This document shows, in pieces, positions 1 to 64,000 of a stretch of DNA of 64,000 nt. How positions within the stretch are numbered: position 1 is the first letter of the stretch; every line of letters begins with the position of its first letter. The DNA is taken from contig CAYSCN010000008.1 in assembly GCA_964429585.1 (NCBI GenBank), positions 7,530 through 71,529 on the forward strand. The letters run 5' to 3'. Origin of the DNA: an uncultured bacterium. Its GTDB lineage: Bacteria; Desulfobacterota; Deferrimicrobia; J040. A model generated the notes under the pieces. The model was not told the origin of the DNA and searched no databases. It saw only the letters and a list, made by a program, of their open reading frames with translations. Made by a program: the position numbers and the translations under genes.

Positions 1-305
1 TCACATATGAGATTAAATTATATATTGGAATGTCAATTTATTTCATTTTATATAAAGAAAATAGCAAGTATTATACCTTCACGCTTGCTGCATTGTCTTC
101 ACATCTATTCGTTTTTTAAGATTTTTTTAGACTATAACCTGCAAACGACACACGGGGGAGAAAATATTTATACATTGAATAAAATATATTTCACAGCGTT
201 TGTAAAATGTTAGCCAGGGCAGGGATTCAGCAATACCACACGGAAGCAGCACAATCACCTGCTGCAGCAATATCAATCCCGGTTCTTCCACCTCGATCCC
301 AAGGG

Positions 306-1838
306 CTAACGCGAGTAACCCTTTCTCATCGCGCTTTTCATTTTTCGTGTAATCACGGGTAGTTCCCCTAACACGGTGAGGCCCAGATCTTTCTCGATCT
401 CTTCCCTGCGCCTTATTGAATCATCAAAGTATTCGGCAATAAACGCCAGGCCAACACCGAAAAATACGCTCACTATGAGACCAACCCCCGAAAATATCAC
501 GAGTTTCTTTATTTCCGGGAAGTCGGGGGGATACGCTGCATCGATCACTTTGATATATCCATCACCTCTCGTATTGTTGACTTTCAGGATACTGGCCCTG
601 CCAAGCTGCTCGCGGAGACTGCGGACTTCCCTCTCCCTGCTCTCTATCTCCTGAGTGAGCCTATTCAACTCGGAGAGGCTCTCCATTATTCTGTTTAGTT
701 TCCCTTTCGCCTCGTCGATCTTTTCGGATATATCCCTCTTCTCCGTCAGCAATTTCCGTTTCATCGATTCAAGAAATTCTTTCTGGCTCTCTATGCTCTT
801 TTCACGTCGATTGTCGCTCACCAGGGACTTCGGCGAATTAGCCCTTGCATCTTCGAGCCTCTTCTCGAGTTTTTCCACCTGCACTCGCAAGGCAACCACA
901 TACGGATGTTTGTCAGTGTGAGTCCTCCTGGCATTATTCAGCTCCGCTCGAAGCTCATTGAGGTCCTTCTCCAGTTTCTTCACGAGACTCGATTCCTGGG
1001 TCTTGTTCTCATCGCTGGCAGAAGACATAGGGGTGAACTCATAATTCCCGGTTGCCAGCTGATAATCAATTTTCTTCAACTTCCCGTCTATCTCATCATA
1101 TTTTGCCTCATATTCCTGTATTTTCTTCTTCTGTTCGCTCACTGCCTCCTCTATAGAAGTCGGAGAGACGACGTTCTCTCTTTTGTAAAATTCTCCAAGC
1201 GCTTTTTGAGCCTCTTTCAATTGTTTAAGAGAAGCTTTCAGCTTGGCTTCGACAAAATTGTAGGCGTTCTGGGTTTTTACAGAGAGATTGGTGTTCACCT
1301 CGTTTATGTACTTCTTGATGAATGTATTCACAATATTCGCTGCCTTTACCGAAGATGACGCACGCGCACTTATCTGTATGATATTGGTGCCTCTCAAAAT
1401 TTTGACGCTCGTTGCCTTGAGCAAATCGTCAATCGCGCTCTCCACCGGATTTATATCCGTTTTGAAAAGAGCCTTCTTTATCTTCTCGACCAGGGAGAGT
1501 TCCTTTGAGGATTCATCGAGCTTGAGTTCTTTTACGACCTGTTCGCATATTTTCCTGCTTCGCAGGATCTCCCTCTGGTTTTTCAGGAATACGCTCCTGT
1601 TTCTGAGGTCTGTTAGATAGGGCATCACATTTTTGGGAATTGCCGGAAGATTTATCACTATTTTCGCCTGCGCCTTGTATTTCAAGGGAAACAAGTATAA
1701 TCCGACGGCACAGGTCAACAGAACACTCAGCATCCCTGCGAGAAAAACCAGCTTTCTCGTCTTTACGATACTTATAAAAGTAGAAAGTATATCCTTGTCG
1801 TGTTCTTCGTAACTCATCTTATATCCTCCAGATTTCAT
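306..1838 (-). CDS. Polysaccharide co-polymerase (Wzz/EpsF-type chain-length determinant), two TM segments flanking a long coiled-coil periplasmic region
   Basis: N-terminal TM (LVFLAGMLSVLLTCAVGLYLF), ~350 aa coiled-coil-rich middle region, C-terminal TM (LVIFSGVGLIVSVFFGVGLAFIAEYF). Sits directly downstream of a BY-kinase gene. Possible true start at MSYEE. Confidence 0.75.
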   Translation of the reverse strand: MKSGGYKMSYEEHDKDILSTFISIVKTRKLVFLAGMLSVLLTCAVGLYLFPLKYKAQAKIVINLPAIPKNVMPYLTDLRNRSVFLKNQREILRSRKICEQVVKELKLDESSKELSLVEKIKKALFKTDINPVESAIDDLLKATSVKILRGTNIIQISARASSSVKAANIVNTFIKKYINEVNTNLSVKTQNAYNFVEAKLKASLKQLKEAQKALGEFYKRENVVSPTSIEEAVSEQKKKIQEYEAKYDEIDGKLKKIDYQLATGNYEFTPMSSASDENKTQESSLVKKLEKDLNELRAELNNARRTHTDKHPYVVALRVQVEKLEKRLEDARANSPKSLVSDNRREKSIESQKEFLESMKRKLLTEKRDISEKIDEAKGKLNRIMESLSELNRLTQEIESREREVRSLREQLGRASILKVNNTRGDGYIKVIDAAYPPDFPEIKKLVIFSGVGLIVSVFFGVGLAFIAEYFDDSIRRREEIEKDLGLTVLGELPVITRKMKSAMRKGYSR

Positions 1839-1870
1839 TGTTTACGCTAGAGCGCTCTTGTGTCGACTTT

Positions 1871-2626
1871 TTAGTATTTCGAGTAATACCTGTGATAGTC
1901 GCGATACACGTCTGGATTGGATTCGGAATAGTTCAGGACCACTCCGGCTATTTTCTCCTTGCCGATGAGTTTAACCGAGTTCTCCACGACGCTTTTTTTG
2001 GTGTGCCCGGCCTTTACAACGAGGATGATCCCATCGGCAACATCAGATATCACCAGCGGATCGGCAATTATACACGCTGGACCAGCATCTATGATGAAAA
2101 AGTACTCCTGATTGATCGAATTGATTGCGTCCCTCAGAGCAGTCATCTTTCGGGTGGTGATGTACACGCTGTCTCTATCAGATACAGGACCAGAAGGAAT
2201 GATCGATAGATTGGGTATGTTCGTTTTCAACATCACATCCGTGAGGGGAAGACCCTCTTCAAAAAAAGAGGACAACCCCTTCGCCTGCCTTCCAAGGCCA
2301 AACACTTCGTGTATCGAGGGTTTCCTCAGATCGAAGTCTACCAAAACCGTCTCCTTTTCAATTTCTGGTGCAATGGAGACCGCGAGGTTGGACGCCACGA
2401 AGGTCTTTCCCTCTTGTGGCATAGTGCTCGTCACCAGGATGGATCTCATTCCCTTTCTCTTTATCTGGCGAAGCAGGCCGAACCTCATGATTCTGAACTG
2501 CTCGGCCACAAATGAGTGAGGCGCCGAATAAGTGAACAAATTCCTCGTTGCCCCCTCAACGTTCACGACTTCCCGTCCATCACTGGTTTTCTTTTCAAGT
2601 TTCTGATCCTCTTTCAGAATTTTCAT
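1871..2626 (-). CDS. Tyrosine-protein kinase (BY-kinase, CpsD/EpsG-like), encoded separately from the PCP
   Basis: Walker A motif VTSTMPQEGKT and DxD-type Walker A'/B motifs. Tyrosine-rich C-terminal tail YRDYHRYYSKY typical of BY-kinases. Confidence 0.8.
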   Translation of the reverse strand: MKILKEDQKLEKKTSDGREVVNVEGATRNLFTYSAPHSFVAEQFRIMRFGLLRQIKRKGMRSILVTSTMPQEGKTFVASNLAVSIAPEIEKETVLVDFDLRKPSIHEVFGLGRQAKGLSSFFEEGLPLTDVMLKTNIPNLSIIPSGPVSDRDSVYITTRKMTALRDAINSINQEYFFIIDAGPACIIADPLVISDVADGIILVVKAGHTKKSVVENSVKLIGKEKIAGVVLNYSESNPDVYRDYHRYYSKY

Positions 2627-2796
2627 TCCGGGTTCTCCTTGTTATCTTTTGTTATCTATTGATCGATGTAACGAACGGCAATATCATAGAAATCAATTTT
2701 TGTTTTACAACTTTCTCATCGGATTAACATCCTGTAGCATGACGAAAAATATTCAGGCAGGAAAGATACCGCGAAAGGCTGATATCTTTTAACTGG

Positions 2797-4368
2797 CTAC
2801 TCTATTCTCAGATTTTTGGGCGGGCTAGGGGTCTTCACTCCGCAAGGATATTCGTATGCGCCTACATCCAGATAGGTTATTGTACCCGCTCCCCTGTTTA
2901 CTTTGGCCGGTTCATCGCACCTTGGCTTTCCCTCGAGGTCTTTCTCCAGGTAGGAAGCTGCAAACATTCCGGCATCAATACAGGGGCTCGTCGCCAAAAG
3001 TCGGAAATTTCCACTTACAGGGTCCACAAATTGGGGATCACCAGTGATTGAATGAGTCCCCGGTCCCGACACGGCACCAGACCGATTAAAGTAGCAGTTG
3101 TAATCCACAGTCGTCCCGATTGAAGATGAGGTATCTATTACAACTGGTGATGCATTCCCGCTCACCACGATTATGTTGTTCAACAGCTCCGCGTTCGACG
3201 AATCATTGACCAAATGAGGACCGTCATAATCCGAATTCATATATAAAGTGTTGTTGTAAAACTTCACACCAGTAACGCCGCTGAAATAAAAGGGTGCTCT
3301 GTAACTGCCGTGAGACCCAATATTGTAAAAAAGATTACTATAATACATATGATCACTTGAAGGTCCTGAACCGTATCCGGGCTTCGCATTGCTTTCGAAT
3401 ATCCCAAATCCGGCGTTGTATATCACGTTTCCATACCACCTGTTCCTGGCATGACCTTCACCGTGGAGAATCCAGTAGTAACTGTAAATTGCTTCATCAG
3501 AAATATCGTGAATGGTGTTGCCATACACCTGAGAATCCTCATTCGAACTCAGCGCTATACCAGTGCCGCAATTGTATACATTGTTATACCTGATGATATT
3601 CTTATCACCACTCCCTATATCTATGCCCAAACCGTTTCCGTATGAAGTATTCCTTTCTACCAGAAGAAAATCTGCCTGCTCGCTGGCTATCCCGGCAAAG
3701 CTGGGGGAATTGTAAGTCGTGCATCCTCTTATCGTAACGTGGTTTGGTCTCCCACCATCCCACTGGTAAACATCAATTCCCGAATACGTGCTCGTATCGT
3801 GGACCACGCAGTTTTCGACGAGTATGTTGTTGACGTTACCTCTCAACTGTATCCCTTCTCCCCCCGTATCGTGAACCTCGAGCCCTATCAACTCAACAAA
3901 AGTAGCGGGATTACTCGTATTGCCCTCTTCATGTTCTATTAGAATCCCCCAGCCGGAGCTGTTGTTCCTTATTTCCAGGCCCTTTATCCTGACGTAATCC
4001 TGCCCACGGATGCTCAATATTGCGCCCCAGCCAGTTTTGCCACCTCCATCTATGATCACCTTCTGTCCCTGATAGGCCTGGACTGCAATATAACTTCCAG
4101 TTGTGCCGGAACGGTTTATGGAAACGATCTCGCTGTATGTCCCCCCCATCACGTTCAGCGTGTCTCCCGGATTCAACCTGTCGACTCCGTACTGTATGGT
4201 CCGCCAGGGAGCACTGATGGACCCGTCATTACTGTCGCTACCAGAGACTGAGACGTAGTACTCGGCAGCATCACCACTGGCGACCATCAAAAACACCAGG
4301 CACAAAATGATCGCGGAAAACATGAAGACTTTTCTAAAAATCACTGTTTCCCCAATCAGGACATCCAT
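2797..4368 (-). CDS. Secreted right-handed parallel beta-helix (pectate-lyase fold) protein, probable polysaccharide lyase/epimerase/hydrolase
   Basis: Signal peptide (MFSAIILCLVFLMVASGDAA; true start likely ~4323). N-terminal YYVSVSGSDSNDGS...PWRTIQ motif typical of beta-helix enzymes. Repetitive N/G-rich beta-helix coils. C-terminal tail KTPSPPKNLRIE. Confidence 0.7.
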   Translation of the reverse strand: MDVLIGETVIFRKVFMFSAIILCLVFLMVASGDAAEYYVSVSGSDSNDGSISAPWRTIQYGVDRLNPGDTLNVMGGTYSEIVSINRSGTTGSYIAVQAYQGQKVIIDGGGKTGWGAILSIRGQDYVRIKGLEIRNNSSGWGILIEHEEGNTSNPATFVELIGLEVHDTGGEGIQLRGNVNNILVENCVVHDTSTYSGIDVYQWDGGRPNHVTIRGCTTYNSPSFAGIASEQADFLLVERNTSYGNGLGIDIGSGDKNIIRYNNVYNCGTGIALSSNEDSQVYGNTIHDISDEAIYSYYWILHGEGHARNRWYGNVIYNAGFGIFESNAKPGYGSGPSSDHMYYSNLFYNIGSHGSYRAPFYFSGVTGVKFYNNTLYMNSDYDGPHLVNDSSNAELLNNIIVVSGNASPVVIDTSSSIGTTVDYNCYFNRSGAVSGPGTHSITGDPQFVDPVSGNFRLLATSPCIDAGMFAASYLEKDLEGKPRCDEPAKVNRGAGTITYLDVGAYEYPCGVKTPSPPKNLRIE

Positions 4369-5627
4369 TACTGCACGATTTTCAGGTTTTGAGGGGGACT
4401 TGGGGTCTTCCCCGTAGACCCTCCCGTAACAAGCGGGTGTGGATACTGAAACGGAGTCCAGGTGAATCCATCATCCTTTACTGTCGGAGCACGGAGGAAA
4501 TATTCCACTCCTTCCCTTATGCACCCACTACAGGTATCATAGTAAGTTCCGAAGCAGTTGCTGCCGCACCCTGTTTCACCCCAAACCCAGAAGTCCTGGG
4601 GTCCCTCACACACACCGTTAGTACATGGGTAATCGAGAACGTGAGAACAGTCGCCACAGCCTCCGCTCCCTGCGCCCCCATCGATCATGAGACCGAAGTA
4701 GATCCACCCATTTTTGAACTCGTACACGTTTCCGGTGGAAATCCCTGAACCCGATCGGATGAGAGCTCCACATACATTTGTGCTCTCGTATACATTGTTA
4801 TAATGCTCGAAGAGCCTGCCACCATGCGGAGTTCCAACAGGGTCGGCATACTTACAATAGTCATAACTCGGCCCATGTACATCGACACAAAGAGATGCAT
4901 TTCTAATCGTATTCTTGCGAAAAACAATCTTGGAATTGCAAAAGCCAGATATGGAATGGTAACAACCATCGAAAACATTGTCTTCGAAAAACAGCGCGTT
5001 CCTTGTTCCCATTGGGGGACGAGTTTTGTCATAATTACCGAAACCGTGTACGTAAAAGCCATACTCCCCGCTCCGGCACTTGAAAACACTGTGATGAACG
5101 ACCCCGTACCAACCCTCCAGAAGAACGATAGGTCCTCTCCCTGAGATAGTCAGGTGATGCCAGTTCAATTCTTTTCCGGGGCCGCTCGCTGGTCTCAGGG
5201 GCTCACTTGTGATATTTCTCGTCCTTGAAGCACCGTCTATCGACATGTAGGCGAGCTCGACGAGGTTCGATCCTGATGTCGGTACCTTAAGGTAAAAATC
5301 GGTTATCACGGTCTGCCCCTGTCCAGCACCGATGATTCTGACGTCCACGTCGGGACCCGTGTTGAGTACAACACCGTTTGTCCACGTGCAATTGCCGGCA
5401 GGGATATAAACAGTGCCTCCCCCTCCGGAAATTACCTTATCCACGGCGCTTTGGACGTCAGCCTCGGAACAGCTGTTTGCTGTAACGTCAAGAGCCAGTG
5501 CGCTCACTGTCATCGCTGTCAAAAGCAGAAAAGCAAATAAGATTATGTTTATTTTTCGAACGATCATTTCAATTTCCTTTCTCCGCAATTTACATGCCAC
5601 CGGGTTAGTCTCCCCTTTATCTGCCAA
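4368..5627 (-). CDS. Secreted Cys-rich right-handed beta-helix protein (pectin-lyase-fold), paralogous in architecture to the downstream gene
   Basis: Signal peptide MIVRKINIILFAFLLLTAMTVSALA (true start ATG ~5567, with AGGAAA RBS). Beta-helix-like repeats. Many Cys near the C-terminus. C-terminal tail KTPSPPQNLKIVQ. Confidence 0.65.
   Translation of the reverse strand: MADKGETNPVACKLRRKEIEMIVRKINIILFAFLLLTAMTVSALALDVTANSCSEADVQSAVDKVISGGGGTVYIPAGNCTWTNGVVLNTGPDVDVRIIGAGQGQTVITDFYLKVPTSGSNLVELAYMSIDGASRTRNITSEPLRPASGPGKELNWHHLTISGRGPIVLLEGWYGVVHHSVFKCRSGEYGFYVHGFGNYDKTRPPMGTRNALFFEDNVFDGCYHSISGFCNSKIVFRKNTIRNASLCVDVHGPSYDYCKYADPVGTPHGGRLFEHYNNVYESTNVCGALIRSGSGISTGNVYEFKNGWIYFGLMIDGGAGSGGCGDCSHVLDYPCTNGVCEGPQDFWVWGETGCGSNCFGTYYDTCSGCIREGVEYFLRAPTVKDDGFTWTPFQYPHPLVTGGSTGKTPSPPQNLKIVQ
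5585..5599 (-). promoter_or_regulatory. sigma54-type -24/-12 element TGGCATGTAAATTGC (GG-N10-GC), upstream of the beta-helix gene; identical 15-mer recurs at 25740-25754
   Basis: Minus-strand sequence reads CCCGGTGGCATGTAAATTGCGGAG. A perfect 22-bp palindrome (5671-5692) lies ~90 bp upstream like an enhancer/UAS. Caveat: only ~17 nt separate the GC element from the ATG. Confidence 0.4.
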
Positions 5628-5729
5628 TTTACGATAGTTTCCTCGAATTTCCCGTTTTTCCGGGTCGAGTGTTATTTCATTAATGAAATAACCATATCAA
5701 AATTGTCATATTCACCGCTTCGGGCTTCC

Positions 5730-7103
5730 TCACTTTACATCAAGTGGTATCATTACACTCCTCCTGCCAGTGTAATCGGGCGGGTTTTCAACGAAGGTTT
5801 TCAACTCCTCTTCTCCTACGAAGATTCTCACCCTCTTCCCCTCCGGAACATAGAACGTCATCCCGGCCAGCACTCCGACTCTGGGCGGCCTGAATCCTGA
5901 AACTGGATCTTCGATCCCCCGTATGTGTATCGTAACCTCTTCATCGGCCAATTGAAAGTCCCATTTCAGATATCTTCGGGCCACGTAATAATTCAAAAGA
6001 CTCGAAGTTTTTGCAACGTAGATATCTCCTCTCCTGTATTCCCTCGCCAACCTGCGAAGTGCCTTGATCGTTTCAGGACACATGTAACCTTCGCAATCGT
6101 CGTTCTTACCCAGGTGTGTATATACAATCGAGAAGCCCCCAACTTTTTTCAGACGTTCGAGAGTCCTCTCCGATAACACATAGGCAAGCCTCCTGTTGGT
6201 AGCTCCCGTTCCAACCCCACGCCAGTAGTTGTCGAACCTCATGAATTCAAAAATCTTCTGCCCATCGTCGAGCTCTCGGACCTGAACCAGATCGTTTGTT
6301 CCATGAAGCGCGTACTTCCTGCTACCCAGAATACCGAGCACGTTCTTGGCCACCTCTTTGGCTATATTCAACAATGAGTAAAAAGGGTGAACAGGGTCGT
6401 AAATGGAAGCAAAGGTTTCGAACCCAATGGGTGTTGCCTGGCCGATTACCATAGTTACCCTACCCAACCAGGCGAACCTGATCCCATACTTTATGGTCAT
6501 GTCTGCATGATAAGTGGAGGAACCCGGATGATCTCCTGTTCCAAACGTCACATCGTCCCCCATATTGCTCGGCGACCTGTCGTGATCCACCCACACCTCT
6601 AACTTCAGCCCCTTCCTCCTGAGCTCGCTGATCATTCTGAACGCATCCATTCGAGACAGGCCAGGTTTCTTCCCGTACGAGTGTATGATATCGATCGTGC
6701 CCTCCCTGATGAATTCGTCGATTACTCTCACGATCTTCCCGTCTCCACCAAAATACGAAATGGCCCCCGAAGCAGGCTCGAAAGGAAGGAAACTGTCTCC
6801 AATCTCGAGATTCACCCCCCTTCCCACGCTCGTCATCTCCGAACTGTTGAGAAATTTATGTATCTGGATAAATTCATCGAGCGTCTCCGTGTTGTCCGCA
6901 TCGTTCGAAATGGCGAGAGCCGCTCTGTAGGGAAACGGAAATTTCCTGAGCGAAACAGATACGGTGGTATCGTATGTATTATGATAGAGCGCATTTATTT
7001 TTCTTATTGGGGCAAAATAAAAGAAGTAAACGGTCAATAACACCGCTGTCAGCAAACCGGCCAACAACACCGAAATTCTTTTTCCATTCCTGTTTAAACC
7101 CAT
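5730..7103 (-). CDS. Membrane-anchored hypothetical protein of the polysaccharide locus (possibly esterase/deacetylase-like; family not recognised)
   Basis: Single N-terminal TM (ISVLLAGLLTAVLLTVYFFYF), then a large soluble domain. In operon context with GTs. No confident motif match. Confidence 0.45.
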   Translation of the reverse strand: MGLNRNGKRISVLLAGLLTAVLLTVYFFYFAPIRKINALYHNTYDTTVSVSLRKFPFPYRAALAISNDADNTETLDEFIQIHKFLNSSEMTSVGRGVNLEIGDSFLPFEPASGAISYFGGDGKIVRVIDEFIREGTIDIIHSYGKKPGLSRMDAFRMISELRRKGLKLEVWVDHDRSPSNMGDDVTFGTGDHPGSSTYHADMTIKYGIRFAWLGRVTMVIGQATPIGFETFASIYDPVHPFYSLLNIAKEVAKNVLGILGSRKYALHGTNDLVQVRELDDGQKIFEFMRFDNYWRGVGTGATNRRLAYVLSERTLERLKKVGGFSIVYTHLGKNDDCEGYMCPETIKALRRLAREYRRGDIYVAKTSSLLNYYVARRYLKWDFQLADEEVTIHIRGIEDPVSGFRPPRVGVLAGMTFYVPEGKRVRIFVGEEELKTFVENPPDYTGRRSVMIPLDVK

Positions 7104-7149
7104 ATTTTTCGTAAAATCCTCTATCTATAATTTCTTTTCTGTTACAAAA

Positions 7150-8283
7150 TCAGGCAAATTTCTCTTTCCCGTTCGAAAGAGCCTTTCGATAGATATTTAC
7201 AGTGTTTTCTGCAATGCTGTCCCAAGACAGATCTCCAATCGCCTTTTCAAAAGCTTTCTCTCCCATTGCCATCCTTTTTTCACGGTCCCGGAGAAGGTCG
7301 ATTATAGCCTCGGCGAGTTTGACACTGTCCCTGGGGGGAACGACGTATCCCGTTTCTCCGTGGTCGACCACTTCCGGAAGGCTCCCCACCTCCGTCACCA
7401 CAACTGGTTTCCTGAAAGCATATGCAAGGGGAAGGACTCCGCTCTGCGAAGCTTCTATGTAAGGAAGCGCCACGATACTCGCCTCCTGAAACAATCTTGC
7501 CACCGTTTCATTCGATATGTAGTCGTTGTAAACGACAAAACGATCTTTATTGACCATCATTTTCAAGTACCGGGACATGTCCTCGCCTCTACCAGCTATC
7601 ACTATTTTGGCATTTGGAACTGCCTCGGTTATCAGGGGCTCTGCTTCTATAAGATATTGCAATCCCTTGTATTCCCATATTCTGCCGAAAAACAGGATAT
7701 TTCCCTCGTCTTCTTCAATCTCGTCCTTAATATATCTTGTGTAAATGGAATTTATTCCTCTGTAAATGACGTTTATATCTTCAGGTGGCTTTGCTACCCT
7801 CTCCAGCATCTGCTCCTTGAGTTTCTGCCCGTGCACTATTATTTGATCTGCCAGCCGAATCGCCAATTTGTGAGTGAAAACGGATATTTTTTTGGATTCC
7901 TCGTCACCTATGTGAAGCTCCACGTCGTGAATCGTGGTGACGAGCGGATACTTTCTCAAATACGGCAAAAAAATGTTGAACCAGGGATCCCCCCTCTGTA
8001 TGTGTATCACATCGGGTGAAAACCTCTCTATTTCCTTAACTATTCTCCACATCTGCAGGAGATTTACAGGATACCGCATACGCGATCTCTTGAACGGCTT
8101 CAGCTTGACTTCGGGGTGGATAACATTCCCGAATCTCTGAGCCTGCTTTTCTGGAATCATCAACATCAATTCCACTTTTCTGCTCAGCGCCTCGGACAGT
8201 TCGAGCGTGTATTCGATATTCGAAAAGGCCAGCATCAAAACTCGCATATTTTTATATTCTCCTGCATATTTATTGATTTTCAA
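7150..8283 (-). CDS. Glycosyltransferase family 4 (GT-B, retaining)
   Basis: C-terminal GT4 motif EASQSGVLPLAYAFRKPVVVTEVGSLPEVV...GETGYVV. Confidence 0.8.
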   Translation of the reverse strand: MKINKYAGEYKNMRVLMLAFSNIEYTLELSEALSRKVELMLMIPEKQAQRFGNVIHPEVKLKPFKRSRMRYPVNLLQMWRIVKEIERFSPDVIHIQRGDPWFNIFLPYLRKYPLVTTIHDVELHIGDEESKKISVFTHKLAIRLADQIIVHGQKLKEQMLERVAKPPEDINVIYRGINSIYTRYIKDEIEEDEGNILFFGRIWEYKGLQYLIEAEPLITEAVPNAKIVIAGRGEDMSRYLKMMVNKDRFVVYNDYISNETVARLFQEASIVALPYIEASQSGVLPLAYAFRKPVVVTEVGSLPEVVDHGETGYVVPPRDSVKLAEAIIDLLRDREKRMAMGEKAFEKAIGDLSWDSIAENTVNIYRKALSNGKEKFA

Positions 8284-8335
8284 CGAAAATCTCTCACTTC
8301 AACCACCGGATTTCCCAAATCTTCCTTGCTCCGAA

Positions 8336-9850
8336 TCAACCTGACGGTTCCGGGTCACTCTCCCCCGCCCACAACCTCCTCAGCATTTCCCTGTCCCTCG
8401 CGGTAAATTCACCGAGAATGAAAAGCATCGCGAAAAATATCAATCCGCTCATGGGCAGAACCAGAAACATGTTCGCCTTCCTGAAGTACATGGTGAAGAC
8501 TCCCATGAGCCCTGCCGCAACCAGAGGCTTGAGGTATATCCGGAAGAAGTTGACCCGGAAAAAGTATTTAGACACGTACCAGTACTGGAACGCAAATGTG
8601 GCGAATGCGGAGGCTACGCTCGAAATAGCCACGCCCACATATTTGTATCTGGGTATCAGTAAGATGTTGAGTCCTATGTTCAAAAACATCGAAATCAAAT
8701 TCGCCCAAAGATTTATTTTCTGTTTCTTTCCCGACACTAGCATATTCGCGAATATCTGGTTGAGACCGAATAGAAGCAGGGTCCAAATTAGAATCGAGAG
8801 GACGGCGACCGAAGGGAGAAATTTCTCGCTGAATATCAGAAGGATAAATTTTCTACCGAGTATCATTGTAACTATTCCTATGGGTATGAATATTATGAAA
8901 AGATACCTTATCGACTCGAGGCATATCTCCCGGAACTTTTTTCGCGAGGTGACGAAAACCCTGAATATAACCGGCTGGATGGCGAGCAAATAGCAACTTA
9001 TACCCATTTTGAAAAGATTCGTCAGTCTGTAACCAGCGCTGTATATGCCGACCTCGTTCTCACCCATCATCCTGTTTAGAATGAGCATGTCTATATTGAG
9101 ACGAATGGTGCTCACGATTATTATCAAGGCGAAAACAGACGTGTTCAAAAGAATCCATTTGCAGAATGTAAGGTCGAGACCAAACGACTCCTGAGAAGTT
9201 TTCCCTATGCACCTCAACGCGAAGTGGAGGCTGATGAATGCGCTCAGCAAGTGCGAGAGCAGAATAACCACCATAAGTGGCACCAAGCCGTATCCCATCA
9301 CGAGCAGCGCGGTTCCTGCCACGACCTTGAATCCGTTTCCAGCTACCTTGGATACCGTTATGTACTCAAAACGCTCAAACCCCCTGCATACGGAATTGGC
9401 GACCAGACTAACTGAGTACGGTATCAGTGACAAACTGAGTATCTGAGCGGAACGAATCGTCTCGGTTTTCTCAGTAACGGCGTAAATGACGCCGTACATG
9501 ACCCCGGCAAAAACGAGGGAGAAAAACACTCCTATCAACGTCGCATTCGTCAGCAAACGACCAGCTTTCGACCTGTCCTGCGACACCTCTCTGGTGATCA
9601 GATAGGTGTATCCGAGGGAAACAAACGCCTGAAAAATGAACAGAAGGGAAAAAGCGGATGAATAAGACCCGAGACCAGTTGGTCCAAGAATTCTCGCTAT
9701 GAAGAAAACCAGGACGAAGGAGCTTAGAGGAGTGGAGATCTGCGTCAAAAAAGACGCTCCCGTGTTGATCGCTATCCTCCTGACAGGCGTCATATGACTT
9801 CTCTTTCGGGTAAACTTTCTTTGTGATAAAACCGGGATTTCATGATGCAC
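8336..9850 (-). CDS. Polysaccharide biosynthesis protein, MOP-superfamily flippase (Wzx-like)
   Basis: ~12-14 predicted TM helices. N-terminus ...INTGASFLTQISTPLSSFVLVFFIARILGPTGLGSY typical of Polysacc_synt family. Likely start at MTPVRR. Confidence 0.7.
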   Translation of the reverse strand: MHHEIPVLSQRKFTRKRSHMTPVRRIAINTGASFLTQISTPLSSFVLVFFIARILGPTGLGSYSSAFSLLFIFQAFVSLGYTYLITREVSQDRSKAGRLLTNATLIGVFFSLVFAGVMYGVIYAVTEKTETIRSAQILSLSLIPYSVSLVANSVCRGFERFEYITVSKVAGNGFKVVAGTALLVMGYGLVPLMVVILLSHLLSAFISLHFALRCIGKTSQESFGLDLTFCKWILLNTSVFALIIIVSTIRLNIDMLILNRMMGENEVGIYSAGYRLTNLFKMGISCYLLAIQPVIFRVFVTSRKKFREICLESIRYLFIIFIPIGIVTMILGRKFILLIFSEKFLPSVAVLSILIWTLLLFGLNQIFANMLVSGKKQKINLWANLISMFLNIGLNILLIPRYKYVGVAISSVASAFATFAFQYWYVSKYFFRVNFFRIYLKPLVAAGLMGVFTMYFRKANMFLVLPMSGLIFFAMLFILGEFTARDREMLRRLWAGESDPEPSG

Positions 9851-10847
9851 ACAGACGGATTTTCCTCATCCTCTCGTATTCGGACACAACCTTCTGCCCC
9901 ACATCCCGCAGGGAAAGTCCAGCCTCCATTATTCGGCTTCTACCCGCCGATTTTCCGTTCATATCCAGTGCCAATTTGAGATTTCTCGCAACATCGGCAA
10001 CTACTCTTTCCGTTATGAAACAACCTTCCGTGTCTCCGACAACAAACCTTGCATCCCCCACATCCGTGAAGACAACCGGAACGTTGACAGCCATCGCTTC
10101 CTTGAGCACCATTGGAGAAGCTTCATACTCCGACAGTTGAACCACCACATCTGCTGCAGCCATGTAAATAGGGATTTCTTCATGGAGGATGTTTCCGGCC
10201 GTAACGAGGAGAATCTCTTCCTGTATCAGATCTATCGCCTTTTCCAGAATTTCATATCCCTTGTTTCTGTTTCTCGGAGAAGCGGGAAAGAACACAATTT
10301 TCTTTCGACCCGGCAAGCCCAGAAGCTTCCTCGCTATCTTTCTCTCGATGGGCCTGAACAGATCGAGGTCAACCCCACACGGGATCGTGACAAATCTACC
10401 TCTGAAATCGAGAACCCTGACCAGGTCTTCATGAACGGTGATTACGTGGTCCACCATTTCCAGCGCAGTCCTTTTGAGCCTTCTGGAATACACAAACCTT
10501 TTCAGCACATCACCTTTCCTCCTGTAAACATTCCTGGAATAAGCCTCTCCTTCATGCAACGTGAGAACCACGGGGGCATCGTCCCCTGTCAATTTCTTTG
10601 CCAAATAGGTAACAAAAACACAGTAAGTATGGTGGAGATGAATCACATCGAATCGGTTTTCTCTCAAAACCCCGCACAATCTCGGGACTTCCTTAATGTA
10701 GTTGAACCTGTTCGCCTTTCCATTTATGAAAAAAACATCAACGTTCACACCCAGTTCCCTGAGAGATTCAACCTGTTCCTTTATGAAAATCCCGTAAAAA
10801 GGCATTTTTTCACTGGGATACATGTTGGTTACAACGAGGACCCTCAT
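9840..10847 (-). CDS. Glycosyltransferase family 4
   Basis: MRVLVVTNMYP...; C-terminal EASPMVLKEAMAVNVPVVFTDVGD GT4 motif. Overlaps the flippase gene start (coupled). Confidence 0.8.
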   Translation of the reverse strand: MRVLVVTNMYPSEKMPFYGIFIKEQVESLRELGVNVDVFFINGKANRFNYIKEVPRLCGVLRENRFDVIHLHHTYCVFVTYLAKKLTGDDAPVVLTLHEGEAYSRNVYRRKGDVLKRFVYSRRLKRTALEMVDHVITVHEDLVRVLDFRGRFVTIPCGVDLDLFRPIERKIARKLLGLPGRKKIVFFPASPRNRNKGYEILEKAIDLIQEEILLVTAGNILHEEIPIYMAAADVVVQLSEYEASPMVLKEAMAVNVPVVFTDVGDARFVVGDTEGCFITERVVADVARNLKLALDMNGKSAGRSRIMEAGLSLRDVGQKVVSEYERMRKIRLCAS

Positions 10848-10891
10848 CGCTTTTTCTCAATTCCTTTCTTTCTTTACATTACATCTTAAAA

Positions 10892-12376
10892 TCACGTCGA
10901 AACCCCTCTGAGGGAAGACGATTCACATGAGTGGAAATAGCGTATCGACGAGATCAAGCCCAGGTAAAACCACACGAACAGGAAAAGCTTGTTACCGAGG
11001 GAGGCCGTATCCACCACACCGTGTAGAAGAAAAGCCACTACTCCTCCAAGCATTCCGACCACAAGGTATGACGAATACGAATCTCCTACAATAGCCTGCC
11101 TGAAACCTTCCAGAAAAATCACCATAAGAAACGTCACAAATGCCAAAAGACCGACTACACCCAATTCTGCGCCCACGTGAAGATATATGTTATGAACCGG
11201 AAATCGAGTTATGGTCTCTATTCCCTCCTCTGTGATGTCGTAATCTTTCATTACCTCTGTATAGTTGTTCAACCCAACCCCCGTAACAGGATTATCAAGC
11301 ATCATGTCAATAGCCATCTTGAATTGTGGGAGCCTCGATTCAGCCGATCCCCGGTCGTTCCCAAATACCCTGCTGTACACTTTCGTGTATAGCTTCGGAT
11401 ACAACGGAGAAACGAGCAAAAATGTAACGAAAAACGCTAAAAATACTCTCATAATCTTTTGTTTTCCCTTCATTTTCATGAGCATCATGAACATAACGAA
11501 TACGAGCGAAAAGGCAAAACTCAACCAGCCTCCTCTAGAACGGGTCCATATTAGAGCCCCACCGCCCAAAACAAAAGCGACAATGCAGAGCAACTTGTAA
11601 CGACCCTTTATGCTGGAAAACAAAAGACCGAAGGATACCGGCATCACGAATGTGAGATACCACGAGAAATCGTTCGACGACATCCAGGTTCCCTTGACTC
11701 TTGACCCGATCCAGCCTGCCCCTCCCATAAATGTTGGCCAGAAGGGTTCGCTGAACCTGTGCTGAAGAAACCCGAGAAAACCCTCGAAGGCCAAACCTAC
11801 TATCAGAACTGTAACGACAAGATCCAGCTCCTTTCGACTTCTTACGTTGTTGGATATGTAGAGAAAAGCCAGATACATTTTAAAAATCTCTATAAGTTCG
11901 TAAAGACTCAGTGAAGGCATTCGCGCGAATATCATGGAAACGAGCCCGCTTGTTATGAGAAAAACAAATGAGGCAGTGACAAGGGGATTGAACCTTATTT
12001 TGAACTTTCTCTCTCTGACCATCTCTAGTATCCACATGAAATAAAGAGTCACCAGAACGATATCGAACGCTGAAACAATGTACCCTGGCGCTCCTCCGAG
12101 GTGTCCAGTGTCTCCAATGGTTTTGTCGAGAGTTATGGGAAGGAAAGTGGTGAGTACGATTAGCAATGCAGATTTTCCGTTGCCCCACATGAACATGGCA
12201 AAGGGAACCATAAGAAGTCCAGCAAAAAGCGTGGCATATATGTTTGATAACGTTCTAAATGCCATGAATAACATCAAACCGATCCCAATCCCTCCAGCCA
12301 CGGAGAGAACGACCCACACCATCTTGTTTCTCGAGTTGATGATTCTATTCATCAGAGCCAAATATCCCTCAAACAA
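10892..12376 (-). CDS. O-antigen ligase/Wzy-like polymerase (Wzy_C domain membrane protein)
   Basis: Multi-TM protein. Conserved WTRSRGGWLSFAFSLVFVMF segment characteristic of O-antigen ligase/polymerase family. Confidence 0.65.
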   Translation of the reverse strand: MFEGYLALMNRIINSRNKMVWVVLSVAGGIGIGLMLFMAFRTLSNIYATLFAGLLMVPFAMFMWGNGKSALLIVLTTFLPITLDKTIGDTGHLGGAPGYIVSAFDIVLVTLYFMWILEMVRERKFKIRFNPLVTASFVFLITSGLVSMIFARMPSLSLYELIEIFKMYLAFLYISNNVRSRKELDLVVTVLIVGLAFEGFLGFLQHRFSEPFWPTFMGGAGWIGSRVKGTWMSSNDFSWYLTFVMPVSFGLLFSSIKGRYKLLCIVAFVLGGGALIWTRSRGGWLSFAFSLVFVMFMMLMKMKGKQKIMRVFLAFFVTFLLVSPLYPKLYTKVYSRVFGNDRGSAESRLPQFKMAIDMMLDNPVTGVGLNNYTEVMKDYDITEEGIETITRFPVHNIYLHVGAELGVVGLLAFVTFLMVIFLEGFRQAIVGDSYSSYLVVGMLGGVVAFLLHGVVDTASLGNKLFLFVWFYLGLISSIRYFHSCESSSLRGVST

Positions 12377-13532
12377 AGAGACTGCAGTACTCCTCTTTCA
12401 TTATTTCCCACCGAACCTTCTCGAACTTTTCGTACGCGTTCCTGACCATGGTTTCCCTTTTCTTCGGGTCCAGATACAGCTCGTAAATGCAACGAGCCAG
12501 GTCTTCAACGTTCTCGGATTCGAAGTATTTCAAACAGGAATCATCGGAGCCGAAAAATTCCTCCACCGCCCTCGTCCGGGTAATCACCACCGGCTTCCTC
12601 ATTGAGATCAACTCAAACATCTTGTTGGTGTGGACAAGGTCCGAATACGCATTTCGGACTACCGGAACCACTCCCAAATCCGCCCGTGCCAGCATCGCGA
12701 TCATCTCTTCGTACGGTATCCATCCGTGGAAAAAAACGTATTTTTCGAGCTTCAACCTTTTTACGAGCTTCTTTAACTCCTCCTCGTATTCCCCCACGCC
12801 CAGTATATCCAGACGAATATTGGGGATTCTGTCTTTGAGAATTTCTACAGCCCTTATGGCGTATTCCTGTCCATATCTTTTGACGATTGTGCCGTGGCAT
12901 ATGAGAGCGAATTCGTTCCTCTCCTTCTTTTCGTAATATTCCCTGAATCTGTCAGGGTTGAATTCCAGGTTTGGAACGTTCAGTATCACGGAAATTTTCG
13001 ACGGAAGGGCCCCTCTCTCCACATATGTTCTCTTGAGCTCTTCTGTGACGGTGATTGCGTGATCCGCATACCTGATACTCGCCTGCTCGATGAATTTGAG
13101 AACCCTCTGGGCGAAACCATTTTCAATTCCGAACAGATATCCGAAGAGCTCGGGAGCAGGCTCGTGCAAATCCAGTACTACCCTGGCTCCCATCAGCTTG
13201 GGTATCAAAGTGACAAAGACGAGAAAATCCGGAAGGGTGTTCACCTGAATGTAATCGTATCTCTTCTTGAAGTGTAATCTGCACAGTTTGATCTTGACCA
13301 AGGTGAAAAACGTCAGATAATCAGCTAGATACCTGAGAACCCCCCCTCTTTTTCTCTTGAGGAGAAGGCGATAGATGTTGACCCCTTTATCGAACTCCAC
13401 CTTCTGGTCTCCAGGTCGACCGAGGCAAATAACATCGACTTCGTATCCCTTGGCTGCCAGGGCGAGTGCCTCTTTCCTAACGCGCACATCCGAGGGATAA
13501 CGTCTATGCCTGATAATGCAAACTTTCTTCAT
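12369..13532 (-). CDS. Glycosyltransferase family 4
   Basis: N-terminus MKKVCIIRHRRYPSDVRVRKEALALAAKGYEVDVICL. C-terminal GT-B nucleotide-binding region ...ADLGVVPVVRNAYSDLVHTNKMFELISMRKPVVITR. Confidence 0.75.
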   Translation of the reverse strand: MKKVCIIRHRRYPSDVRVRKEALALAAKGYEVDVICLGRPGDQKVEFDKGVNIYRLLLKRKRGGVLRYLADYLTFFTLVKIKLCRLHFKKRYDYIQVNTLPDFLVFVTLIPKLMGARVVLDLHEPAPELFGYLFGIENGFAQRVLKFIEQASIRYADHAITVTEELKRTYVERGALPSKISVILNVPNLEFNPDRFREYYEKKERNEFALICHGTIVKRYGQEYAIRAVEILKDRIPNIRLDILGVGEYEEELKKLVKRLKLEKYVFFHGWIPYEEMIAMLARADLGVVPVVRNAYSDLVHTNKMFELISMRKPVVITRTRAVEEFFGSDDSCLKYFESENVEDLARCIYELYLDPKKRETMVRNAYEKFEKVRWEIMKEEYCSLFV

Positions 13533-13627
13533 CTATACCACCCTTCCCTCAAAAATATTTATCGAATTTGTCCACCTGCATTTGCAAAATACCTGCAACA
13601 GAACACAAATTTGAAAAACTCATGGAT

Positions 13628-14935
13628 TCACCAGCATATGCCCTCGTATCCAGCGAGGGAGTTCACATCCTCTAGTTTCACGTTTATCAAATCTATCACC
13701 TGGAGGTCCCTTCCGTTGTGCTTGATGTATTCCACCACCTCGTCATTTCTCTTTCCTATCACGATAATATCAACGTTATCGAATGCTTCCGACACACTAT
13801 TTTTCAATAAACTTGAAATATGTGGTATGACTTCTACGATATACCGTCTATTTGCACCCCTTATTCTCGCGAGAGAAACTTCAGGATCGTAAATCTTGAC
13901 GTCGTAGCCTTTGCCAATGAGCCTCTCAGTGAGCTCGACGAGGGGGCTCTCTCTCAAATCATCCGTCCCAGACTTAAAACTCAAACCGCATATCCCAACC
14001 TTCTTCCCCCCATTTTTTCTGATCAGGTCAAAAGCCACGTCTATCTGTCTCCTGTTCGCCGGGAGAATCGATTGCAAAAGCGGAATCTCCAGGTCTATTT
14101 CCTTGGCCAGATAAAGGACCGCTCTCAGGTCCTTGGGCAGGCAGGATCCCCCAAAAGCAAATCCCGGCCTGAGATAATATCCCGATATATTCAACTTTCT
14201 GTCCTTGCAAAATATATCCATTACCTCATGGCTATTTATCCCGAGCTTCTTACAAATGTTTCCTATTTCATTCGCGAATGATATTTTCAAAGCGTGAAAG
14301 AGATTGCAGGCGTACTTGATTAGTTCCGCAACCTTTATCTCAGTTCTCACGAGCTCAGCCTTTATCTCGCCATAAAGCTTTTCCACCACGTCACCACTTT
14401 TCTCGTCCAGCTCCCCTATAACGGTGAACGGCGGATTGTAAAAATCGTGGATGGATGAACCCTCTCTCATAAATTCGGGATTCATGCAGACGCCGAAATC
14501 GACTCCAGCTTTCTTGCCCGAAGTTTTCTCCAGTATCGGCACTATTACGTTCTCTGTTGTTCCCGGCAAAACGGTACTCCTGACGATAACCACGTGATAT
14601 GACGAGTTCCGGGACAGGGCCTCACCGATATCACTCGCGACTTTTTGAATATGCCTGAGATCAAGACTTCCATTTTCCCTGCTGGGAGTTCCCACGCAGA
14701 CGAAGGACACGTCAGCGCCCGGGATTTCATCTGTAGTTGCTCTCAGATTTCCAGACGCCACCACATCACCTATCAGCTCCTCGAGACCCTCTTCCACGAT
14801 TGGACTTCTACCCGAATTTATTATCGAAACTTTCTCTTCATCTATGTCGATACCCGTCACATGGTGGCCTTTTTTGGCCAGGCACGCAGCGGACACACAT
14901 CCCACGTAGCCCATGCCGTAAACGTTTATTCTCAT
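13628..14935 (-). CDS. Nucleotide-sugar 6-dehydrogenase, GDP-mannose 6-dehydrogenase (AlgD)-like
   Basis: N-terminal Rossmann fold MRINVYGMGYVGCVSAACLAKKGH. Motifs GRSPIVEEGLEEL and catalytic LRPGFAFGGSCLPKDLRAV. Overall resemblance to AlgD rather than Ugd (PIYEPGL) type. Confidence 0.8.
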   Translation of the reverse strand: MRINVYGMGYVGCVSAACLAKKGHHVTGIDIDEEKVSIINSGRSPIVEEGLEELIGDVVASGNLRATTDEIPGADVSFVCVGTPSRENGSLDLRHIQKVASDIGEALSRNSSYHVVIVRSTVLPGTTENVIVPILEKTSGKKAGVDFGVCMNPEFMREGSSIHDFYNPPFTVIGELDEKSGDVVEKLYGEIKAELVRTEIKVAELIKYACNLFHALKISFANEIGNICKKLGINSHEVMDIFCKDRKLNISGYYLRPGFAFGGSCLPKDLRAVLYLAKEIDLEIPLLQSILPANRRQIDVAFDLIRKNGGKKVGICGLSFKSGTDDLRESPLVELTERLIGKGYDVKIYDPEVSLARIRGANRRYIVEVIPHISSLLKNSVSEAFDNVDIIVIGKRNDEVVEYIKHNGRDLQVIDLINVKLEDVNSLAGYEGICW

Positions 14936-15864
14936 TTAAAAACCTCCTTTTTTACGTGATCTTTCCAAAATCTGGCAACTTCCCTGGGAAGTGGATTCCA
15001 GAACATACCCCCGAACCTCTCACGGGCGTAAACCAAGAATTCCTCGTATATTTCGACCGGATATTCTTCTCTTCCCCGCTCACCATCGAAACTCATGTAA
15101 TCGGGGTGCGTGTTGAGCAGTGCCATCCCACCTTTGTCCGAAATCCATTCCAGCTTCCTCCTCCATATGCGGAAGTCTTTTTCCCCCATCAGGACAAACA
15201 GCGTAAAATCCTGTGGTAAAGTGTATGGCAATTCAACATATCCTTTACCCGGACGACTCCTCTCCACGTAGAAAGGAAATATGGTCGATACCCCATCTGG
15301 TTGCGGCTCGAAAGGGTCGGTGTCGAAAGTCGAAGAATCGTACTCTATACACAATTCGCCAATCCACTCGAGGTTGTGATGCATCGCCGGCGACCGAAAC
15401 CCCACAGCGCCCCAATCACTGATGTAACGATTGATTTTTCCGGCACGTTCCTGGAATATCTTCCATGAGCTGAAAAGCTTTCCATCGTGATTAAGCCCGT
15501 GCACACCTACCTCAAAACCCATCTCTTCCAAACGCTTTCTCAGTGATTCCGGCGTGTTATATTTTTCCGGAACAAAGTTGAACGAAGATTTGAACCCCAA
15601 TTTCTTCTCGAGCTCGGCTAGCCTCAATGTCCTTTCGAGGCCTCTACCAGTATCCACGTCGTGCGTCAACACCAATGCGAATTGCTTTCCATCAGGCCAG
15701 CCTCCCCACCCCTCAGGGGGATCACCCGCTCTCTCATCTATCGGCCATATCTCTTCGCACAGCTCCATCTTTCTCCTGACCAGCGATCTCCTCACGTAAA
15801 TCTGTATGAATCGGGGGATGATCGGCTTGAACCGGTAGTAAATGTATTTCTTTAATTTATTCAA
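14932..15864 (-). CDS. Polysaccharide deacetylase (CE4/NodB-homology)
   Basis: NodB motifs LTHDVD and HGLNHD. Start overlaps the dehydrogenase gene (ATGA coupling). Confidence 0.8.
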   Translation of the reverse strand: MNKLKKYIYYRFKPIIPRFIQIYVRRSLVRRKMELCEEIWPIDERAGDPPEGWGGWPDGKQFALVLTHDVDTGRGLERTLRLAELEKKLGFKSSFNFVPEKYNTPESLRKRLEEMGFEVGVHGLNHDGKLFSSWKIFQERAGKINRYISDWGAVGFRSPAMHHNLEWIGELCIEYDSSTFDTDPFEPQPDGVSTIFPFYVERSRPGKGYVELPYTLPQDFTLFVLMGEKDFRIWRRKLEWISDKGGMALLNTHPDYMSFDGERGREEYPVEIYEEFLVYARERFGGMFWNPLPREVARFWKDHVKKEVFK

Positions 15865-15924
15865 CTTAACACCTTGTTAGGTAAGGACAAATGGCATTAC
15901 CTAGAAATACCGGCGAGCCTTTTC

Positions 15925-16722
15925 TCAATACACAGCGATGACAGATTCTCCAGCTTTTACTTCGTCCCCGGGCCCCACAGTGGAAACCAGGCCAGGCCTA
16001 TGAGGAATCAAAACATCAACCTGAGAGCCGAAACGAATCATTCCAAGCTTCTGACCGGCAACGACTTCTTCTCCTTCCTCGACGTAGGAGCATATTCTCC
16101 TGACCAGCCTGGACGCTATCTGCACCACGCCAACCTCGAGGTCTCCATTCTGGATAATAGTCAGGACCCTCTCGTTTTCAAGGAGGGATTCCTTTTTCTT
16201 CAGGGAGAAGAATCCACCCTGAATCCTCTTCAGCATTCTCACTCTTCCTGGAATGGGAACTCTGTTTACGTGAACGTTCAACAGGTTCATACCTATCCCT
16301 ATGTGAATCCCCGAATCGGGAATAAGATTCTCGTGAATGAACTCAACAAGCGGTATCTTTTTCCCCTTCTTGACCGCAAATGGGAATTCTCCGCTTTTTA
16401 TCTCTTTTACATACAAAACCGTCCCATCGGCAGGAGAAATAATCTGTCCCTCCCCTTCAGGAGGAACCCGCTCTGGGTCCCGGAAAAAAAACAGAAGCGT
16501 AAAAGCGCCGGTTATCGCAACAGCCACGAAAACCCCTGCGGAGACCTGAAGTATCGGTTCTCCCACCGAGAGATATTTTCCAAGGGCAAATGAAAAATAC
16601 GCCGAAACAAGACCCATGACAATGGACCAGAGAACGACGATTTTCATCTTCAACTCCCACTTATTCCCCAGGGGTATGAAAATCAGAAGAGGCACCAAAA
16701 AAGCGAAGAAATAGACCATCAT
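15925..16722 (-). CDS. Phosphatidylserine decarboxylase-family (pyruvoyl-dependent) membrane protein
   Basis: N-terminal TMs. C-terminal region ...IRFGSQVDVLIPH resembles the PSD proenzyme cleavage/pyruvoyl-forming site (G-S). Size typical of short archaeal/bacterial PSD-related proteins. Confidence 0.55.
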   Translation of the reverse strand: MMVYFFAFLVPLLIFIPLGNKWELKMKIVVLWSIVMGLVSAYFSFALGKYLSVGEPILQVSAGVFVAVAITGAFTLLFFFRDPERVPPEGEGQIISPADGTVLYVKEIKSGEFPFAVKKGKKIPLVEFIHENLIPDSGIHIGIGMNLLNVHVNRVPIPGRVRMLKRIQGGFFSLKKKESLLENERVLTIIQNGDLEVGVVQIASRLVRRICSYVEEGEEVVAGQKLGMIRFGSQVDVLIPHRPGLVSTVGPGDEVKAGESVIAVY

Positions 16723-16765
16723 ATCCGTCTCCCGTTATTCAATAAATTACCAAGAAAAGCATTTT

Positions 16766-17944
16766 TCAAAATCCCCTCCTCCACCACAGATAAGGAATCA
16801 TCACGTATTCCATCAAAAAAGGAAGAGGATCTTTCATCGAAAACACCGCGTATTCCCTTTTACCTTTCAGGGATTCTATATATTCGGAAATACTCATCCT
16901 TCCAGATATTATCTCCTTCGCAACCGTAGGCACATCGGTTATCCACCTGACCCACTTCACCCCTATCTCGGGTCTCAGTCCATTTTGCACAGGTTCTCCT
17001 ACCATCAACCTGAAAAGAAGATACGGCAGATTCAACCCCGATGCCTTGGCAAGGGTGTGCCAACCCCAGGGCCGGCCGTTGATTTCGATGAATTTGAAAC
17101 ACCCGTCTTTTTCATCCCTCATGAACTCCACCTCGGCGAGCCCGAAATAACCTATTTCCTTCAAAAGGGCAGATGCCATTTCCCCAATTTCGGGGAGGTT
17201 GACCGACTCCGCAAATGTGGTGGCCTGCCCGAAATCCATAGGGTGCTGTCGACTTCTCCTCGCCGCCATTCCAGCCACTACCCTCTCACCATCAAACAAG
17301 ACAACGTATGAGTAAAGGTTCTTGGGGCCCCCCTCTATCATTTCCTGAACAACTATCAATTCCGGCTCAACAAATTCGGACATTTTCCTGAATTCCTCGA
17401 TCAACTCTTTCCTGGTATCTACTCTGACGGCCTTCTTCCTGGTCCTGGGGAAGTAATTCTCCTTGAAGCTAGGCTTCAAAACGAGAGGAAAGCGAGGCTC
17501 CTGAGACAGGATATCTTCTATACCTTTCCCCCTGTACATCCTCGGGATGGGTATTGACAGCTTTTCCGCGACCTCGTAGGCTTCTTTTTTCACGTAGAAT
17601 TTCCTTACCACATCCCAGGGCGGAACGGGTATCCGATAGTATTTCCCCAACTCTTCCCTGTTGACCGACAGCTCCTTTACAATCTCGTCGTTATTCGGGT
17701 AGACGACCCAGCCTTCGAGCTTTTCCTCCTTCGCCAGCTCTATCAGGTACTCCGCGAAGCGCCCCCCTGAAAGAAGGTCCCTTTTGAACGCTCTCCTTCT
17801 GACGTAGCGGGAATACCTCGAAATAGACCATTCATACTCTACCAGAAAAACCTGAACCCCTTGCTCCGAGAGGCTCCTTATCACGCCGAGCCCCTGAAAG
17901 TCTCCGCCCAGGATCAGGGCTCCCGGCTTTCCCGTATTCTTCAC
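16766..17944 (-). CDS. ATP-grasp family ligase (paralog 1 of 3)
   Basis: ATP-grasp core: FPLVLKPS...(K), IVVQEMIEGG, FGLAEVEFMRD..FKFIEINGRP. Paralogous to 18050-19294 and 20572-21825. Confidence 0.7.
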   Translation of the reverse strand: MKNTGKPGALILGGDFQGLGVIRSLSEQGVQVFLVEYEWSISRYSRYVRRRAFKRDLLSGGRFAEYLIELAKEEKLEGWVVYPNNDEIVKELSVNREELGKYYRIPVPPWDVVRKFYVKKEAYEVAEKLSIPIPRMYRGKGIEDILSQEPRFPLVLKPSFKENYFPRTRKKAVRVDTRKELIEEFRKMSEFVEPELIVVQEMIEGGPKNLYSYVVLFDGERVVAGMAARRSRQHPMDFGQATTFAESVNLPEIGEMASALLKEIGYFGLAEVEFMRDEKDGCFKFIEINGRPWGWHTLAKASGLNLPYLLFRLMVGEPVQNGLRPEIGVKWVRWITDVPTVAKEIISGRMSISEYIESLKGKREYAVFSMKDPLPFLMEYVMIPYLWWRRGF

Positions 17945-18049
17945 AATTTCCTCCTTCTATCCATGAACATAAATTTCATCATCTAGTAACACTCTGGAAT
18001 CGATATTAGTTCCACAGGAAACACCACAATAGAAACGTGTTTTCTCATT

Positions 18050-19294
18050 TCAGCCTTCATGGCGGGAATGATGAAGGCGAGATGCAAATTTTTTGATTCC
18101 AGATCTAATCAATTTAAAAACTCTCATTATGAATGGAACTATATCCCCGATGCTGAAAACGGAGAAAACCCTGCTTTGAAAGTATGGGGTCAAAAAACTC
18201 TTCGAAACAAAGCCGATTCCCTTGTATTTCAATATGTAATGCAAATCCTTGAACTCATCCACCCAGTATGTATCTCCCTTTATCTGCTTGCTCTCTCTCG
18301 CCATCGACACCATCTTCTTTCTGTTGAAGAATGAAAAGTAATATAACGCGGGAAAATTGATTCCACACCTGGTGGAAAGATATATCGACCGATTGAATCT
18401 GGGATTTATCTCCATAAGTTTATAAGTGCCGGTTCTCTTATCATTCTTGAACTCGGCGCAAACGTACCCCTCATAATTTACGTTTTTCAATAAAGAATCG
18501 ACCGAATCACGCACTTCGCTCACGTCTTTGCATTTTCTGACTACCGCCGGGACTCCAAATTCCCTGGGCATCATCCTCATTTTCCTGGAAGTCATGCATT
18601 TTAAGGGCGCCCCATCTATGAAAAGCACGTTGTAATTTATTCCCTCCGCATCATCTCCCGGAATGTACTCCTGCACCATCACCTCCAGTCCAAGCCTTTC
18701 AGCCCTATCTATCTCAGCCTTAAGCTCATCTGAGGTGAAAACCATCGTCAATTTCCTATCGAGTGCATCAACATACTTGTGACTGAATACCGGCTTGATT
18801 ATTAACGGAAATTTTAGTTCACGCACCTTTTCCACGTTCTCTATGGAATCCAGAGTTATCGTTCTCGGAATCGGTATTCCATTTGATTCTGCCAATTTAT
18901 ACATTTCTCTCTTGTTGAGTAATCTCTCCTTCACACTCCATTCACGAGAGTCAAGGATGAAGAAATCCGACAGTTCTTCCCTAAAATTGGAGACAGCCAG
19001 AACAGTCGCATCATCACATGGAAACAATATACCTTCCCCGTTTTCCCTGGCAATTGCCTTCAACCCGTTTATGAAATCGAGTTCTTCTGTTCTCGGGTCG
19101 CCTGTAAAATAGCTTTTCGTAACATACTTCGAGAAATGTCCCATATCCATTTCATCGTAACACACGGAAACTATTGGTATATCGTGCTCCCCCAGCGACC
19201 TTATGACACCAAGCCCCACTGTATGCGTCGACAACACGTATGCCGGAATTTTACCCGAAATTGAAGTCATCAAGCCAACCTGTCGCTTCCCCAC
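18050..19294 (-). CDS. ATP-grasp family ligase (paralog 2 of 3)
   Basis: FPLIIKPVFSHK, MVQEYIPGDD, YVCAEFKNDKRTGTYKLMEINPRF ATP-grasp motifs. Confidence 0.7.
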   Translation of the reverse strand: MGKRQVGLMTSISGKIPAYVLSTHTVGLGVIRSLGEHDIPIVSVCYDEMDMGHFSKYVTKSYFTGDPRTEELDFINGLKAIARENGEGILFPCDDATVLAVSNFREELSDFFILDSREWSVKERLLNKREMYKLAESNGIPIPRTITLDSIENVEKVRELKFPLIIKPVFSHKYVDALDRKLTMVFTSDELKAEIDRAERLGLEVMVQEYIPGDDAEGINYNVLFIDGAPLKCMTSRKMRMMPREFGVPAVVRKCKDVSEVRDSVDSLLKNVNYEGYVCAEFKNDKRTGTYKLMEINPRFNRSIYLSTRCGINFPALYYFSFFNRKKMVSMARESKQIKGDTYWVDEFKDLHYILKYKGIGFVSKSFLTPYFQSRVFSVFSIGDIVPFIMRVFKLIRSGIKKFASRLHHSRHEG

Positions 19295-19444
19295 GTTTAT
19301 TTGAAATACTCAAAATCCAAATCTATCCATTACCGAAATTCATTTCCAGATCCTCCTCCATACCAGAGCTTTCACTTGAAACAAATGATATGTTTTAATA
19401 TCCGGAGGTTAGTGACATTTCATTCAACCATTTCAGCACTATAA

Positions 19445-20575
19445 TTACCCTAAATGTTTGTAAAGTAAAGCTCCTGCCATTTTGAGCAGAAACATCGGAG
19501 TTTTCCTGAAAACCTTCCTGGCCACCAGACCGGCTCTAGGATAATACTCCTTGAAAGATTCTTCCTTGATGTCGAGCTTGTAGTAGTTTATCGATATCTC
19601 TTCTGTCCCCCAGCCCCTTTTAAACTGCCTCAAACCATCATTGTCGAAGTCTGTAGAACCGAAACAGAAAGTCCTGTATCTGTTTTCTATGGACCACTTT
19701 ATGGCTTCCCACATTACCAGGTTGTTGGGACGCAAATGCAGGTAATTTCTATCCGATGCACCATATCGATAAAGCACATTACCTCCAAAATTGTAAAAAA
19801 TACCACCAGCCACGTTCCTCCCATTTATAGAAGCCAGAACCACAAACCCCAATCCTTTTGAAATTATCTGCTCATACTCGCTTAGAATGAATTTCCAGGG
19901 ATAAGGCGGAAGGTTCTGCACGAGCTTCCTTGTCATACAATAAAGTCGATAAAACTCTCTAAGTGAATCCAGACTCCTGTAAATCCTTGCCTCGACTCCT
20001 TCTTTCTCGGCCTTCTTTATGTTTCGTTTCGTGCTGCTTCTGAAATTTTTTAGGACCTCACCCTCATCTCCGTCGAGCGTGAGCACATGCCTGAAGTAGC
20101 GGGCAGAAGGCTCCCCCCAGCCGCCATGCTCGCCAATCATCTTGAAAAGGACGTATTTCCAATTTCTTCTTCTCCCATGCTCGACTATCTCCCTGTAGAG
20201 CTCTTCAAATTCTGAATCATCGTAAAGGAGCGGTTCGCAATAATCTGCGAATGGAAGCGAGACCCCTCTGAGCCCGGTTACTGGACTGTTGACTTCCATT
20301 ACTGGAAAAACGGATACACCTTCATTCGAACTTAACGTGAAATAGACGGGTTCGTAACCGTAAGTCTTCTTGAGGACTTTTACCCAGTTGGTCGAGTGAA
20401 AAATGGTCGCGTTAGGATGAGCCAATACGAACTCATCCCAACCCGGGTATTCAAGTGGGTTTATTATGTGAATCATCGCATCTTCCTTTTGAATGATATT
20501 ACCTGTTGAAGGTCTCCGGAGAAGGAAAGACGGCGCCCCACGGTAAGGCCTTGTATGACGAGCCTTTTGTCTCAT
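19445..20575 (-). CDS. FemAB-like / GNAT-fold aminoacyl-transferase family protein (polysaccharide-locus associated)
   Basis: Likely true start MIHIINPLEYPGWDEF (~20476). Architecture and motifs (FHSTNWVKVL..., two GNAT-like halves) resemble the FemAB-related proteins found in EPS/exosortase-type loci. Confidence 0.65.
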   Translation of the reverse strand: MRQKARHTRPYRGAPSFLLRRPSTGNIIQKEDAMIHIINPLEYPGWDEFVLAHPNATIFHSTNWVKVLKKTYGYEPVYFTLSSNEGVSVFPVMEVNSPVTGLRGVSLPFADYCEPLLYDDSEFEELYREIVEHGRRRNWKYVLFKMIGEHGGWGEPSARYFRHVLTLDGDEGEVLKNFRSSTKRNIKKAEKEGVEARIYRSLDSLREFYRLYCMTRKLVQNLPPYPWKFILSEYEQIISKGLGFVVLASINGRNVAGGIFYNFGGNVLYRYGASDRNYLHLRPNNLVMWEAIKWSIENRYRTFCFGSTDFDNDGLRQFKRGWGTEEISINYYKLDIKEESFKEYYPRAGLVARKVFRKTPMFLLKMAGALLYKHLG

Positions 20576-21825
20576 TCCGACATCAGGCCGTTTCTGGTCA
20601 TGAGCAAAAGAGCTCCTCTTTTGAGTTTCCTAAAAGCCAGGTTTCTGATTTCCTGAAGCACCCCAACGAAGAAAGGCCCCGGGTCGGAGAGGGAAAAAAT
20701 GGCATAAGCCTTTTTTCCTCTTATGCTTCTCAACCACTGAATAAAATTCAATTCTCCCCGCCTCCAGTAATAATACGACGACCTGAGGTCCTGATAAATG
20801 TGTATCCACTTTACGCCGTTGTATTTCTGCTCCAGGTTTTTCGGGAGAGGTAGCCCCGTCAGGTCACAATACATGGAGTAAAGAAATTCGACTCCACTTT
20901 TTTCCGCCGTTGCGGAGCGACCCGTGGGACGCCCTATATTGGGTTCGATGATGTAATACTTGCCCGTCCTTCTGTCGAATTTCATCTCCAAATAACCGAA
21001 ACCTCTTCCATTTATCAACTCGAACAGACGAATAGTTTCTTGCCTGACCACATCGTTTTCACACTCGACTGCAAGACACGCCTGACCCGTCTTCGGTGGC
21101 CACTGCCTGACTTTTTTGCTGACAAAAGTAACAAGGGGGCGGCCTTCCTTGTCGAAATAACAGTTACACGTGTAATGGTCCGTTTCGTCACCTTCAACGT
21201 ACTGCTGCACTATCATTTGCTCCGCGTAAGGACTGTACTCTCGATACAGGTTCAACAATTCATCCGGGCCTTCTACCTTGAAAGCCTTTTGCTCAGTGAA
21301 CGCGCTCCACTCAGGCGTACGATATGAAGGCTTCAGAAAACATGGATACGAAATATTCCGGGAAATTCTCTCTACATCCTTTATACTCTCGACAAAATGC
21401 GTTTCCGGTATGGGAAGCCCTTTCTCTGCCGCAAACCTGTAAAATCGCACCTTGTCTATCATGGTCACTACCATCTCATGTTCGGGCAGAAGGACGTGAT
21501 AATACTCTTCGAGGCGAGCGCGGTGTCGAGACACTATGAGCACATTCAGGTCATGGCATGGATACAAGACACCTTTCACATCCAGCCCCTTCCCTATCTC
21601 AATGAGAGTGTCTATCAGAGAATCGTCCTCAGTATTCGCGACAACGATTTTCTCGCATACCCGGGTCGTGCAATTGTAATGTCCCCGCACGTTGGAGATT
21701 GCAATCACGGGCACACCACGAGATGCCAGAATGCGAGCCGCCTGGAGGCATTGCATGAACTCGAGGCCGATCAACACAGCCCTGGGTCTGTCCGGCGGAT
21801 GTTTTTTCTTTTTGAGGATATACAT
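20572..21825 (-). CDS. ATP-grasp family ligase (paralog 3 of 3)
   Basis: YPCFLKPSYR, MIVQQYVEGDE, FGYLEMKFDRRTGKYYIIEPNIGRP ATP-grasp motifs. Stop overlaps the FemAB-like gene start. Confidence 0.7.
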   Translation of the reverse strand: MYILKKKKHPPDRPRAVLIGLEFMQCLQAARILASRGVPVIAISNVRGHYNCTTRVCEKIVVANTEDDSLIDTLIEIGKGLDVKGVLYPCHDLNVLIVSRHRARLEEYYHVLLPEHEMVVTMIDKVRFYRFAAEKGLPIPETHFVESIKDVERISRNISYPCFLKPSYRTPEWSAFTEQKAFKVEGPDELLNLYREYSPYAEQMIVQQYVEGDETDHYTCNCYFDKEGRPLVTFVSKKVRQWPPKTGQACLAVECENDVVRQETIRLFELINGRGFGYLEMKFDRRTGKYYIIEPNIGRPTGRSATAEKSGVEFLYSMYCDLTGLPLPKNLEQKYNGVKWIHIYQDLRSSYYYWRRGELNFIQWLRSIRGKKAYAIFSLSDPGPFFVGVLQEIRNLAFRKLKRGALLLMTRNGLMSE

Positions 21826-21854
21826 GATGTAAAGGGAAAAAGGATGAAAAGTCG

Positions 21855-22967
21855 TCAGACAAATGCCAATAATAATCTTTTCACCGCATCAGCGGTGTAT
21901 TCAATTTGCTTGACCGAAATCTCCGGGTATATCGGCAGCGAAACGAACTCTTCCGCGCTGCTTTCCGCAACGGGGAAACTGCCCTTTTCATATCCGAGAA
22001 ACCCGTAAGCATCCTGAAGGTGAATTGGAACGGGATAGTGAATCCCACAATATATCCCTTTCTCCCGAAGAGCTTCTATCAACTGATCCCTCTTCTTCAC
22101 TCTGATGACGTAGAGGTGATATACATGAGTTCCGTAGTCTGCCTCAACTGGCGTGACGATTCCCTCCGCATCACCCAGCAAGTCGTTGTAAAGATCGGCG
22201 ACCACCCTCCGTGATTTGTTGTACTCGTCGAGGTACTTCAGTTTGACTGAAAGAACTGCCGCCTGAATCCCATCCATTCTGCCGTTCCACCCTATGAAGT
22301 CGTGTTTGTATTTACGCGACTGGCCGTGGTCCCTCAGCATCCGAATCTTTCTATCTATCTCCGGATTGTCGGTCACAACGGCACCCGCTTCGCCGTAAGC
22401 ACCCAGATTTTTCCCGGGATAAAAACTGAAACATCCGACATCTCCTATCGAGCCCGCCTTCCTACCCTTGTAAACGGCACCGTGTGATTGGGCGGCATCC
22501 TCGATCACGAATAGACCATATTTCTTCGCTATCTCCATAACGAGGTCCATATCCGCCATCTGACCAAAAAGGTGAACCGGTATTATAGCCTTAGTCCGTT
22601 CGGTGATCATGGCTTCAATCTGTTGCGGATCGATGTTGTAGGTGTCCTCCAGAACATCCACGAATACAGGCTTTGCGCCACAAAACGAAATCGCCTCCGC
22701 CGTGGCAATAAAAGTATTCGGCACTGTTATGACTTCATCCCCTGGCCCAACCCCTATGGCGAGAAGAGCGAGCCACAGAGCTTCCGTCCCGCTGCCGACC
22801 CCAATGGCATATTTGGTTCCACAATACGCCGCAAACTCTTCCTCGAATTTCTCGACAAAAGGCCCTCCTGCAAATGCTGTCTTCTCGAAAACACCTTCGA
22901 GAGCTTCGTTGATTTCTTCTCTGATAGATTCGTACTGTGTCTTTAGATCTAAAAATGGCACTTTCAT
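21855..22967 (-). CDS. DegT/DnrJ/EryC1/StrS-family PLP-dependent sugar aminotransferase (WbpE-like)
   Basis: MKVPFLDLKTQYESIREEI...; conserved PLP-binding region; family-typical length (370 aa). Confidence 0.9.
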   Translation of the reverse strand: MKVPFLDLKTQYESIREEINEALEGVFEKTAFAGGPFVEKFEEEFAAYCGTKYAIGVGSGTEALWLALLAIGVGPGDEVITVPNTFIATAEAISFCGAKPVFVDVLEDTYNIDPQQIEAMITERTKAIIPVHLFGQMADMDLVMEIAKKYGLFVIEDAAQSHGAVYKGRKAGSIGDVGCFSFYPGKNLGAYGEAGAVVTDNPEIDRKIRMLRDHGQSRKYKHDFIGWNGRMDGIQAAVLSVKLKYLDEYNKSRRVVADLYNDLLGDAEGIVTPVEADYGTHVYHLYVIRVKKRDQLIEALREKGIYCGIHYPVPIHLQDAYGFLGYEKGSFPVAESSAEEFVSLPIYPEISVKQIEYTADAVKRLLLAFV

Positions 22968-23521
22968 TTTTTCACCTCGTCTAGTTTTCTGAGTACTCTG
23001 GCCGGATTTCCCACGACAACAGTTCGGGGTGGCACGTCTCTCGTAACCACGCTGCCGGCTCCCACAATCGCGCCCTCACCTATTGTCACCCCGGCCAGTA
23101 TGGTTGCGCTCGAACCGATGGAAGCGCCCTTTTTCACGACGGTAGGGATACACACCCAATCTTCCTCGGTTTGGAGCTTTCCATCCTCTGTCGTGGCCCT
23201 CGGATAGAGATCGTTTATGAAAGTGACGTTGTGACCAACAAATACACCGTCTTCGATCTTTACGCCCTCGCATATGAACGTGTGGCTCGAGATCTTGCAG
23301 TTTTTCCCGATGCATGCGTTTTTCTGTATTTCCACGAAGGTGCCGATCTTGGTGTTGTCGCCTATCTCACACCCATATAGATTGACAAATGCGTAAATTT
23401 TCACGTTTTCTCCGAGTTTTACATCGGGCGCAATACGGCACGTGTTCATAACATCCTGAGCCATGGGTTCCCCCTGTTTCTGTTGTTTTTGTGATATCAA
23501 ACTTAGATATTCATCTGACAA
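22964..23521 (-). CDS. Hexapeptide-repeat (left-handed beta-helix) sugar N-acetyltransferase (WbpD/PglD-like)
   Basis: Tandem [LIV]G hexapeptide repeats (IGDNTKIGTFVEI..IGKNCKIS..VFVGHNVTF..IGSSATILAGVTIGEGAIVGAGSVV). Start probably at MAQDV. Overlaps both neighbouring genes. Confidence 0.85.
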   Translation of the reverse strand: MSDEYLSLISQKQQKQGEPMAQDVMNTCRIAPDVKLGENVKIYAFVNLYGCEIGDNTKIGTFVEIQKNACIGKNCKISSHTFICEGVKIEDGVFVGHNVTFINDLYPRATTEDGKLQTEEDWVCIPTVVKKGASIGSSATILAGVTIGEGAIVGAGSVVTRDVPPRTVVVGNPARVLRKLDEVKK

Positions 23522-24554
23522 AAGCCAATTTGTTGGGAAGGAGTTCTACTCTAGAGCCGCCGCTTTTCAGAGATATGGTTGCCGCTTCCAGAATTCTAAC
23601 AACCTCCATTCCCTCATAACCGCTTGTAATTGGCCTCTGTCTCTTTTCGATACACTCCAGAAAGTGTCCTGTCTCGACCTTCAAGGGCTCGATCTGTTTT
23701 ACGTAGGGAATGTACATGTCGCCGTAATGGTAAGAATAATGAAATTCAGCGAAAGTATCGTAGTGCGGCGGTCTCTCGACCCTTTTGTCGTAAATTTTTA
23801 TCTTTTCGAGAGGCTCCGTATCATTGTAAACTAGCATTCTTTTACTTCCCACGAAGACCATCTCCCTGACCTTATTCGGATCAAGCCAGCTGCTGTGCAC
23901 CGTTGCGAATCCTCCATTCGGGAAGTCGATCGTCATGTTGGTGACATCTTCGATTCCCTTCGTAATGTGTGCCTTCCCCTGACAGTTGACCGTTTTGGGC
24001 GGGATGTTGAGAATGTACAGAATTATTGAAATGCAATGCGGCGCGAGGTCCCACGTGACGTTGATGTCCTCCTGGAAAAGACCGAGATTGAGCCTCCTGG
24101 AGCTGACATAGTAGATCTCCCCCAGGTCTCCAGATTCGACTATCTCCTTGATTCTCCTGACAGGAGCAGAATATATGAATGTGTGCCCCACCATCAAAAC
24201 GAGGTTTCTGTCCTCGGCAACCTCAACCATCTCCTCGCACTCTTTCACCGAGCGGGCCATCGGTTTTTCCACGAAGGTATGTTTTCCGGCGTGGAGGGCC
24301 TTCATGGCAATCTCATGATGGGTCCTGACAGGCGTTGCAATGGCCACCGCATCCACTTCCGGATCTCCAGTAACGTCATCGACGTTTTTCGTGGTCTTCA
24401 CTTCGGGGTAAAGTTTCTTGATATAAGCAAGCCTCTCCTCGCTCAAATCACAGACCCACTTGACTTCACAGTTGTCATGGAACCTGAAATTCCTCGTAAG
24501 ATTGGGACCCCAGTAACCGCACCCGATGACGCCTACTTTAATAATTTTCGACAT
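23511..24554 (-). CDS. Gfo/Idh/MocA-family NAD-dependent sugar-nucleotide oxidoreductase (WbpB-like)
   Basis: N-terminal Rossmann KVGVIGCGYWGPNLTRNF; Gfo/Idh/MocA fold. Confidence 0.85.
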   Translation of the reverse strand: MSKIIKVGVIGCGYWGPNLTRNFRFHDNCEVKWVCDLSEERLAYIKKLYPEVKTTKNVDDVTGDPEVDAVAIATPVRTHHEIAMKALHAGKHTFVEKPMARSVKECEEMVEVAEDRNLVLMVGHTFIYSAPVRRIKEIVESGDLGEIYYVSSRRLNLGLFQEDINVTWDLAPHCISIILYILNIPPKTVNCQGKAHITKGIEDVTNMTIDFPNGGFATVHSSWLDPNKVREMVFVGSKRMLVYNDTEPLEKIKIYDKRVERPPHYDTFAEFHYSYHYGDMYIPYVKQIEPLKVETGHFLECIEKRQRPITSGYEGMEVVRILEAATISLKSGGSRVELLPNKLAFVR

Positions 24555-25662
24555 ATTCCCTCCTTCTCCTGGATCGAATCTTCCCCGTGGCTTGTTCCAT
24601 CAATACAGGAAATGTTTTTAGCATTATGAAAAAATCCCTGACCATCGATATTTTCGCGCCATATCTTATGTCCAGCCTTATCATTTCTTTGAATGTGGTT
24701 TTGTTTTTCCCGTTCACCTGCCACAACCCGGTCAGCCCTGGAACCATCTCCACCCTTTTCTTCTGCCACTGGTCGAACTCCTCGAACTCGTAGGGAATGC
24801 ACGGCCTCGGTCCCACAAGGCTCATCTCCCCTCTGAGCACATTTATCAACTGAGGCAACTCGTCTATACCCAGCTTTCTCACGATTCCGCACAGCGGAAT
24901 CACCCTTTCATCCTTTTTCTCGTCCAGCTTTTCCATCGGTTTTTCGCTCTTTATCAATGTTCTCAGATACTCTTTGTGAACTTCCTGAGGAGCACCGATG
25001 TGCATGGTTCTGAGCTTGTACATGGTGAAAATTTCTCCCATGTATCCCACCCTTTCCTGCTTAAAAATCACAGGCCCCGGTGAGACCATGCGCAGATACA
25101 GGGCGTATAACAGGAAAAAGGGAAACAAGACTGACATCACAACGAGGGAAACAAAAACATCTATTGCCCTTTTCCAGAAAGGCAACGGAGACGATGTGAA
25201 CCTGGAGAAAACCCCTCCACTTTTTCTTTTCAGAGATGGAAGGTGAAATGGCTTTCTCCTGTCCCTCATGTCAGTGGTGTTCCACCATCTATCTGGATAT
25301 GAGTAAAGCCGATATCCGATCCTTATGTCCTTCTGCGAACAAAACTCCGTTATGCTGCTCAACAGGTTCCAGGCTCCATCCACCGGTGTGTGAGGAAGTA
25401 GGAGCCCTATTATGGTGCCCTCTTCCATGAACCCAAGTTCGTCTGTAACCCTCATCCTTTCCCTCAAATACTTGATTAGTTCGGACGCTTTTTTCTCCTC
25501 CTGGCCATCCTCTGGGATTATTTCGATCAGCGAAAAAGGCAACCCCGTCCTATCCGATCTCTCTCTCTCCTTCAACAGTGCCTTATGGAACTCTTCCTCG
25601 CTCAGGATTCCGTCAACGCACTTTCCATTCTTTTTTGTGACCTCGATTATAGAAGAAAACAC
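24538..25662 (-). CDS. Polyprenyl-phosphate sugar-1-phosphate transferase (bacterial sugar transferase, WbaP/PglC/EpsL-like) with N-terminal cytoplasmic degenerate GGDEF-like domain
   Basis: C-terminal Bac_transf motifs: SPGPVIFKQERVGYMGEIFTMYKLRTM, DELPQLINVLRGEMSLVGPRP, GLTGLWQVNG. Single TM (IDVFVSLVVMSVLFPFFLLYALYL). N-terminal ~150 aa align to a GGDEF fold with an RxxD I-site-like motif (RVTD) but EEGTI in place of GG(D/E)EF. GTG start with GAGGAGG RBS. Confidence 0.8.
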   Translation of the reverse strand: MFSSIIEVTKKNGKCVDGILSEEEFHKALLKERERSDRTGLPFSLIEIIPEDGQEEKKASELIKYLRERMRVTDELGFMEEGTIIGLLLPHTPVDGAWNLLSSITEFCSQKDIRIGYRLYSYPDRWWNTTDMRDRRKPFHLPSLKRKSGGVFSRFTSSPLPFWKRAIDVFVSLVVMSVLFPFFLLYALYLRMVSPGPVIFKQERVGYMGEIFTMYKLRTMHIGAPQEVHKEYLRTLIKSEKPMEKLDEKKDERVIPLCGIVRKLGIDELPQLINVLRGEMSLVGPRPCIPYEFEEFDQWQKKRVEMVPGLTGLWQVNGKNKTTFKEMIRLDIRYGAKISMVRDFFIMLKTFPVLMEQATGKIRSRRRREYVENY

Positions 25663-25739
25663 TGAACCACCTCCTCAAAAGGAATTGCTGAGCTGATTTC
25701 TTATATTTTTTTTATGAAAAAATCCTATTTATCTTTCAA

Positions 25740-25754
25740 ACAATTTACATGCCA
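25740..25754 (-). promoter_or_regulatory. Second copy of the 15-mer; sigma54-type element TGGCATGTAAATTGT (GG-N10-GT) ~75 nt upstream of the priming transferase gene
   Basis: ACAATTTACATGCCA on + strand is identical to 5585-5599 apart from one flanking base. Located in the 296-bp intergenic region between the OMP and PGT genes. Confidence 0.4.
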
Positions 25755-25958
25755 CAAGGTATTACGTCTCTTTACGGATAACCTTCTGTTTTTTTGTCGT
25801 TCTCGGGTTAGGTTCGATGAGCTCTTGGAATAGACGGTAATTTATAGAATTATCTAATTAAAATGGGGAAAAATTTGCTCAGCAGAAATAATTATTTTAC
25901 TTTTATTGGAACTGATAAAGGCCTCGTTGCCAGTTGGTGGGTCTCGATTTCCACAGCA

Positions 25959-27125
25959 TCAATATGTCTTCATTAGCACAAACCCAATGGCCACGCTGTT
26001 GATAGTTATGTCGCTCCCTATGTCCGTTTTAGCGTCCTGCTCCGATCTGACTCCTGAGATGAAAACTGATAGGGTCTTCATGAGCATGTATTCAACTCTG
26101 ACGTTGAAATACGTCAAAAGCAGGTCCTCGGTACTGTCCAGCGACCTGTGCTTCCTCAAACTGCCTCTCATGAGAAAGGATACCTTCCTGGAAATCCACT
26201 TGTAAGTGGCTGCAAACCCATCCGTCTTTGTTGTCCTCCCGAAGATTCCTCCCCCAGAGAAATAACGCCACGCTGAAACTCTGAGAAAACTCTTTTCTGA
26301 AGGTGTGATTTCCGTGGCAATACTCCCTGAAAACTCCGTGGTCGACTTGTTGCTCTCCTCAAGCAATCTCGTAACTCCAGTGGTCAGTATATAGGTAACC
26401 GAAGGTGAATACATATAATTCAAGAATAATGAGGCCGTGTAAGTGTCGGTGTCGATTCCATCGTCGTAATCGGTTGTGGAGTACCCGAACGACAGTCCTT
26501 CCTTGAACCTTTCCGTTCCGGAATACGTAACCCTGCCAGAAAAACTTTGCGTCTTTGAATCCGATACCCCTACATCTTCACTGTATTGAAGTGTCGTATA
26601 CATCCCCGTTGCAAACAGTGTCAATCTCGGTGACATTTTGAAAGTAATCGACGACTCACCAGAAAGAGTGTAGTGGTCGCTCCGCCTGGTGATTTCGGTC
26701 TGACTCCCCGTGGCGCTCTCCAGGGGAACTGTTTCGGAAATCCCAAGGCCAGGTGTGAAAACGTAGGTCGTCTTGAACGAAGCGCCGAGTCTGTCCGTGA
26801 AATCCCTGTCATATCTAACGGATACGTCACTTGAATTGGCTACTCCGTTTAGATGTTCATTTTTCGTGTAGTATTCCCCCGTTACCGAACCCACCAAATA
26901 TAGAGCGTCTCTTTTTCCTGTAACGTCCACTCGTAGTACGGGCTTGACCACTGTAAACACGTCTTCTTTTCCCGGATTTCTTTCGCTTTCTATGTTGTCC
27001 GACCAGTTCAAACTCACCGAAATCGATGGTGTTATCTTCGAGTCATATGAAACAGCCGAACCCACGTTGAAGAAAACGAGAAAAAACACCCCAACCAAAC
27101 AAAAAGTTACTTTTTTTCTGACCAA
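25959..27125 (-). CDS. Outer-membrane beta-barrel protein of the polysaccharide locus
   Basis: Signal peptide. Alternating hydrophobic beta-strand pattern throughout. C-terminal ...GFVLMKTY ending in aromatic residue (OMP signature). Confidence 0.6.
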   Translation of the reverse strand: MVRKKVTFCLVGVFFLVFFNVGSAVSYDSKITPSISVSLNWSDNIESERNPGKEDVFTVVKPVLRVDVTGKRDALYLVGSVTGEYYTKNEHLNGVANSSDVSVRYDRDFTDRLGASFKTTYVFTPGLGISETVPLESATGSQTEITRRSDHYTLSGESSITFKMSPRLTLFATGMYTTLQYSEDVGVSDSKTQSFSGRVTYSGTERFKEGLSFGYSTTDYDDGIDTDTYTASLFLNYMYSPSVTYILTTGVTRLLEESNKSTTEFSGSIATEITPSEKSFLRVSAWRYFSGGGIFGRTTKTDGFAATYKWISRKVSFLMRGSLRKHRSLDSTEDLLLTYFNVRVEYMLMKTLSVFISGVRSEQDAKTDIGSDITINSVAIGFVLMKTY

Positions 27126-27138
27126 TTTGGAATCCTTT

Positions 27139-27828
27139 TCACGGAATTATTATTATATCGCCCGGCTTGAGGTAGACGTTCTGACTCAACTCACGAGACT
27201 TTACAATTTTGTAGTAATCGATATCCATTTTCTTTTGATACGATCCATTCGACCGGATTAGAACTATTTTTGACGGAGACGCAAACACCGTGAACCCCCC
27301 CGCCATAGAAATCGCCTGAAGGAGGGAAATTTTTTCTTTAAGAATATACATCCCAGGCTTGGCCACCTCACCCATGATGTAAAACTTAGGATAGTTGACC
27401 TCCTTGACCACCACAGTGACAACGGGTTCAATGATGAACTCCTTCAATCTTACTTCTATCAACTTTCGAAGCTCCTCGGTTGTAAATCCGGATGCGGTTA
27501 CGTCCTGAATGAGCGGAAGGGAAATCTTACCATCAGGCCTGACTGTAACATCCTGAGTCAACTCTTCATTGTTCCAGACAGAAATGTGAAGTACGTCGCC
27601 AGGGCTGATTCTGTAAGGTTCGGTGTCATCGGAATTACCAGCACCGCTTCTTTCAATCATAGCACGTTTCCCTTTTTCCTTAGCAGAAACCGGCTCTTTT
27701 TGTATGGGCGTTGTCACACGACAGGCGGCCAGCACCATAAACCCCGCCACGATGAACACGATTTTCATAAAAAATTTCCCTTTGTAGCTTTTCATCCTTA
27801 CTCCCTTCGCCCCCGACCGTGGAAACAA
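27139..27828 (-). CDS. Polysaccharide export protein, small Wza/EpsA-like periplasmic lipoprotein (Poly_export + SLBB)
   Basis: Lipobox ...FMVLAAC. YRISPGDVLHISVW Poly_export motif. PGDIIIIP C-terminal SLBB-like. Likely start MKIVFIVAGF (~27768). Confidence 0.8.
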   Translation of the reverse strand: MFPRSGAKGVRMKSYKGKFFMKIVFIVAGFMVLAACRVTTPIQKEPVSAKEKGKRAMIERSGAGNSDDTEPYRISPGDVLHISVWNNEELTQDVTVRPDGKISLPLIQDVTASGFTTEELRKLIEVRLKEFIIEPVVTVVVKEVNYPKFYIMGEVAKPGMYILKEKISLLQAISMAGGFTVFASPSKIVLIRSNGSYQKKMDIDYYKIVKSRELSQNVYLKPGDIIIIP

Positions 27829-28317
27829 TCAGAGGTAATATTTTGGAATGTTCAGCTTGATGTTGGCGGAAACGCTATTCAGAAGAAGCGTTACCCTCTC
27901 ATCTCCAGAGAGATACCCTTCAAAAACGACCTCTAGATCCTTGAACATCCCTCTTTTTATTGCGATCCTCTCATTTCTGGTGAACCTTCGTTTCTTGTTA
28001 ACCATGTGTATGAACCCGTCTCTTTCCCTGTCTCTTATATGCTTTACTATCTCAGGTTCCACCTCGACAGGTCCCGAGCCGAAGTCTATGAACCCACCAA
28101 CTCCCCTTGTGTACTTGATTTTGTGATAATTTTTCTCAAGTTCTGTCTCTACAAAAATGTATCTCGGAAACAACGGTTCAATAACCGTGAAAACGGCGTT
28201 TCTACGTATCGTGGTTTTCTTCAAAAGCGGGAGATAACAATTAATCTTTCCCTCAGTGAGGTTCTTCACAACTTTCAGCTCTTCCTTGGGCTTTGTGAAA
28301 ACAAGATAATAGGGCAT
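27829..28317 (-). CDS. NusG-paralog, RfaH/UpxY-like operon-specific transcription antiterminator
   Basis: NGN domain YYLVFTKPKEELKVVKNLTEGKINCYLPLL...VIEPLFPRYIFVE closely parallels RfaH (WYLLYC...VNCLAPMI...SEPLFPNYLFVE). C-terminal KOW-like region. GGAGGA RBS. First gene of the long minus-strand operon. Confidence 0.8.
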   Translation of the reverse strand: MPYYLVFTKPKEELKVVKNLTEGKINCYLPLLKKTTIRRNAVFTVIEPLFPRYIFVETELEKNYHKIKYTRGVGGFIDFGSGPVEVEPEIVKHIRDRERDGFIHMVNKKRRFTRNERIAIKRGMFKDLEVVFEGYLSGDERVTLLLNSVSANIKLNIPKYYL

Positions 28318-28334
28318 GTGCTTCCTCCAATTTA

Positions 28335-28346
28335 TAGGCTACCGCC
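28335..28346 (-). promoter_or_regulatory. ops-like element GGCGGTAGCCTA (E. coli ops = GGCGGTAGCGTG) in the mRNA-sense strand 25 nt upstream of the RfaH-like gene start; preceded by hairpin GGGGAA-N7-TTCCCC (28348-28366)
   Basis: Reverse complement of + 28335-28346 (taggctaccgcc). 10/12 identity to ops including the invariant GGCGGTAG core and T11. Non-template orientation is correct for RfaH-type recruitment. Confidence 0.35.
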
Positions 28347-28413
28347 ACGGGGAAATTTATATTCCCCTTTAAAAACAAATGGTTAGCAACTCTCAGTTTG
28401 TTTCGAGGACCGC

Positions 28414-29904
28414 TCAGGCGTCCTCGACAATACCGCACTCTTTCATCTTGTAAAGGAGTGCTTTGTAAGAAATATCCAGAATCTTCGCCGCTTTTCTTCT
28501 GTTCCAGCGCACGTGGTTCAAAACCTTTTCGATAACCAGTCGCTCTGCTCTCCTGGAGGCAGAACGTGATATTTCCTTCAAAGGAACTTTGCCCGAAGCG
28601 AGATCGATGTTCTTTATCAGGAAATCTATGTCCTGAAAACTCCCACCGTTCCCCGGCCTCGAAATTTCCCTTTCAATTCTCACAGCTGCGCTTCCACCGG
28701 CAGATCCTGCACCCCTCGCTGAAGCGTAAAACTTCTCTTCGGTGCTTTTTTTCATAAGCTCCGTGAAAGCAACGGACTCAGAACCCATAATGACTATGCG
28801 CTTAACGTAATTTTCGAGCTCTCTGATATTCCCGGGCCACGAATATTCCAAGAAGCTGTTGATGAGAGAATCGGATATAACTTGTCCCTCCTTGTTGTAC
28901 ATGAAAGAGTATTTCTTCAGGAAATAATCGACAAGCAGAGGAATGTCTTCCTTCCTCTCTCTCAGAGGTGGAAGGTGTATGTTGACGACATTCAGGCGGA
29001 AATAGAGATCTTCTCTGAAATTCCCTTCTCTTACCGCTTCTTGTAAGTCTCTGTTTGTCGCGCTCACGATACGAACGTCCACTTTGACGTCTCTTTCGCT
29101 ACCCACAGGCGAAAACACCCCGTCCTGAACGACCTGGAGCAATTTCGACTGTATTCTGATAGGCATCTCGGATATCTCATCGAGGAATATAGTCCCCATT
29201 GAGGCAATCTCGAACTTCCCTCTCTTTTTTTTGTAAGCGCTCGTGAACGCGCCTTTTTCGTACCCGAAAAGCTCACTTTCCAGAAGATTATAAGGTATTG
29301 CAGCACAATTGACTTTAACGAATTTTTTGTCGGATCTCCTGGACAACTTGTGGATAGCCCTCGCGACAAGGTCCTTACCAGTTCCACTCTCTCCGGTAAT
29401 CAGAACCGTTATGTCGGTACCGGCCACCTGATCCACTATCGCCTTTATCTTCTTCATTGACTCATAGCGAGAAAAAACGAGGTTGTATTCGTTTTCCGGG
29501 TCCGTCAATGTTTTCAACTCTTCCAGTTCTCTCTTGTCTCCCACCACGTTTATCGCCCTGTGTATCCTGACCAGTAGCTCATCGTATTCGAACGGCTTTT
29601 TCAGGTAATCTGTGGCCCCAAGCTTCATCGCTCTCACAGCCTCTTCGATTTCAGATTGAGCGGAAATCAAAACTATCGGGACGTATCTGTTCCCATTCAA
29701 GAAAATAGGTATCAGGTCGATGCCATTCCCGTCAGGAAGAAAAATATCGAGTATCACGATATCAGGCTTTTCCTCGAAGAAAGTCGTTTCTGCCTCTAAC
29801 TTGGTCGTCGAAACAACCACGTTCATTCCATGCTGAAGAAGAAATCTCTTCGTCATGTTGAGGAATGAAGGGTCATCATCTATCAAAAGAACTTTGTTCC
29901 CCAA
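28414..29904 (-). CDS. sigma54-dependent response regulator (NtrC family: REC + AAA+ sigma54-activation + Fis-type HTH), PrsR-like
   Basis: REC domain (LLIDDD...ILDIFLPDGNG). AAA+ with GESGTGKD, ESELFGYEKGAFTSA (GAFTGA-type) and arginine-finger region. C-terminal HTH ...NRRKAAKILDISYKALLYKMKECGI. TTG start with AGGAGGGAG RBS. Confidence 0.9.
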   Translation of the reverse strand: MGNKVLLIDDDPSFLNMTKRFLLQHGMNVVVSTTKLEAETTFFEEKPDIVILDIFLPDGNGIDLIPIFLNGNRYVPIVLISAQSEIEEAVRAMKLGATDYLKKPFEYDELLVRIHRAINVVGDKRELEELKTLTDPENEYNLVFSRYESMKKIKAIVDQVAGTDITVLITGESGTGKDLVARAIHKLSRRSDKKFVKVNCAAIPYNLLESELFGYEKGAFTSAYKKKRGKFEIASMGTIFLDEISEMPIRIQSKLLQVVQDGVFSPVGSERDVKVDVRIVSATNRDLQEAVREGNFREDLYFRLNVVNIHLPPLRERKEDIPLLVDYFLKKYSFMYNKEGQVISDSLINSFLEYSWPGNIRELENYVKRIVIMGSESVAFTELMKKSTEEKFYASARGAGSAGGSAAVRIEREISRPGNGGSFQDIDFLIKNIDLASGKVPLKEISRSASRRAERLVIEKVLNHVRWNRRKAAKILDISYKALLYKMKECGIVEDA

Positions 29905-30135
29905 AAATTCTCCCTCCTTTGTCGTGTGATTATAATAGTATCAATTCCTGTGCCAAGAAACGAAAAACATCACCCATATTTTAAAAATTTTTATCTTACT
30001 GTAATCAAAGGGGAAAAAAATTTATCCAAATAGCAATATTAATTCACAATGATATAGAAATAATTACATTGATAATATCTTACACGTATTGGGTAATATT
30101 TTACTCACTATTGCTTTTTCGTCAGATTTATTCGG

Positions 30136-31281
30136 TCACGGAACGGGAATGGTGAAAGACACAGTCGTCCCTTTTCCGGGCTCGCTTTCTATCGCGAGCT
30201 CGCCGTTTTGAACTTCCACCAGTTTCTTGCATATGGAAAGCCCCAGCCCGACAGTTCCTATCCCCTCCCTCTTGAATATCATCGGGTCACTCGTGAGAAT
30301 CTCTCTTATTTTTTCCTTTGGCATACCACATCCCTTGTCTGAAACCGAAATCAACGCTTTTCCATTTTCAGCATGAGAAACAGACACCACTATTTCCGAA
30401 CCCGCAGGTGAAAATTTTATTGAATTCACCATCAGGTTGTCGAGAATCTGCCCTACTTTCAGTCTATCCGCGTAGACGAGCACTTTGTCCGAAACATTCG
30501 TCCTCCTGATTTTTATGTTCTTCATCTCCACGTAAGGAGCCAGAAAGTCTATGCATTCGTCTATCAGCTCTCCTATGTCGAATGTCGTGGAGTTGAGATT
30601 TATCGTCCCCTGTTCCACGGCATGATAGTCCAGGAAAGACTCAATCATCACAAGTGCTCTCTTTAGACACCTTCTTCCTTCCACAAATATGCTCATCTCG
30701 TCTTCTGTAAGCTTGTGGCTGCATGATTCCCCTATCATCTGATGATACCCGTTCAGAACCGTCAAAAGGGTTTTCAGGTCATGGCTTGCCGTGGAAATCA
30801 TGAAAGACTTGAATGACGATAGTTTCTCCACCTCTCGGTTCTTTTCCTCCAGCTCCTTGACGAGCTTCTTAAGCTTTCTCTCGTTTTCCTTTCTCTGTCT
30901 CTCGGCTCGTAGCTTCTCATAGGCTCTTCTAAGAGAATGCAGAATGATCTCTGGCTCAAACGGCTTCATGATGAAGTCATACGCTCCGAGCTTGAGGGCT
31001 CTAACTGCCGACTCGAGTGTCGCATAACCTGTGATGACTATAACAGGAATATCGGGTCTGGTCCTGCCAACCTTCCCCAGAAGATCGAGACCGGACTCAC
31101 CGTTGAAGTTTATATCAGTTATCATGATAATACTTTTTCTTTTTTTCTTTATGAAATCGTAAGCATCTCCCGGATTTATGAATTTTTCCACATTAAACCC
31201 TTTTGACGCCACGATTTTCGCCAGCGACTCGAGAAACTTCTCATCGTCCTCAACTATCACGACAGTCGTCCTTCTCATCAA
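30136..31281 (-). CDS. Hybrid histidine kinase (N-terminal REC + HisKA + HATPase_c), cytoplasmic
   Basis: REC (VVIVEDDE...IIMITDINFNGESG). H-box SHDLKTLL. N/G boxes (NLMVNSIKFS, DKGCGMPKEKI, GTVGLGLSICKKLV). No TM. Confidence 0.8.
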   Translation of the reverse strand: MMRRTTVVIVEDDEKFLESLAKIVASKGFNVEKFINPGDAYDFIKKKRKSIIMITDINFNGESGLDLLGKVGRTRPDIPVIVITGYATLESAVRALKLGAYDFIMKPFEPEIILHSLRRAYEKLRAERQRKENERKLKKLVKELEEKNREVEKLSSFKSFMISTASHDLKTLLTVLNGYHQMIGESCSHKLTEDEMSIFVEGRRCLKRALVMIESFLDYHAVEQGTINLNSTTFDIGELIDECIDFLAPYVEMKNIKIRRTNVSDKVLVYADRLKVGQILDNLMVNSIKFSPAGSEIVVSVSHAENGKALISVSDKGCGMPKEKIREILTSDPMIFKREGIGTVGLGLSICKKLVEVQNGELAIESEPGKGTTVSFTIPVP

Positions 31282-31994
31282 CTCTCCCCCTCAACAGGTA
31301 TGATTACCCTGAAAATCGCCCCTTCATTCCCTTCTTCGTAAGCTATTTCTCCGCCTGCAGCGTCGACTATGTTCCGGCATATCCACAGCCCGAACCCTCT
31401 TCCCTCCCCTTTTTTGGAGGGCACAGGTTCCTCGAAGAGCCTGCCTCTCAGGTCACTGCTCAAGCCGCCACCTGAATCTTCAACTTCAATTCGGGCCAAT
31501 TTTCCGTCCGACTTCGCCCTCACCTCTATCCAGCCTCCGCTCGAAGTTGCATCACAGGCATTTGAAACAAGATTCGACAAAACCTGTCTGAGAGAAGAGC
31601 GGGAAATAGAAAGCGGTGTTCTGCCATTCCCCACAGCCACACCAAAAGCAACCCCTTTCGACTCCGCTATCTTTCTGTAGATGTTTTCCATGAACCGTGC
31701 CTCTTCCTCCAGAATGGCTATTTCGCGTCCATTCCAGTTGAACCCGCCACCGAATGAAAACTCATCTATTGTCTCCTCAATTCTCTTGACTTCCTCATAA
31801 ATGGCTCTCAAATTTTCAAGGGCAACATCCGTTTTCCTCCGTCCTCCTCCATACTTCTTCATTTCTTCGGTAACTATGTAAATGTAATTTTTAATTGTCC
31901 CAAGAGGCGTTCTTATCTCGTGTAACAACGACCTGTAATATTTCTCCCTTTCACGCAATATATAGAGCTCCTCTATTAGCTTCTCAACTTTCAT
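31278..31994 (-). CDS. Soluble histidine kinase (HisKA + HATPase_c), translationally coupled to the hybrid kinase
   Basis: H-box LHEIRTPLGTIKNY. ATPase boxes (LSNLVSNACDAT, DSGGGLS, GRGFGLWICRNIV). ATGA overlap with the downstream gene. Confidence 0.75.
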   Translation of the reverse strand: MKVEKLIEELYILREREKYYRSLLHEIRTPLGTIKNYIYIVTEEMKKYGGGRRKTDVALENLRAIYEEVKRIEETIDEFSFGGGFNWNGREIAILEEEARFMENIYRKIAESKGVAFGVAVGNGRTPLSISRSSLRQVLSNLVSNACDATSSGGWIEVRAKSDGKLARIEVEDSGGGLSSDLRGRLFEEPVPSKKGEGRGFGLWICRNIVDAAGGEIAYEEGNEGAIFRVIIPVEGES

Positions 31995-32200
31995 TTCTCA
32001 ACTTATCCCCCCCTTAGATGGACGGAAAAGAAAATATGATTCTTTTTTGCCAGTTATCAAACGATATATCGCAGCTTGTATGTAAATATTTTCTCAACAA
32101 GGGTATTTAATTATTTTATGAAGGAGGGCCAACTCAGTCAATGTATATTGCCAAATATTGTCAAATTTTACGAAATTATAAAAATAGAAGGTATTAAAAA

Positions 32201-32277
32201 TGGTGGCGGTGCAGGGATTCGAACCCCGGACACAGCGGATATGAGCCGCTTGCTCTAACCAACTGAGCTACACCGCC
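32201..32277 (-). tRNA. tRNA-Met: tRNA-Met (anticodon CAU), 77 nt including genomically encoded CCA
   Basis: Cloverleaf fits by eye: acceptor GGCGGTG/CACCGCC, D-arm GCTC-AGTTGGTTA-GAGC, anticodon arm AGCGG-CTCATAT-CCGCT, T-arm CGGGG-TTCGAAT-CCCTG, then ACCA. Could alternatively be tRNA-Ile2 (lysidine) or initiator; anticodon stem lacks the 3 G-C initiator signature. Confidence 0.85.
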
Positions 32278-32292
32278 ACCGACTAAACTTAT

Positions 32293-32320
32293 ATTTTACC
32301 TGATATTACATGTTTGTCAA
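32293..32320 (-). promoter_or_regulatory. sigma70-type promoter for the tRNA gene (TTGACA-16 nt-TAAAAT)
   Basis: Minus strand TTGACAAACATGTAATATCAGGTAAAATATAAG located ~15 nt upstream of the tRNA 5' end. Confidence 0.5.
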
Positions 32321-32328
32321 AGCATATT

Positions 32329-33729
32329 TCACCTGACAATAACCTTCCGCCATTCCATGGACCTGGGGGCAAATTCGCTTCCGACAAGCGACAAAAGGAT
32401 GAATCTGTATCTTTCAGAATCGGGCTGGAAGCGCACGTAGAAACCACCCGGGATAACATCATCGTTCTCATATTTGTAAACCTCTTCAAAACCTTTTCCC
32501 GACAACTTGAGTACGATAACAGACGTTCCTCTCTCGAGCCTCAAAGATTCGAAAAAAGTCCCCCTCACAATCTTGCTTGCGACCACAATCAGTTCTTGAG
32601 AACCGTCACCATCCAGGTCATAAGCCTTAAGCTTCAAAACCTTCCCCTCGAACATAAAAGCGTTCTCAGGATTTTTCTCCCATATTCTCCCATCACTTGC
32701 GTATACTACCCGGAAACTCTTTCCATCCCAGTAAACCGCTTTCTTCTCCGAGTCGAACGAAATCGAAAAGGATATCTTGCCCTCATCAACGATTTTTTTG
32801 GTCCCGTTCTTCATGAGGAAAAAGAACAATTTCCCCTTCTCATCGACGCTCCATCCAACAACACCCTTCCGCGGGTGATCGTAAACTCCGATCCACCCTT
32901 CCCCCTCGTATTTTACGTATTCGCTTTTCTCTTCATCAAAATCTACCAGCAGCCACCTCGCCCCTTGCCCGGTATCAATATTCACGAGGGCTTCCTGTCT
33001 CATATCCCTGTCGAGATCAGCGCATTCAAGCCCGCTGACTTCAACCCCCGGCGGGAGAGAAAAAGACCGGACTTTCACTCCTCCCTCGTCTCCCACTTTC
33101 CAGATATCTACCCTGTCGTCATTCGCTCCAACGACCTCGTCCTCTCCATCCAGATCCATATCCCCACCGGCGAGAAACCTGTAATCACCCCTTCCACCAG
33201 AGTGATAGGTTACTCGGCCTCTAGGCAGATACTTCCTCAATGCTTCCATGGATTTGAACCGTTCCTTCTTCCCTGAAACCGAAACAGTTCGCCTGGGAAC
33301 GACATTCTTTCCAGGTGTTATCTCTGCGTATGCAAACCTGGATGCAACGTTCGATACATCACTCAGGCCTCGAGCTATCTCCCCCTCACCGACCACAGTG
33401 ATGGCAAAATAACTCCTCCTGCCACGGAGGTCTTCCACGTATCCGTCAAGGGAATACTCCTTCCCAATTTTCGTTACATCCAGGAAAATTCTGAGCGGGT
33501 CACTGCCGGCGGGATCGAAATATCGAGACAACCGCGTGAAAAGCATGTTACTCACAGCTTTGCCCAGTTCCTCGCCCAGTCCTACGGGATGATAAGAAAT
33601 CCTTTCTATTCTGAAGCCCCTTCTCTCCAGGAGCTCCGAAGACGTGGAAACTCCGGTCAGCAAAAAGACTGACAGAACAAGAATCACTGAGAGGATCAAA
33701 ATCTCCCACAACCTGCGATTTCTCAACAT
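32329..33729 (-). CDS. Membrane-anchored FG-GAP/VCBS-like repeat protein (beta-propeller), function unknown
   Basis: N-terminal TM (ILILSVILVLSVFLLTGV). Repeated DxDxDG calcium-binding-like motifs (DMDLDGEDEVV, DLDGDGSQELIVV). Confidence 0.5.
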   Translation of the reverse strand: MLRNRRLWEILILSVILVLSVFLLTGVSTSSELLERRGFRIERISYHPVGLGEELGKAVSNMLFTRLSRYFDPAGSDPLRIFLDVTKIGKEYSLDGYVEDLRGRRSYFAITVVGEGEIARGLSDVSNVASRFAYAEITPGKNVVPRRTVSVSGKKERFKSMEALRKYLPRGRVTYHSGGRGDYRFLAGGDMDLDGEDEVVGANDDRVDIWKVGDEGGVKVRSFSLPPGVEVSGLECADLDRDMRQEALVNIDTGQGARWLLVDFDEEKSEYVKYEGEGWIGVYDHPRKGVVGWSVDEKGKLFFFLMKNGTKKIVDEGKISFSISFDSEKKAVYWDGKSFRVVYASDGRIWEKNPENAFMFEGKVLKLKAYDLDGDGSQELIVVASKIVRGTFFESLRLERGTSVIVLKLSGKGFEEVYKYENDDVIPGGFYVRFQPDSERYRFILLSLVGSEFAPRSMEWRKVIVR

Positions 33730-34322
33730 ACGAGCACCATACCGTAAAACCTGTAATCCGTATCGCCCATCGCGATGCTTTCGTCAATCCCCGCATTTTT
33801 AAGCGTAGCGAAAACGTCTATGCCCACTCCCTCCATCGAAGGACGCGCTTCTTCGGGCTTTCGGCACCTCTCTCCAAAAGTGACACATTCGTCGCACAAC
33901 TTGCATGGACCACCCTTCAGCCCGAATGATAGGTGAAACCCCAGTGACAGCGCTTTTCTCTCCACGGCAACCACAACCCTGTTTATGTCCTCGGGCCTGG
34001 TCCTGAGAAGGAGTATCCTCTCGTATTTCACGAGGTTGCGTTCGAACTCAAGCGGCGGAATCGTGAAAGGAGGGCACACGAGAAAATAGGAATACCCGGG
34101 ACAACCGTATCGACATTTCCAAATGACTCTTTCATCTACAACGACATCTCTCGGAGATATCCACAGGGCAATCTCTGAACCCGCCTTGATGGCAAAGGAA
34201 CTCAACAACTCTAATCTGGAGTCGACTGCTACGGGCAATTCTATACCTTCTTCTTCATTTGATGAGTTTCGCGAATTCTTTGAACTCCGGCGTCCCGGCC
34301 ACCTTGAGGAGAGAAAATCCAA
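33723..34322 (-). CDS. Cys-rich putative metal-binding protein (hypothetical)
   Basis: CRYGCPGY...C...CKLCDEC cysteine motifs. 5' end overlaps the isochorismatase gene, so the true start is probably internal/non-ATG. Confidence 0.4.
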   Translation of the reverse strand: MDFLSSRWPGRRSSKNSRNSSNEEEGIELPVAVDSRLELLSSFAIKAGSEIALWISPRDVVVDERVIWKCRYGCPGYSYFLVCPPFTIPPLEFERNLVKYERILLLRTRPEDINRVVVAVERKALSLGFHLSFGLKGGPCKLCDECVTFGERCRKPEEARPSMEGVGIDVFATLKNAGIDESIAMGDTDYRFYGMVLVC

Positions 34323-34824
34323 CCGTTTCCGTTGGAAGCTCTACAGCCCCCGCATCGACGAGGCTCCTCACCCCTATTTCCTTGTTCTCCTTCCTTCTCG
34401 AGCACACGGCATCGCTTACTATGTATACTTCGTATCCGGCCTGCAGGAGGTCAATCCCGGTCTGATACACACACACGTGCGCTTCGACCCCGCACAGAAT
34501 TATCTGCTTTCTCCCCTTCCTGGATATGGCTTCCAGGATGTTTTTGTCCCTTATGCAGCAGAAGGTCATCTTTTCGAAATATTCAAATTCCTTGTTCTCA
34601 ATCAGCTCCTTAAGTTCAGGCAACGTCGCGCCAAGCCCTTTCGGGTATTGCTCCGTGAGTATTATTGGAACATCGAGTATTTGAGCAGTCTGAATGAGAA
34701 TCTTCATGTTTCTCAAAGCCTCCGGAAAAATATCCGGGTCCATGGCAGGAGCGAGTTTCTCCTGAACGTCTATGACCATCAGTACTGCTTCGTCTCTTTC
34801 GAGCAAACGCGGCATATCACTCAC
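34255..34824 (-). CDS. Isochorismatase-family cysteine hydrolase
   Basis: MVIDVQEKL... , catalytic region QIILCGVEAHVCVYQT, ~190 aa. Confidence 0.8.
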   Translation of the reverse strand: MSDMPRLLERDEAVLMVIDVQEKLAPAMDPDIFPEALRNMKILIQTAQILDVPIILTEQYPKGLGATLPELKELIENKEFEYFEKMTFCCIRDKNILEAISRKGRKQIILCGVEAHVCVYQTGIDLLQAGYEVYIVSDAVCSRRKENKEIGVRSLVDAGAVELPTETVGFSLLKVAGTPEFKEFAKLIK

Positions 34825-34908
34825 CTCCGAGTAATTCTTACCTATTATACTGACAAGTAATGTATGAGCCCGCGTCGAACAACCTGCATGTGAACATCTA
34901 ATGGAACT

Positions 34909-36111
34909 TCAGAGAATGATAATCTTCTCATCTAACTTCGTCAAATTTTCAGGCCCCTCTCTTGTAATCAGGTAGGTGTTTTCAACACCCACAGCCCCTT
35001 TACCGGGAAAGACGAACTTCGGCTCTATCGCCACGGTCATCCCCTCCTCCAGGAGGAAGTCCAGCTTCTCTGCAAAAAACGGATACTCATCGACCTCTAT
35101 CCCTATGCCGTGTCCGACGAACTTGACTCTGTTTTTCCCATATCCCATGAAATATTCACTAAAACCGTTTTTCTCAGCCAAGGAAACCGCCTCTTCGTAA
35201 ATCAGTCTCGTGCCAGAACCAGGAACCAGCATCTTCTCGATGCTTCTAATTATTTCAATCGCCAGGTCGTGTGCCTCGAGTAGTTTCTCGTCCTTTATTC
35301 CTCCAACAGAAAACACCCGCGTCATGTCCGTCGTATACCCCTCGTGAACCCACATAACGTCCACTATCACCGGCTCTCCTCTCTCGATCCTCCTCTCTGA
35401 CGGGCCAAAAGGAAATCCGGTATGCAACCCCTTCCCTCCCAGAGGAGTATCCGTAAAAGTCTCCACCGAGCCGTTCTCCCCCGAGAGAACGTGGGCAACC
35501 GTCAAATCCTGATTCCAGTTTCTCATTTTTATGATTCCACCGTGCCCGTTTGATAACGCAAAATCGACTATCCTCCCAGCAACCTCCACTTCCGATACAC
35601 CTTCTCGAATGACTTCCTTCGCCTTTTCCACGAGAGAGACCAGTCTTTTCCCCGATTCTTTCATCTTCCTGATCTCGTATTCGCTCTTCACGGCCCTGGC
35701 TGTTCGAATCAGGTGAGTTATATCCATCACACTGGACGGTGAAAGTATCTCGGACAACCTGCCCAAAAGCCAGGCCGGAATAACGTCCATTTCGAAACCA
35801 ACCACTCTGCCCGATGTGGACTCGTTTCCTATTCGTGAAGGAATATCCGATGGAGAGGAGATCTCTTCAACTCGCGATAGAGGCGTCTCCCTACGCGCTC
35901 TGTCAAAGCTCTTCCTGACGAAGAAAATCGGTTCATCATCTGCGAATACGAGGAGTATTCCCTGCTGAACAATACCGGTGAAGTAGAAGAGATCCGCGCT
36001 CTGAACGATTACTGCTACGTCTATACCATTTTCGGCGAGGAGCTCCCTGAATCGCTGGATTCTGTTCGTTATTTCCTCTTTGGGAACGAGTTCGTAACCC
36101 AATTCCATCAC
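34909..36111 (-). CDS. M24-family metallopeptidase (Xaa-Pro aminopeptidase/prolidase-like)
   Basis: Creatinase N-domain + pita-bread fold with HGIGIEVDEYPF and VENTYLITREGPENLT motifs. Confidence 0.85.
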   Translation of the reverse strand: MMELGYELVPKEEITNRIQRFRELLAENGIDVAVIVQSADLFYFTGIVQQGILLVFADDEPIFFVRKSFDRARRETPLSRVEEISSPSDIPSRIGNESTSGRVVGFEMDVIPAWLLGRLSEILSPSSVMDITHLIRTARAVKSEYEIRKMKESGKRLVSLVEKAKEVIREGVSEVEVAGRIVDFALSNGHGGIIKMRNWNQDLTVAHVLSGENGSVETFTDTPLGGKGLHTGFPFGPSERRIERGEPVIVDVMWVHEGYTTDMTRVFSVGGIKDEKLLEAHDLAIEIIRSIEKMLVPGSGTRLIYEEAVSLAEKNGFSEYFMGYGKNRVKFVGHGIGIEVDEYPFFAEKLDFLLEEGMTVAIEPKFVFPGKGAVGVENTYLITREGPENLTKLDEKIIIL

Positions 36112-36515
36112 CTCAAATAAGTTGTAAAGCTGTCAATGTATTCGCCTACCTCCGTTAAACTGCGCGAATACGCATCCACGAGCCACGTGTTTCGCAAGGG
36201 GCGGATTTGTTGTTTCGTGCTTCGAATTTAGTATTTCGTGCTTGATATAGGCTCTTCTACCTGCAGAACGTCAGAGCCTGTTTTTATCCCACAAAAGACC
36301 TTCTCATTCCCCAGGCATTGCTTATCACCACCGGCTTCACTTCAGGGGGATTCTCCCCCTGAAACCCCCTCTTCCCCACTTAAAACAACTGGTTCGTCGT
36401 TACGTAATTACCGTAGTTGCGTATCTGAGATAAATACACAACCACACAACCACAATAACCACGGACCGGAGTTTTGGAGCCTCGGCGGTTCGGATCCTAC
36501 TCAGATCGGTCGCCA

Positions 36516-37298
36516 TCACCCGCCTCTTCTCTCCTCCCACATTTTCTCGAGCTCCTGGTAAGTTGCCGGGAACTGCGGCTCAAACCTCAGGTACTGGGGT
36601 ATCGGGTATCTGACGCCCATCTTGTGGGTCTTCTCAAGACCTTCAGCTATCTCATCGGCCATTCTGAACGGGAACGTGAACGCCATCTCGTGGTCACCTG
36701 TCATCCCGAAAACCCTGTCACCATAACACGGCAGAATCACCTGCGGTTGATCTTTCTTTTTCCCCTTGATAGCTATGTCTGAACAATCTCCCCTACCGGA
36801 AAAATCACATGTCAGTGACCCGCCTCTTTTGAACAGGGATGCATTCAAAAGCCTCAACACCTGGGCAGAATTTCCGTAAACGAGAACCGTGTCGGGCTCA
36901 AACGAGAGTCTGGAGAGCGGACCAACCACCATGTGGCTGTACTCACCGAAATCGAACTTCTCCACCACCTCCTCGAACCTCTTTCCCGCCTCTTCGTTGT
37001 CGGTATACATTCCAACCGCGAGCTTCCCGCCGGTGAAGAAATCCAGCATTTCCTCGAACCCAAACACCGCCTTGGCAACTGGACACGCAACATCCTCTCT
37101 CCCCATCGCCACGGTCCACCCGTATCTTCTGGCGATAGAAACTCCCTGACAGATGGCTATCCGCGTCGCGAGATGTTTCGAGGGTATTCTCACCTTCTCG
37201 GGCAACTCCTCCGCCGATGTGAACATCTTGATTCCCAGAGGGAATGTCTCCGTCCGAAGATATTTTTCGAGGACTGCTGCAAGTTCGCCGGGATTCAT
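36516..37298 (-). CDS. DUF169-family protein (hypothetical)
   Basis: Length and conserved segments (LGIKMF..., CQGVSIARRYG, VGPLSRLSFEPD) consistent with DUF169. Confidence 0.55.
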   Translation of the reverse strand: MNPGELAAVLEKYLRTETFPLGIKMFTSAEELPEKVRIPSKHLATRIAICQGVSIARRYGWTVAMGREDVACPVAKAVFGFEEMLDFFTGGKLAVGMYTDNEEAGKRFEEVVEKFDFGEYSHMVVGPLSRLSFEPDTVLVYGNSAQVLRLLNASLFKRGGSLTCDFSGRGDCSDIAIKGKKKDQPQVILPCYGDRVFGMTGDHEMAFTFPFRMADEIAEGLEKTHKMGVRYPIPQYLRFEPQFPATYQELEKMWEERRGG

Positions 37299-37607
37299 GT
37301 TTTCCTCCTTTTAATTAATAAAGTAAATATGTTGTTAAACCCCTCTGTCCCTCGTTTATCGACTTCCGACCATCGACTGTGGGAAATTTTCGTGAGTTGC
37401 TAGTCGATATTCGCAAGTCGGAAATCGTAAGCAATGTTCAATGGAAAACATGATACGGGCGGGAGTAAATCCCGCCCCTACATAATAAATCACTAAGTAT
37501 GAATGAAAATTATAGTACGGGAGAAGTAAAAACTGAACTTGCCGAAGGTTATTTCCTCCCGTAAACCTTCCCAACTGGATGACCGAAGATTCAGTCCCTC
37601 GTGCAAC

Positions 37608-38915
37608 TCAATCCCACTTTCTCCTATCAACAACCTTCTTCTCAGGCTCGGTTACCTCACTCCTGGAAACAAAGACAACCTCACCTCTCAGTTTGAGAAC
37701 TTCTCTGGCAGCACCCTCAATATCCTCTTTAAGAGAGTCACCAGCAGTCACCCCCTCTTTTAAAACCGCCTGTATGACCATCCTGTCCTCGTGCCCTTCT
37801 CTGTATACCGCTATCTGTATCAAATCCACTTCATCAAATTTAGCCTCGAGGCTCTGCACCTGTCCGGGATGAACGAACATCCCCTTTATCTTCGTCACCT
37901 GGTCTACTCTCCCAAGCCACCCGGCCAGTTTCTTCGACGTTCGTCCACACGGACACTTCACATCCCTGATTATGGACAGGTCTCCCGTGCCGAATCTGAC
38001 GAGAGGGTACACATTGCTCCTTATGGTAACCACCACCTCTCCCATTTCTCCGTCGGGAAGCTGCTTCCCCGTCTCCGGGTCGACAATCTCGAGTATTATT
38101 TCATCAGGAACGTGCATCCCGTCAGCGTGATAGCACTCGTATCCGAGAGCCCCCACATCGGCTGTTCCATAACACTGCCTGACGACTACGCCGTATTTGT
38201 CCAGAAACTCCTTCCTCATCGATTCAGGAAGCTTCTCCGCGGTAACGAGAGCCACCTGCAATGAAAGCTCCTCTTCGACGCTCATTCCCATTTCCTCAGC
38301 CTTCTTGAGTATCGTCATCAAAAAAGACGGAGTCCCAACGTAACCTGTGACGGGAAGTTCCCTCATTATCTGAACCTGCATCTCCGTGTTTCCCACACCA
38401 GCCGGGATGACAGTGCACCCAAGACTCGTCAGCGCCTCATCGAACATAAGCCCTGCAGGTGTCATGTGATACATGAAAGTGTTCTGGACCAGATCGCCCT
38501 TCCTGAACCCAGCTGCATAGAATACTTTTCCCCATCTCCAGTGGTCTTCTTCCCTGCCCTGGGGGTCGTAAATCGGCCCTGGAGATACGTATACTCTTTT
38601 GAGTTCAGAAATGTCCACTCCCACGAGTCCACCAAAGGGAAGGTCTTTTTCCTGTATCCTCCTGAATTCTGATTTTCTAGTTATGGGTATCTTCTCCAGA
38701 TCCTCTCTCGTTTTTACGCTTTCGGGATCGACTCCAGCGTCCTCAAATTTCTTTCTCATATACGGCGATTTCAGATACGCCGTCTCGACCGCTTCCTTCA
38801 ATATCTTCTTTTCAAAATCGACCCTCTCTTCGGGAGACATGGTCTCTACATCCCTGTCGTAGAACCCGCTCTTCCTGTCAAACATCTCGACCTCCTGTTC
38901 TGATGGGAAATCCAT
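37608..38915 (-). CDS. Phenylacetate-CoA ligase family (PaaK-like, AMP-forming adenylating enzyme)
   Basis: PaaK-type motifs: YVGTPSFLMTI, QCYGTADVG, GEVVVTIRSNVYPLVRFGTGDL, KCPCGRT, KIKGMFVHPGQV. Confidence 0.85.
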   Translation of the reverse strand: MDFPSEQEVEMFDRKSGFYDRDVETMSPEERVDFEKKILKEAVETAYLKSPYMRKKFEDAGVDPESVKTREDLEKIPITRKSEFRRIQEKDLPFGGLVGVDISELKRVYVSPGPIYDPQGREEDHWRWGKVFYAAGFRKGDLVQNTFMYHMTPAGLMFDEALTSLGCTVIPAGVGNTEMQVQIMRELPVTGYVGTPSFLMTILKKAEEMGMSVEEELSLQVALVTAEKLPESMRKEFLDKYGVVVRQCYGTADVGALGYECYHADGMHVPDEIILEIVDPETGKQLPDGEMGEVVVTIRSNVYPLVRFGTGDLSIIRDVKCPCGRTSKKLAGWLGRVDQVTKIKGMFVHPGQVQSLEAKFDEVDLIQIAVYREGHEDRMVIQAVLKEGVTAGDSLKEDIEGAAREVLKLRGEVVFVSRSEVTEPEKKVVDRRKWD

Positions 38916-38921
38916 ACCGGT

Positions 38922-39845
38922 TTAAGAGAGCCACCTTTTCCTTCTCTTGTAATGCTTGACGTCCCTGTAACTCTTCCTGGAACCGACTTCAGTCAGCCCC
39001 AGGTAGAACTCCTTCACGTCTTCGTTTTCTCTTAGTTTGTCCGCCTCTCCATCGAGAACTATTTTCCCGTTCTCCATTATGTAACCGTAATCGGCTATGG
39101 ACAGAGCTATTCTAGCGTTCTGTTCCACCAAAAGTATCGTTGTCCCTTCTTTCTTGTTTATGTCCCTGATTATCTCAAATATCTCCTTAACCAGGAGTGG
39201 AGACAGCCCAAGCGAAGGTTCGTCCAGGAGCATAAGCTGAGGCCTTGCCATCAGGGCTCTCCCGATCGCGAGCATCTGTTGTTCACCGCCGCTCAAGTAT
39301 CCAGCCAGCTGCTTCCTCCTCTCCTTCAGCCGCGGGAAATAGTGGTAGACCTTCTCGAAGTCCTCCTTGATCCCTTTCTTGTCCTTCCTGGTGTAACTTC
39401 CACAGATCAGATTTTCTTCCACCGTCAGGTCTTCGAATACTCTTCTTCCTTCCATGACCTGGAATATTCCGAGCCTCACTATTTCTTCGGGTTCCTTCCC
39501 ATCGATCCTCTCGTCCCCAAAGTATATGTCTCCATCGGTGACTTCCCCTTCCTCGGCTTTCAAAAGACCAGAAATAGCCTTGAGAGTAGTGCTCTTACCA
39601 GCTCCATTGGCTCCCAGCAAAGCCACGATCTTTCCCTCTTCCACCTGAAGGGAAAGCCCTTTGAGGACTAATATCACCTCATTGTAAACGACCTCGATGT
39701 TGTTGACCTTGAGCATGTCCGACTCCTCTACAGTTTTTCTCCATACTGGCAATTCGGACTGAGGAAAAAATATCACCTGGTCTCCGCACTCCGAATTGCC
39801 GCAATAGAGGAAAGAGGGGGGGCAGTGCCCCCCTCTTGTTCTCAA
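38922..39845 (-). CDS. ABC transporter ATP-binding protein, LivF-like (branched-chain/aromatic acid uptake family)
   Basis: Walker A GANGAGKST. Signature LSGGEQQMLAIGRAL. Walker B LMLLDEPSLGL. True start probably MLKVNNIEVVY (~39716). Confidence 0.85.
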   Translation of the reverse strand: MRTRGGHCPPSFLYCGNSECGDQVIFFPQSELPVWRKTVEESDMLKVNNIEVVYNEVILVLKGLSLQVEEGKIVALLGANGAGKSTTLKAISGLLKAEEGEVTDGDIYFGDERIDGKEPEEIVRLGIFQVMEGRRVFEDLTVEENLICGSYTRKDKKGIKEDFEKVYHYFPRLKERRKQLAGYLSGGEQQMLAIGRALMARPQLMLLDEPSLGLSPLLVKEIFEIIRDINKKEGTTILLVEQNARIALSIADYGYIMENGKIVLDGEADKLRENEDVKEFYLGLTEVGSRKSYRDVKHYKRRKRWLS

Positions 39846-41078
39846 TCAGTACCCGAGCCACTCCTTCTTTCTGGGAAGCTCTATCGTTGTGACGTAGACC
39901 ATCTTGTCGTTTTCGTACTTGTAAATTTTAGCCGACATATTGGGACGATGGTCATCCGGCGTGTAAGTGATCGGAGCCGTGAGTCCACCAGTATCGAAAT
40001 TCCTGAGCGACTCGAGGGCCTTCTTGATTCCAGGACCGTTCAGCTCACCGGCCTTGTCGGCTCTTTTGAGGGCCTCAGCCATGACCATCATGGAGACCCA
40101 GCCTCTTATGAAGTGTGTCATCTGATGCTTGCCCTTGGTTACTTCGAGTATGGGCTTCATACCGGGCACATCGTCTCCGTAAACCGCGGCAGCCTGAAGA
40201 CCAAACGCCCTGCCGTTCTGGGCCCCCTCGGCCAGCTTGAGAAGATTCTCATCATTGCCCCAGATGTTGATCAGGAACTTGGTCTTGAGTCCGAGCTTCC
40301 TCGCATCCTTCAGGATGACCGCTGTCGAAGGCGTCGTTCCTCCGATCCACGCGAAGTCCGCGCCCTTCTCCTTTATGGAGAGAAGCTGGGAGGTCGCCTC
40401 GATGGCCCTCAGTTCGACGATCTCGTCTCCGACGATCTCGAAGCCGAGCTCCTTGGCATACTCTTTTCCGCCCTTGATGGGAGCGAGACCATAGGGGTGG
40501 TTGGGATAGATGAACGCTATCTTCGGAGGTCTGCTCTCTTTCCAGTTGTCCTTCAAAAACTTCAATCCAGCCCGAAGCTGCGTGGTGTAGTCAGCAGCGA
40601 TGAAGAAGTTGTAGGGAGACTTCTTCGGGTCGGTCAGGTGCGCAGAGTAAGAAGCGGACATGTAAGGTATCTTGTCCTTTGCCACGAACTTCGTGAGAGC
40701 CTCGGTGTCTCCGGTGCCCCATCCCTGAATGGCGATGACTCCCTGCTGAACGAACTTCTTGTACTGGGTTATCGCCTTGTTCTTGTCATAGGCGTAGTCG
40801 ACAGTGCGAAGGTCTATCATCTTCCCGTTGATGCCACCGTGCTCGTTGATGTACTTGGCTGCCGCCTTGACTCCCTCGGCGTAGGGTTTGCCGACAGCAG
40901 ATGTCGGACCGGTCAGGTCAGCCAGATGTCCGATGAGAATCTTATCGGCAGCGAATGCTGTTCCCCCAGCGATGAATCCAATAGTGAAAACCAAAGCAAT
41001 AAGAACCGACAGAATCCTTCTCATAACCTCCTCCTTTCTGTTTTTTTTGATTGCCCTGTCTCCCATCTTTCTCATCAT
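39846..41078 (-). CDS. ABC transporter substrate-binding protein, LivJ/LivK-like (Peripla_BP_6)
   Basis: Signal peptide then type-I periplasmic binding fold (KILIGHLADLTGPTS..., IQGWGTGDTEA...). Start probably MRRILSVLIAL. Confidence 0.85.
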   Translation of the reverse strand: MMRKMGDRAIKKNRKEEVMRRILSVLIALVFTIGFIAGGTAFAADKILIGHLADLTGPTSAVGKPYAEGVKAAAKYINEHGGINGKMIDLRTVDYAYDKNKAITQYKKFVQQGVIAIQGWGTGDTEALTKFVAKDKIPYMSASYSAHLTDPKKSPYNFFIAADYTTQLRAGLKFLKDNWKESRPPKIAFIYPNHPYGLAPIKGGKEYAKELGFEIVGDEIVELRAIEATSQLLSIKEKGADFAWIGGTTPSTAVILKDARKLGLKTKFLINIWGNDENLLKLAEGAQNGRAFGLQAAAVYGDDVPGMKPILEVTKGKHQMTHFIRGWVSMMVMAEALKRADKAGELNGPGIKKALESLRNFDTGGLTAPITYTPDDHRPNMSAKIYKYENDKMVYVTTIELPRKKEWLGY

Positions 41079-41104
41079 TCCCCCGTCTCACCCCCCTTCC
41101 TCTT

Positions 41105-42151
41105 TTAATAGGAGAACGGATAAAGTTTCCAGTAAGCCTTGATGAGATTCCAGCGGTGCGCTATGCCATCGGGCTCGAAGACGAGGAACAGGATAATGAT
41201 TAGCCCGAAAACGCCGTCCTGAATCGAGAGTATGAAATCTGAAATGTTGGGGTAGATCCACGAAAGTTTGGACGTGATGATGGTGAGAACCTCGGGAAGA
41301 AGAACCATGAATATGGCACCGTATATCGAACCGAGAATGCTCCCGAGCCCACCTATGATAATCATCGCGAGATACTGAATCGACACGAGAATGGTGAACT
41401 GCTCCGAGGATATGAACATGAGATAATGCCCCATCAGCGCGCCCGCCACGCCCGCGTAGAATGAAGAAATCCCAAACGCCAGAAGTTTATACCTGAATAT
41501 GTCTATCCCCATGATTTCGGCCGAGATGTAATGGTCTCTCACAGCCATGAACGCCCTGCCTGTTCTCGTCCTCACCAGGTTGGTGGCGAAAAGAACGGCC
41601 GCAACCGTCACGGCGAGAACGATGAAATAATAGTATTTGTCCGCGTCGAATACGAAGGAGCCAATCGCCGGCCTGTCGAGTATCATTCCGTAGGAACCGC
41701 CCGTGACTGGCTCCCATCTGAGGAATATCCACTCGAGGATGAACTGCGAAGCGAGCGTCGCTATGGCGAGGTAGAGTCCCTTCAGTCTCAGGGAGGGAAT
41801 GCCGACGAACATTCCAATCAAGGCTGCCATCAAGCCCGCGCATGGAAGTGCCAGCCAGAATGGCAGGCCAAGCTTCACAGTTATTATTCCGGAAGTATAC
41901 GCTCCGACACCGAGAAACGCCCCGTGCCCAAGGGATATCTGCCCAGTAAATCCTGTCAGAAGGTTCAATCCAACCGAGCCGATGACAGCTATCAATATCT
42001 GAATGACGAGCGATAGAATGTAATTGGTGGAAATGAAAGGCAGGACTATCATGAAGGCAAAGAAAAGCGCCATCCAGAATCTCACGAAATTGGTCTGGAA
42101 TATCCTGCTGTCCTCTCTATAACTGGTCCTGTAATCGCCGCAGTAGTGCAT
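41105..42151 (-). CDS. ABC transporter permease, LivM-like
   Basis: 8-10 TM helices, BPD_transp_2 family pattern (GQISLGHGAFLGVGAY). Confidence 0.85.
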   Translation of the reverse strand: MHYCGDYRTSYREDSRIFQTNFVRFWMALFFAFMIVLPFISTNYILSLVIQILIAVIGSVGLNLLTGFTGQISLGHGAFLGVGAYTSGIITVKLGLPFWLALPCAGLMAALIGMFVGIPSLRLKGLYLAIATLASQFILEWIFLRWEPVTGGSYGMILDRPAIGSFVFDADKYYYFIVLAVTVAAVLFATNLVRTRTGRAFMAVRDHYISAEIMGIDIFRYKLLAFGISSFYAGVAGALMGHYLMFISSEQFTILVSIQYLAMIIIGGLGSILGSIYGAIFMVLLPEVLTIITSKLSWIYPNISDFILSIQDGVFGLIIILFLVFEPDGIAHRWNLIKAYWKLYPFSY

Positions 42152-42164
42152 CTGAATATTCCTC

Positions 42165-43055
42165 CTATACTCTCTCGATTTCCTCGGTCCCGAAGAGACC
42201 GTACGGCTTGATCATCAGGATAATCACGAGGATTATGTAAGGAGCGACCTCTTTCACCCCGCTAATGTTTAGATACAGTTTGAAAAATCCGTCGCACAGA
42301 TTTTCCAAAAGCCCGATTATCAACCCTCCTAGAGTCGCTCCGAGAATCGAATCGAGACCGCCGAGTATGACCGCGGGAAACACCTTGAGCCCGAAGTGGG
42401 AGAGCTGAATGTTGATGCCGTTTATATTGCCTATGAGCACTCCGCCCAGAGCTGAAACGACAGTGGCTATCGCCCATGAAAGAGCAAATATCCACTTGAC
42501 CGAAATTCCCATCGACTGCGCCACCTGGTTGGAAAATGCCGTCGCCCTCATCGCTATGCCCGCTCTCGAATACTTGAAGAAGAGCGAGAACAGAACCAGA
42601 AGGACCGCGGAAAGCACGAAACACCAGATGAATTCCTGGGAAACCGGGATACCCCCCACGTTCACCGTCGTTTGGGGGAAAAGCTTCGGAGAGTAGACCC
42701 TTATCTGGGTTCCCCAGACCGCCTTCACAAAAGAAGACAAAACGAGAGCAAGGCCTATCGTGACCATTATTATGGATATGATTGGTTCTCCGATCATCGG
42801 CCTTAGAACGAGCCTCTCAATGAGCAGAGCGAGAATGATCGAAAACCCCAAAGTGATCAGAAGAGCCGCCACAAATGGAATCTTCAATTGAACCACCATC
42901 GCGTAACAGACGTACGCGCCGAACATCAGAAGCTCGCCCTGAGCGAAGTTCACGACTCTCGTCGCCTTGTAAATCACCGTAAATCCAAGAGCCACCAGAG
43001 CGTATATGCTACCGATGACCAACCCACTAATTATTAGCTGTACGAAGTAGTCCAC
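42165..43055 (-). CDS. ABC transporter permease, LivH-like
   Basis: MDYFVQLIISGLVIGSIYALVALGFTVIYKATRVVNFAQGE... canonical LivH N-terminus. Confidence 0.85.
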   Translation of the reverse strand: MDYFVQLIISGLVIGSIYALVALGFTVIYKATRVVNFAQGELLMFGAYVCYAMVVQLKIPFVAALLITLGFSIILALLIERLVLRPMIGEPIISIIMVTIGLALVLSSFVKAVWGTQIRVYSPKLFPQTTVNVGGIPVSQEFIWCFVLSAVLLVLFSLFFKYSRAGIAMRATAFSNQVAQSMGISVKWIFALSWAIATVVSALGGVLIGNINGINIQLSHFGLKVFPAVILGGLDSILGATLGGLIIGLLENLCDGFFKLYLNISGVKEVAPYIILVIILMIKPYGLFGTEEIERV

Positions 43056-44991
43056 CTGAGTCGTCCTCCTTCATTAGGTCTTTGATGATCATGGTCGTCT
43101 TTATGTGGGACTCTTTTCCGTCCTGGTATTTGATCGTGGCCTCGATGTATATATCCTCCGCATCCGAATACATGGCCTCTATAACCTTTTTGTATCTTTC
43201 CTCGACGAACTTCCTCCTGACTTTCCTGGTCCTGGTCAGCTCGTCGTCGTCCGCATCCAGCTCCTTGTATAGGAGCACGAACTTCCTTATTCGTGATTCC
43301 TCGGGGAGGGTGTCGTTCACCTTCCTCACCTCTTCCTCCATCATGTCGTAAACCTCTTTCTTCGAGGCGAGGTCGGTGTAGGTTGTATAACCAATTTTTC
43401 TCGTCTCAGCCCACTTACCCACGTTCGGATAATCGATGCATATCATTGCGGCTATGTAATCCCTTCCGTGCCCGAGACAAACCGCCTCCTTGACATAGGG
43501 AGAAAACTTGAGTTTGTTCTCGATGAACTGGGGCGAGAACCTCGTCCCATTGTTCAGCACCATCACGTCCTTGAGCCTGTCTATAACTATCAGATGACCA
43601 TCCTCGGTGAAGTAGCCCGCGTCACCGGAGTGCAACCAGCCTCCTTCGAGCGTCTCCTTCGTAGCCTCGTCGTTCTTGTAATAACCGATGAAAACAGATG
43701 GACTCCTGGACAGTATCTCTCCCCTCTCCGAAATTTTTATCTCGGTCTCCGGTATCGGTTTTCCCACCGAGTCGAAATTGATGTCGTCGTCCCTGTGGAC
43801 GCAGGATATACCGGATATTTCCGTCTGCCCGTATATTTGTTTAAGGTTGACGCCAATGGCGTGGAAAAACCGGAACACGTCGGGACCAAGCGCCGCTCCG
43901 CCGGTGTATGCCGTCCTGATTCTCAACAGCCCAAGCCTGTCCTTCAATGCCCTGAAAAGCAGCCAGTAAGCGAGCTTGTATTTTATCTTCAGGCTCAACG
44001 GAGGAGTTTTCTTCTGAAACTTGTAATCAGCGTACTGATAACCTATGGGGAGCATTAGATTGTACATGAATCTCTTGAACGGCGTGGCGTCGAGTATCTT
44101 CACCTGGACGGTGGAATTCATGTTCTCCCATATTCTCGGGGGAGAGAACATCACGTGTGGTCCTATCTCTCTTATGTTTTCCTGGACAGTTTCCGGCTCC
44201 TCCGGGAAGTTGACCGTAAATCCGATGAGAAGTGCGCTGGAAACAGACATCATCTGCTCACCTATCCAGGCAAGCGGTAGAAAAGAGACGAAATCGTCGT
44301 CTTCCCTCTTCGGGTCTACTTCATTCAGGTTCTTCGCCATGGAGAGCATGTTCCTGTAAGATAGAAGAGCGCCTTTGGGGAAACCCGTGGTACCAGAGGT
44401 GTAGCATATAAGGGCCAGATCTTCCCATGAAGTCTCATCCACCATCTTGTCGAACAGATCGGGTTCTTTCGCCTCCAGTTCTCTTCCGAAAAGTTCCACC
44501 TCTTTGAAATCCAGAAGGAATGGCTGATTGTAGTTCCTCATTCCCCTTGGATCGGTGTATATGACGTATTTCACCTTTGGAAGCTGATCCATCATGTCCA
44601 GCACTTTGTCGACCTGTTCCTGGTCCTCGGCCACCACGAACGTGGAGTCGGAATGATCGATAACGTAAGCAACTTCCTTCAAAGTAGAGTCCTGATATAT
44701 TCCCAGCGGAACCGCTCCAACGGATTGAGCAGCGAGCTCGGCCATGACCCATTCGGGGCGATTGTCGCCAATTATCGAAACCTTGTCACCCTTTTTGAGC
44801 CCCAGGCTTATGAGCCCAAGAGCGAAGTGCTTGACTCTCGTGTAATACTCCTTCCACGTGTACTCCTGCCAGATTCCAAATTCCTTCTCTCTCAACGCGA
44901 CTTTCCTGTCTCCCAGGCGCTTCGCCTGGTACCTCAAAAGTTTCGGGAAAGTGTCGTGTTCCTTGAGAATCTCGTTTACGTTCACCGTCAT
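43027..44991 (-). CDS. AMP-dependent synthetase/ligase (long-chain acyl-CoA synthetase-like) embedded in the ABC operon
   Basis: AMP-binding motifs ICYTSGTTGFPKGALLSY, GYGQTE, WLHSGDAGYFTEDGHLIVIDRLKD. Confidence 0.8.
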   Translation of the reverse strand: MTVNVNEILKEHDTFPKLLRYQAKRLGDRKVALREKEFGIWQEYTWKEYYTRVKHFALGLISLGLKKGDKVSIIGDNRPEWVMAELAAQSVGAVPLGIYQDSTLKEVAYVIDHSDSTFVVAEDQEQVDKVLDMMDQLPKVKYVIYTDPRGMRNYNQPFLLDFKEVELFGRELEAKEPDLFDKMVDETSWEDLALICYTSGTTGFPKGALLSYRNMLSMAKNLNEVDPKREDDDFVSFLPLAWIGEQMMSVSSALLIGFTVNFPEEPETVQENIREIGPHVMFSPPRIWENMNSTVQVKILDATPFKRFMYNLMLPIGYQYADYKFQKKTPPLSLKIKYKLAYWLLFRALKDRLGLLRIRTAYTGGAALGPDVFRFFHAIGVNLKQIYGQTEISGISCVHRDDDINFDSVGKPIPETEIKISERGEILSRSPSVFIGYYKNDEATKETLEGGWLHSGDAGYFTEDGHLIVIDRLKDVMVLNNGTRFSPQFIENKLKFSPYVKEAVCLGHGRDYIAAMICIDYPNVGKWAETRKIGYTTYTDLASKKEVYDMMEEEVRKVNDTLPEESRIRKFVLLYKELDADDDELTRTRKVRRKFVEERYKKVIEAMYSDAEDIYIEATIKYQDGKESHIKTTMIIKDLMKEDDSGGLLRTANN

Positions 44992-45785
44992 TGTAGTTTC
45001 GCCTCCATTTCTCTCAGGAAATCATCCTCCTCCCCTATGTAGGCGCGAATGACGTGCGGGTCATTCGCCACTTCCATCGGTTCACCTTCCGCTATCTTGA
45101 TGCCGAAATCGAGAACGGAAACCGTATGGCTTATGTCCATGACCACGCCCATATCGTGTTCTATCAAAAGAACCGTGATCCCCCACTCCTCGTTTATGTC
45201 TATTATGTACCTGGCCATGTCTTCCTTTTCTTCCAGGTTCATTCCCGCCATCGGCTCGTCGAGAAGGAGAATTCTGGGCTTGAGAGCCAGGGCTCTACCA
45301 AGCTCGACTCTCTTCTGAAGACCATATGGAAGGGTCCCGACGATTTTTTTCCTGATATTTTCAATCTCGAGGAAGTCTATTATGTCTTCCACCATCCTCC
45401 TGTTCTCAATCTCCTCCTGCTCAGTGCCAAACCAGTAAAGGCCATTCGACAGAAAACCCTTCTTCATGTGAACGTGCCTGCCCATCATCAGGTTGTCCAG
45501 GACGGTCATTCCCCTGAACAGGGCGATGTTCTGAAATGTCCGCGCGATTCCAAGGGCCGCAACCTTGTGAGGCTTCATCCCGGTGATTTCCCTGTCCTCA
45601 TAGATGACCTTGCCCTTCTGCGGTCTGTATACACCACTTATCACGTTGAATATGGAAGTTTTCCCTGCCCCGTTGGGTCCTATGATGGCGTGAATGGTTC
45701 CTTCCTCAATCTCGATGCTCACCCCGTTGATTGCCTTAACACCCCCGAAGGCGAGATGGATGTCCTGAAGACTTAGAAGTGCCAT
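44988..45785 (-). CDS. ABC transporter ATP-binding protein, LivG-like
   Basis: Walker A GPNGAGKTS. Signature YGLQKRVELGRAL. Walker B LLLDEPMAGM. First gene of operon. Confidence 0.85.
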   Translation of the reverse strand: MALLSLQDIHLAFGGVKAINGVSIEIEEGTIHAIIGPNGAGKTSIFNVISGVYRPQKGKVIYEDREITGMKPHKVAALGIARTFQNIALFRGMTVLDNLMMGRHVHMKKGFLSNGLYWFGTEQEEIENRRMVEDIIDFLEIENIRKKIVGTLPYGLQKRVELGRALALKPRILLLDEPMAGMNLEEKEDMARYIIDINEEWGITVLLIEHDMGVVMDISHTVSVLDFGIKIAEGEPMEVANDPHVIRAYIGEEDDFLREMEAKLQ

Positions 45786-45826
45786 TCCCCTTCTCCTCGC
45801 ACATGTATTGTGTGTATTCTTCTATT

Positions 45827-45841
45827 ACAATCCCCGTGCCA
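45827..45841 (-). promoter_or_regulatory. sigma54-type -24/-12 element TGGCACGGGGATTGT ~40 nt upstream of the LivG-like start, with inverted repeat AGAACA-N6-TGTTCT (45930-45947) ~90 bp further upstream
   Basis: GG-N10-GT spacing. RBS GAGGAGAAGGGG before ATG. Adjacent divergently organised CbrB-like sigma54 activator. Confidence 0.45.
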
Positions 45842-46081
45842 GTAAAAATACGTTATATTTATCCTCAATTTCCCAATATATTGTTTCCTCTGATGGCTCA
45901 ACGCGTTTTTTAAAACGTTTTATTGTTACAGAACACCTCGATGTTCTAAGAGATAAAAACCGTTTTATAGATTGTCATCATTCAGTGGAAAAAATAGACA
46001 GTAAGATACCCATCAAGAAGCTTTGGTGAAAATACCAACTCTAATGGTGATATTTTTGGTAAATTTACCAAAGGCGCCCGG

Positions 46082-47461
46082 TCACTTGAAATCCTTCAAG
46101 GACATGTTGTACTTTTTCATTTTCTCGAAAAAGTTCTTATTGTCCATCCCAGCCAGCCTGGCAGCCTCCGAGAGCTTGCCTCCCGCCTTCCTCAACGCGT
46201 GCTCCAGGTATTTCCTCTCGAAATACGAAACCACCATCTCCTTCGCCTCTCTGAACGGAGCGTCTAGATTAAGCGGAAACTCATCCCTTGTAGAATTGGG
46301 GGAAATGAAATCTCCTATGTTGTCGAGAATCTCTCCTCTGCAGGAAATCACCGCTCTCTCTATCACGTTCTGAAGTTCCCTCACGTTTCCTGGCCAGTCG
46401 TAGTTTTCTATTATTCTAATGGACTCTTTCGAAAGTCCCTTTATCTTTTTCCCCATCTTCCGGGCGCACGATTCTAGAAAAAGCTCAGCGAGCGGCGCGA
46501 TATCCTCCTTCCTCTCCCTCAGCGGGGGGATGTGAATCGGATAAACGTTCAGGCGGTAATAAAGATCCCTCCTGAATCTGCCCTTTTCCACCTCCTCCTC
46601 CAGATCCTTGTTCGTCGCGGCTATGATACGCACGTCTACCTCTATCTCCCTCGTTCCGCCTATCCTCATAAATTTTTTGTCCTGAATAGCCCTCAACAGC
46701 TTCGCCTGTGAGGAAAGCGGGACCTCTCCGACTTCGTCCAGAAAAATTGTTCCCCCGTGAGCAAGCTGAATGAGCCCCTTCTTGTCCCTCGATGCTCCCG
46801 TGAACGCCCCTCTGGTGAATCCAAACAACTCCGACTCGAAGAGAGTCTCAGGAAGAGCCGCACAGTTGACTTCCACGAAGGGTTTGTCTCTTCTAACACC
46901 GGTGTAGTGAATGGTCTTCGCCAGAAGCTGCTTCCCCGTTCCGGTCTCTCCAGTTATGAGAACGGTGGTGTCGACATCTTTCAGCTCCTCCACCTGCTCC
47001 AGTATCCTCTTCATTTGAGGGCTCTCGGCGACAAGCAGCGAACTCCTCTTGAACTGGTCCTGAGATCTCTCCGCGCGCGCTCTTTTCTCCGCCTTGAGCT
47101 CACTGAACTCAATAGCTCTTCCGATGAGCAGGATTATCTCCTCCGGATCGAAGGGTTTCAAAACGTAGTCCTCGGCGCCGGCTTTCATCGCAGAAACCGC
47201 AGTTTTTATGCTCCCATAAGCGGTCATCACTATGACCGGAAGATCCGGGAACTCCTTTTTCACCCACGACGTGAAATCTATCCCGGATACCCCGGGCATT
47301 CTCACGTCTGTCAAAACCAGATCGAACTCGTCCTCCTTGAGCTTGTTTATGGCGTCCTCGGCCGAGAAAGCGACATCCACCTCGTAACCCGCCTTTTCTA
47401 TGTTGCGGGCAAGAGGTTTTACGAATATGACCTCGTCATCTACCAGCAGAACCTTCCTCAT
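46082..47461 (-). CDS. sigma54-dependent response regulator (NtrC family), CbrB-like
   Basis: REC (LLVDDE...LVLTDVRMPGVSG). AAA+ (GETGTGKQ, GAFTGAS, ESELFGFTRGAFTGA). C-terminal HTH. Confidence 0.9.
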   Translation of the reverse strand: MRKVLLVDDEVIFVKPLARNIEKAGYEVDVAFSAEDAINKLKEDEFDLVLTDVRMPGVSGIDFTSWVKKEFPDLPVIVMTAYGSIKTAVSAMKAGAEDYVLKPFDPEEIILLIGRAIEFSELKAEKRARAERSQDQFKRSSLLVAESPQMKRILEQVEELKDVDTTVLITGETGTGKQLLAKTIHYTGVRRDKPFVEVNCAALPETLFESELFGFTRGAFTGASRDKKGLIQLAHGGTIFLDEVGEVPLSSQAKLLRAIQDKKFMRIGGTREIEVDVRIIAATNKDLEEEVEKGRFRRDLYYRLNVYPIHIPPLRERKEDIAPLAELFLESCARKMGKKIKGLSKESIRIIENYDWPGNVRELQNVIERAVISCRGEILDNIGDFISPNSTRDEFPLNLDAPFREAKEMVVSYFERKYLEHALRKAGGKLSEAARLAGMDNKNFFEKMKKYNMSLKDFK

Positions 47462-47470
47462 ATCGCCACC

Positions 47471-50400
47471 TTAGAACATGTAAAAAGATTTGGGAACAAT
47501 CACCCTGACCCTGGTTCCCTCACCGGGGCTGCTTTCAAGACTCACCTCACCACCGTGAAGCTCTATTATACGCTTTACTATGGGAAGTCCAAGCCCAACT
47601 CCCTGAGCCTTGGTCGTGAAAAACGGCTGGAAAGCGTTTTTCAACCTCTCCTCGTCCATACCCTCCCCATTGTCCTCTATGGTTACTATGACCTGATCGT
47701 GGTTCTCTTCGAGGAATATGAGCACCCTTCCCTCACCAGCCGGAACCGAGTCTATCGCGTTCTTGATCAAATTCACGAAAACCTGCTTCATTCTCACTCC
47801 ATCCAGCTTGGCGTATACCGGATGTATCCCATCGAGCATCTCGACCTTTATCCTCTTCTCTTTAATTTGTTCCTCCAACTGCGCCAGAGCCCCCCGCAAC
47901 ACGTCCGCAACGTTGAACTCGTCGACCTGGAGTTTTATGTCCCTTGTGTAGTCGAGCAACTCGTTGACTATCGTTTCCATTGATGTTATCGCTTCCTCTA
48001 TATTTTCCAGCAGATCCTGAACCTCGCGCCCAACGCCGTCCTCTTTCAACAGCTTCAAGCACATCCTTATGGACCCCAGCGGATTCCTTATCTCGTGAGC
48101 GACACCGGCCGCCATCTGGCCCAGAGACGCCAGCTTCTCGCTCTGAATCAGCCGCACCTGCATCTTCTTGAACTCCTCCATATCCTTGAGCGAAAACACG
48201 AAGCCGGAAACCCTGCCCCCATCATCTATGATTCTCGAAGATGAAAGGAGCACGGGACATTCTGACCCGTCTTTCCTCAAGATTGTCACCTCTCCCCTCC
48301 AGCTCCCCTGTCTCGCAGTCGTTGTCCTTATCACGTTTTTCAACTCGCCGAATTCGGAGTCTTTCAGCAGGCTCCAGAACTCCTTTCCTGTCAGGTCAGA
48401 TTCCTTCCCTCTGATCAACCTCAGAGCCCCCTCGTTGAGATCGGTAATCCTGCCTCGAAGATCAGTGGAAACGATCCCGTCGTCGATGCTCCTCACAAGC
48501 GAAGCGAGGAACCTCTCCTTTGCCCTTATTTCCTCTTCCTGGTGGACCACCCTCTCACGAGCAACCCTGAGACTCCTCTCCATTTCCCTGTAAGACTGGA
48601 GCAATCCCTTTGCTTCATCCACTGTCAGCGGCAGAAGGTCTCTCATGACTCCCTTTGCCGCCACAGGGCCTATCGCACCTGTCAATATCCTCTCGATTCT
48701 GCTCTGAAGCGTGTATCCAGCCTTCCGGAAGCTACCCGAGCCATATTTTGCTCTTATCTCTTTTATCTCCCTCACTAGATGATCGACTTCGTGAACCTTC
48801 TCTTTCCCGGCATATCTCTCGACTATCTCGCTCAAATCCGATAGCGACACGTAATGATGCGATTCTCTCTCAAGCTCTTCCTCCACTGGCTCACTTTCCC
48901 TCTCGGGATTCACGAAGTACGATGCGATACGAACCTCCTCTTCCTTTTGTTCCGTCAAATACGAGACGACCACATACGTTGCCGCGTTGAAGAAGAGGCT
49001 CCAGACTATCCCCCCCGTGACTGGATCGAGAACACCGGTGTTGAAGAGGTCGTGAGGTTTCAGGGCGGATATTCCAAAGACTCCCCTGGTCATCACCTCA
49101 CTGCCAATCAATCCGGCCTTGACGAGCGCGGGAATGACCAGCGTCATGAACCATATTCCGAATCCCACGGTGAGTCCGCTCAGCACCCCAGGCTTGTTCC
49201 CCCTCCTGAACAGAAACGCACCGAAGGTTGCCGGACCAAATTGTGCGACCCCGGCAAACGAGATCAGTCCTATCTCCATGAGAACCGACTGCCTGGACAT
49301 TCCCACCGTGTAGAGGTAACCGAGAAATATGACGAGCAGCATCGACACCCTGGCTGTGAACAGGAGCTGTTGATATGTCTGGGATTCTTTCCTGAGCCTA
49401 AGAATGATCGGAAAGAATATGTTGTTCGCCAGCATTTTTCCCAGGGCGATGGTGGAAACTATTACCATCGCCGTGGCAGCGGAGAAACCGCCCAGAAAAA
49501 CGAAGAGACTCAGCAGTTTCTTTCCCATCATCAGGGGAATCGAAAGTATGTACCTGTCCCCCATCTCTGGAGAAAGGCCCAGCAACCTGCCCGAAAGAGC
49601 TACCGGTATCACGAACGCGTTGATGATAAGCATATATAGTGGAAACATCCACATGAGAGTCTTCACGTGTTTCTCGTCGGTATTCTGAACGACCAGGACG
49701 TGAAACTGCCTCGGAAGAATGACCACGTCGAACACCGCTATCAACATGAATGCCATCCATCTGCCGTAGGCACTTCCCGGTGAAGTCGACAGGTTGAGCA
49801 AAGCCGAAAGCTCTGGGCTCTCCAGAGCCTTCGAGTAAACTTTTGTCAGCCCACCAGAAACGGAGAAAACTATGAACGCACCGGCGACGAGGAATATCAG
49901 AATCTTCACAACCGATTCGAAGGCGATAGCCGACAGAATCCCTCCCTGCCTTTTGGCGAGGTCGAGATACCTTCCCCCGAACGCCAGCGCGAAAATGGCG
50001 AGATACACCGTGATCAGGAACGTGGGACTCACGTAATCCCTGAGCACCGAAGCGCCGCCGATGAGATCGAGGGTTATCCTGATTGCGCGGAGCTGAAGGG
50101 CAATATAGGGAACGATCGCCACGAGCAGGAAAAGCGTGGAAACTATACCTATCATACTTGATCTGCCGTATCTGATACTAAGGAGGTCGGGGACTGATGT
50201 CACGCTGAACTCCCTGCAAACGCGTATAACTTTCCTCAGAAACACCCACCATGTCAGCGCGAAAATCGACGGGCCTATGAATAGCGCGAGGAAGGTGTAA
50301 CCGCTGTGCGCGCAGTTCCCTATGCACCCGTAGAACGTCCAGGACGTGCAGTATACCCCGGCAGCGAGGACGTATATGTATCTATCCCACCCCTTGCTCC

Positions 50401-50506
50401 TGAAATAGTGAAAATACCGCTCGCCAAGGCTCGCTATTAAAGAAAGAAGAAAGAAGTAAAGGGTTATGACCAGTATGACGGTTATTTCCGAAAACGGTCC
50501 CTTCAT
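47471..50506 (-). CDS. Sensor histidine kinase with N-terminal sodium:solute symporter (SSF/SLC5) domain, STAC domain, PAS, HisKA and HATPase_c (CbrA-type architecture)
   Basis: ~13 TM SSF-like N-terminal half (first ~500 aa). STAC-like linker. PAS (...DDGIVSTDLRGRITDLNEGA...). H-box GVAHEIRNPLGSI. ATPase boxes (LIKNAIDS, DNGEGM, GVGLGLPIVKRI). Confidence 0.85.
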   Translation of the reverse strand: MKGPFSEITVILVITLYFFLLSLIASLGERYFHYFRSKGWDRYIYVLAAGVYCTSWTFYGCIGNCAHSGYTFLALFIGPSIFALTWWVFLRKVIRVCREFSVTSVPDLLSIRYGRSSMIGIVSTLFLLVAIVPYIALQLRAIRITLDLIGGASVLRDYVSPTFLITVYLAIFALAFGGRYLDLAKRQGGILSAIAFESVVKILIFLVAGAFIVFSVSGGLTKVYSKALESPELSALLNLSTSPGSAYGRWMAFMLIAVFDVVILPRQFHVLVVQNTDEKHVKTLMWMFPLYMLIINAFVIPVALSGRLLGLSPEMGDRYILSIPLMMGKKLLSLFVFLGGFSAATAMVIVSTIALGKMLANNIFFPIILRLRKESQTYQQLLFTARVSMLLVIFLGYLYTVGMSRQSVLMEIGLISFAGVAQFGPATFGAFLFRRGNKPGVLSGLTVGFGIWFMTLVIPALVKAGLIGSEVMTRGVFGISALKPHDLFNTGVLDPVTGGIVWSLFFNAATYVVVSYLTEQKEEEVRIASYFVNPERESEPVEEELERESHHYVSLSDLSEIVERYAGKEKVHEVDHLVREIKEIRAKYGSGSFRKAGYTLQSRIERILTGAIGPVAAKGVMRDLLPLTVDEAKGLLQSYREMERSLRVARERVVHQEEEIRAKERFLASLVRSIDDGIVSTDLRGRITDLNEGALRLIRGKESDLTGKEFWSLLKDSEFGELKNVIRTTTARQGSWRGEVTILRKDGSECPVLLSSSRIIDDGGRVSGFVFSLKDMEEFKKMQVRLIQSEKLASLGQMAAGVAHEIRNPLGSIRMCLKLLKEDGVGREVQDLLENIEEAITSMETIVNELLDYTRDIKLQVDEFNVADVLRGALAQLEEQIKEKRIKVEMLDGIHPVYAKLDGVRMKQVFVNLIKNAIDSVPAGEGRVLIFLEENHDQVIVTIEDNGEGMDEERLKNAFQPFFTTKAQGVGLGLPIVKRIIELHGGEVSLESSPGEGTRVRVIVPKSFYMF

Positions 50507-50515
50507 GACCCAGGA

Positions 50516-50707
50516 CTATTCTTTTCTCCTTGAAAGAGAATAAGCGGCCATTATAGTGAGAACCCACAGAAGGGTTATGAAAAAAATGCTGACGGGAATC
50601 CCCAGTACAGTCCCGGCTCCTTCGAAAATTCTGAGAACCGGCCAGTTGAGGAGGACGGCGAAAATAATGAAGAAAGCCAGCGCCTTGCCTTTCTGCTCTC
50701 TTTTCAT
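50516..50707 (-). CDS. Small two-TM membrane protein translationally coupled to the CbrA-like gene (cbrX-like / SSF small-subunit-like)
   Basis: 63 aa with two hydrophobic helices. Stop overlaps the kinase start by 11 nt. Confidence 0.5.
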   Translation of the reverse strand: MKREQKGKALAFFIIFAVLLNWPVLRIFEGAGTVLGIPVSIFFITLLWVLTIMAAYSLSRRKE

Positions 50708-50791
50708 GTGTACCTCAGTGTTTTCCCTTGAAAAAAAATGGTATGTTATTATAGTAATTTATGGATTTTGATATGTAAACAGGAGGCGGTC

Positions 50792-50875
50792 ATGGACCTT
50801 TCTTTCTGGATACCGTTTGGACTGCTCGTAGCGGGAACCATCGTGATAACCCTGAATATTTTCATATACAAGTAG
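50792..50875 (+). CDS. Putative 27-aa single-TM micropeptide (MDLSFWIPFGLLVAGTIVITLNIFIYK)
   Basis: Not in the ORF track (below size cutoff). Strong AGGAGG RBS 5 nt upstream of ATG. Immediately upstream of the DUF4124 gene. Confidence 0.3.
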   Translation: MDLSFWIPFGLLVAGTIVITLNIFIYK

Positions 50876-50888
50876 CACGACAATAAAC

Positions 50889-51428
50889 ATGCGTAAAGGA
50901 AACAAAGTCGCGTCTCTTTGCCTGGTCCTGCTAGTGATGATACTATGCACACTTCCCTCCAAAAATGGTCGAGCCGAAATATATCGCTGGGTAGATGAAA
51001 ACGGCGTCATCCATTACACCGACAGCTTGATGAACATCCCAGAGAAGTACAAGAACAAGGCTGAAAAACCCAAACTCCCGGAAATAAACACTTACGAAGA
51101 ACCATCCCCCGTGGTCTCCCCGGCAACCGGAGAAGAACCCGGGGCAAAATCCACCACCCTGGGGAAAAACCTCGACGAAATCAGAAAAGAATTAGAGATA
51201 CTGAAAGCTCAGATAGAAGCCAAAAAAGAGTTGATTGAATCCGTGGAAAACAAGCGCAACCTCGCCATAAACCCATTCAGAAACAGAATAATCCCCCCGG
51301 AAGACTTAAAACTTTACGAGAAATACAAAAAGGAACTTCCTCAGGACGAGAAACGGCTGGAAGAGCTCACGAGGATGCTCTCTGAAGAGCTTGGAATCGG
51401 CGAAAAAACCGGAAAAGAGGAAGAGTAG
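50889..51428 (+). CDS. DUF4124-domain secreted protein
   Basis: Signal peptide + IYRWVDENGVIHYTD motif typical of DUF4124. C-terminal coiled coil. Confidence 0.7.
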   Translation: MRKGNKVASLCLVLLVMILCTLPSKNGRAEIYRWVDENGVIHYTDSLMNIPEKYKNKAEKPKLPEINTYEEPSPVVSPATGEEPGAKSTTLGKNLDEIRKELEILKAQIEAKKELIESVENKRNLAINPFRNRIIPPEDLKLYEKYKKELPQDEKRLEELTRMLSEELGIGEKTGKEEE

Positions 51429-51659
51429 ATGGCGAAATCTCGACCTCCGCGGGATGATACATCCGATCTAAATTTTCCGTATGATGAAGAGCTTCAGAAA
51501 GCGCTCGAGAAACTCGATCGCGAATATTTTCAGAAGCTGGACAGGATGAAAAAAGATGTGGAAAGGTTTCTCTCGATAGACGAAGCTATCGAGACTTATC
51601 TGAAAAGCCTTGAAAGTGAGACAGCACCCGATAGAGATCCTCCGGATATGGACAGTTGA
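51429..51659 (+). CDS. Small acidic coiled-coil protein (hypothetical), start abuts DUF4124 stop
   Basis: TAGATG junction suggests coupling. Overlaps 3' end of the convergent RluA-family pseudouridine synthase gene by ~74 nt, so uncertain. Confidence 0.3.
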   Translation: MAKSRPPRDDTSDLNFPYDEELQKALEKLDREYFQKLDRMKKDVERFLSIDEAIETYLKSLESETAPDRDPPDMDS

Positions 51660-52533
51660 TGGTCATCTTCACGTTCCCATCGGGGTGAACGAACTCTATC
51701 GCCGCCGAGTGCAAAAGAGGCCTTATGGGTAACTCCTTCATAGGAGGGATCACCTTTCCCCCATATTTCTCGTCTCCCAGGATCGGTAATCCCGCAAAAG
51801 CGGCATGAGCCCTTATTTGATGCATTCTCCCTTTCCTGATGACTGCTCTTACGAGCGTCAACCCCTCGAGCTTTTTTTCCGGAATGAATATCGTGTGATA
51901 GTTTTCGTCCTCAAAGTGCTCGTTACTCGAAACCTTAACCCTGGCACCGCCTGTCGTTATGATCTTGTTCGTAACCCTCACTTCTCCATCCAGTGAAGAG
52001 TGGGTCAAAAATATGTAGGTTTTAAGGATTCTCCCCTCATCCTGGGCCAGCTTGAGGGCCTCCAAAGCGGAATCCGTTCTGCCCATGAGCACCAGACCGC
52101 TCGTCTCATAGTCCAGACGAGAGAGAAACCTGGGAGGTCTCATGAACTCGTCGTCAAAATCGGGAGCGAACATATACGCTGCATAATTTGCTAGGGTGTC
52201 CTTCTCGGCGTAGTGCGCAGGCAGCGTGTGCATGAAAGGAGGCTTGTATAGCGCAGCCACGTGCTCGTCCCTGTAAATCACCTTGGGGCCGTAAAGAAAA
52301 TTGGGCCAGTATTTGATGTCTGTTCTGCTCTGAAGCCTGATCACGGTGATCTTGTCGCCTTCCCTGAGATTCTCTCCCTTTCTCGCCTCCCTCCCGTTCA
52401 CGAGTATTGCTCTCTCAACGAACGCACGTCTTATGGCGCTTCGGGTCACGTCCGGAAACTTCTCCTTCAAAAAAGCATCCAGCCTCTTACCCTCGTCTTT
52501 TTTGTCCACTATGAGTGATACGTTTTTATACAC
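51586..52533 (-). CDS. RluA-family pseudouridine synthase (RluD-like, with N-terminal S4 domain)
   Basis: Motif II SRLDYETSGLVLMGRT with catalytic Asp. MHQIRAHAAFAGLPILGD motif III. Confidence 0.85.
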   Translation of the reverse strand: MYKNVSLIVDKKDEGKRLDAFLKEKFPDVTRSAIRRAFVERAILVNGREARKGENLREGDKITVIRLQSRTDIKYWPNFLYGPKVIYRDEHVAALYKPPFMHTLPAHYAEKDTLANYAAYMFAPDFDDEFMRPPRFLSRLDYETSGLVLMGRTDSALEALKLAQDEGRILKTYIFLTHSSLDGEVRVTNKIITTGGARVKVSSNEHFEDENYHTIFIPEKKLEGLTLVRAVIRKGRMHQIRAHAAFAGLPILGDEKYGGKVIPPMKELPIRPLLHSAAIEFVHPDGNVKMTINCPYPEDLYRVLSHFQGFSDKSR

Positions 52534-53188
52534 GATTGCCGAACCTTTCTCTGATTATTTCCACTCCTTTTATCAGATTACCGTCTTCCAGCACAAAATC
52601 CGCCTTCCTCTCCAGCTCACGAGAGGTGGGCTCCACGGCAATCCTCAAACCCGCCGCGTCGAACATTTCCAAATCCCCGTCGCTGTCGCCCAAGACCACC
52701 ACTTCTTCTCTTTTGATGCCGAGATCCGACTTGAGTCTCCTGACTATTTGAGGTTTTTCGTGCCAGTCCACGCAAACTTCCACCTCCCCCGTGAGCACAC
52801 TCCCATCGTGCACCAGCCGATTCGAAAATGCGAATTCCAAATCGAACTCTTCTCTAATCTTTTCCACGAGGAAGCTCAACCCCGTTGAAACCAGCGCAAA
52901 CTTTCTGCCGTCGTCTTTCAGGAATGAAAAGAACTCCTCGATTCCTTCCCGGTATTCTATCTCATCGATTATCCTCAATACGTCTTTCAGCGGGATTCCT
53001 CTCCAGAGCCTGGCGTCGAGCTCGCAAAATTCCCTGTAAGATATCTCACCTCTCCTGAACATCTCCTGGTATTTTTCCGCCTGCCCGGTCCATATGCCGA
53101 GCCTCTCGTGCACGTATTGCCAGGAACTCCTGACTTTAGTCAGCGTTCCATCAACGTCCAGGACTACGAGTTTAGGCATGGCAACCAC
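52526..53188 (-). CDS. HAD-superfamily hydrolase (subfamily IB, phosphoserine-phosphatase-like)
   Basis: Motif I LVVLDVDGTLT. Motif IV LGDSDGDLEMF. Confidence 0.8.
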   Translation of the reverse strand: MVAMPKLVVLDVDGTLTKVRSSWQYVHERLGIWTGQAEKYQEMFRRGEISYREFCELDARLWRGIPLKDVLRIIDEIEYREGIEEFFSFLKDDGRKFALVSTGLSFLVEKIREEFDLEFAFSNRLVHDGSVLTGEVEVCVDWHEKPQIVRRLKSDLGIKREEVVVLGDSDGDLEMFDAAGLRIAVEPTSRELERKADFVLEDGNLIKGVEIIRERFGNRV

Positions 53189-53270
53189 CCCACCAGTCGA
53201 ATGCTAATATCGGAATTACGAGAGAACCTGATGCTGGACACCTCGCATTACCTCACAAGTAGATTATACG

Positions 53271-54485
53271 TCATTCCCCTTCAGTAACCTCGCCACTCAC
53301 GCCGGTTATCAACTCGAGCTGAGTCTCCACTTTCTGCAGCTTACGCCTGGCCTCCTCGTATTTCCTCGAAGCGAGGTCAAGGTTCCTTCCAAGCCCTCCA
53401 AAAGTTTCGAGAAACCCGGCAATGCTCCTCTGCAACTCTTCCATCCTTCCTCTCATCTCGATCGCTTCCTTCTCTATCTTAAACCCTTTGAGACCGAAGG
53501 CTATAGCCACGAGGTACGCGTAAAAACTGTTTGGTGATACAGGAACTACTCTCCTCCTCACGGCATACGAATAAAGGTCCTCATGAGCCACATCGTTCTC
53601 GTCACGCCTGAGTATGATCTCGTAATAGACGTTCTCGGCGGGAATATACATCAGCGCGAAATCGTAAGTTCCCTCTTCTGGCTTTATGTATCTGTCTGCA
53701 ATCTCGTCTATTCTCTTCTTTACCGTCTGTATGAATTCCCTCCTGAATTTTTTCTTTTCAGACTCCTCGGTCGCAGACGTAAGTCTGGAAAAGCTCTCGA
53801 GCGGAAACTTGGAGTCGATTGGTATTATGTTTCCGCCCAACTTGATTATGGCATCCACCTTCTCACCGCTCCTGAAACGATACTGGAACTCGTAGTTTTC
53901 CTGCGGCAGCATCTGCCTCAACATATCCTCGAGCATCACCTCACCCACGCTTCCTCTGAGCTTCGGAGACTTCAATATCTCCTGCAATTTCGACACATCC
54001 TCACCGAGCTCTTTCATTCTCCTCGCCTGCTCTTCCAGCGCTCCGAGAGTCGTCCTCACGTCGCTGATTATCCTGACCGTTCCCTCAAGCTGCTCACTTA
54101 TGTTCTTTTGAGCAATTCCTAGCTGTTCGTTCAGCAATTTCTGCGACTTCTGAAGCTGCTCCGTGAGATTCCTCGAAACCTCCGCGAGGTTTTTCACCAC
54201 CAGCTGCATCCCCGAGTTTAAACCTTCAGACAGTATCCGCTGAGATTCCATCATCGACTCTCGAATGTCCTTCTGAAGCCTGACGGCCTCTTCGATCTGC
54301 TTCTCCCTCAATGAGGATATCTCTTCCTGCATGGTCTTCAGCACCTGGAAAACCACCGAATCCTCTTCCGTCCTTCTGGTCCTATCGTCGAAATACTTCC
54401 TGATCAGATAAATGGCAACGCCAAGGAACAAAACGGCCACGAATATTGCCATAACCATCAGGAAATATGGGGAAGCACCCGTCAT
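53271..54485 (-). CDS. rmuC: DNA recombination protein RmuC
   Basis: N-terminal TM, long coiled coil, conserved C-terminal RmuC region (...ALMYIPAENVYYEI...). Confidence 0.75.
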   Translation of the reverse strand: MTGASPYFLMVMAIFVAVLFLGVAIYLIRKYFDDRTRRTEEDSVVFQVLKTMQEEISSLREKQIEEAVRLQKDIRESMMESQRILSEGLNSGMQLVVKNLAEVSRNLTEQLQKSQKLLNEQLGIAQKNISEQLEGTVRIISDVRTTLGALEEQARRMKELGEDVSKLQEILKSPKLRGSVGEVMLEDMLRQMLPQENYEFQYRFRSGEKVDAIIKLGGNIIPIDSKFPLESFSRLTSATEESEKKKFRREFIQTVKKRIDEIADRYIKPEEGTYDFALMYIPAENVYYEIILRRDENDVAHEDLYSYAVRRRVVPVSPNSFYAYLVAIAFGLKGFKIEKEAIEMRGRMEELQRSIAGFLETFGGLGRNLDLASRKYEEARRKLQKVETQLELITGVSGEVTEGE

Positions 54486-54538
54486 CGAAACCTCCAGAAA
54501 AGCTACTTCATTACCTCAGTAAAGAGGAAACTCTTCCC

Positions 54539-55420
54539 TCACTCTTTTGCTTTCATTCCAGCTAGTATTTCTATTATCGGCGGGATGAGCCTCGTGGCCA
54601 GGTGCGTGTGGGAACCACCTCCCAGAACAACCACAAGCCTCCCTTCACAAACTCTCTCTGCAAGTTCTACCATCATTTCCGCAATCGCGAAGTAACACGG
54701 CGCGGTCAGCCCTATGTCCCCGTAATCCCCGGCATGCGTATCGAACCCGAAATACCAGAATATCAACTCCGGCTCGAACCGCTCCACCCGGGGAGGAAAG
54801 TTTTCTTTCACGAGTTTCACGTATCTTTCATTCATCGAGCCCTCGTCCTTACCGTTCCAAAGCGACGGATACGGAAGATCCACTTTCGTCCCGTCTGAAG
54901 ACTCGTAATCACCTCCGCACACGCACACGTGAAGAAAATCCTTGTCTGTCGCAAATATGTCTCTGGTGCCATCCCCATGGTGAGCATCCGTATCGAGCAC
55001 AGCAAATCTCCTGACACCGTATTTCTCCCGAAGGTTAACCACACAGAGCGCCACGTCATTGAAGCAGCAATACCCTCCAAAATAGCTCCTTCCGGAATGA
55101 TGCCCCCCTGCGCCTATGAAGGCAAAAGCGTTCTCGACATCCCCCTCGACGACCTTTTCTCCCGCAGCGACGACGCCACCAGCGGAGTGCCAGGCCGTTG
55201 AACACAGAGGGTCCATCTTTACTCCCTCTATGAGAGCCGGAGTGTGAACCCTCAACACGAGCTCTCTCGACACGGGAGGAGACTCGTACATCCTGACTCT
55301 GCCGCTGCGAAGAACACCATCGAGAGCTGCGGGAAAGTCAGCGAGACGAGCCCCCACTGTGAGATAACTGCGCCTGGAAAAAGACGGGTGGTAGAAGATG
55401 CCCGTTCTGTATCTATTCAT
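54539..55420 (-). CDS. Histone-deacetylase-family (arginase/deacetylase fold) amidohydrolase, AcuC/acetylpolyamine-amidohydrolase-like
   Basis: Zinc-binding HDAC motifs GGHHSG..., FAVLDTDAHHGDGT, GGGSH. Confidence 0.85.
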   Translation of the reverse strand: MNRYRTGIFYHPSFSRRSYLTVGARLADFPAALDGVLRSGRVRMYESPPVSRELVLRVHTPALIEGVKMDPLCSTAWHSAGGVVAAGEKVVEGDVENAFAFIGAGGHHSGRSYFGGYCCFNDVALCVVNLREKYGVRRFAVLDTDAHHGDGTRDIFATDKDFLHVCVCGGDYESSDGTKVDLPYPSLWNGKDEGSMNERYVKLVKENFPPRVERFEPELIFWYFGFDTHAGDYGDIGLTAPCYFAIAEMMVELAERVCEGRLVVVLGGGSHTHLATRLIPPIIEILAGMKAKE

Positions 55421-55500
55421 GAAAAGATATTTTAACCGCCTAAGGCTTAAGTGTCACCAGATCAAACGGATACGGGTGAAATCTTGGAAGGTGAGGTTGC

Positions 55501-56502
55501 TCACAATAGAACCAGCCTCTTGGGATCAAGAAAAAATTGTTTGGTCACATATTCATCTTTGTTCGACTCCGCCAAAAATCGAATCACGTAAGCGGGAAAC
55601 TGAAAAGGGTAACTTCCATCCGAGTATCTTTCTATGAGTCTCTCCACTCTGACTGCTTCTTCGGAAGAAATGCGGTTGCTCAGTACCGAAAGCGCCTTTT
55701 CAAGAGCACTCCTTTTCCCTGAGCCAGTCACCCCCTTATCGAAAATCCCATCCACGAGCTTCCTGATTCCCTCGGCAAGCTCTTCCAAGGTGCCCGATTG
55801 TTCCCGAACGTAATCGTCGAGCATTCTCCTCATCTGTCTCAAGACATCCGGGTCATACGCGTAAAACAGCAGGTCGTGGACGTCCAAAAAATTGACCAGT
55901 GCCCCAAGAGAAATATCTTTCCTCAACCTTCCGAACGATGCGAAAACGAAAACTCTGTCGAAGAATGCTTCTCTCCGATCGGGGTCGAGTAATTCTTCCT
56001 CGTCGGCAACCGGAAAGTTCGGAAGGCACTCAAGGACCATCGAAGTAAAAAGCCCTCTCCCATTTTCTTCCACGAGGCACCCACTGTCATCGAACACAGG
56101 GATGTTCCTCACTCCGCAGCTCGGGGACTTGGTTTTCAAGATAAATCCGTAAACGTCATCATCACACAGCGATGTAATTTTTTTCCTTGCCCAGTTAGTA
56201 ATCCTGGGAGTGTAGTCGTTTCCCGTCTCGATTCCCTTCACTCTCATCTCTCCGTCGCTCAGGACGAGCCTTACGGGTTCCCTCGGCACGGACATCCCGC
56301 ATTCGAATTCAGGGCATACAGGAACCAGATCGAAGAATCTCCTCAGAAATTCGGCCACGAACGGGTCGAACTTGTGACCCCCGTCGTACCTGACCCGGTT
56401 GCCCAGAAGGCAGGAACTAACTAAGAGCCTCAACCTCTCTCCCTTCCCAGTGCCATGTCCCATATGCCCTCCCATCGGGAACTTTATATCTGAGCATCTC
56501 AC
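55501..56502 (-). CDS. DUF523 + DUF1722 fusion protein (YbgA-like)
   Basis: N-terminal DUF523 pattern (LVSSCLLGNRVRYDGGHK...CPE...SPSCG). C-terminal DUF1722-like helical region. Confidence 0.65.
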   Translation of the reverse strand: MRCSDIKFPMGGHMGHGTGKGERLRLLVSSCLLGNRVRYDGGHKFDPFVAEFLRRFFDLVPVCPEFECGMSVPREPVRLVLSDGEMRVKGIETGNDYTPRITNWARKKITSLCDDDVYGFILKTKSPSCGVRNIPVFDDSGCLVEENGRGLFTSMVLECLPNFPVADEEELLDPDRREAFFDRVFVFASFGRLRKDISLGALVNFLDVHDLLFYAYDPDVLRQMRRMLDDYVREQSGTLEELAEGIRKLVDGIFDKGVTGSGKRSALEKALSVLSNRISSEEAVRVERLIERYSDGSYPFQFPAYVIRFLAESNKDEYVTKQFFLDPKRLVLL

Positions 56503-56796
56503 GACCGAACCCCCAGTAATATCATCCTCACCATATTATGTGTATACCATGCACAACGCATTAAATTCTCACCTGAAAATGTCGATATAAGAAACATCCT
56601 ACGAACCGGAAAACAAAACCTGTAAACCGCTAAAAAGACACCTAGATTTTCATCTTCTTCGGAGAGGAGAACATTTCCGATCGAAGATGAAAACCTGTAC
56701 CGAAAAAAAATATGTTTTGGTTTGATCTCGGTCAATTCAAAAAACAGGTGCATAAAATATTAAATTAAGGTGAAATAAACAAAAAAGGAGGGCAGC

Positions 56797-58047
56797 ATGC
56801 GAAAGGTTCTACTTCTGGGCACCGCTTTTTTGCTCGGCGCATTCATCCTGACCGGAGGAGTTGCAAAGGCGTCCGACTGTGTAACCTGTCACGAGAAAGT
56901 CACCCCCGGGATAGTTTCCGATTGGAAGCTCTCGAAACACTCCGGGGAAGACGTGTCCTGTGACACGTGCCACGGAAGCGCGCACAATTCCAGAGAGGAC
57001 GTGGAAAAAGCATCTCTTCCAACTCCAAACACCTGTGCCGAGTGCCACGACGAGCAGGTGAAGCAGTTCACAGCGGGCAAGCACGCGAAGGCCTGGGTAG
57101 CCATGAAATCGATGCCCACCACCCATTACCAGCCGATGGCCCTCATTGAAGGAAAGAAAGGATGCGGCGGTTGCCACAAAATCGGTCTAAAAAGCGAGGA
57201 GGAAATCCGGAAACTCAAAGAAGACGGCTACGCATTCGGCGTCGCCTCTTGCGATGCCTGCCACACGAGGCATCTCTTCTCTGTCGAAGAAGCCCGTAGT
57301 CCAGAAGCATGCCAGACGTGCCACATGGGTTTCGACCACCCGCAGTGGGAGATGTATTCCTCATCCAAGCATGGCGTCAGGTACACCCTCAAACAGAAGG
57401 GAATAATTCCTAAAGATGCCGCTGCACCGACATGTCAGACGTGTCATATGCAGAATGGTGACCACGAAGTCAGAACAGCGTGGGGTTTCCTCGCGGTCCG
57501 TCTCCCGCTTCCAGAGGACAAGAAGTGGGCGGATGACAGAGTCACCATCCTCAAAGGGCTTGGTGTCCTGGATCCCAACGGAAATCCAACGGGTAGACTC
57601 GACCTGGTCAAGGCGGCGGACGTCGCAAGGCTCGATGAAGCGTCCTGGCAGAAGGAGCGGGAGAAAATGGTAAAGGCCTGTACGCAGTGTCATTCCGAGA
57701 AGTTCGCCCGCGGAGAGCTGGAGAAGGGCGACGAGTTGATCAAAAACGTCGACGCCCTCATGGCTGAAGCAATACGGATAGTCGCAGACCTCTACAAGGA
57801 CGGGATACTCAAAAAACCAGACAACTACGCCTACGCTTATCCAGACCTCCTCACTTTCCACGATGCGCCGACCCCAATCGAGCAGGTCCTGTTTAAAATG
57901 TTCCTCAAGCACAGGATGAGAGCCTTCCAGGGAACGTTCCACATGAACCCCGATTACGCTCTCTGGTATGGCTGGAGCGCCATGAAAACCGACCTGGCAG
58001 AAATCCGCTCCCTTGCTGAAGAAATGCGGAGGCACGCTGGTAAGTGA
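56797..58047 (+). CDS. Octaheme c-type cytochrome (HAO/epsilon-Hao- or ONR/OTR-like multiheme family), secreted
   Basis: Signal peptide. Eight CxxCH motifs (CVTCH, CDTCH, CAECH, CGGCH, CDACH, CQTCH x2, CTQCH) in 416 aa. GGAGGG RBS. Confidence 0.85.
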   Translation: MRKVLLLGTAFLLGAFILTGGVAKASDCVTCHEKVTPGIVSDWKLSKHSGEDVSCDTCHGSAHNSREDVEKASLPTPNTCAECHDEQVKQFTAGKHAKAWVAMKSMPTTHYQPMALIEGKKGCGGCHKIGLKSEEEIRKLKEDGYAFGVASCDACHTRHLFSVEEARSPEACQTCHMGFDHPQWEMYSSSKHGVRYTLKQKGIIPKDAAAPTCQTCHMQNGDHEVRTAWGFLAVRLPLPEDKKWADDRVTILKGLGVLDPNGNPTGRLDLVKAADVARLDEASWQKEREKMVKACTQCHSEKFARGELEKGDELIKNVDALMAEAIRIVADLYKDGILKKPDNYAYAYPDLLTFHDAPTPIEQVLFKMFLKHRMRAFQGTFHMNPDYALWYGWSAMKTDLAEIRSLAEEMRRHAGK

Positions 58048-58055
58048 AAATCCAG

Positions 58056-58086
58056 AGGGGGGCTTCTCCTGCCCCCCTTTTTTCTC
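58056..58086 (+). terminator. Rho-independent terminator after the cytochrome gene: AGGGGGGC-ttctcct-GCCCCCCT + TTTTTT
   Basis: 8-bp GC-rich perfect stem, 7-nt loop, followed by T-run, 9 nt after the stop codon. Confidence 0.75.
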
Positions 58087-58280
58087 CACCCATCTCACCC
58101 AGTAAAAGCACCCCGCTTACACATAGAAGTCAACCAATCCTCTGCTATATCCCCCTGTGCTTTATGATTCTCCATAAAGACAGACTTTATAAAATATTTC
58201 AATTCTCCGATATGTATTATTAAAAGGTCTTTTGATGCCTCCGGGAATCACCCTGAGAAAACCCTACTGGAGGTGCCGTA

Positions 58281-59351
58281 ATGCTGGACTATAGAACGAT
58301 TCTCGAGCACATAAACATAGAAGTCCTCGCTATCGACCCGAAAGATTTCACCATCATGGCAACAAGCAGAGCTTTCCTGCTGAAACGCAACTTGAGGAAA
58401 CGTGAAGTGGTCGGGAAAAAATGCTACCAGATTCTGCACAATACAGAAAGCCCTTGCAGTGAAACCCTCGATTTTCAGTGCCCAATGAAAGAAGCGCTGA
58501 GAAAAAAACGGCCCGTCTCCCTTACCCACACCCACACCGGCCAGGATGGAAGGAAGTTCATCGTTAATATACGAAACATCCCGGTCCTCTCCGATGAGGG
58601 GGAAGTCGAGCTTTGTCTGGAATTAATAGAAGAAGTTGGCGACAGGCTTGACCAGCTATCGCTCGTGGAGCAAAGGGCAGCAATCGGCCTCTTATCGGAA
58701 GCAATGGCAATCGAAATCAACGAAGCACTAACGGTATGCCGGGGATATATCGAGTTGATCGAGAAAAAATGCCAGGATGCAGAAACGCAGAAGTTCATCC
58801 TTAATCTCATCAAGTCCCTGGAACATCTTGAAGACGTGGTCAGGAGATTTTCCCTTCTGGGAAAAGCGCCCTCCATCAAAAAAGAAGCCGTATCGCTCAA
58901 TCTTACAGTGGAAATGGTGACAGAGAACCTTATCATGAGTGGAATTCTCAAGGATATAGAAATCAATCTCAATCTTTCGCCAGAGGGACCTTTGATATAC
59001 GCCTCTTCCGACCTGATGAAACAGGTCCTTGTCAACCTCCTCATCAACGCTGTGCACGCGATGGAATCTTCGGGACAGAAAGTCATCGAAATTGGAACAA
59101 GCGTCAACAGAAAAAAACAAAAGGCATGTCTCTGGATCAAAGACACCGGTTGTGGAATAGAGGAAGATAAACTAGATCAAATATTTGAACCCTTTTTTAC
59201 CACCAAAGGAGAAGAAGGAACGGGAATCGGCCTGTGGGTCGTGAAATTGATAGTAGAAAAGCACAAAGGAGAAATCGAGGTCCGGTCACAGGTGGGCAAG
59301 GGAACCGAGTTCAGGATACATCTGCCTCTTTACCAACCTCACCACACCTAG
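58281..59351 (+). CDS. Sensor histidine kinase, cytoplasmic, N-terminal Cys-containing PAS-like domain + HisKA + HATPase_c
   Basis: PAS-like N-terminus with CYQILHNTESPCSETLDFQCP. Dimerisation region. ATPase boxes (LLINAVHAM, DTGCGI, GTGIGLWVVKLIV). Confidence 0.75.
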   Translation: MLDYRTILEHINIEVLAIDPKDFTIMATSRAFLLKRNLRKREVVGKKCYQILHNTESPCSETLDFQCPMKEALRKKRPVSLTHTHTGQDGRKFIVNIRNIPVLSDEGEVELCLELIEEVGDRLDQLSLVEQRAAIGLLSEAMAIEINEALTVCRGYIELIEKKCQDAETQKFILNLIKSLEHLEDVVRRFSLLGKAPSIKKEAVSLNLTVEMVTENLIMSGILKDIEINLNLSPEGPLIYASSDLMKQVLVNLLINAVHAMESSGQKVIEIGTSVNRKKQKACLWIKDTGCGIEEDKLDQIFEPFFTTKGEEGTGIGLWVVKLIVEKHKGEIEVRSQVGKGTEFRIHLPLYQPHHT

Positions 59352-59372
59352 GGTCGATGAAACCGAAGGGGC

Positions 59373-59651
59373 TCAATTATTTTTCTTCACTACCAGGTCG
59401 TTTTTCATTTCCTCGAATTGTGACCTGGTAATTTCCCCTCTTGCATACCTTTTCTCCAGTATCTGGAGCGGCGTCTCATCGTCCTTTATATTCCTTAAGC
59501 CTCCGCCCTTCTGAACGAGCCACAGAATAAGCAAGACCACACCGGCTATTATCAGCGCCCAGAAAAGCAACCCTATTACCATCATCACTCCACCCATTCC
59601 GCCTGCCATCATTTGATTGCCCATTTGAATCATCCTTCCTTTTTCATACAA
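59373..59651 (-). CDS. SHOCT-domain membrane protein
   Basis: Gly/Met-rich N-terminus, one TM. C-terminal ILEKRYARGEITRSQFEEMKNDL SHOCT motif. Confidence 0.7.
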   Translation of the reverse strand: MYEKGRMIQMGNQMMAGGMGGVMMVIGLLFWALIIAGVVLLILWLVQKGGGLRNIKDDETPLQILEKRYARGEITRSQFEEMKNDLVVKKNN

Positions 59652-59697
59652 CTATGAGATGCATTGCGCAGCATATCGGTTCGAGTCAATTGATGGA

Positions 59698-61695
59698 CTA
59701 CACTGTTAGATTCCGCCACTTCATTTTACCTATTCTGAGAGCGTTCAATATGACCGCCAGGCTGAGCCCCATGTCACCCACCGCAACAGCGAGCCAGAGG
59801 GTTATTATCCCGGGAAATGCCAGCACGGCGAACGAGCCTTTTATTAGAATGGAAGCGAACACATTCTGCTTGACCACCGACATGGTTTTCCTGCTGAGTT
59901 CGAGAAGGTAGACGATTCCCGACAGGTTATCGTGCATGAGCGCTATGTCGGCTGTCTCGATAGCCACATCCGAGCCAACAACCCCCATGGCTATACCCAC
60001 GTGCGCCCTTGCGAGAGCTGGTGCATCGTTTACACCGTCTCCAACCATCACCACGTGCTCATTCGTTTCGAGAAGCTCTTCCACGATTCTCACCTTGTCT
60101 TCCGGAAGCAGCTCTGCGTAATACTCGTCTATCCCAAGTTTGCTCGCCACAGCCGCAGCGACCTGCTGGTTATCCCCTGTGAGCATCACCGTTTTCACTC
60201 CAGCTTCCTTCAACCTCTTCACGGTCTCCAGCGAATTGTCCCTTATCCTGTCCATGAGAGCGATTGTGCCCACAACACGATCGTCGTGCCCAATCAATAC
60301 GACAGTCTTACCTTCTCTCTCCAGTCCCTCGATGACATCCAGAGGATAATCTATCCCCTTCTCCTCTAAAAATGCCCTGTTCCCCGCGAAAAACAGGTTT
60401 CCCTCTATTTGGCCTTGCAGCCCCTGACCCGCCACGGAGCGAAACTCGGTGACCTCGAGAGCGCCAACACCTTCCTCTGCTGCCTTCCTCACAATCGCCT
60501 CCGCTATCGGATGCCCCGACATGGATTCGAGCGAGGCAGCGATTTTTATCAATTCGGATTCCGTGTAGTTGTTGAGAGGAACAACATCTGTCACCTCGAG
60601 CTTTCCCTCGGTAAGAGTCCCTGTTTTGTCGAACACCAAAACTTTCATGTTCCTCATTTCCTCTATGAAGTTACCTCCTTTGATCAACACGCCATTTCTC
60701 GCTGCCGATGTCAGAGCGGATACCATGGAGACCGGAGTAGATATCGCAAGCGCACATGGACAGGAAACGACGAGAAGAACCAGAGCCCTGTAAAACCACA
60801 CTTTGAAAGGCAACCCAAACGCGAGGGTGGGAACCGTCATTACGAGGACGGCAAGTCCGATAACCACCGGCGTGTAGTATCTCGCAAATCTATCGACGAA
60901 AACCTCTGTCTTCGACTTTCTCCCCTGGGCCTCCTCCACGAGCTTCACTATCTTCGAGAGAGTCGACTCCTCTGATTTTCTGTCGACCTCGATTTCGAGG
61001 TATCCCTCCTCGTTTATGGTCCCTGCAAACACCCGGTCCCCTTCGCGCTTCGAAACGGGCACGCTCTCTCCCGTTATTGGAGCCTGATTTACGGACGAAA
61101 AACCCTTTACCACGATTCCATCAAGAGGTATCTTGTCGCCGGGCTTGACGATAACGATATCCCCAATTTCAACCTCGTGGGTGTGGACCGCAACTTCTTC
61201 CCCGTTTCTCCTCACTACCGCAGTCTCAGGCGCGAGCTTCAAAAGGGAAGCAACCGATTTCCTAGCCCTGTCCGCTGCGTATTCTTCCAGGGATTCAGCT
61301 ATGAAAAAGAGAATGACTACAGCAGCTCCCTCCTCGCCGTGACCAATGAGAAAACTGCCCAAAGCCGCGATGAAAATCAAGAAATCGATGCTCAGCCTTC
61401 TATCGAAAATCAGGGAATATATGCCCTTTTTGCCTATGTTGAATCCGGTCAAAACCGCGGAGATGAAAAAAAGCACCTGAGCCAGTATATGCTTGTCAGT
61501 GAAAAATTCTAAATACAAACCTATCGCAAGTGGAATTGCACCGGCTATTATCGTTATTGCCGTTTTCCTTTTCCAATCACTCCCGAGCTCCTCCGAAACA
61601 TCAACGCTACAAGAGGAACACCCTATACCGCACGCCTCTTTCTCTGTCACGTCGCCCTCCTTTGATAAAGAGATCAAACAAAAACATATGAACAT
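59698..61695 (-). CDS. Heavy-metal-translocating P1B-type ATPase, Zn/Cd/Pb (P1B-2)-like
   Basis: Cys-rich N-terminus (CGIGCSSCS). TM6 SCPCALAIS. DKTGTLT phosphorylation site. GDGVNDAPAL. TM8 VGDMGLSLAVILNALRI typical of Zn/Cd subgroup. Confidence 0.9.
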   Translation of the reverse strand: MFICFCLISLSKEGDVTEKEACGIGCSSCSVDVSEELGSDWKRKTAITIIAGAIPLAIGLYLEFFTDKHILAQVLFFISAVLTGFNIGKKGIYSLIFDRRLSIDFLIFIAALGSFLIGHGEEGAAVVILFFIAESLEEYAADRARKSVASLLKLAPETAVVRRNGEEVAVHTHEVEIGDIVIVKPGDKIPLDGIVVKGFSSVNQAPITGESVPVSKREGDRVFAGTINEEGYLEIEVDRKSEESTLSKIVKLVEEAQGRKSKTEVFVDRFARYYTPVVIGLAVLVMTVPTLAFGLPFKVWFYRALVLLVVSCPCALAISTPVSMVSALTSAARNGVLIKGGNFIEEMRNMKVLVFDKTGTLTEGKLEVTDVVPLNNYTESELIKIAASLESMSGHPIAEAIVRKAAEEGVGALEVTEFRSVAGQGLQGQIEGNLFFAGNRAFLEEKGIDYPLDVIEGLEREGKTVVLIGHDDRVVGTIALMDRIRDNSLETVKRLKEAGVKTVMLTGDNQQVAAAVASKLGIDEYYAELLPEDKVRIVEELLETNEHVVMVGDGVNDAPALARAHVGIAMGVVGSDVAIETADIALMHDNLSGIVYLLELSRKTMSVVKQNVFASILIKGSFAVLAFPGIITLWLAVAVGDMGLSLAVILNALRIGKMKWRNLTV

Positions 61696-61931
61696 ATGAG
61701 CAATTAATCATATATTATCATGGTGGGACTCAAAATCAAGAAAAAAATTCGCATCGAATCCTCTCCTGCCCTCCGCTTGGTAAGTCAACCATGGGAAATC
61801 GAAAAATTCGAGGCGAACTTACCCAAACTACCGGCGGACAAAAGGTTTATCAATGGAGTACCCAATGGACTGAAATTATAACGGAGAAGCAATTTATAAA
61901 AAGTTCACACTCGATTAATGGAGGGAAAACT

Positions 61932-63992
61932 CTATTTACTGGATATACCGGCTCTTCTGGCGAGATCACGTAAAACCTTACCTGGCTCCACTCCCAGTTC
62001 TCTTTTCAACTCTGTCTCCGCCCTTCTGTAAATTCGGGCAGCTCTCGCAGGGAAACCAAGTTCCAGATACAGCTCCATCAAATACGCGTATAGCTCCTCG
62101 TTGACGCTGTCTTTTTCTATGGCTTTCAACAGGTATGGAATCGCCACATCGGTTTCTCCAATATTTTTCACTGCGTTTGAAAAAAGAAATACGCCACTTA
62201 CAAACTTATCCTTCAGTTTTTCTCTGTGCCTTATTATCCAAGCATCGGAATCGTCCTTCGGCAGAAAATCGTCTTCATACAGGTCGAGAGCCTCCTTCAC
62301 GAGAGATATGTTGGGCCTACCCCTGAAAGCCCTGTCTATCACCTCGCCGAAAATCAATGAATCCACAAAGCAAAACGCTCTTGAAAGCGAGACCTTCTTG
62401 TTCTTGACCATAATCCAGTTAATCCCCCCCCTCTCAGGGTTGTCACCTATCCTCCTCAACCTTGAAATGACAACTTTAAGATTATTTTCTGCCACATCTC
62501 CATCCGAATCCGGCCAAAGTATATCCTGGAGCAACGAATAGGGCACCCTCGCTCCACCGAAAACTATCAACGCTTTGAGCAGTAATTTTGTCTTTCCGCC
62601 CTTCCAGTCTTTGTCGTGAACCATTCTGTCGCCAATCTTTATGCGAAGCTCCCCAAATGTTTTTATTTGCACGGGATACTCATCTCGATTCTTCAAAATC
62701 TCCACATGCCCATCCAGTTCTACATCAGAAAGTGCCGCTCGGATGTTTCTGGCAAAACTTTGGGATCTGTTCAGGCAAACCTCCAGCTCCCCTTTCGGAA
62801 CAAGCTCACGTGCCTTCTCGACAAACTCCCTCGCTCTCTCAATCCCCCGCTTCTTCAAATGGAGACCAGCCAGTTCCAGCGCACATGAAGAGGCGAGAAG
62901 CATGAATCCGCTTTCGATCCATCTTTCCAACCACTCGCCGAAAACTTCTTCTGCTTCATCGTACATTCCTAAATCCGAAAGGGCTTGTCCTATTATTAAA
63001 GGTGGAATCTGAGATATGAACCGGCTCCCGCTCAACCTCGCCCTCTCTTCGGCCTCTTTCCCACAGGCCAAAGCGAGTCTCGGTCTATTTATCATGAGAT
63101 AAGCCGTTCCCAGGCTGTAAAGACTGTACGCGTGATGAAAGTAATTTCTCTCTGGAATCGTCCATCTTCTAAGGGTATCCGCCACCTTTTCTACTTCATC
63201 CTCATCGCCTCTTCTCGCCACACAAAGCAAAAGATGTCCCAGAGCCATCAAACACGCGGGAATGGGAAGGTTTTCGAAATACGGAAGCGACGTGATTTCC
63301 CTCAAAATTTCCTCCGCCTTTTCTGTTTCCCCTTTCAGGTAGCGGAAGTGTCCCTCCATAATCTTGAAATATACATTGACTGCGAGATTGCTCTCTGGCA
63401 TTTCGCACAGGGGGCGGGCTTCCTTTACCAGTATTTCGGCCTCAGAAAACCTGCCCATCCAGGTGAGGCAATATGCACTCGCCGCCGAAAAATAGATCAG
63501 AAGCGGCGTTGACTTGGCTTTCTCAGCCCAGATTCTCTGATTTAGATACGCCCGGTATGCGTGCTCGATGCTCTCTCCTCCAGTAAGCTCCATTAGAGCG
63601 ATGAATCCTTTCAACGACGCCACCGCAAGAGGGGAAAGGGAGTCTGTGCGTTCAAGCAGCTCCCTTATCCTCTCCCGCCATATCTCATACCTCTCCATAT
63701 CGTGACCGCTGTCCCACACGGATGCCACCCCAGCACCTGAAGCCGACGCAGCGGCCTCGATATCGCCCTGTTCAAGGAATTTTCGGAAATAATAATCCAT
63801 TTTCTCATGGGAAATCACAGGCCTGGTGGCATCTATCAGAAATTGAACTCTTTTCGGCAATTTCATCGGCTCAGTGCTTTGAAACGGAACGAGGTGTATT
63901 AGTATGGTGGGTGTATCCATGTTGAACCACCACGCAATACCCTCATTCGAAATGGAATCCGCGTAACTTTCGAGCTCCCCCCTCTCGAGCAA
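61932..63992 (-). CDS. Large transcriptional regulator: N-terminal TPR-like repeats + OmpR/PhoB-type winged helix + C-terminal BTAD (SARP-like); N-terminus may extend beyond window end
   Basis: wHTH segment FGELRIKIGDRMVHDKDWKGGKTKLLLKALIVFGG...NNLKVVISRLRR. BTAD-like C-terminus (...YAYLMELYLELGFPARAARIYRR...). Start codon lies 9 nt from window edge. Confidence 0.6.
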   Translation of the reverse strand: MLERGELESYADSISNEGIAWWFNMDTPTILIHLVPFQSTEPMKLPKRVQFLIDATRPVISHEKMDYYFRKFLEQGDIEAAASASGAGVASVWDSGHDMERYEIWRERIRELLERTDSLSPLAVASLKGFIALMELTGGESIEHAYRAYLNQRIWAEKAKSTPLLIYFSAASAYCLTWMGRFSEAEILVKEARPLCEMPESNLAVNVYFKIMEGHFRYLKGETEKAEEILREITSLPYFENLPIPACLMALGHLLLCVARRGDEDEVEKVADTLRRWTIPERNYFHHAYSLYSLGTAYLMINRPRLALACGKEAEERARLSGSRFISQIPPLIIGQALSDLGMYDEAEEVFGEWLERWIESGFMLLASSCALELAGLHLKKRGIERAREFVEKARELVPKGELEVCLNRSQSFARNIRAALSDVELDGHVEILKNRDEYPVQIKTFGELRIKIGDRMVHDKDWKGGKTKLLLKALIVFGGARVPYSLLQDILWPDSDGDVAENNLKVVISRLRRIGDNPERGGINWIMVKNKKVSLSRAFCFVDSLIFGEVIDRAFRGRPNISLVKEALDLYEDDFLPKDDSDAWIIRHREKLKDKFVSGVFLFSNAVKNIGETDVAIPYLLKAIEKDSVNEELYAYLMELYLELGFPARAARIYRRAETELKRELGVEPGKVLRDLARRAGISSK

Positions 63993-64000
63993 ATGTAAAA

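Follow-up and report, generated by a model that had tools for sequence, protein, structure and literature searches.

The window, the whole stretch of 64,000 nucleotides analysed here, carries on its minus strand an open reading frame (24538–25662) whose 374-residue product is identical to database protein P0002 and joins a small GGDEF-like domain, which we call mini-GGDEF, to a small monotopic phosphoglycosyltransferase (PGT). The GTG start at 25662 is supported by the AGGAGG found 7 nt before it, and the possibility that the N-terminal domain is an annotation artefact or the product of a wrong start codon was dropped, given this strong Shine-Dalgarno sequence and the retention of the domain in all close homologues (it is present in 120 of the 120 top full-length homologues). 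The region singled out by the original prediction, 25213 to 25620, encodes residues 15 to 150 of the minus-strand frame, and the peptides it quoted are found there: DGILSEEEF (residues 17–25), RERSDRTGLPFSLIEI (33–48) and RVTDELGFMEEGTIIGLLLPHT (71–92). The features of the locus are:

24538–25662, minus strand: gene for the mini-GGDEF and small monotopic PGT protein (374 aa; open reading frame)
25670–25675, minus strand: Shine-Dalgarno sequence AGGAGG, 7 nt 5′ of the GTG start at 25662 (seen in the nucleotide sequence)
25285–25617, minus strand: mini-GGDEF domain, residues 16–126, in the order α0-β1-α1-β2-β3-α2-β4 (family HMM, E = 2.8e-34)
25549–25569, minus strand: α0 motif E32-R-E-R35-S-D37-R38, with R38 aligned to WspR R198 (the trans I-site Arg)
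25441–25458, minus strand: R69-x-R71-V-T-D74, the RxxD I-site motif plus an extra conserved Arg at −2 (alignment, conservation)
25408–25425, minus strand: E80-E-G-T-I-I85, degenerate active-site position replacing GG(D/E)EF (alignments)
25213–25284, minus strand: linker, residues 127–150, predicted to be disordered (pLDDT < 50 at 128–148 in the full-length model)
25084–25212, minus strand: interface helix (151–156) and re-entrant membrane helix (162–193) with W163-K-R165 and P181 (secondary structure of the model, PglC homology)
24598–25173, minus strand: Bac_transf (PF02397) catalytic domain, residues 164–355 (Pfam, E = 1.3e-54)
24859–24864, minus strand: D267-E268, catalytic Asp-Glu dyad within GIDELPQL (alignment A2, 110 sequences)

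Sequence and model alike indicate that the C-terminal half of the gene product is a small, PglC-type monotopic PGT. The Bac_transf domain is canonical, as had been claimed, and scores 184.8 bits against a Pfam cutoff of 27; TIGR03025 also matches (E = 7e-67), yet under its full-length cutoff. Throughout the 110 sequences of alignment A2, R165 is invariant and W163, K164 and P181 are nearly so, and downstream of D267-E268, whose catalytic role we take from established knowledge of PglC, the motif P285-R286-P287 likewise falls in invariant or nearly invariant columns. Homology to PglC makes the single transmembrane segment of the original prediction a re-entrant membrane helix, and both the N-terminal domain and the active site would therefore be cytoplasmic. 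When the AlphaFold model of the whole protein (pLDDT 87, pTM 0.82) was searched with Foldseek, its C-terminal half matched PglC (8e37; E = 8e-15, TMt 0.80) and WbaP (8t53), and its N-terminal half matched GGDEF domains; the pTM value only hints at a defined arrangement of the N-terminal and catalytic domains.

With PglC the protein shares the catalytic core, the Asp-Glu dyad, the PRP motif and a re-entrant helix with a conserved Pro. PglC, however, has no N-terminal cytoplasmic domain, whereas the window protein has ∼150 residues before the re-entrant helix. Nor does it show the features of the large monoPGTs: there is no match to PF13727 and no four-TM bundle, and TIGR03022 and TIGR03023 match the core only (residues ∼160–357; 190 and 174 bits against cutoffs of 403 and 411). 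A large monoPGT of the WbaP/WcaJ/EpsZ type was rejected because the catalytic core alone matches, and far under the cutoffs; EpsB_2 of XrtA/PEP-CTERM systems (TIGR03013) was also rejected, with 122 bits against a cutoff of 393. The architecture is thus unlike the usual ones of WbaP and PglC, as first suggested, and no other known PGT accessory domain was recognised in it, the matches to WbaP, WcaJ and EpsB_2 being both sub-threshold and confined to the core.

The ∼150 N-terminal residues had been put forward as a single domain with a diguanylate-cyclase fold. They divide into a compact domain (∼16–126) and the disordered linker. Taken singly, the sequence of the domain finds no match in Pfam or NCBIfam at E ≤ 10, only noise in a phmmer search of the PDB, and one weak match in a word-indexed homologue search. 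These single-sequence searches were uninformative, and the GGDEF homology is revealed only by a family profile, which we built from 61 homologous N-domains. This profile matches 3IGN (E = 2.4e-11) and about 25 other GGDEF chains in the PDB, among them GcbC (1e-9), WspR (1e-7) and PleD (0.015), and its C-terminal half alone still matches 3IGN (E = 1.9e-7) in an ungapped alignment spanning RxxD...LPxT. The Pfam search proposed at the outset finds nothing in the window sequence by itself but does so in part of its family: PF00990 is matched singly by 29 of the 61 members, PelD_GGDEF (PF16963) by 5 and GGDEF_2 by 5, and multi-copy members reach 45.4 and 31.4 bits, above the PF00990 cutoff of 23.8 bits.

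Structure prediction is consistent with the profile. The AlphaFold model of the N-domain has a pLDDT of 91.8, and its best 26 PDB matches in Foldseek are GGDEF domains without exception, among them c-di-GMP-bound GcbC, DgcR and PelD (the PelD structures at ranks 14, 21 and 24). A core of α0-β1-α-β2-β3-α-β4 superposes on GGDEF domains with TM scores of 0.6–0.83; however, one helix stands where GGDEF has α1/α2, and α4/β5 are missing. Profile and model together show a GGDEF homologue with a truncated, GGDEF-derived fold, so that the proposed diguanylate-cyclase fold stands for the core but not for the domain as a whole. The resemblance is well above what chance would give. Neither outcome that the original prediction named as refuting occurred: profile and structure searches both give significant GGDEF matches, and no other known PGT accessory domain matches. 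Membership of the PelD family proper (the PF16963 architecture) was rejected: there is no GAF domain and no TM bundle, and the locus is not pel.

Little is left of the cyclase active site. As the original prediction stated, EEGTI (residues 80–84) occupies the position of GG(D/E)EF, where the family consensus is D-(D/E)-x-x-I. A 9-residue deletion lies within the substrate- and metal-binding segment DxFKxxNDxxGHxxGD, the position of the metal-binding Asp (49) is Ile, and the C-terminal α4/β5 region with its phosphate-binding Lys and Arg is missing; the roles of these metal- and GTP-binding residues are those we take to be established for PleD. The notion of an active, unorthodox diguanylate cyclase that produces c-di-GMP locally draws on homology to GGDEF cyclases alone, and we regard it as practically out of the question. 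Lacking GG(D/E)EF, nine residues of the substrate segment and α4/β5, and with Ile for the metal-binding Asp, the domain cannot be a cyclase, and this candidate was rejected for want of the catalytic motifs.

The fusion is no oddity of one genome. The mini-GGDEF family comprises about 1,700 clusters at 50% identity from several phyla, with hosts among the Desulfobacterota, Acidobacteriota, KSB1, Deferribacteres, Bacteroidota and other groups, and the domain is almost always fused to a PGT in exopolysaccharide (EPS) clusters of the Wzx/Wzy type, of which the window locus is one. Any other recognisable domain in the best 150 domain matches is either a PGT (53 proteins, with one to three copies) or PilZ with or without a Receiver. 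The remainder of these 150 are short N-domain-only entries, several of them evidently PGT fusions that have been frameshifted or truncated; P0175, also of this group, has membrane helices at its N-terminus and a sequence that ends directly after the mini-GGDEF. This distribution shows the domain to be dedicated to PGTs and EPS loci. A locus scan with the window protein returned mostly Verrucomicrobia PGT cores without a mini-GGDEF.

Rare split versions also occur, in which the mini-GGDEF is joined to Receiver and PilZ domains and encoded beside a small PGT. The mini-GGDEF–PilZ proteins have the canonical RxxxR and (D/N)xSxxG motifs, and in two EPS clusters their genes adjoin, or lie one gene from, a small Bac_transf PGT. 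One standalone mini-GGDEF gene is located between a Wzc-like gene and GT4/Wzy genes. The 64-kb window itself contains no diguanylate cyclase, phosphodiesterase or PilZ gene, which counts against a c-di-GMP receptor here. Genes near the window PGT show similarities associated with PEP-CTERM systems, all of them sub-threshold. The neighbours also include WbpB/WbpE/WbpD-like genes, which hint at a 2,3-diacetamido sugar, or one akin to it, as the UDP-sugar donor.

The RxxD motif (RVTD), which the original prediction had placed five residues before the degenerate active site, comprises R71–D74, followed by the five residues ELGFM and then E80, the spacing expected of degenerate-GGDEF I-site receptors of c-di-GMP (PelD, PopA, BcsE-like proteins), and it aligns without gaps onto the I-site RxxD of 3IGN, WspR and PleD. 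Conservation was computed over 284 domain instances: R71, D74 and R38 stand at 0.99 each, G77 at 1.00, E32 at 0.98, R35 at 0.94 and R69 at 0.93. R38, R71 and D74 align to WspR R198, R242 and D245, and R71xxD74 corresponds to R359xxD362 of PleD, in which R313 is presumably the counterpart of the trans-acting α0 Arg. The I-site of WspR consists of RxxD and this trans-acting Arg (R198), and the R198A and R242A mutants are each nucleotide-free on purification (PMC2270323). The alignment thus shows the residues conserved at ∼99% to be those that hold c-di-GMP at the inhibitory site of WspR; there, R198 of an adjacent GGDEF domain completes the site around an intercalated c-di-GMP dimer. In WspR and PleD, which unlike the mini-GGDEF are active enzymes, the site serves product inhibition; the mini-GGDEF is without an active site, and the PGT would serve as its output.

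We give an even chance to the reading, built on sequence, models and analogy, that the protein is a priming enzyme in which a dead GGDEF domain binds c-di-GMP and gates PGT activity. The window PGT would prime undecaprenyl phosphate for a Wzx/Wzy-dependent exopolysaccharide, and the cytoplasmic mini-GGDEF would bind c-di-GMP through R71xxD74 and R38. In the most likely form, which follows WspR and activated PleD, an intercalated c-di-GMP dimer would bridge two mini-GGDEF domains back to back, the bridged pair being two protomers or tandem copies in one chain. A change of oligomeric or conformational state would follow and turn PGT activity up or down, in a direction not predictable from sequence, so that the first, committed step in making the repeat unit would be controlled directly by a second messenger. 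With rather less assurance, we suggest from sequences and models that mini-GGDEFs at large may be an unrecognised, multi-phylum class of c-di-GMP effectors, in which a dimer cross-link gates the PGT that commits undecaprenyl phosphate; the cross-link could join the domains of two PGT protomers or tandem copies, or involve a partner Receiver–mini-GGDEF–PilZ protein.

One residue of the PelD site has no equivalent. PelD absolutely requires R402 in addition to RxxD (PMC8461298). PelD R402, like PleD R390 (helix α3), aligns to position 103, which is Ser in the window protein and across the family is Asp in 39%, Asn in 25% and Arg in 4%; because this Arg is lost, the cis I-site of the PelD/PleD type is incomplete. 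The analogy with PelD made at the outset is therefore apt for a dead GGDEF domain that keeps RxxD and imperfect for the I-site, where the conserved set is that of WspR. Both this loss and the heavy truncation of the fold fit an exapted scaffold that binds no nucleotide and that dimerises the PGT or docks it to partners such as a Wzc-like co-polymerase/BY-kinase, a response regulator or a PilZ protein. In that case a protein–protein interface or internal salt bridges would account for the conserved Arg and Asp residues (E32, R35, R38 and D74 might be structural in this way), and degenerate GGDEF domains without ligand binding do exist, for example LapD and CsrD. We consider this scaffold unlikely, though the likeliest of the alternatives. 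It is exactly the three c-di-GMP contacts of WspR that are conserved at 99%, while almost all other GGDEF-specific residues have drifted. As far as we know, RxxD is generally lost from degenerate GGDEF domains whose I-site does not bind c-di-GMP.

The genomic context bears on the scaffold as well. The Receiver and canonical PilZ domains of the split loci could provide signal input alone, and given the canonical PilZ the mini-GGDEF could there serve for output or docking and not be the sensor. The standalone copy lies directly after a Wzc-like gene, and there is a known case of a PGT regulated through contact with a Receiver protein (PMC12802240).

A further departure concerns the ligand. R69-x-R71-x-x-D74, the ERxRxDR motif and the Asp or Asn at position 103 all differ from canonical I-sites, and the former I-site might sense something else, such as (p)ppGpp, GTP, another cyclic dinucleotide, UMP, a UDP-sugar or an Und-PP-glycan, giving feedback control like that of the WbaP DUF. 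WbaP is inhibited by UMP, and its accessory domain binds uridine nucleotides (PMC10942596); a PleD–pppGpp structure (9g86) is among the Foldseek matches. Such a switch of ligand seems improbable to us: no finding points to any particular alternative, the co-occurrence of PilZ points to a c-di-GMP network, and the GGDEF fold has lost its GTP/substrate site.

Known systems offer partial parallels to a PGT gated by c-di-GMP. PelD of Pseudomonas aeruginosa is also a membrane-tethered dead GGDEF-type domain that keeps RxxD; as a degenerate-GGDEF I-site receptor of c-di-GMP it controls exopolysaccharide production by the Pel system post-translationally. It is, however, a separate protein with four TM helices, a GAF domain and a full-length GGDEF domain, it serves a synthase-dependent pathway, and it needs R402 besides RxxD (PMC8461298), whereas the window protein has a truncated domain with neither a GAF domain nor an R402 equivalent, fused to a priming enzyme of the Wzx/Wzy type. 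WbaP-type enzymes are alike in concept, with a cytoplasmic nucleotide-binding domain N-terminal to the PGT core: the PF13727 ‘CoA-binding-like’ DUF mediates dimerisation and allosteric regulation by UMP (PMC10942596). The fold of that DUF is unrelated to the mini-GGDEF, and the four-TM bundle is missing from the window protein. In Myxococcus xanthus a signalling domain, EpsW∼P, controls EpsZ, the PGT that initiates a Wzx/Wzy EPS, post-translationally (PMC12802240); the Receiver–mini-GGDEF–PilZ genes beside small PGTs look like a related arrangement. EpsW differs in that it stands apart as a single-domain response regulator and its target is a large monoPGT; neither a GGDEF-like domain nor c-di-GMP plays a part. 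The WbaP DUF with UMP and EpsW∼P with EpsZ thus provide precedent for post-translational regulation of PGTs through accessory domains or partners.

A degenerate-GGDEF receptor is of a known kind; judged by sequence and analogy, the PGT would be its new target. Our search of the full-text literature found no description of a mini-GGDEF–PGT fusion, although the monoPGT-fusion SSN of O'Toole et al. (2021, PNAS) may list one. Wzx/Wzy-dependent pathways are far commoner than synthase-dependent ones. [quoted passage not shown] Because the limited pool of undecaprenyl phosphate is shared with peptidoglycan synthesis, the initiating PGT is a logical control point, and gating by c-di-GMP, if true, would be the first case in which a second messenger directly switches the step that initiates Wzx/Wzy-dependent polysaccharide synthesis. 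A putative sensor derived from the cyclase fold and placed on a PGT in about 1,700 clusters makes a concrete hypothesis that mutants of R38, R71 and D74 can test.

Mini-GGDEFs form a family of compact domains, ∼110 residues long, that for the most part escapes current Pfam and NCBIfam models, and thousands of proteins labelled only ‘sugar transferase’ would be re-annotated with a profile made for it. Within the family the window protein is atypical in having F78 in place of a Trp conserved at 92%, N99 in place of Lys or Arg, and a one-residue insertion (G82), which counts against the c-di-GMP reading. The closest solved structure to its N-domain model is 6KHU (TM 0.83, rmsd 1.7 Å over 110 columns), a 131-residue ‘DGC protein’ of Thermotoga maritima that is 19% identical and not linked to a PGT, and for which our full-text literature search found no publication. 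The family profile matches it with E = 1e-5 (positions 3–112 against chain residues 5–117), and because there is almost no difference in length between the two spans, 6KHU appears to share the compact topology.

The phosphoglycosyltransferase (PGT) is encoded by a minus-strand open reading frame with a perfect AGGAGG 7 nt before its GTG start:

24538–25662, minus strand: mini-GGDEF plus PGT, 374 aa (ORF call)
25213–25620, minus strand: region flagged by the original prediction, residues 15–150 of the 374-aa ORF

The protein is identical to a public database entry (P0002). Pfam places Bac_transf (PF02397) on residues 164–355 (E = 1.3e-54); the first 165 residues have no Pfam match even at E ≤ 10, and NCBIfam is likewise silent on the N-terminal part. 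The original prediction read this part as a degenerate GGDEF-like domain. All the peptide strings it quoted are found in the translated ORF: RVTD is R71–D74 and EEGTI is residues 80–84, with 5 residues between.

A profile built from 61 such N-domains was run against the PDB and matched 3IGN (E = 2.4e-11), GcbC (1e-9), DgcR (5e-8), WspR (1e-7) and PleD (0.015); GGDEF proteins made up ∼26 of the 33 PDB matches listed. The C-terminal half of the profile by itself gave gapless matches to 3IGN (E = 1.9e-7) and PleD. Taken individually, 29 of the 61 members match PF00990, five match PelD_GGDEF and five GGDEF_2. Multi-copy members surpass the PF00990 gathering score, and a few database entries (e.g., P0021) therefore already carry a GGDEF label; the minimal form of the domain goes undetected by standard models.

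Structure prediction gave the same answer. The AlphaFold2 model of residues 16–130 (pLDDT 91.8) has the order alpha0-beta1-alpha-beta2-beta3-alpha-beta4, and in a Foldseek comparison with the PDB GGDEF domains filled all 26 top ranks, PelD appearing at ranks 14, 21 and 24. The closest match was the compact Thermotoga structure 6KHU (TM 0.83, rmsd 1.7 Å). The full-length model (pLDDT 87) runs from mini-GGDEF through a disordered linker (128–148), an interface helix and a long helix (162–193) to the catalytic domain; in Foldseek its N-terminal half matches GGDEF domains and its C-terminal half PglC (E = 8e-15) and WbaP. The predicted degenerate domain is thus borne out by both the profile matches to PDB cyclases and AlphaFold2/Foldseek: by fold and homology mini-GGDEF (residues 16–126) is almost certainly a GGDEF homologue.

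For 6KHU (Thermotoga maritima, 131 aa) the profile match covers nearly the whole of mini-GGDEF, with almost no difference in length. It may exemplify the structure of compact domains derived from GGDEF; a literature search found no publication on it.

Alignments define what has been lost. The GG(D/E)EF position reads EEGTI in this protein and D-D/E-x-x-I across the family, nine residues of the substrate- and metal-binding segment DxFKxxNDxxGHxxGD are deleted, and there is no counterpart of alpha4/beta5. These three features exclude an active cyclase, a role we consider vanishingly improbable.

Other positions are nearly invariant among 284 distinct domain instances: G77 (1.00), R71, D74, R38 and Y122 (each 0.99), E32 (0.98), R35 (0.94) and R69 (0.93). 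The wider motif set comprises F25, E32-R-x-R35-x-D37-R38 and F43-S44 in the first half; R69-x-R71-x-x-D74-x-x-G77-W78 around RxxD, the motif of the inhibitory c-di-GMP site (I-site) of diguanylate cyclases; and G86, L89-P-x-T92, A97 and Y120-x-Y122-P123 in the remainder. Position 103, mapped via HMM coordinates, is the equivalent of PleD R390 and, by the usual PleD/PelD correspondence, also of PelD R402. R402 is absolutely required in PelD (PMC8461298), whereas position 103 is D or N in the family and S here. In the alignment with WspR GGDEF, R71xxD74 is paired with R242xxD245 and R38 with R198; a count of 44 residues from one arginine to the other confirmed the offset. In WspR, I-site c-di-GMP is held by R242 together with R198 from the neighbouring GGDEF domain, and the R242A and R198A proteins are each nucleotide-free after purification (De et al. 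2008, PMC2270323). The proposed analogy to a PelD-type I-site therefore holds for the retained RxxD, but not for the arginine that PelD needs: with RxxD and the trans alpha0 arginine kept and the arginine at position 103 lost, the conserved set is WspR-like, not PelD-like. That the domain senses a ligand other than c-di-GMP seems improbable to us.

In the best-supported model, c-di-GMP would bind R71/D74, with R38 from another mini-GGDEF completing the site, and would switch the PGT. As in WspR and PleD, the bound ligand would probably be an intercalated dimer. A PglC-type re-entrant helix would put the N-domain on the cytoplasmic face, next to the active site, where cross-linking of two protomers or two tandem copies could alter PGT activity. 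Two precedents make such control plausible: PGT regulation via dimerisation (EpsW~P/EpsZ; PMC12802240) and via an accessory domain that senses nucleotides (UMP in the case of the WbaP DUF; PMC10942596). We regard c-di-GMP sensing itself as an even proposition.

In EPS systems, I-site receptors built from degenerate GGDEF domains are already known (PelD, BcsE; PMC8461298). New here are the target, namely the PGT that primes Und-P in a Wzx/Wzy-type pathway, the direct fusion of a GGDEF-derived domain to a PGT, and the minimal form of that domain. A full-text literature search, whose coverage stopped short of one possible place for it (the survey of O'Toole et al. 2021), found no earlier description of the fusion.

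A full-length homologue search returned thousands of Bac_transf proteins, and all 120 of the 120 best carry the same N-terminal module. Exhaustive HMMER against 1.84 billion cluster representatives gave 1,701 proteins at E ≤ 1e-10; since canonical GGDEF domains score below this level (46.7 bits for the best PDB cyclase, against 116 bits for the 150th-best library protein), this number approximates family size. A PGT core was detected in 53 of the best 150 matches, preceded by one domain copy in 45, two in 6 and three in 2. The rest are mostly short entries; in several, remnants of the 'PxWKR' start of the PGT helix survive in frameshifted form. Full-length relatives occur in MAGs of Desulfobacterota, KSB1, Acidobacteria, Deferribacteres and Cytophagia. 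The domain is duplicated in P0021 and P0103, and both copies in P0021 have the RxxD and alpha0 arginine motif; tandem copies of this kind would fit ligand cross-linking inside one chain. Double or triple arrays precede the PGT core in P0021, P0103, P0122–P0131 and P0136.

Mini-GGDEF also occurs outside PGT fusions. P0177 (locus L083:120-1235) is an intact Receiver–mini-GGDEF–PilZ protein; P0239 and P0274 are mini-GGDEF–PilZ. The canonical c-di-GMP-binding motifs of PilZ, RxxxR and (D/N)xSxxG, are present in P0177 and P0239. P0239 follows a Receiver ORF (L084:9495-11559; ENA ERZ26222911 contig, 69.6 kb), the two probably being one frameshifted gene on a 5x-coverage contig, and directly downstream in an EPS cluster lies a small Bac_transf PGT (250–265 aa by start chosen). 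The Receiver–mini-GGDEF–PilZ arrangement resembles a 'split' version of the fusion. The divergent P0274 (L085:6466-9254; 36% identical to P0239, same metagenome sample) is followed by a GT2 gene, then a small Bac_transf PGT, Poly_export and a Wzc-like gene, one gene thus separating it from the PGT. P0001, a standalone 147-aa mini-GGDEF (18-kb contig, JGI 3300056388), has a Wzc-like gene (Wzz + GNVR + AAA_31) on one side and a pair of GT4 genes with Wzy_C on the other; the neighbours listed include no PGT gene.

Together the fused and split loci indicate that mini-GGDEF keeps company with the initiating PGT and, in split form, also with a bona fide c-di-GMP sensor. This pattern supports membership of the c-di-GMP network; it equally allows mini-GGDEF to be a PGT-facing output module. 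A ligand-free docking or dimerisation scaffold is a less likely alternative to c-di-GMP sensing. The 64-kb window contains no gene for a cyclase, a phosphodiesterase or a PilZ protein.

The gene belongs to a large EPS cluster, all on the minus strand:

28414–29904, minus: sigma54 response regulator
27829–28317, minus: RfaH-like antiterminator
27139–27828, minus: Wza-like exporter
25959–27125, minus: outer-membrane barrel
21855–24554, minus: Gfo/Idh/MocA dehydrogenase, hexapeptide acetyltransferase and DegT aminotransferase trio
16766–21825 and 15925–16722, minus: three ATP-grasp genes ('carbamoyl phosphate synthase-like'), one FemAB-family gene, one phosphatidylserine-decarboxylase-like gene
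10892–12376, minus: Wzy/O-antigen-ligase-like polymerase
8336–9850, minus: Wzx flippase
1871–2626, minus: BY-kinase-like ATPase
in the cluster, minus: UDP-glucose dehydrogenase; GT4 transferases
306–1838, 4368–5627, 5730–7103 and 14932–15864, minus: four ORFs (310–510 aa) with no Pfam/NCBIfam match at the thresholds used

The ATP-grasp, FemAB and decarboxylase-like genes suggest that the sugar repeat unit is decorated with amino acids or peptides. A comparable EPS-type neighbourhood is seen around distant homologues from Desulfosarcina and from a TARA Oceans metagenome scaffold. Directly upstream of the cluster (28414–31994, minus) are the sigma54-dependent response regulator, which matches the PEP-CTERM-box regulator TIGR02915 below threshold, a hybrid Receiver–histidine kinase and a second histidine kinase; the RfaH-like antiterminator comes next. 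Transcriptional control thus appears layered over any post-translational control.

Two variant layouts were also seen. P0027, P0037, P0039 and P0101 form a subfamily with an added N-terminal coiled-coil-like segment (about 70–90 residues) and a conserved ∼110-residue C-terminal extension beyond the PGT core, FAIDAFFNKVEKK...RYFGISRLIDFEKKSQ. P0175 (271 aa, probably truncated) has several N-terminal membrane helices followed by mini-GGDEF, a layout that recalls large monoPGTs, with mini-GGDEF standing where WbaP has its DUF.

What the first reader, a model, noticed from the sequence alone, without database searches (positions are those of the whole stretch)
27829..28366. RfaH-like NusG paralog preceded in its own leader by an ops-like GGCGGTAG element and a hairpin
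The first gene of the long operon encodes a 162-aa NusG paralog. Its NGN domain closely resembles RfaH (INCYLPLL / IEPLFPRYIFVE). Twenty-five nucleotides upstream of its start codon, the mRNA-sense strand reads GGCGGTAGCCTA. The E. coli RfaH recruitment site ops is GGCGGTAGCGTG. The 8-nt core is identical and T11 is conserved; it lies in the non-template strand as required. It is immediately preceded by a GGGGAA-ATTTATA-TTCCCC hairpin. This suggests self-recruiting, operon-specific antitermination. That is functionally like Bacteroides UpxY, but using an ops-like sequence, covering ~28 kb of downstream genes. An 8-mer is expected by chance roughly twice in 128 kb of two-strand sequence. The evidence is therefore positional rather than statistical.
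Basis: partly seen in the sequence, partly recalled or inferred. Interest (0 to 1): 0.65.

Follow-up and report, generated by a model that had tools for sequence, protein, structure and literature searches.

The report
RfaH-like gene behind its own ops site
A polysaccharide gene cluster carries a specialised transcription elongation factor (an RfaH relative) just downstream of a conserved hairpin-plus-"ops" loading signal; this is a divergent example, from an unusual bacterial lineage, of a control system already known from E. coli and from IncX plasmids.

Summary
Window 27829..28317 (-) encodes a 162-aa NusG paralog whose best family match is RfaH, though below NCBI's cutoff. Its leader holds a 6-bp hairpin (28367..28349), a GT spacer and GGCGGTAGCCTA (28346..28335), which matches the E. 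coli ops GGCGGTAGCGTG at 10 of 12 positions.

The block TGGCGGTAGC is invariant in all eight distinct orthologous loci (51-69% protein identity). It also lies upstream of 30-34% identical homologs. The hairpin keeps its position, ending 2-3 nt before ops, but changes its stem sequence by compensatory substitutions.

The same hairpin-then-ops layout is the Rfam JUMPstart motif of the E. coli waaQ leader, although the Rfam model does not score this copy. In 73 other RfaH-homolog loci the element lies just downstream of rfaH, ahead of polysaccharide genes.

Most likely it is an RfaH-type loading and pause site. RNA polymerase that has passed it would be made termination-resistant for the PEP-CTERM-type exopolysaccharide genes downstream.

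The self-leader layout has an experimental precedent in PrfaH of IncX3 plasmids (2025). I therefore class this as a new member of a known kind.

Still open:
- the promoter;
- the fold state of the C-terminal domain;
- how far along the 28 kb the effect reaches, because internal sigma-54-like promoters exist.

The parts
27829..28317 (-). RfaH-family NusG paralog gene (162 aa)
   Evidence: Pfam NusG NGN domain, E 8.9e-18. NCBIfam RfaH TIGR01955 scores 116.3 bits against a cutoff of 144.5; UpxY 64, NusG 39, LoaP 38. The best solved-structure relative is E. coli RfaH at E 2.8e-13, against NusG at 1.6e-4. The AF2 NGN domain superposes on the RfaH N-terminal domain of 5ond at 1.9 A over 94 columns.
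28335..28346 (-). ops-like 12-mer GGCGGTAGCCTA on the sense (non-template) strand; predicted pause at T11 = 28336
   Evidence: Sequence. GGCGGTAGC is invariant in 11 of the 12 aligned elements; L102 has C at position 6. TGGCGGTAGC is invariant in 8 clade upstream regions. It matches the E. coli ops GGCGGTAGCGTG of the waaQ leader at 10 of 12 positions.
28349..28367 (-). Hairpin GGGGAA-TATAAAT-TTCCCC, ending 2 nt before ops
   Evidence: MFE -9.8 kcal/mol; only 0.3% of random 26-mers from the window fold as well. In 12 loci a 4-7 bp hairpin ends 2-3 nt before ops with different stem sequences. All 5 modelled pairs show changes on both sides, and 0 of 500 shuffles reach the observed percentage paired.
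28324..28328 (-). Shine-Dalgarno GGAGG, 6 nt before the ATG
   Evidence: Read directly.
28368..28385 (-). Conserved AT-rich box TAACCATTTGTTTTTAAA directly 5' of the hairpin; function unknown. Its reverse complement fits an IHF-like pattern, WA(T/A)CAA-N4-TTA.
   Evidence: Conserved columns TAA..ATTG.T.T in the alignment of 8 clade upstream regions. The IHF reading is my own pattern comparison and was not tested.
28414..29904 (-). Sigma-54-dependent response regulator (PEP-CTERM PrsR-like), same strand, 96 nt upstream; conserved neighbour and possible co-transcript
   Evidence: Pfam Response_reg, Sigma54_activat and HTH_8. NCBIfam PEP_resp_reg scores 386.6 bits, below its cutoff. The synteny regulator > paralog > Poly_export > BBP2 holds in L002, L003, L169, L171 and L174.
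29940..29955 (-). Sigma-54-type promoter candidate TGGCACAGGAATTGAT ahead of the regulator gene; a possible source of the transcripts that cross ops
   Evidence: One mismatch to TGGCAC-N5-TTGCW. It sits 36 nt before the TTG start at 29904. The window-wide count of such matches is not above chance (25 found against 20 expected), so this is a candidate only.
306..27828 (-). Downstream same-strand exopolysaccharide genes, the presumed target of the modified polymerase. They include the export protein (27139..27828), an outer-membrane beta-barrel (25959..27125) and the priming sugar transferase (24538..25662).
   Evidence: ORF map, all on the minus strand with short gaps. Pfam Poly_export/SLBB, BBP2_2 and Bac_transf. 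NCBIfam pepcterm_export, pepcterm_hypo_1 and EPS_sugtrans, all below their cutoffs.
25739..25754 (-). Internal sigma-54-like promoter candidate GTGGCATGTAAATTGT in the 297-nt gap before the sugar transferase gene. The same 15-mer recurs at 5585..5599. Polymerases that start here would not have crossed ops.

Best explanation
The element is a JUMPstart-like loading and pause site for the RfaH-family protein encoded immediately downstream.

Proposed sequence of events:
1. RNA polymerase arrives from upstream. The source is either the sigma-54-type promoter ahead of the response-regulator gene or an unidentified promoter in the 96-nt spacer.
2. It transcribes the hairpin and then the 12-mer GGCGGTAGCCTA.
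3. As at E. coli ops, G1G2...T11 act as a consensus pause. In the paused bubble the non-template strand folds into a tiny hairpin (G2:C9 and C3:G8, here also G1:C10) that exposes G5 and T6.
4. The paralog's NGN domain reads these bases and binds the polymerase, replacing housekeeping NusG.
5. The polymerase becomes resistant to pausing and to Rho or NusG-dependent termination across the polysaccharide genes downstream.
6. The nascent RNA hairpin's 3' end lies 13 nt behind the pause-site 3' end. It probably limits backtracking or stabilises the pause while the factor loads.

Because the factor's gene is the first one after the site, it is made whenever the promoter fires. It then acts on later polymerases at the same locus, which amounts to a built-in, locus-specific processivity switch.

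Shown here: protein family, motif identity, conservation, hairpin covariation, and genetic linkage of RfaH homologs to such elements. Inferred: pausing, non-template-strand recognition, antitermination, and the role of the hairpin.
For: 1. The protein is closest to RfaH among NusG paralogs.

2. TGGCGGTAGC is invariant across eight orthologous leaders whose flanks have diverged. GGCGGTAGC is also found upstream of 30-34% identical homologs in L087, L088 and L158.

3. The central CGGTAG is conserved. A plain elemental pause (GG...YG) would not need it, so the conservation points to specific reading.

4. The hairpin position is fixed while the stems differ: GGGGAA/TTCCCC, GGGAAAT/ATTTCCC, CCGAAT/ATTCGG, CCGATT/AATCGG, CTGAA/TTCAG, CCGG/CCGG. 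All 5 of 5 pairs show double changes.

5. The same layout (5-bp hairpin, 1 nt, GGCGGTAGCGTG) is the Rfam JUMPstart match in the E. coli waaQ leader (55.2 bits).

6. The model built from these elements finds hairpin plus GGCGGTAGCGTG on the gene strand, 40-1850 nt downstream of rfaH homologs, in about 55 further loci and ahead of polysaccharide genes. A direct pattern scan counts 73 such loci. RfaH homologs and this element are therefore genetically linked across lineages.

7. Variants at position 6 go with changes in the protein. The T6>C loci have S or Q at the H20 position, whereas their T6 sisters have H. The T6>G loci have K10>R.

8. Experimental precedent: PrfaH binds the non-template strand of an ops-like site at -42..-25 in its own 5'UTR (PMC11880322).
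Against: - H20, R23 and Q24, which help form the T6 pocket of E. coli RfaH (PMC5995543), are N, E and G here. R23 is replaced by an acidic residue or by Gly across the clade (E, E, E, D, E, G, D, G, G).
- The protein scores below NCBI's RfaH cutoff. The element gets no Rfam JUMPstart hit even at E<=10.
- AF2 does not predict the autoinhibited alpha-hairpin C-terminal domain. It gives beta strands at pLDDT 58-77 with a deep alignment. With the clade-only alignment it gives pLDDT below 50 and one helix.
- The window copy has A at position 12 instead of the G (+1) of the pause consensus.
- No promoter was located, so transcription across the element is assumed rather than shown.
- Internal sigma-54-like promoters could express distal genes independently of ops.
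Confidence: 0.75

Rival explanations
1. The signal is read mainly as RNA. The paralog, or another factor, binds the nascent hairpin plus the GGCGGUAG tail. This would resemble LoaP, which binds a leader RNA hairpin, or the RirA RNA that derives from the E. coli waaQ leader.
For: - Compensatory changes preserve a single-stranded structure.
- The alpha-1 residues that form the DNA T6 pocket in RfaH are not conserved.
- The E. coli waaQ leader carrying JUMPstart is annotated as the small RNA RirA.
- LoaP binding to an RNA hairpin is recalled from my own knowledge and was not checked here.
Against: - The invariant part is the ops core. In E. coli and in PrfaH this is read on non-template DNA (PMC5995543, PMC11880322).
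- K10 and R73 are kept.
- The L170 variant keeps ops but lacks the hairpin.
- Loci with T6>G, and L062, lack a convincing hairpin.
- The protein scores only 38 bits against LoaP.
Confidence: 0.12
2. The paralog is a constitutively active, ops-independent 'monomorphic' RfaH that is recruited in cis, as proposed for cis-encoded homologs in the 2026 preprint PMC13015549. On this view the conserved sequence serves only as a polymerase pause or regulatory site and is not read by the protein.
For: - AF2 with the deep alignment gives a NusG-like beta C-terminal domain.
- The gene is next to its presumed target.
- Several ops-contact residues are missing.
- The preprint reports that monomorphic homologs lack some ops-binding residues and sit beside long operons.
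Against: - A pause signal needs only G1G2 and T11G12. Here C3-G8 is invariant while positions 10 and 12 vary.
- A nascent protein cannot use a site that its own polymerase has already passed, so keeping ops upstream of the gene implies action on later polymerases.
- E48, F130, R138 and L142, residues important for RfaH autoinhibition, are conserved as E47, F132, R141 and L145.
- Confidence in the C-terminal domain is low in both AF2 runs.
Confidence: 0.08
3. The conserved block is a double-stranded DNA control site: an operator, or part of a promoter for the paralog gene. On this view it is not a transcribed signal.
For: - It lies in a short intergenic region where no promoter could be placed.
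- TATAAAT follows the motif in the window.
- A conserved AT-rich box with an IHF-like reverse complement lies just upstream.
- The hairpin is also an inverted repeat.
Against: - A -10 element at TATAAAT would start the mRNA inside or after the Shine-Dalgarno sequence, and the TATAAAT is not conserved in orthologs.
- The motif does not fit sigma-54 spacing (my reading).
- The arms of the inverted repeat change sequence freely, which does not suit a protein operator.
- The element is nearly always on the sense strand and 5' of polysaccharide genes, whether it lies before or after rfaH. This matches E. coli ops, which is known to be transcribed.
Confidence: 0.04
4. The 8-mer lies next to a NusG paralog gene by chance.
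For: Two copies occur in the window against 0.87 expected, and 21 of 100 shuffles have at least 2.
Against: The motif is conserved in every orthologous locus and in distant homologs, with a hairpin that covaries.
Confidence: 0.01

Closest known systems
E. coli RfaH with the ops / JUMPstart element (Rfam RF01707), for example the waaQ leader
   Same: - The protein's nearest family by NCBIfam and by the Protein Data Bank.
- The 8-nt core GGCGGTAG and T11 are identical.
- A short hairpin lies immediately 5' of ops.
- The element sits upstream of long polysaccharide gene clusters.
- K10, T72, R73 and the autoinhibition residues E48, F130, R138 and L142 are kept.
   Different: [quoted passage not shown] Here the gene follows the site in the same cluster.
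- The spacer is 2-3 nt instead of 1.
- There is no GGUAGC repeat in the loop.
- The Rfam model does not score it.
- H20, R23 and Q24 are replaced.
- A good Shine-Dalgarno sequence is present.
- The nearest relatives come from MAGs labelled Deltaproteobacteria and Ca. Deferrimicrobia, not Gammaproteobacteria.
PrfaH of IncX3 conjugative plasmids (Commun Biol 2025, PMC11880322; PDB 9ik0)
   Same: An RfaH paralog is encoded as the first gene of the long operon it activates. Its loading site lies in its own 5'UTR a few tens of nt before the ATG (-42..-25 there; -29..-18 here, and about -40 to -50 in relatives). It is read on the non-template strand as a small stem-loop.
   Different: - PrfaH's site is a different sequence, and its key residues (T11, T72, R12, F17, Y76) differ.
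- Its target is a virB conjugation operon on plasmids of Enterobacteriaceae.
- No upstream JUMPstart-type hairpin is described in the passages I read.
- There was no sequence-level hit between the two proteins at E<=0.01. The structural match is weak (Foldseek E 1.4e-4, 21% identity).
UpxY of Bacteroides (NCBIfam NF033644)
   Same: A NusG paralog encoded at the head of a polysaccharide operon, acting on that operon through its leader. This rests on my own knowledge and on PMC7593976.
   Different: The protein scores 64 bits against a cutoff of 100, well below its RfaH score. No ops sequence is known for UpxY, whose recruitment signal is unknown (PMC7593976).
LoaP of Firmicutes (NCBIfam NF033641)
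   Same: A specialised NusG paralog beside its target cluster, with a leader hairpin implicated in its action (my own knowledge).
   Different: The protein scores 38 bits against a cutoff of 125. The signal here contains the canonical ops core.

Membership tests
RfaH (NCBIfam TIGR01955 / NF006534) | Score at or above the curated equivalog cutoff | tested here: not met
   116.3 bits against 144.5, and 91.7 against 124. RfaH is still the best-scoring NusG-type family.
RfaH | NGN domain closer to RfaH than to housekeeping NusG | tested here: met
   PDB RfaH at E 2.8e-13 against NusG at 1.6e-4. TIGR00922 nusG scores 39 bits against a cutoff of 135.7. The NGN model superposes on 5ond at 1.9 A.
RfaH | ops-contact residues K10, R16, H20, R23, R73 (PMC5995543) | tested here: inconclusive
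   K9, K15, N19, E22 and R71. Two of the three residues whose Ala substitutions are severe (K10, R73) are kept. N at position 20 is the commonest residue in homologs linked to canonical ops.
RfaH | A cognate ops element on the non-template strand in the leader of the target operon | tested here: met
   GGCGGTAGCCTA at 28346..28335, conserved in orthologs.
RfaH | Autoinhibited alpha-helical C-terminal domain that refolds to a beta-barrel | tested here: inconclusive
   AF2 with the deep alignment gives beta strands at pLDDT 58-77. With the clade alignment it gives pLDDT below 50 and a helix at 138-151. The equivalents of E48, F130, R138 and L142 are conserved.
RfaH | Pause at ops, persistent binding to the polymerase, suppression of polarity | not testable with these tools
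   Needs in vitro transcription and genetics.
JUMPstart RNA motif (Rfam RF01707) | Match to the covariance model at the gathering score (35 bits) | tested here: not met
   No hit at E<=10 in 28300..28420 or 27500..29000. The positive control, E. coli waaQ, scores 55.2 bits.
JUMPstart RNA motif | Short stem-loop immediately 5' of the ops 12-mer, in 5' regions of polysaccharide gene clusters | tested here: met
   A 6-bp stem ends 2 nt before ops. The arrangement holds in 12 loci with covariation. The downstream genes are Poly_export, BBP2 and Bac_transf.
UpxY family (NF033644) | Score at or above the cutoff (100 bits) | tested here: not met
   64.3 bits.
LoaP (NF033641) | Score at or above the cutoff (125 bits) | tested here: not met
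   38.4 bits.
PrfaH-type self-leader arrangement (PMC11880322) | Paralog gene co-transcribed with its target operon, with the loading site in its own 5'UTR | tested here: inconclusive
   The site lies 18-29 nt before the ATG, and the downstream genes are on the same strand with a 0-nt gap to the next ORF. Co-transcription and the transcription start site were not determined.
PEP-CTERM / XrtA exopolysaccharide locus (context) | NCBIfam equivalog hits for the export protein, the outer-membrane protein and the PrsR-type regulator at their cutoffs | tested here: not met
   Best hits are pepcterm_export at 161.8 against 180, pepcterm_hypo_1 at 37.5 against 90.85, and PEP_resp_reg at 386.6 against 502.6. 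The locus is related to these families but below every cutoff.

The most novel reading that the evidence does not exclude
ops reading may be ancestral and widespread among cis-linked RfaH homologs, rather than a late acquisition tied to autoinhibition and trans action.

On this reading the clade uses a bipartite signal, a nascent RNA hairpin plus the non-template ops. A remodelled alpha-1 surface (E22/G23 in place of R23/Q24) on a protein that may not be autoinhibited would read that signal.

The natural T6>C and T6>G variants, with their matching residue changes, would then be a ready-made specificity code for programmable, locus-specific antitermination.
Probability: 0.15. Interest if true: 0.65.

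Novelty: new member of a known kind. Interest (0 to 1): 0.4.

Why it matters
The work extends the RfaH/ops/JUMPstart system well outside Gammaproteobacteria, which is the only group listed for the motif (PMC2864571). The element turns up in lineages labelled Deltaproteobacteria, Ca. Deferrimicrobia and Verrucomicrobia.

It also shows that RfaH homologs encoded beside or inside their target polysaccharide clusters usually still carry a canonical hairpin-plus-ops element. This bears on current models. Those models treat the recruitment of cis-encoded paralogs as unknown (PMC7593976) or as ops-independent (PMC13015549).

The position-6 variants offer natural material for studying the specificity of recognition.

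In practice, such elements mark the true 5' boundary of processivity-controlled exopolysaccharide operons in uncultured bacteria.

Tried and rejected
- **Rfam scans of the leader.** Only noise hits appeared, with no JUMPstart match. The E. coli control worked.
- **Sigma-70 promoter and intrinsic-terminator scan of 27700..28700.** Nothing was found at the element. The hairpin is followed by GUGGCGG rather than a U-tract, so it is not an intrinsic terminator.
- **Reading TGGCGG...as a sigma-54 -24/-12 promoter.** Rejected, because no GC lies at the correct distance in the window, L002 or L003 (my reading).
- **Reading the TATAAAT after ops as a -10 element.** Rejected. It would remove the Shine-Dalgarno sequence from the mRNA, and it is not conserved.
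- **The second GGCGGTAG at 18548..18541.** It is intragenic, the composite model does not match it, and it is consistent with chance.
- **AF2 as a test of alpha versus beta C-terminal domain.** The two runs disagree and both have low confidence, so the result is unusable as a verdict.
- **Locating the promoter from the alignment of eight upstream regions.** Two conserved boxes appear (TTAcAGTaAAA and TAA..ATTGaTaT), but neither fits a sigma-70 or sigma-54 consensus convincingly.
- **Cluster look-up to name the source organism.** It returned no names, and the window's own genome is absent from the species-representative collection.
Full report
**What is in the sequence**

Read on the minus strand, the region between the stop of the upstream gene (TGA 28416..28414) and the ATG (28317) is:

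GCGGTCCTCGAAACAAACTGAGAGTTGCTAACCATTTGTTTTTAAA-GGGGAA-TATAAAT-TTCCCC-GT-GGCGGTAGCCTA-TAAATT-GGAGG-AAGCAC-ATG.

- The hairpin occupies 28367..28349.
- The 12-mer occupies 28346..28335.
- The motif starts 29 nt before the ATG and ends 18 nt before it.

GGCGGTAG occurs twice in the 64 kb against 0.87 expected. The second copy lies inside ORF 18050..19294.

**The protein**

- Pfam finds a NusG NGN domain.
- Among NCBI's curated families the best match is RfaH: TIGR01955 at 116 bits, below its 144.5 cutoff. It is well ahead of UpxY (64), NusG (39) and LoaP (38).
- Among solved structures the best sequence relative is E. coli RfaH (E 2.8e-13), against NusG at 1.6e-4.
- An AF2 model has a confident NGN domain (pLDDT about 90). 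It superposes on the RfaH N-terminal domain bound to ops DNA (5ond) at 1.9 A over 94 columns.

The ops-contacting side chains defined by Zuber et al. 2018 are K10, H20, R23 and R73, with R16 also important (PMC5995543). Of these:

| E. coli RfaH | This protein |
|---|---|
| K10 | K9 (kept) |
| T72 / R73 | T70 / R71 (kept) |
| R16 | K15 |
| H20 | N19 |
| R23 | E22 |
| Q24 | G23 |

The residues important for RfaH autoinhibition (E48, F130, R138, L142) are conserved as E47, F132, R141 and L145.

AF2 does not settle the fold of the C-terminal domain. A 120-sequence alignment gives beta strands at pLDDT 58-77. A clade-only alignment gives pLDDT below 50 with a single helix at 138-151.

**Conservation of the element**

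Close relatives of the protein are rare. Two searches of the 5.8-billion-protein index gave nine clade members at 51-100% identity.

Every clade member whose contig could be read keeps the synteny sigma-54 response regulator > paralog > Poly_export > beta-barrel. The exceptions are L006 and L009, treated separately below. L168 and L005 lack a called or annotated regulator gene but keep the rest of the arrangement. Every one of these members also has the same leader architecture:

| Locus | 5' arm - loop - 3' arm | Spacer | 12-mer |
|---|---|---|---|
| L002 | GGGAAAT-AGAG-ATTTCCC | GT | GGCGGTAGCCTG |
| L003 | CCGAAT-AAGT-ATTCGG | ACT | GGCGGTAGCCTG |
| L005 | CCGATT-TAAA-AATCGG | GAT | GGCGGTAGCCTG |
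| L168 | CTGAA-TTCAGT-TTCAG | GGT | GGCGGTAGCGTG |
| L174 | CTGAA-TTTAGG-TTCAG | GGT | GGCGGTAGCGTG |
| L169 | CCGA-N9-TCGG | GAT | GGCGGTAGCTTA |
| L171 | CCGAA-TTATAT-TTCGG | GGT | GGCGGTAGCGCG |

In a MAFFT alignment of the eight upstream regions, TGGCGGTAGC is the only invariant block.

More distant homologs (30-34% identity; L087, L088, L158) carry CCGG-loop-CCGG, then 2-3 nt, then GGCGGTAGC(C/G)(T/C)G at 47-73 nt before their start codons.

**The hairpin**

- Each hairpin is short. In 12 loci a 4-7 bp stem ends 2-3 nt before the motif.
- Folding energies beat random 26-mers from the same loci. Individual fractions range from 0.003 to 0.28, and the Fisher combined p over 16 loci is 2e-5. 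The loci are not fully independent.
- On an ungapped model-based alignment all five modelled pairs show changes on both sides. None of 500 shuffles reaches the observed percentage paired, and 1 of 500 reaches the covariation score.
- That alignment was fitted to the structure, so it leans towards it.

**Relation to JUMPstart**

I fetched the E. coli K-12 waaQ leader. It reads ...CAGGTAGCTGTTGAGCCTG-G-GGCGGTAGCGTG and matches Rfam JUMPstart (RF01707) at 55.2 bits. The match has a 5-bp stem, a 1-nt spacer and then ops.

Weinberg et al. 2010 described this conserved stem-loop and listed the motif for Gammaproteobacteria only (PMC2864571).

The window element has the same layout, but the Rfam model does not detect it even at E<=10.

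**Wider distribution**

A covariance model built from 12 of the elements hits the window once (35.6 bits, E 2.5e-8; next best 11.3 bits).

I then searched the roughly 160 loci fetched with the protein from genome and metagenome collections. The model finds hairpin plus GGCGGTAGCGTG on the gene's strand in about 55 more loci. Nearly all of these lie 40-1850 nt downstream of the RfaH homolog.

A direct pattern scan gives:

| Position of the element | Loci |
|---|---|
| Downstream of the homolog, within 2 kb | 73 |
| Upstream, within 160 nt | 20 |
| None in the sequence available | 76 |

Where I checked, the genes after the element are polysaccharide genes.

- L077: epimerase/dehydratase and a DegT aminotransferase.
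- L041: manC, with a MarR-type gene between rfaH and the element.
- L102, L039 and L062, which are 'upstream' cases: sugar transferase, oxidoreductase, DegT and GT2.

Genetic linkage of RfaH homologs to a hairpin-ops-led polysaccharide operon is therefore common. The window's clade is the subset in which the gene sits behind the site rather than in front of it.

**Variants at position 6**

Three groups of loci carry a changed base at position 6 of the motif, at the same distance from the gene.

- L006 and L009 (the latter labelled Ca. Deferrimicrobia) have GGCGGGAGCGTA.
- L039 and L062 (Verrucomicrobia) have GGCGGCAGCTTG.
- L102 and L141 have GGCGGCAGCCTA.

In the alignment against E. coli RfaH, the T6>C loci have S or Q at the H20 position, whereas their T6 sister loci (L087, L088, L158) have H. 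The T6>G loci have R at the K10 position.

The number of independent events is small, at two or three. The pattern is what direct reading of base 6 by the protein would predict.

Across homologs that sit next to a canonical GGCGGTAGCGTG, Asn is the commonest residue at position 20 and position 73 varies (L, F, T, R). The E. coli contact set is therefore not a strict requirement for an ops-linked homolog.

**Mechanism**

The best-supported reading is an RfaH-type loading site. In E. coli, ops is a consensus pause whose non-template strand forms a small hairpin exposing G5 and T6 to the NGN domain (PMC5995543).

- All of G1, G2, C3, G4, G5, T6, A7, G8, C9 and T11 are present here.
- C10 would add a G1:C10 pair to the DNA hairpin (-2.4 against -0.9 kcal/mol). 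Position 10 varies among relatives, so this is probably incidental.
- The window copy has A rather than G at position 12, the +1 of the pause consensus.
- The RNA hairpin's 3' end lies 13 nt behind U11 (28349 against 28336), and 12-14 nt across the family. That is close to where pause hairpins act and where nascent structure blocks backtracking. This role is my inference, and the function of the hairpin in JUMPstart is not established.
- The paralog gene lies downstream of the site. A nascent protein therefore cannot use the site on its own polymerase, so it must act on later polymerases.

The design ties factor supply to promoter activity at the locus.

**Where transcription starts**

This is unresolved. 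No sigma-70-like or sigma-54-like promoter fits the 96-nt spacer.

A good sigma-54-type candidate (TGGCAC-AGGAA-TTGA) lies 36 nt before the response-regulator start (29955..29940). The regulator and the paralog may therefore be co-transcribed.

Two further candidates share GTGGCATGTAAATTG.

- One lies at 25754..25739, in the 297-nt gap before the sugar transferase gene.
- The other lies at 5599..5584, before an ATG at 5566.

The window-wide count of such matches is not above chance (25 against 20 expected), so each of these is only a candidate. If they are real, the 28 kb is not one simple transcription unit, and only polymerases that crossed 28346..28335 would carry the factor.

**Comparison with what is known**

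- Wang et al. 2020 reported that most RfaH clusters other than the E. coli type lie beside envelope genes. They stated that the recruitment mode of cis-encoded paralogs is unknown (PMC7593976).
- A 2026 preprint argues that cis-located homologs are monomorphic, ops-independent and lack some ops-binding residues (PMC13015549).
- A 2025 paper showed experimentally that PrfaH of IncX3 plasmids binds the non-template strand of an ops-like site at -42..-25 in its own 5'UTR. The gene is co-transcribed with the virB operon it activates (PMC11880322).

The self-leader arrangement is thus already known, and so are the hairpin-ops unit and the protein family. What is new here:

- the combination of a canonical ops core and a JUMPstart-type hairpin ahead of a chromosomal, cis-encoded homolog;
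- the PEP-CTERM-like exopolysaccharide and sigma-54 regulator context;
- the lineage, whose nearest relatives are labelled Deltaproteobacteria and Ca. Deferrimicrobia;
- the survey result that ops linkage is the rule among cis-located homologs.

**Verdict**

It is a divergent new member of a known system rather than a new kind of system. Interest is moderate.

Noticed in passing
window 29940..29955 (-), 25739..25754 (-), 5584..5599 (-), 45826..45841 (-): Sigma-54-type promoter candidates. TGGCACAGGAATTGAT lies before the response-regulator gene. An identical GTGGCATGTAAATTG occurs twice inside the polysaccharide cluster. TGGCACGGGGATTGTA lies in the 45785-46082 gap. The cluster may therefore be several sigma-54-driven units, which would fit the adjacent PrsR-like activator.
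   Followed up: partly
window 5566..5627 (-): The listed ORF 4368..5627 starts at a TTG that would overlap the sigma-54-like promoter at 5599..5584. An ATG at 5566, preceded by GGAGAAAGG, looks like the real start.
   Followed up: no
window 18541..18548 (-): A second GGCGGTAG lies on the sense strand inside ORF 18050..19294, directly preceded by GGGA-N8-TCCC. The composite model does not match it and it is probably a chance match. Its conservation in orthologs was not checked.
   Followed up: partly
window 28368..28385 (-), and the same position in L002, L003, L005, L168, L169, L171, L174: A conserved AT-rich box (TAA..ATTG(A/T)T.T) lies just 5' of the hairpin. Its reverse complement fits WA(T/A)CAA-N4-TTA, which is IHF-like. 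A second conserved box, TTAcAGTaAAA, follows the regulator's stop codon. The function of both is unknown.
   Followed up: partly
L001 (JGI 3300023442 contig, identical protein): The same locus from another metagenome has GGCGGTAGCTTA, so C10 is T there. This is natural polymorphism at a position of ops that also varies between species.
   Followed up: no
L170 614..641, compared with L171-L173: One contig encoding the identical protein P0009 has the regulator gene's 3' end joined directly to GGCGGTAGCGCG, without the AT box or the hairpin. It is either a natural deletion variant or an assembly artefact.
   Followed up: no
L006 3062..3553 and 3832..4287; also L009: The Deferrimicrobia-type locus carries two NusG-domain genes in tandem. 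It has a near-perfect sigma-54 promoter (TTGGCACAATAATTGT) about 270 nt upstream and the variant site GGCGGGAGCGTA without a convincing hairpin.
   Followed up: partly
L041, L074, L142, L147 and about 25 other loci: In many proteobacterial metagenome loci the hairpin-ops element lies about 780 nt downstream of rfaH, with a MarR/wHTH gene in between (L041). This recalls the 'CL4 plus HTH regulator' association of Wang et al. 2020. In others, such as L077, L053 and L086, it lies only 40-90 nt after rfaH.
   Followed up: partly
L039, L062, L102/L141 (T6>C); L006/L009 (T6>G): Natural variants at ops position 6 go with residue changes at the RfaH H20 or K10 positions. This may be co-evolution of the factor and its site.
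   Followed up: partly
window 30136..31994 (-) and 32201..32277 (-): Two sensor kinase / hybrid kinase genes lie upstream of the regulator, an arrangement also seen in L003, L169 and L171. A tRNA-Met gene lies beyond them.
   Followed up: no
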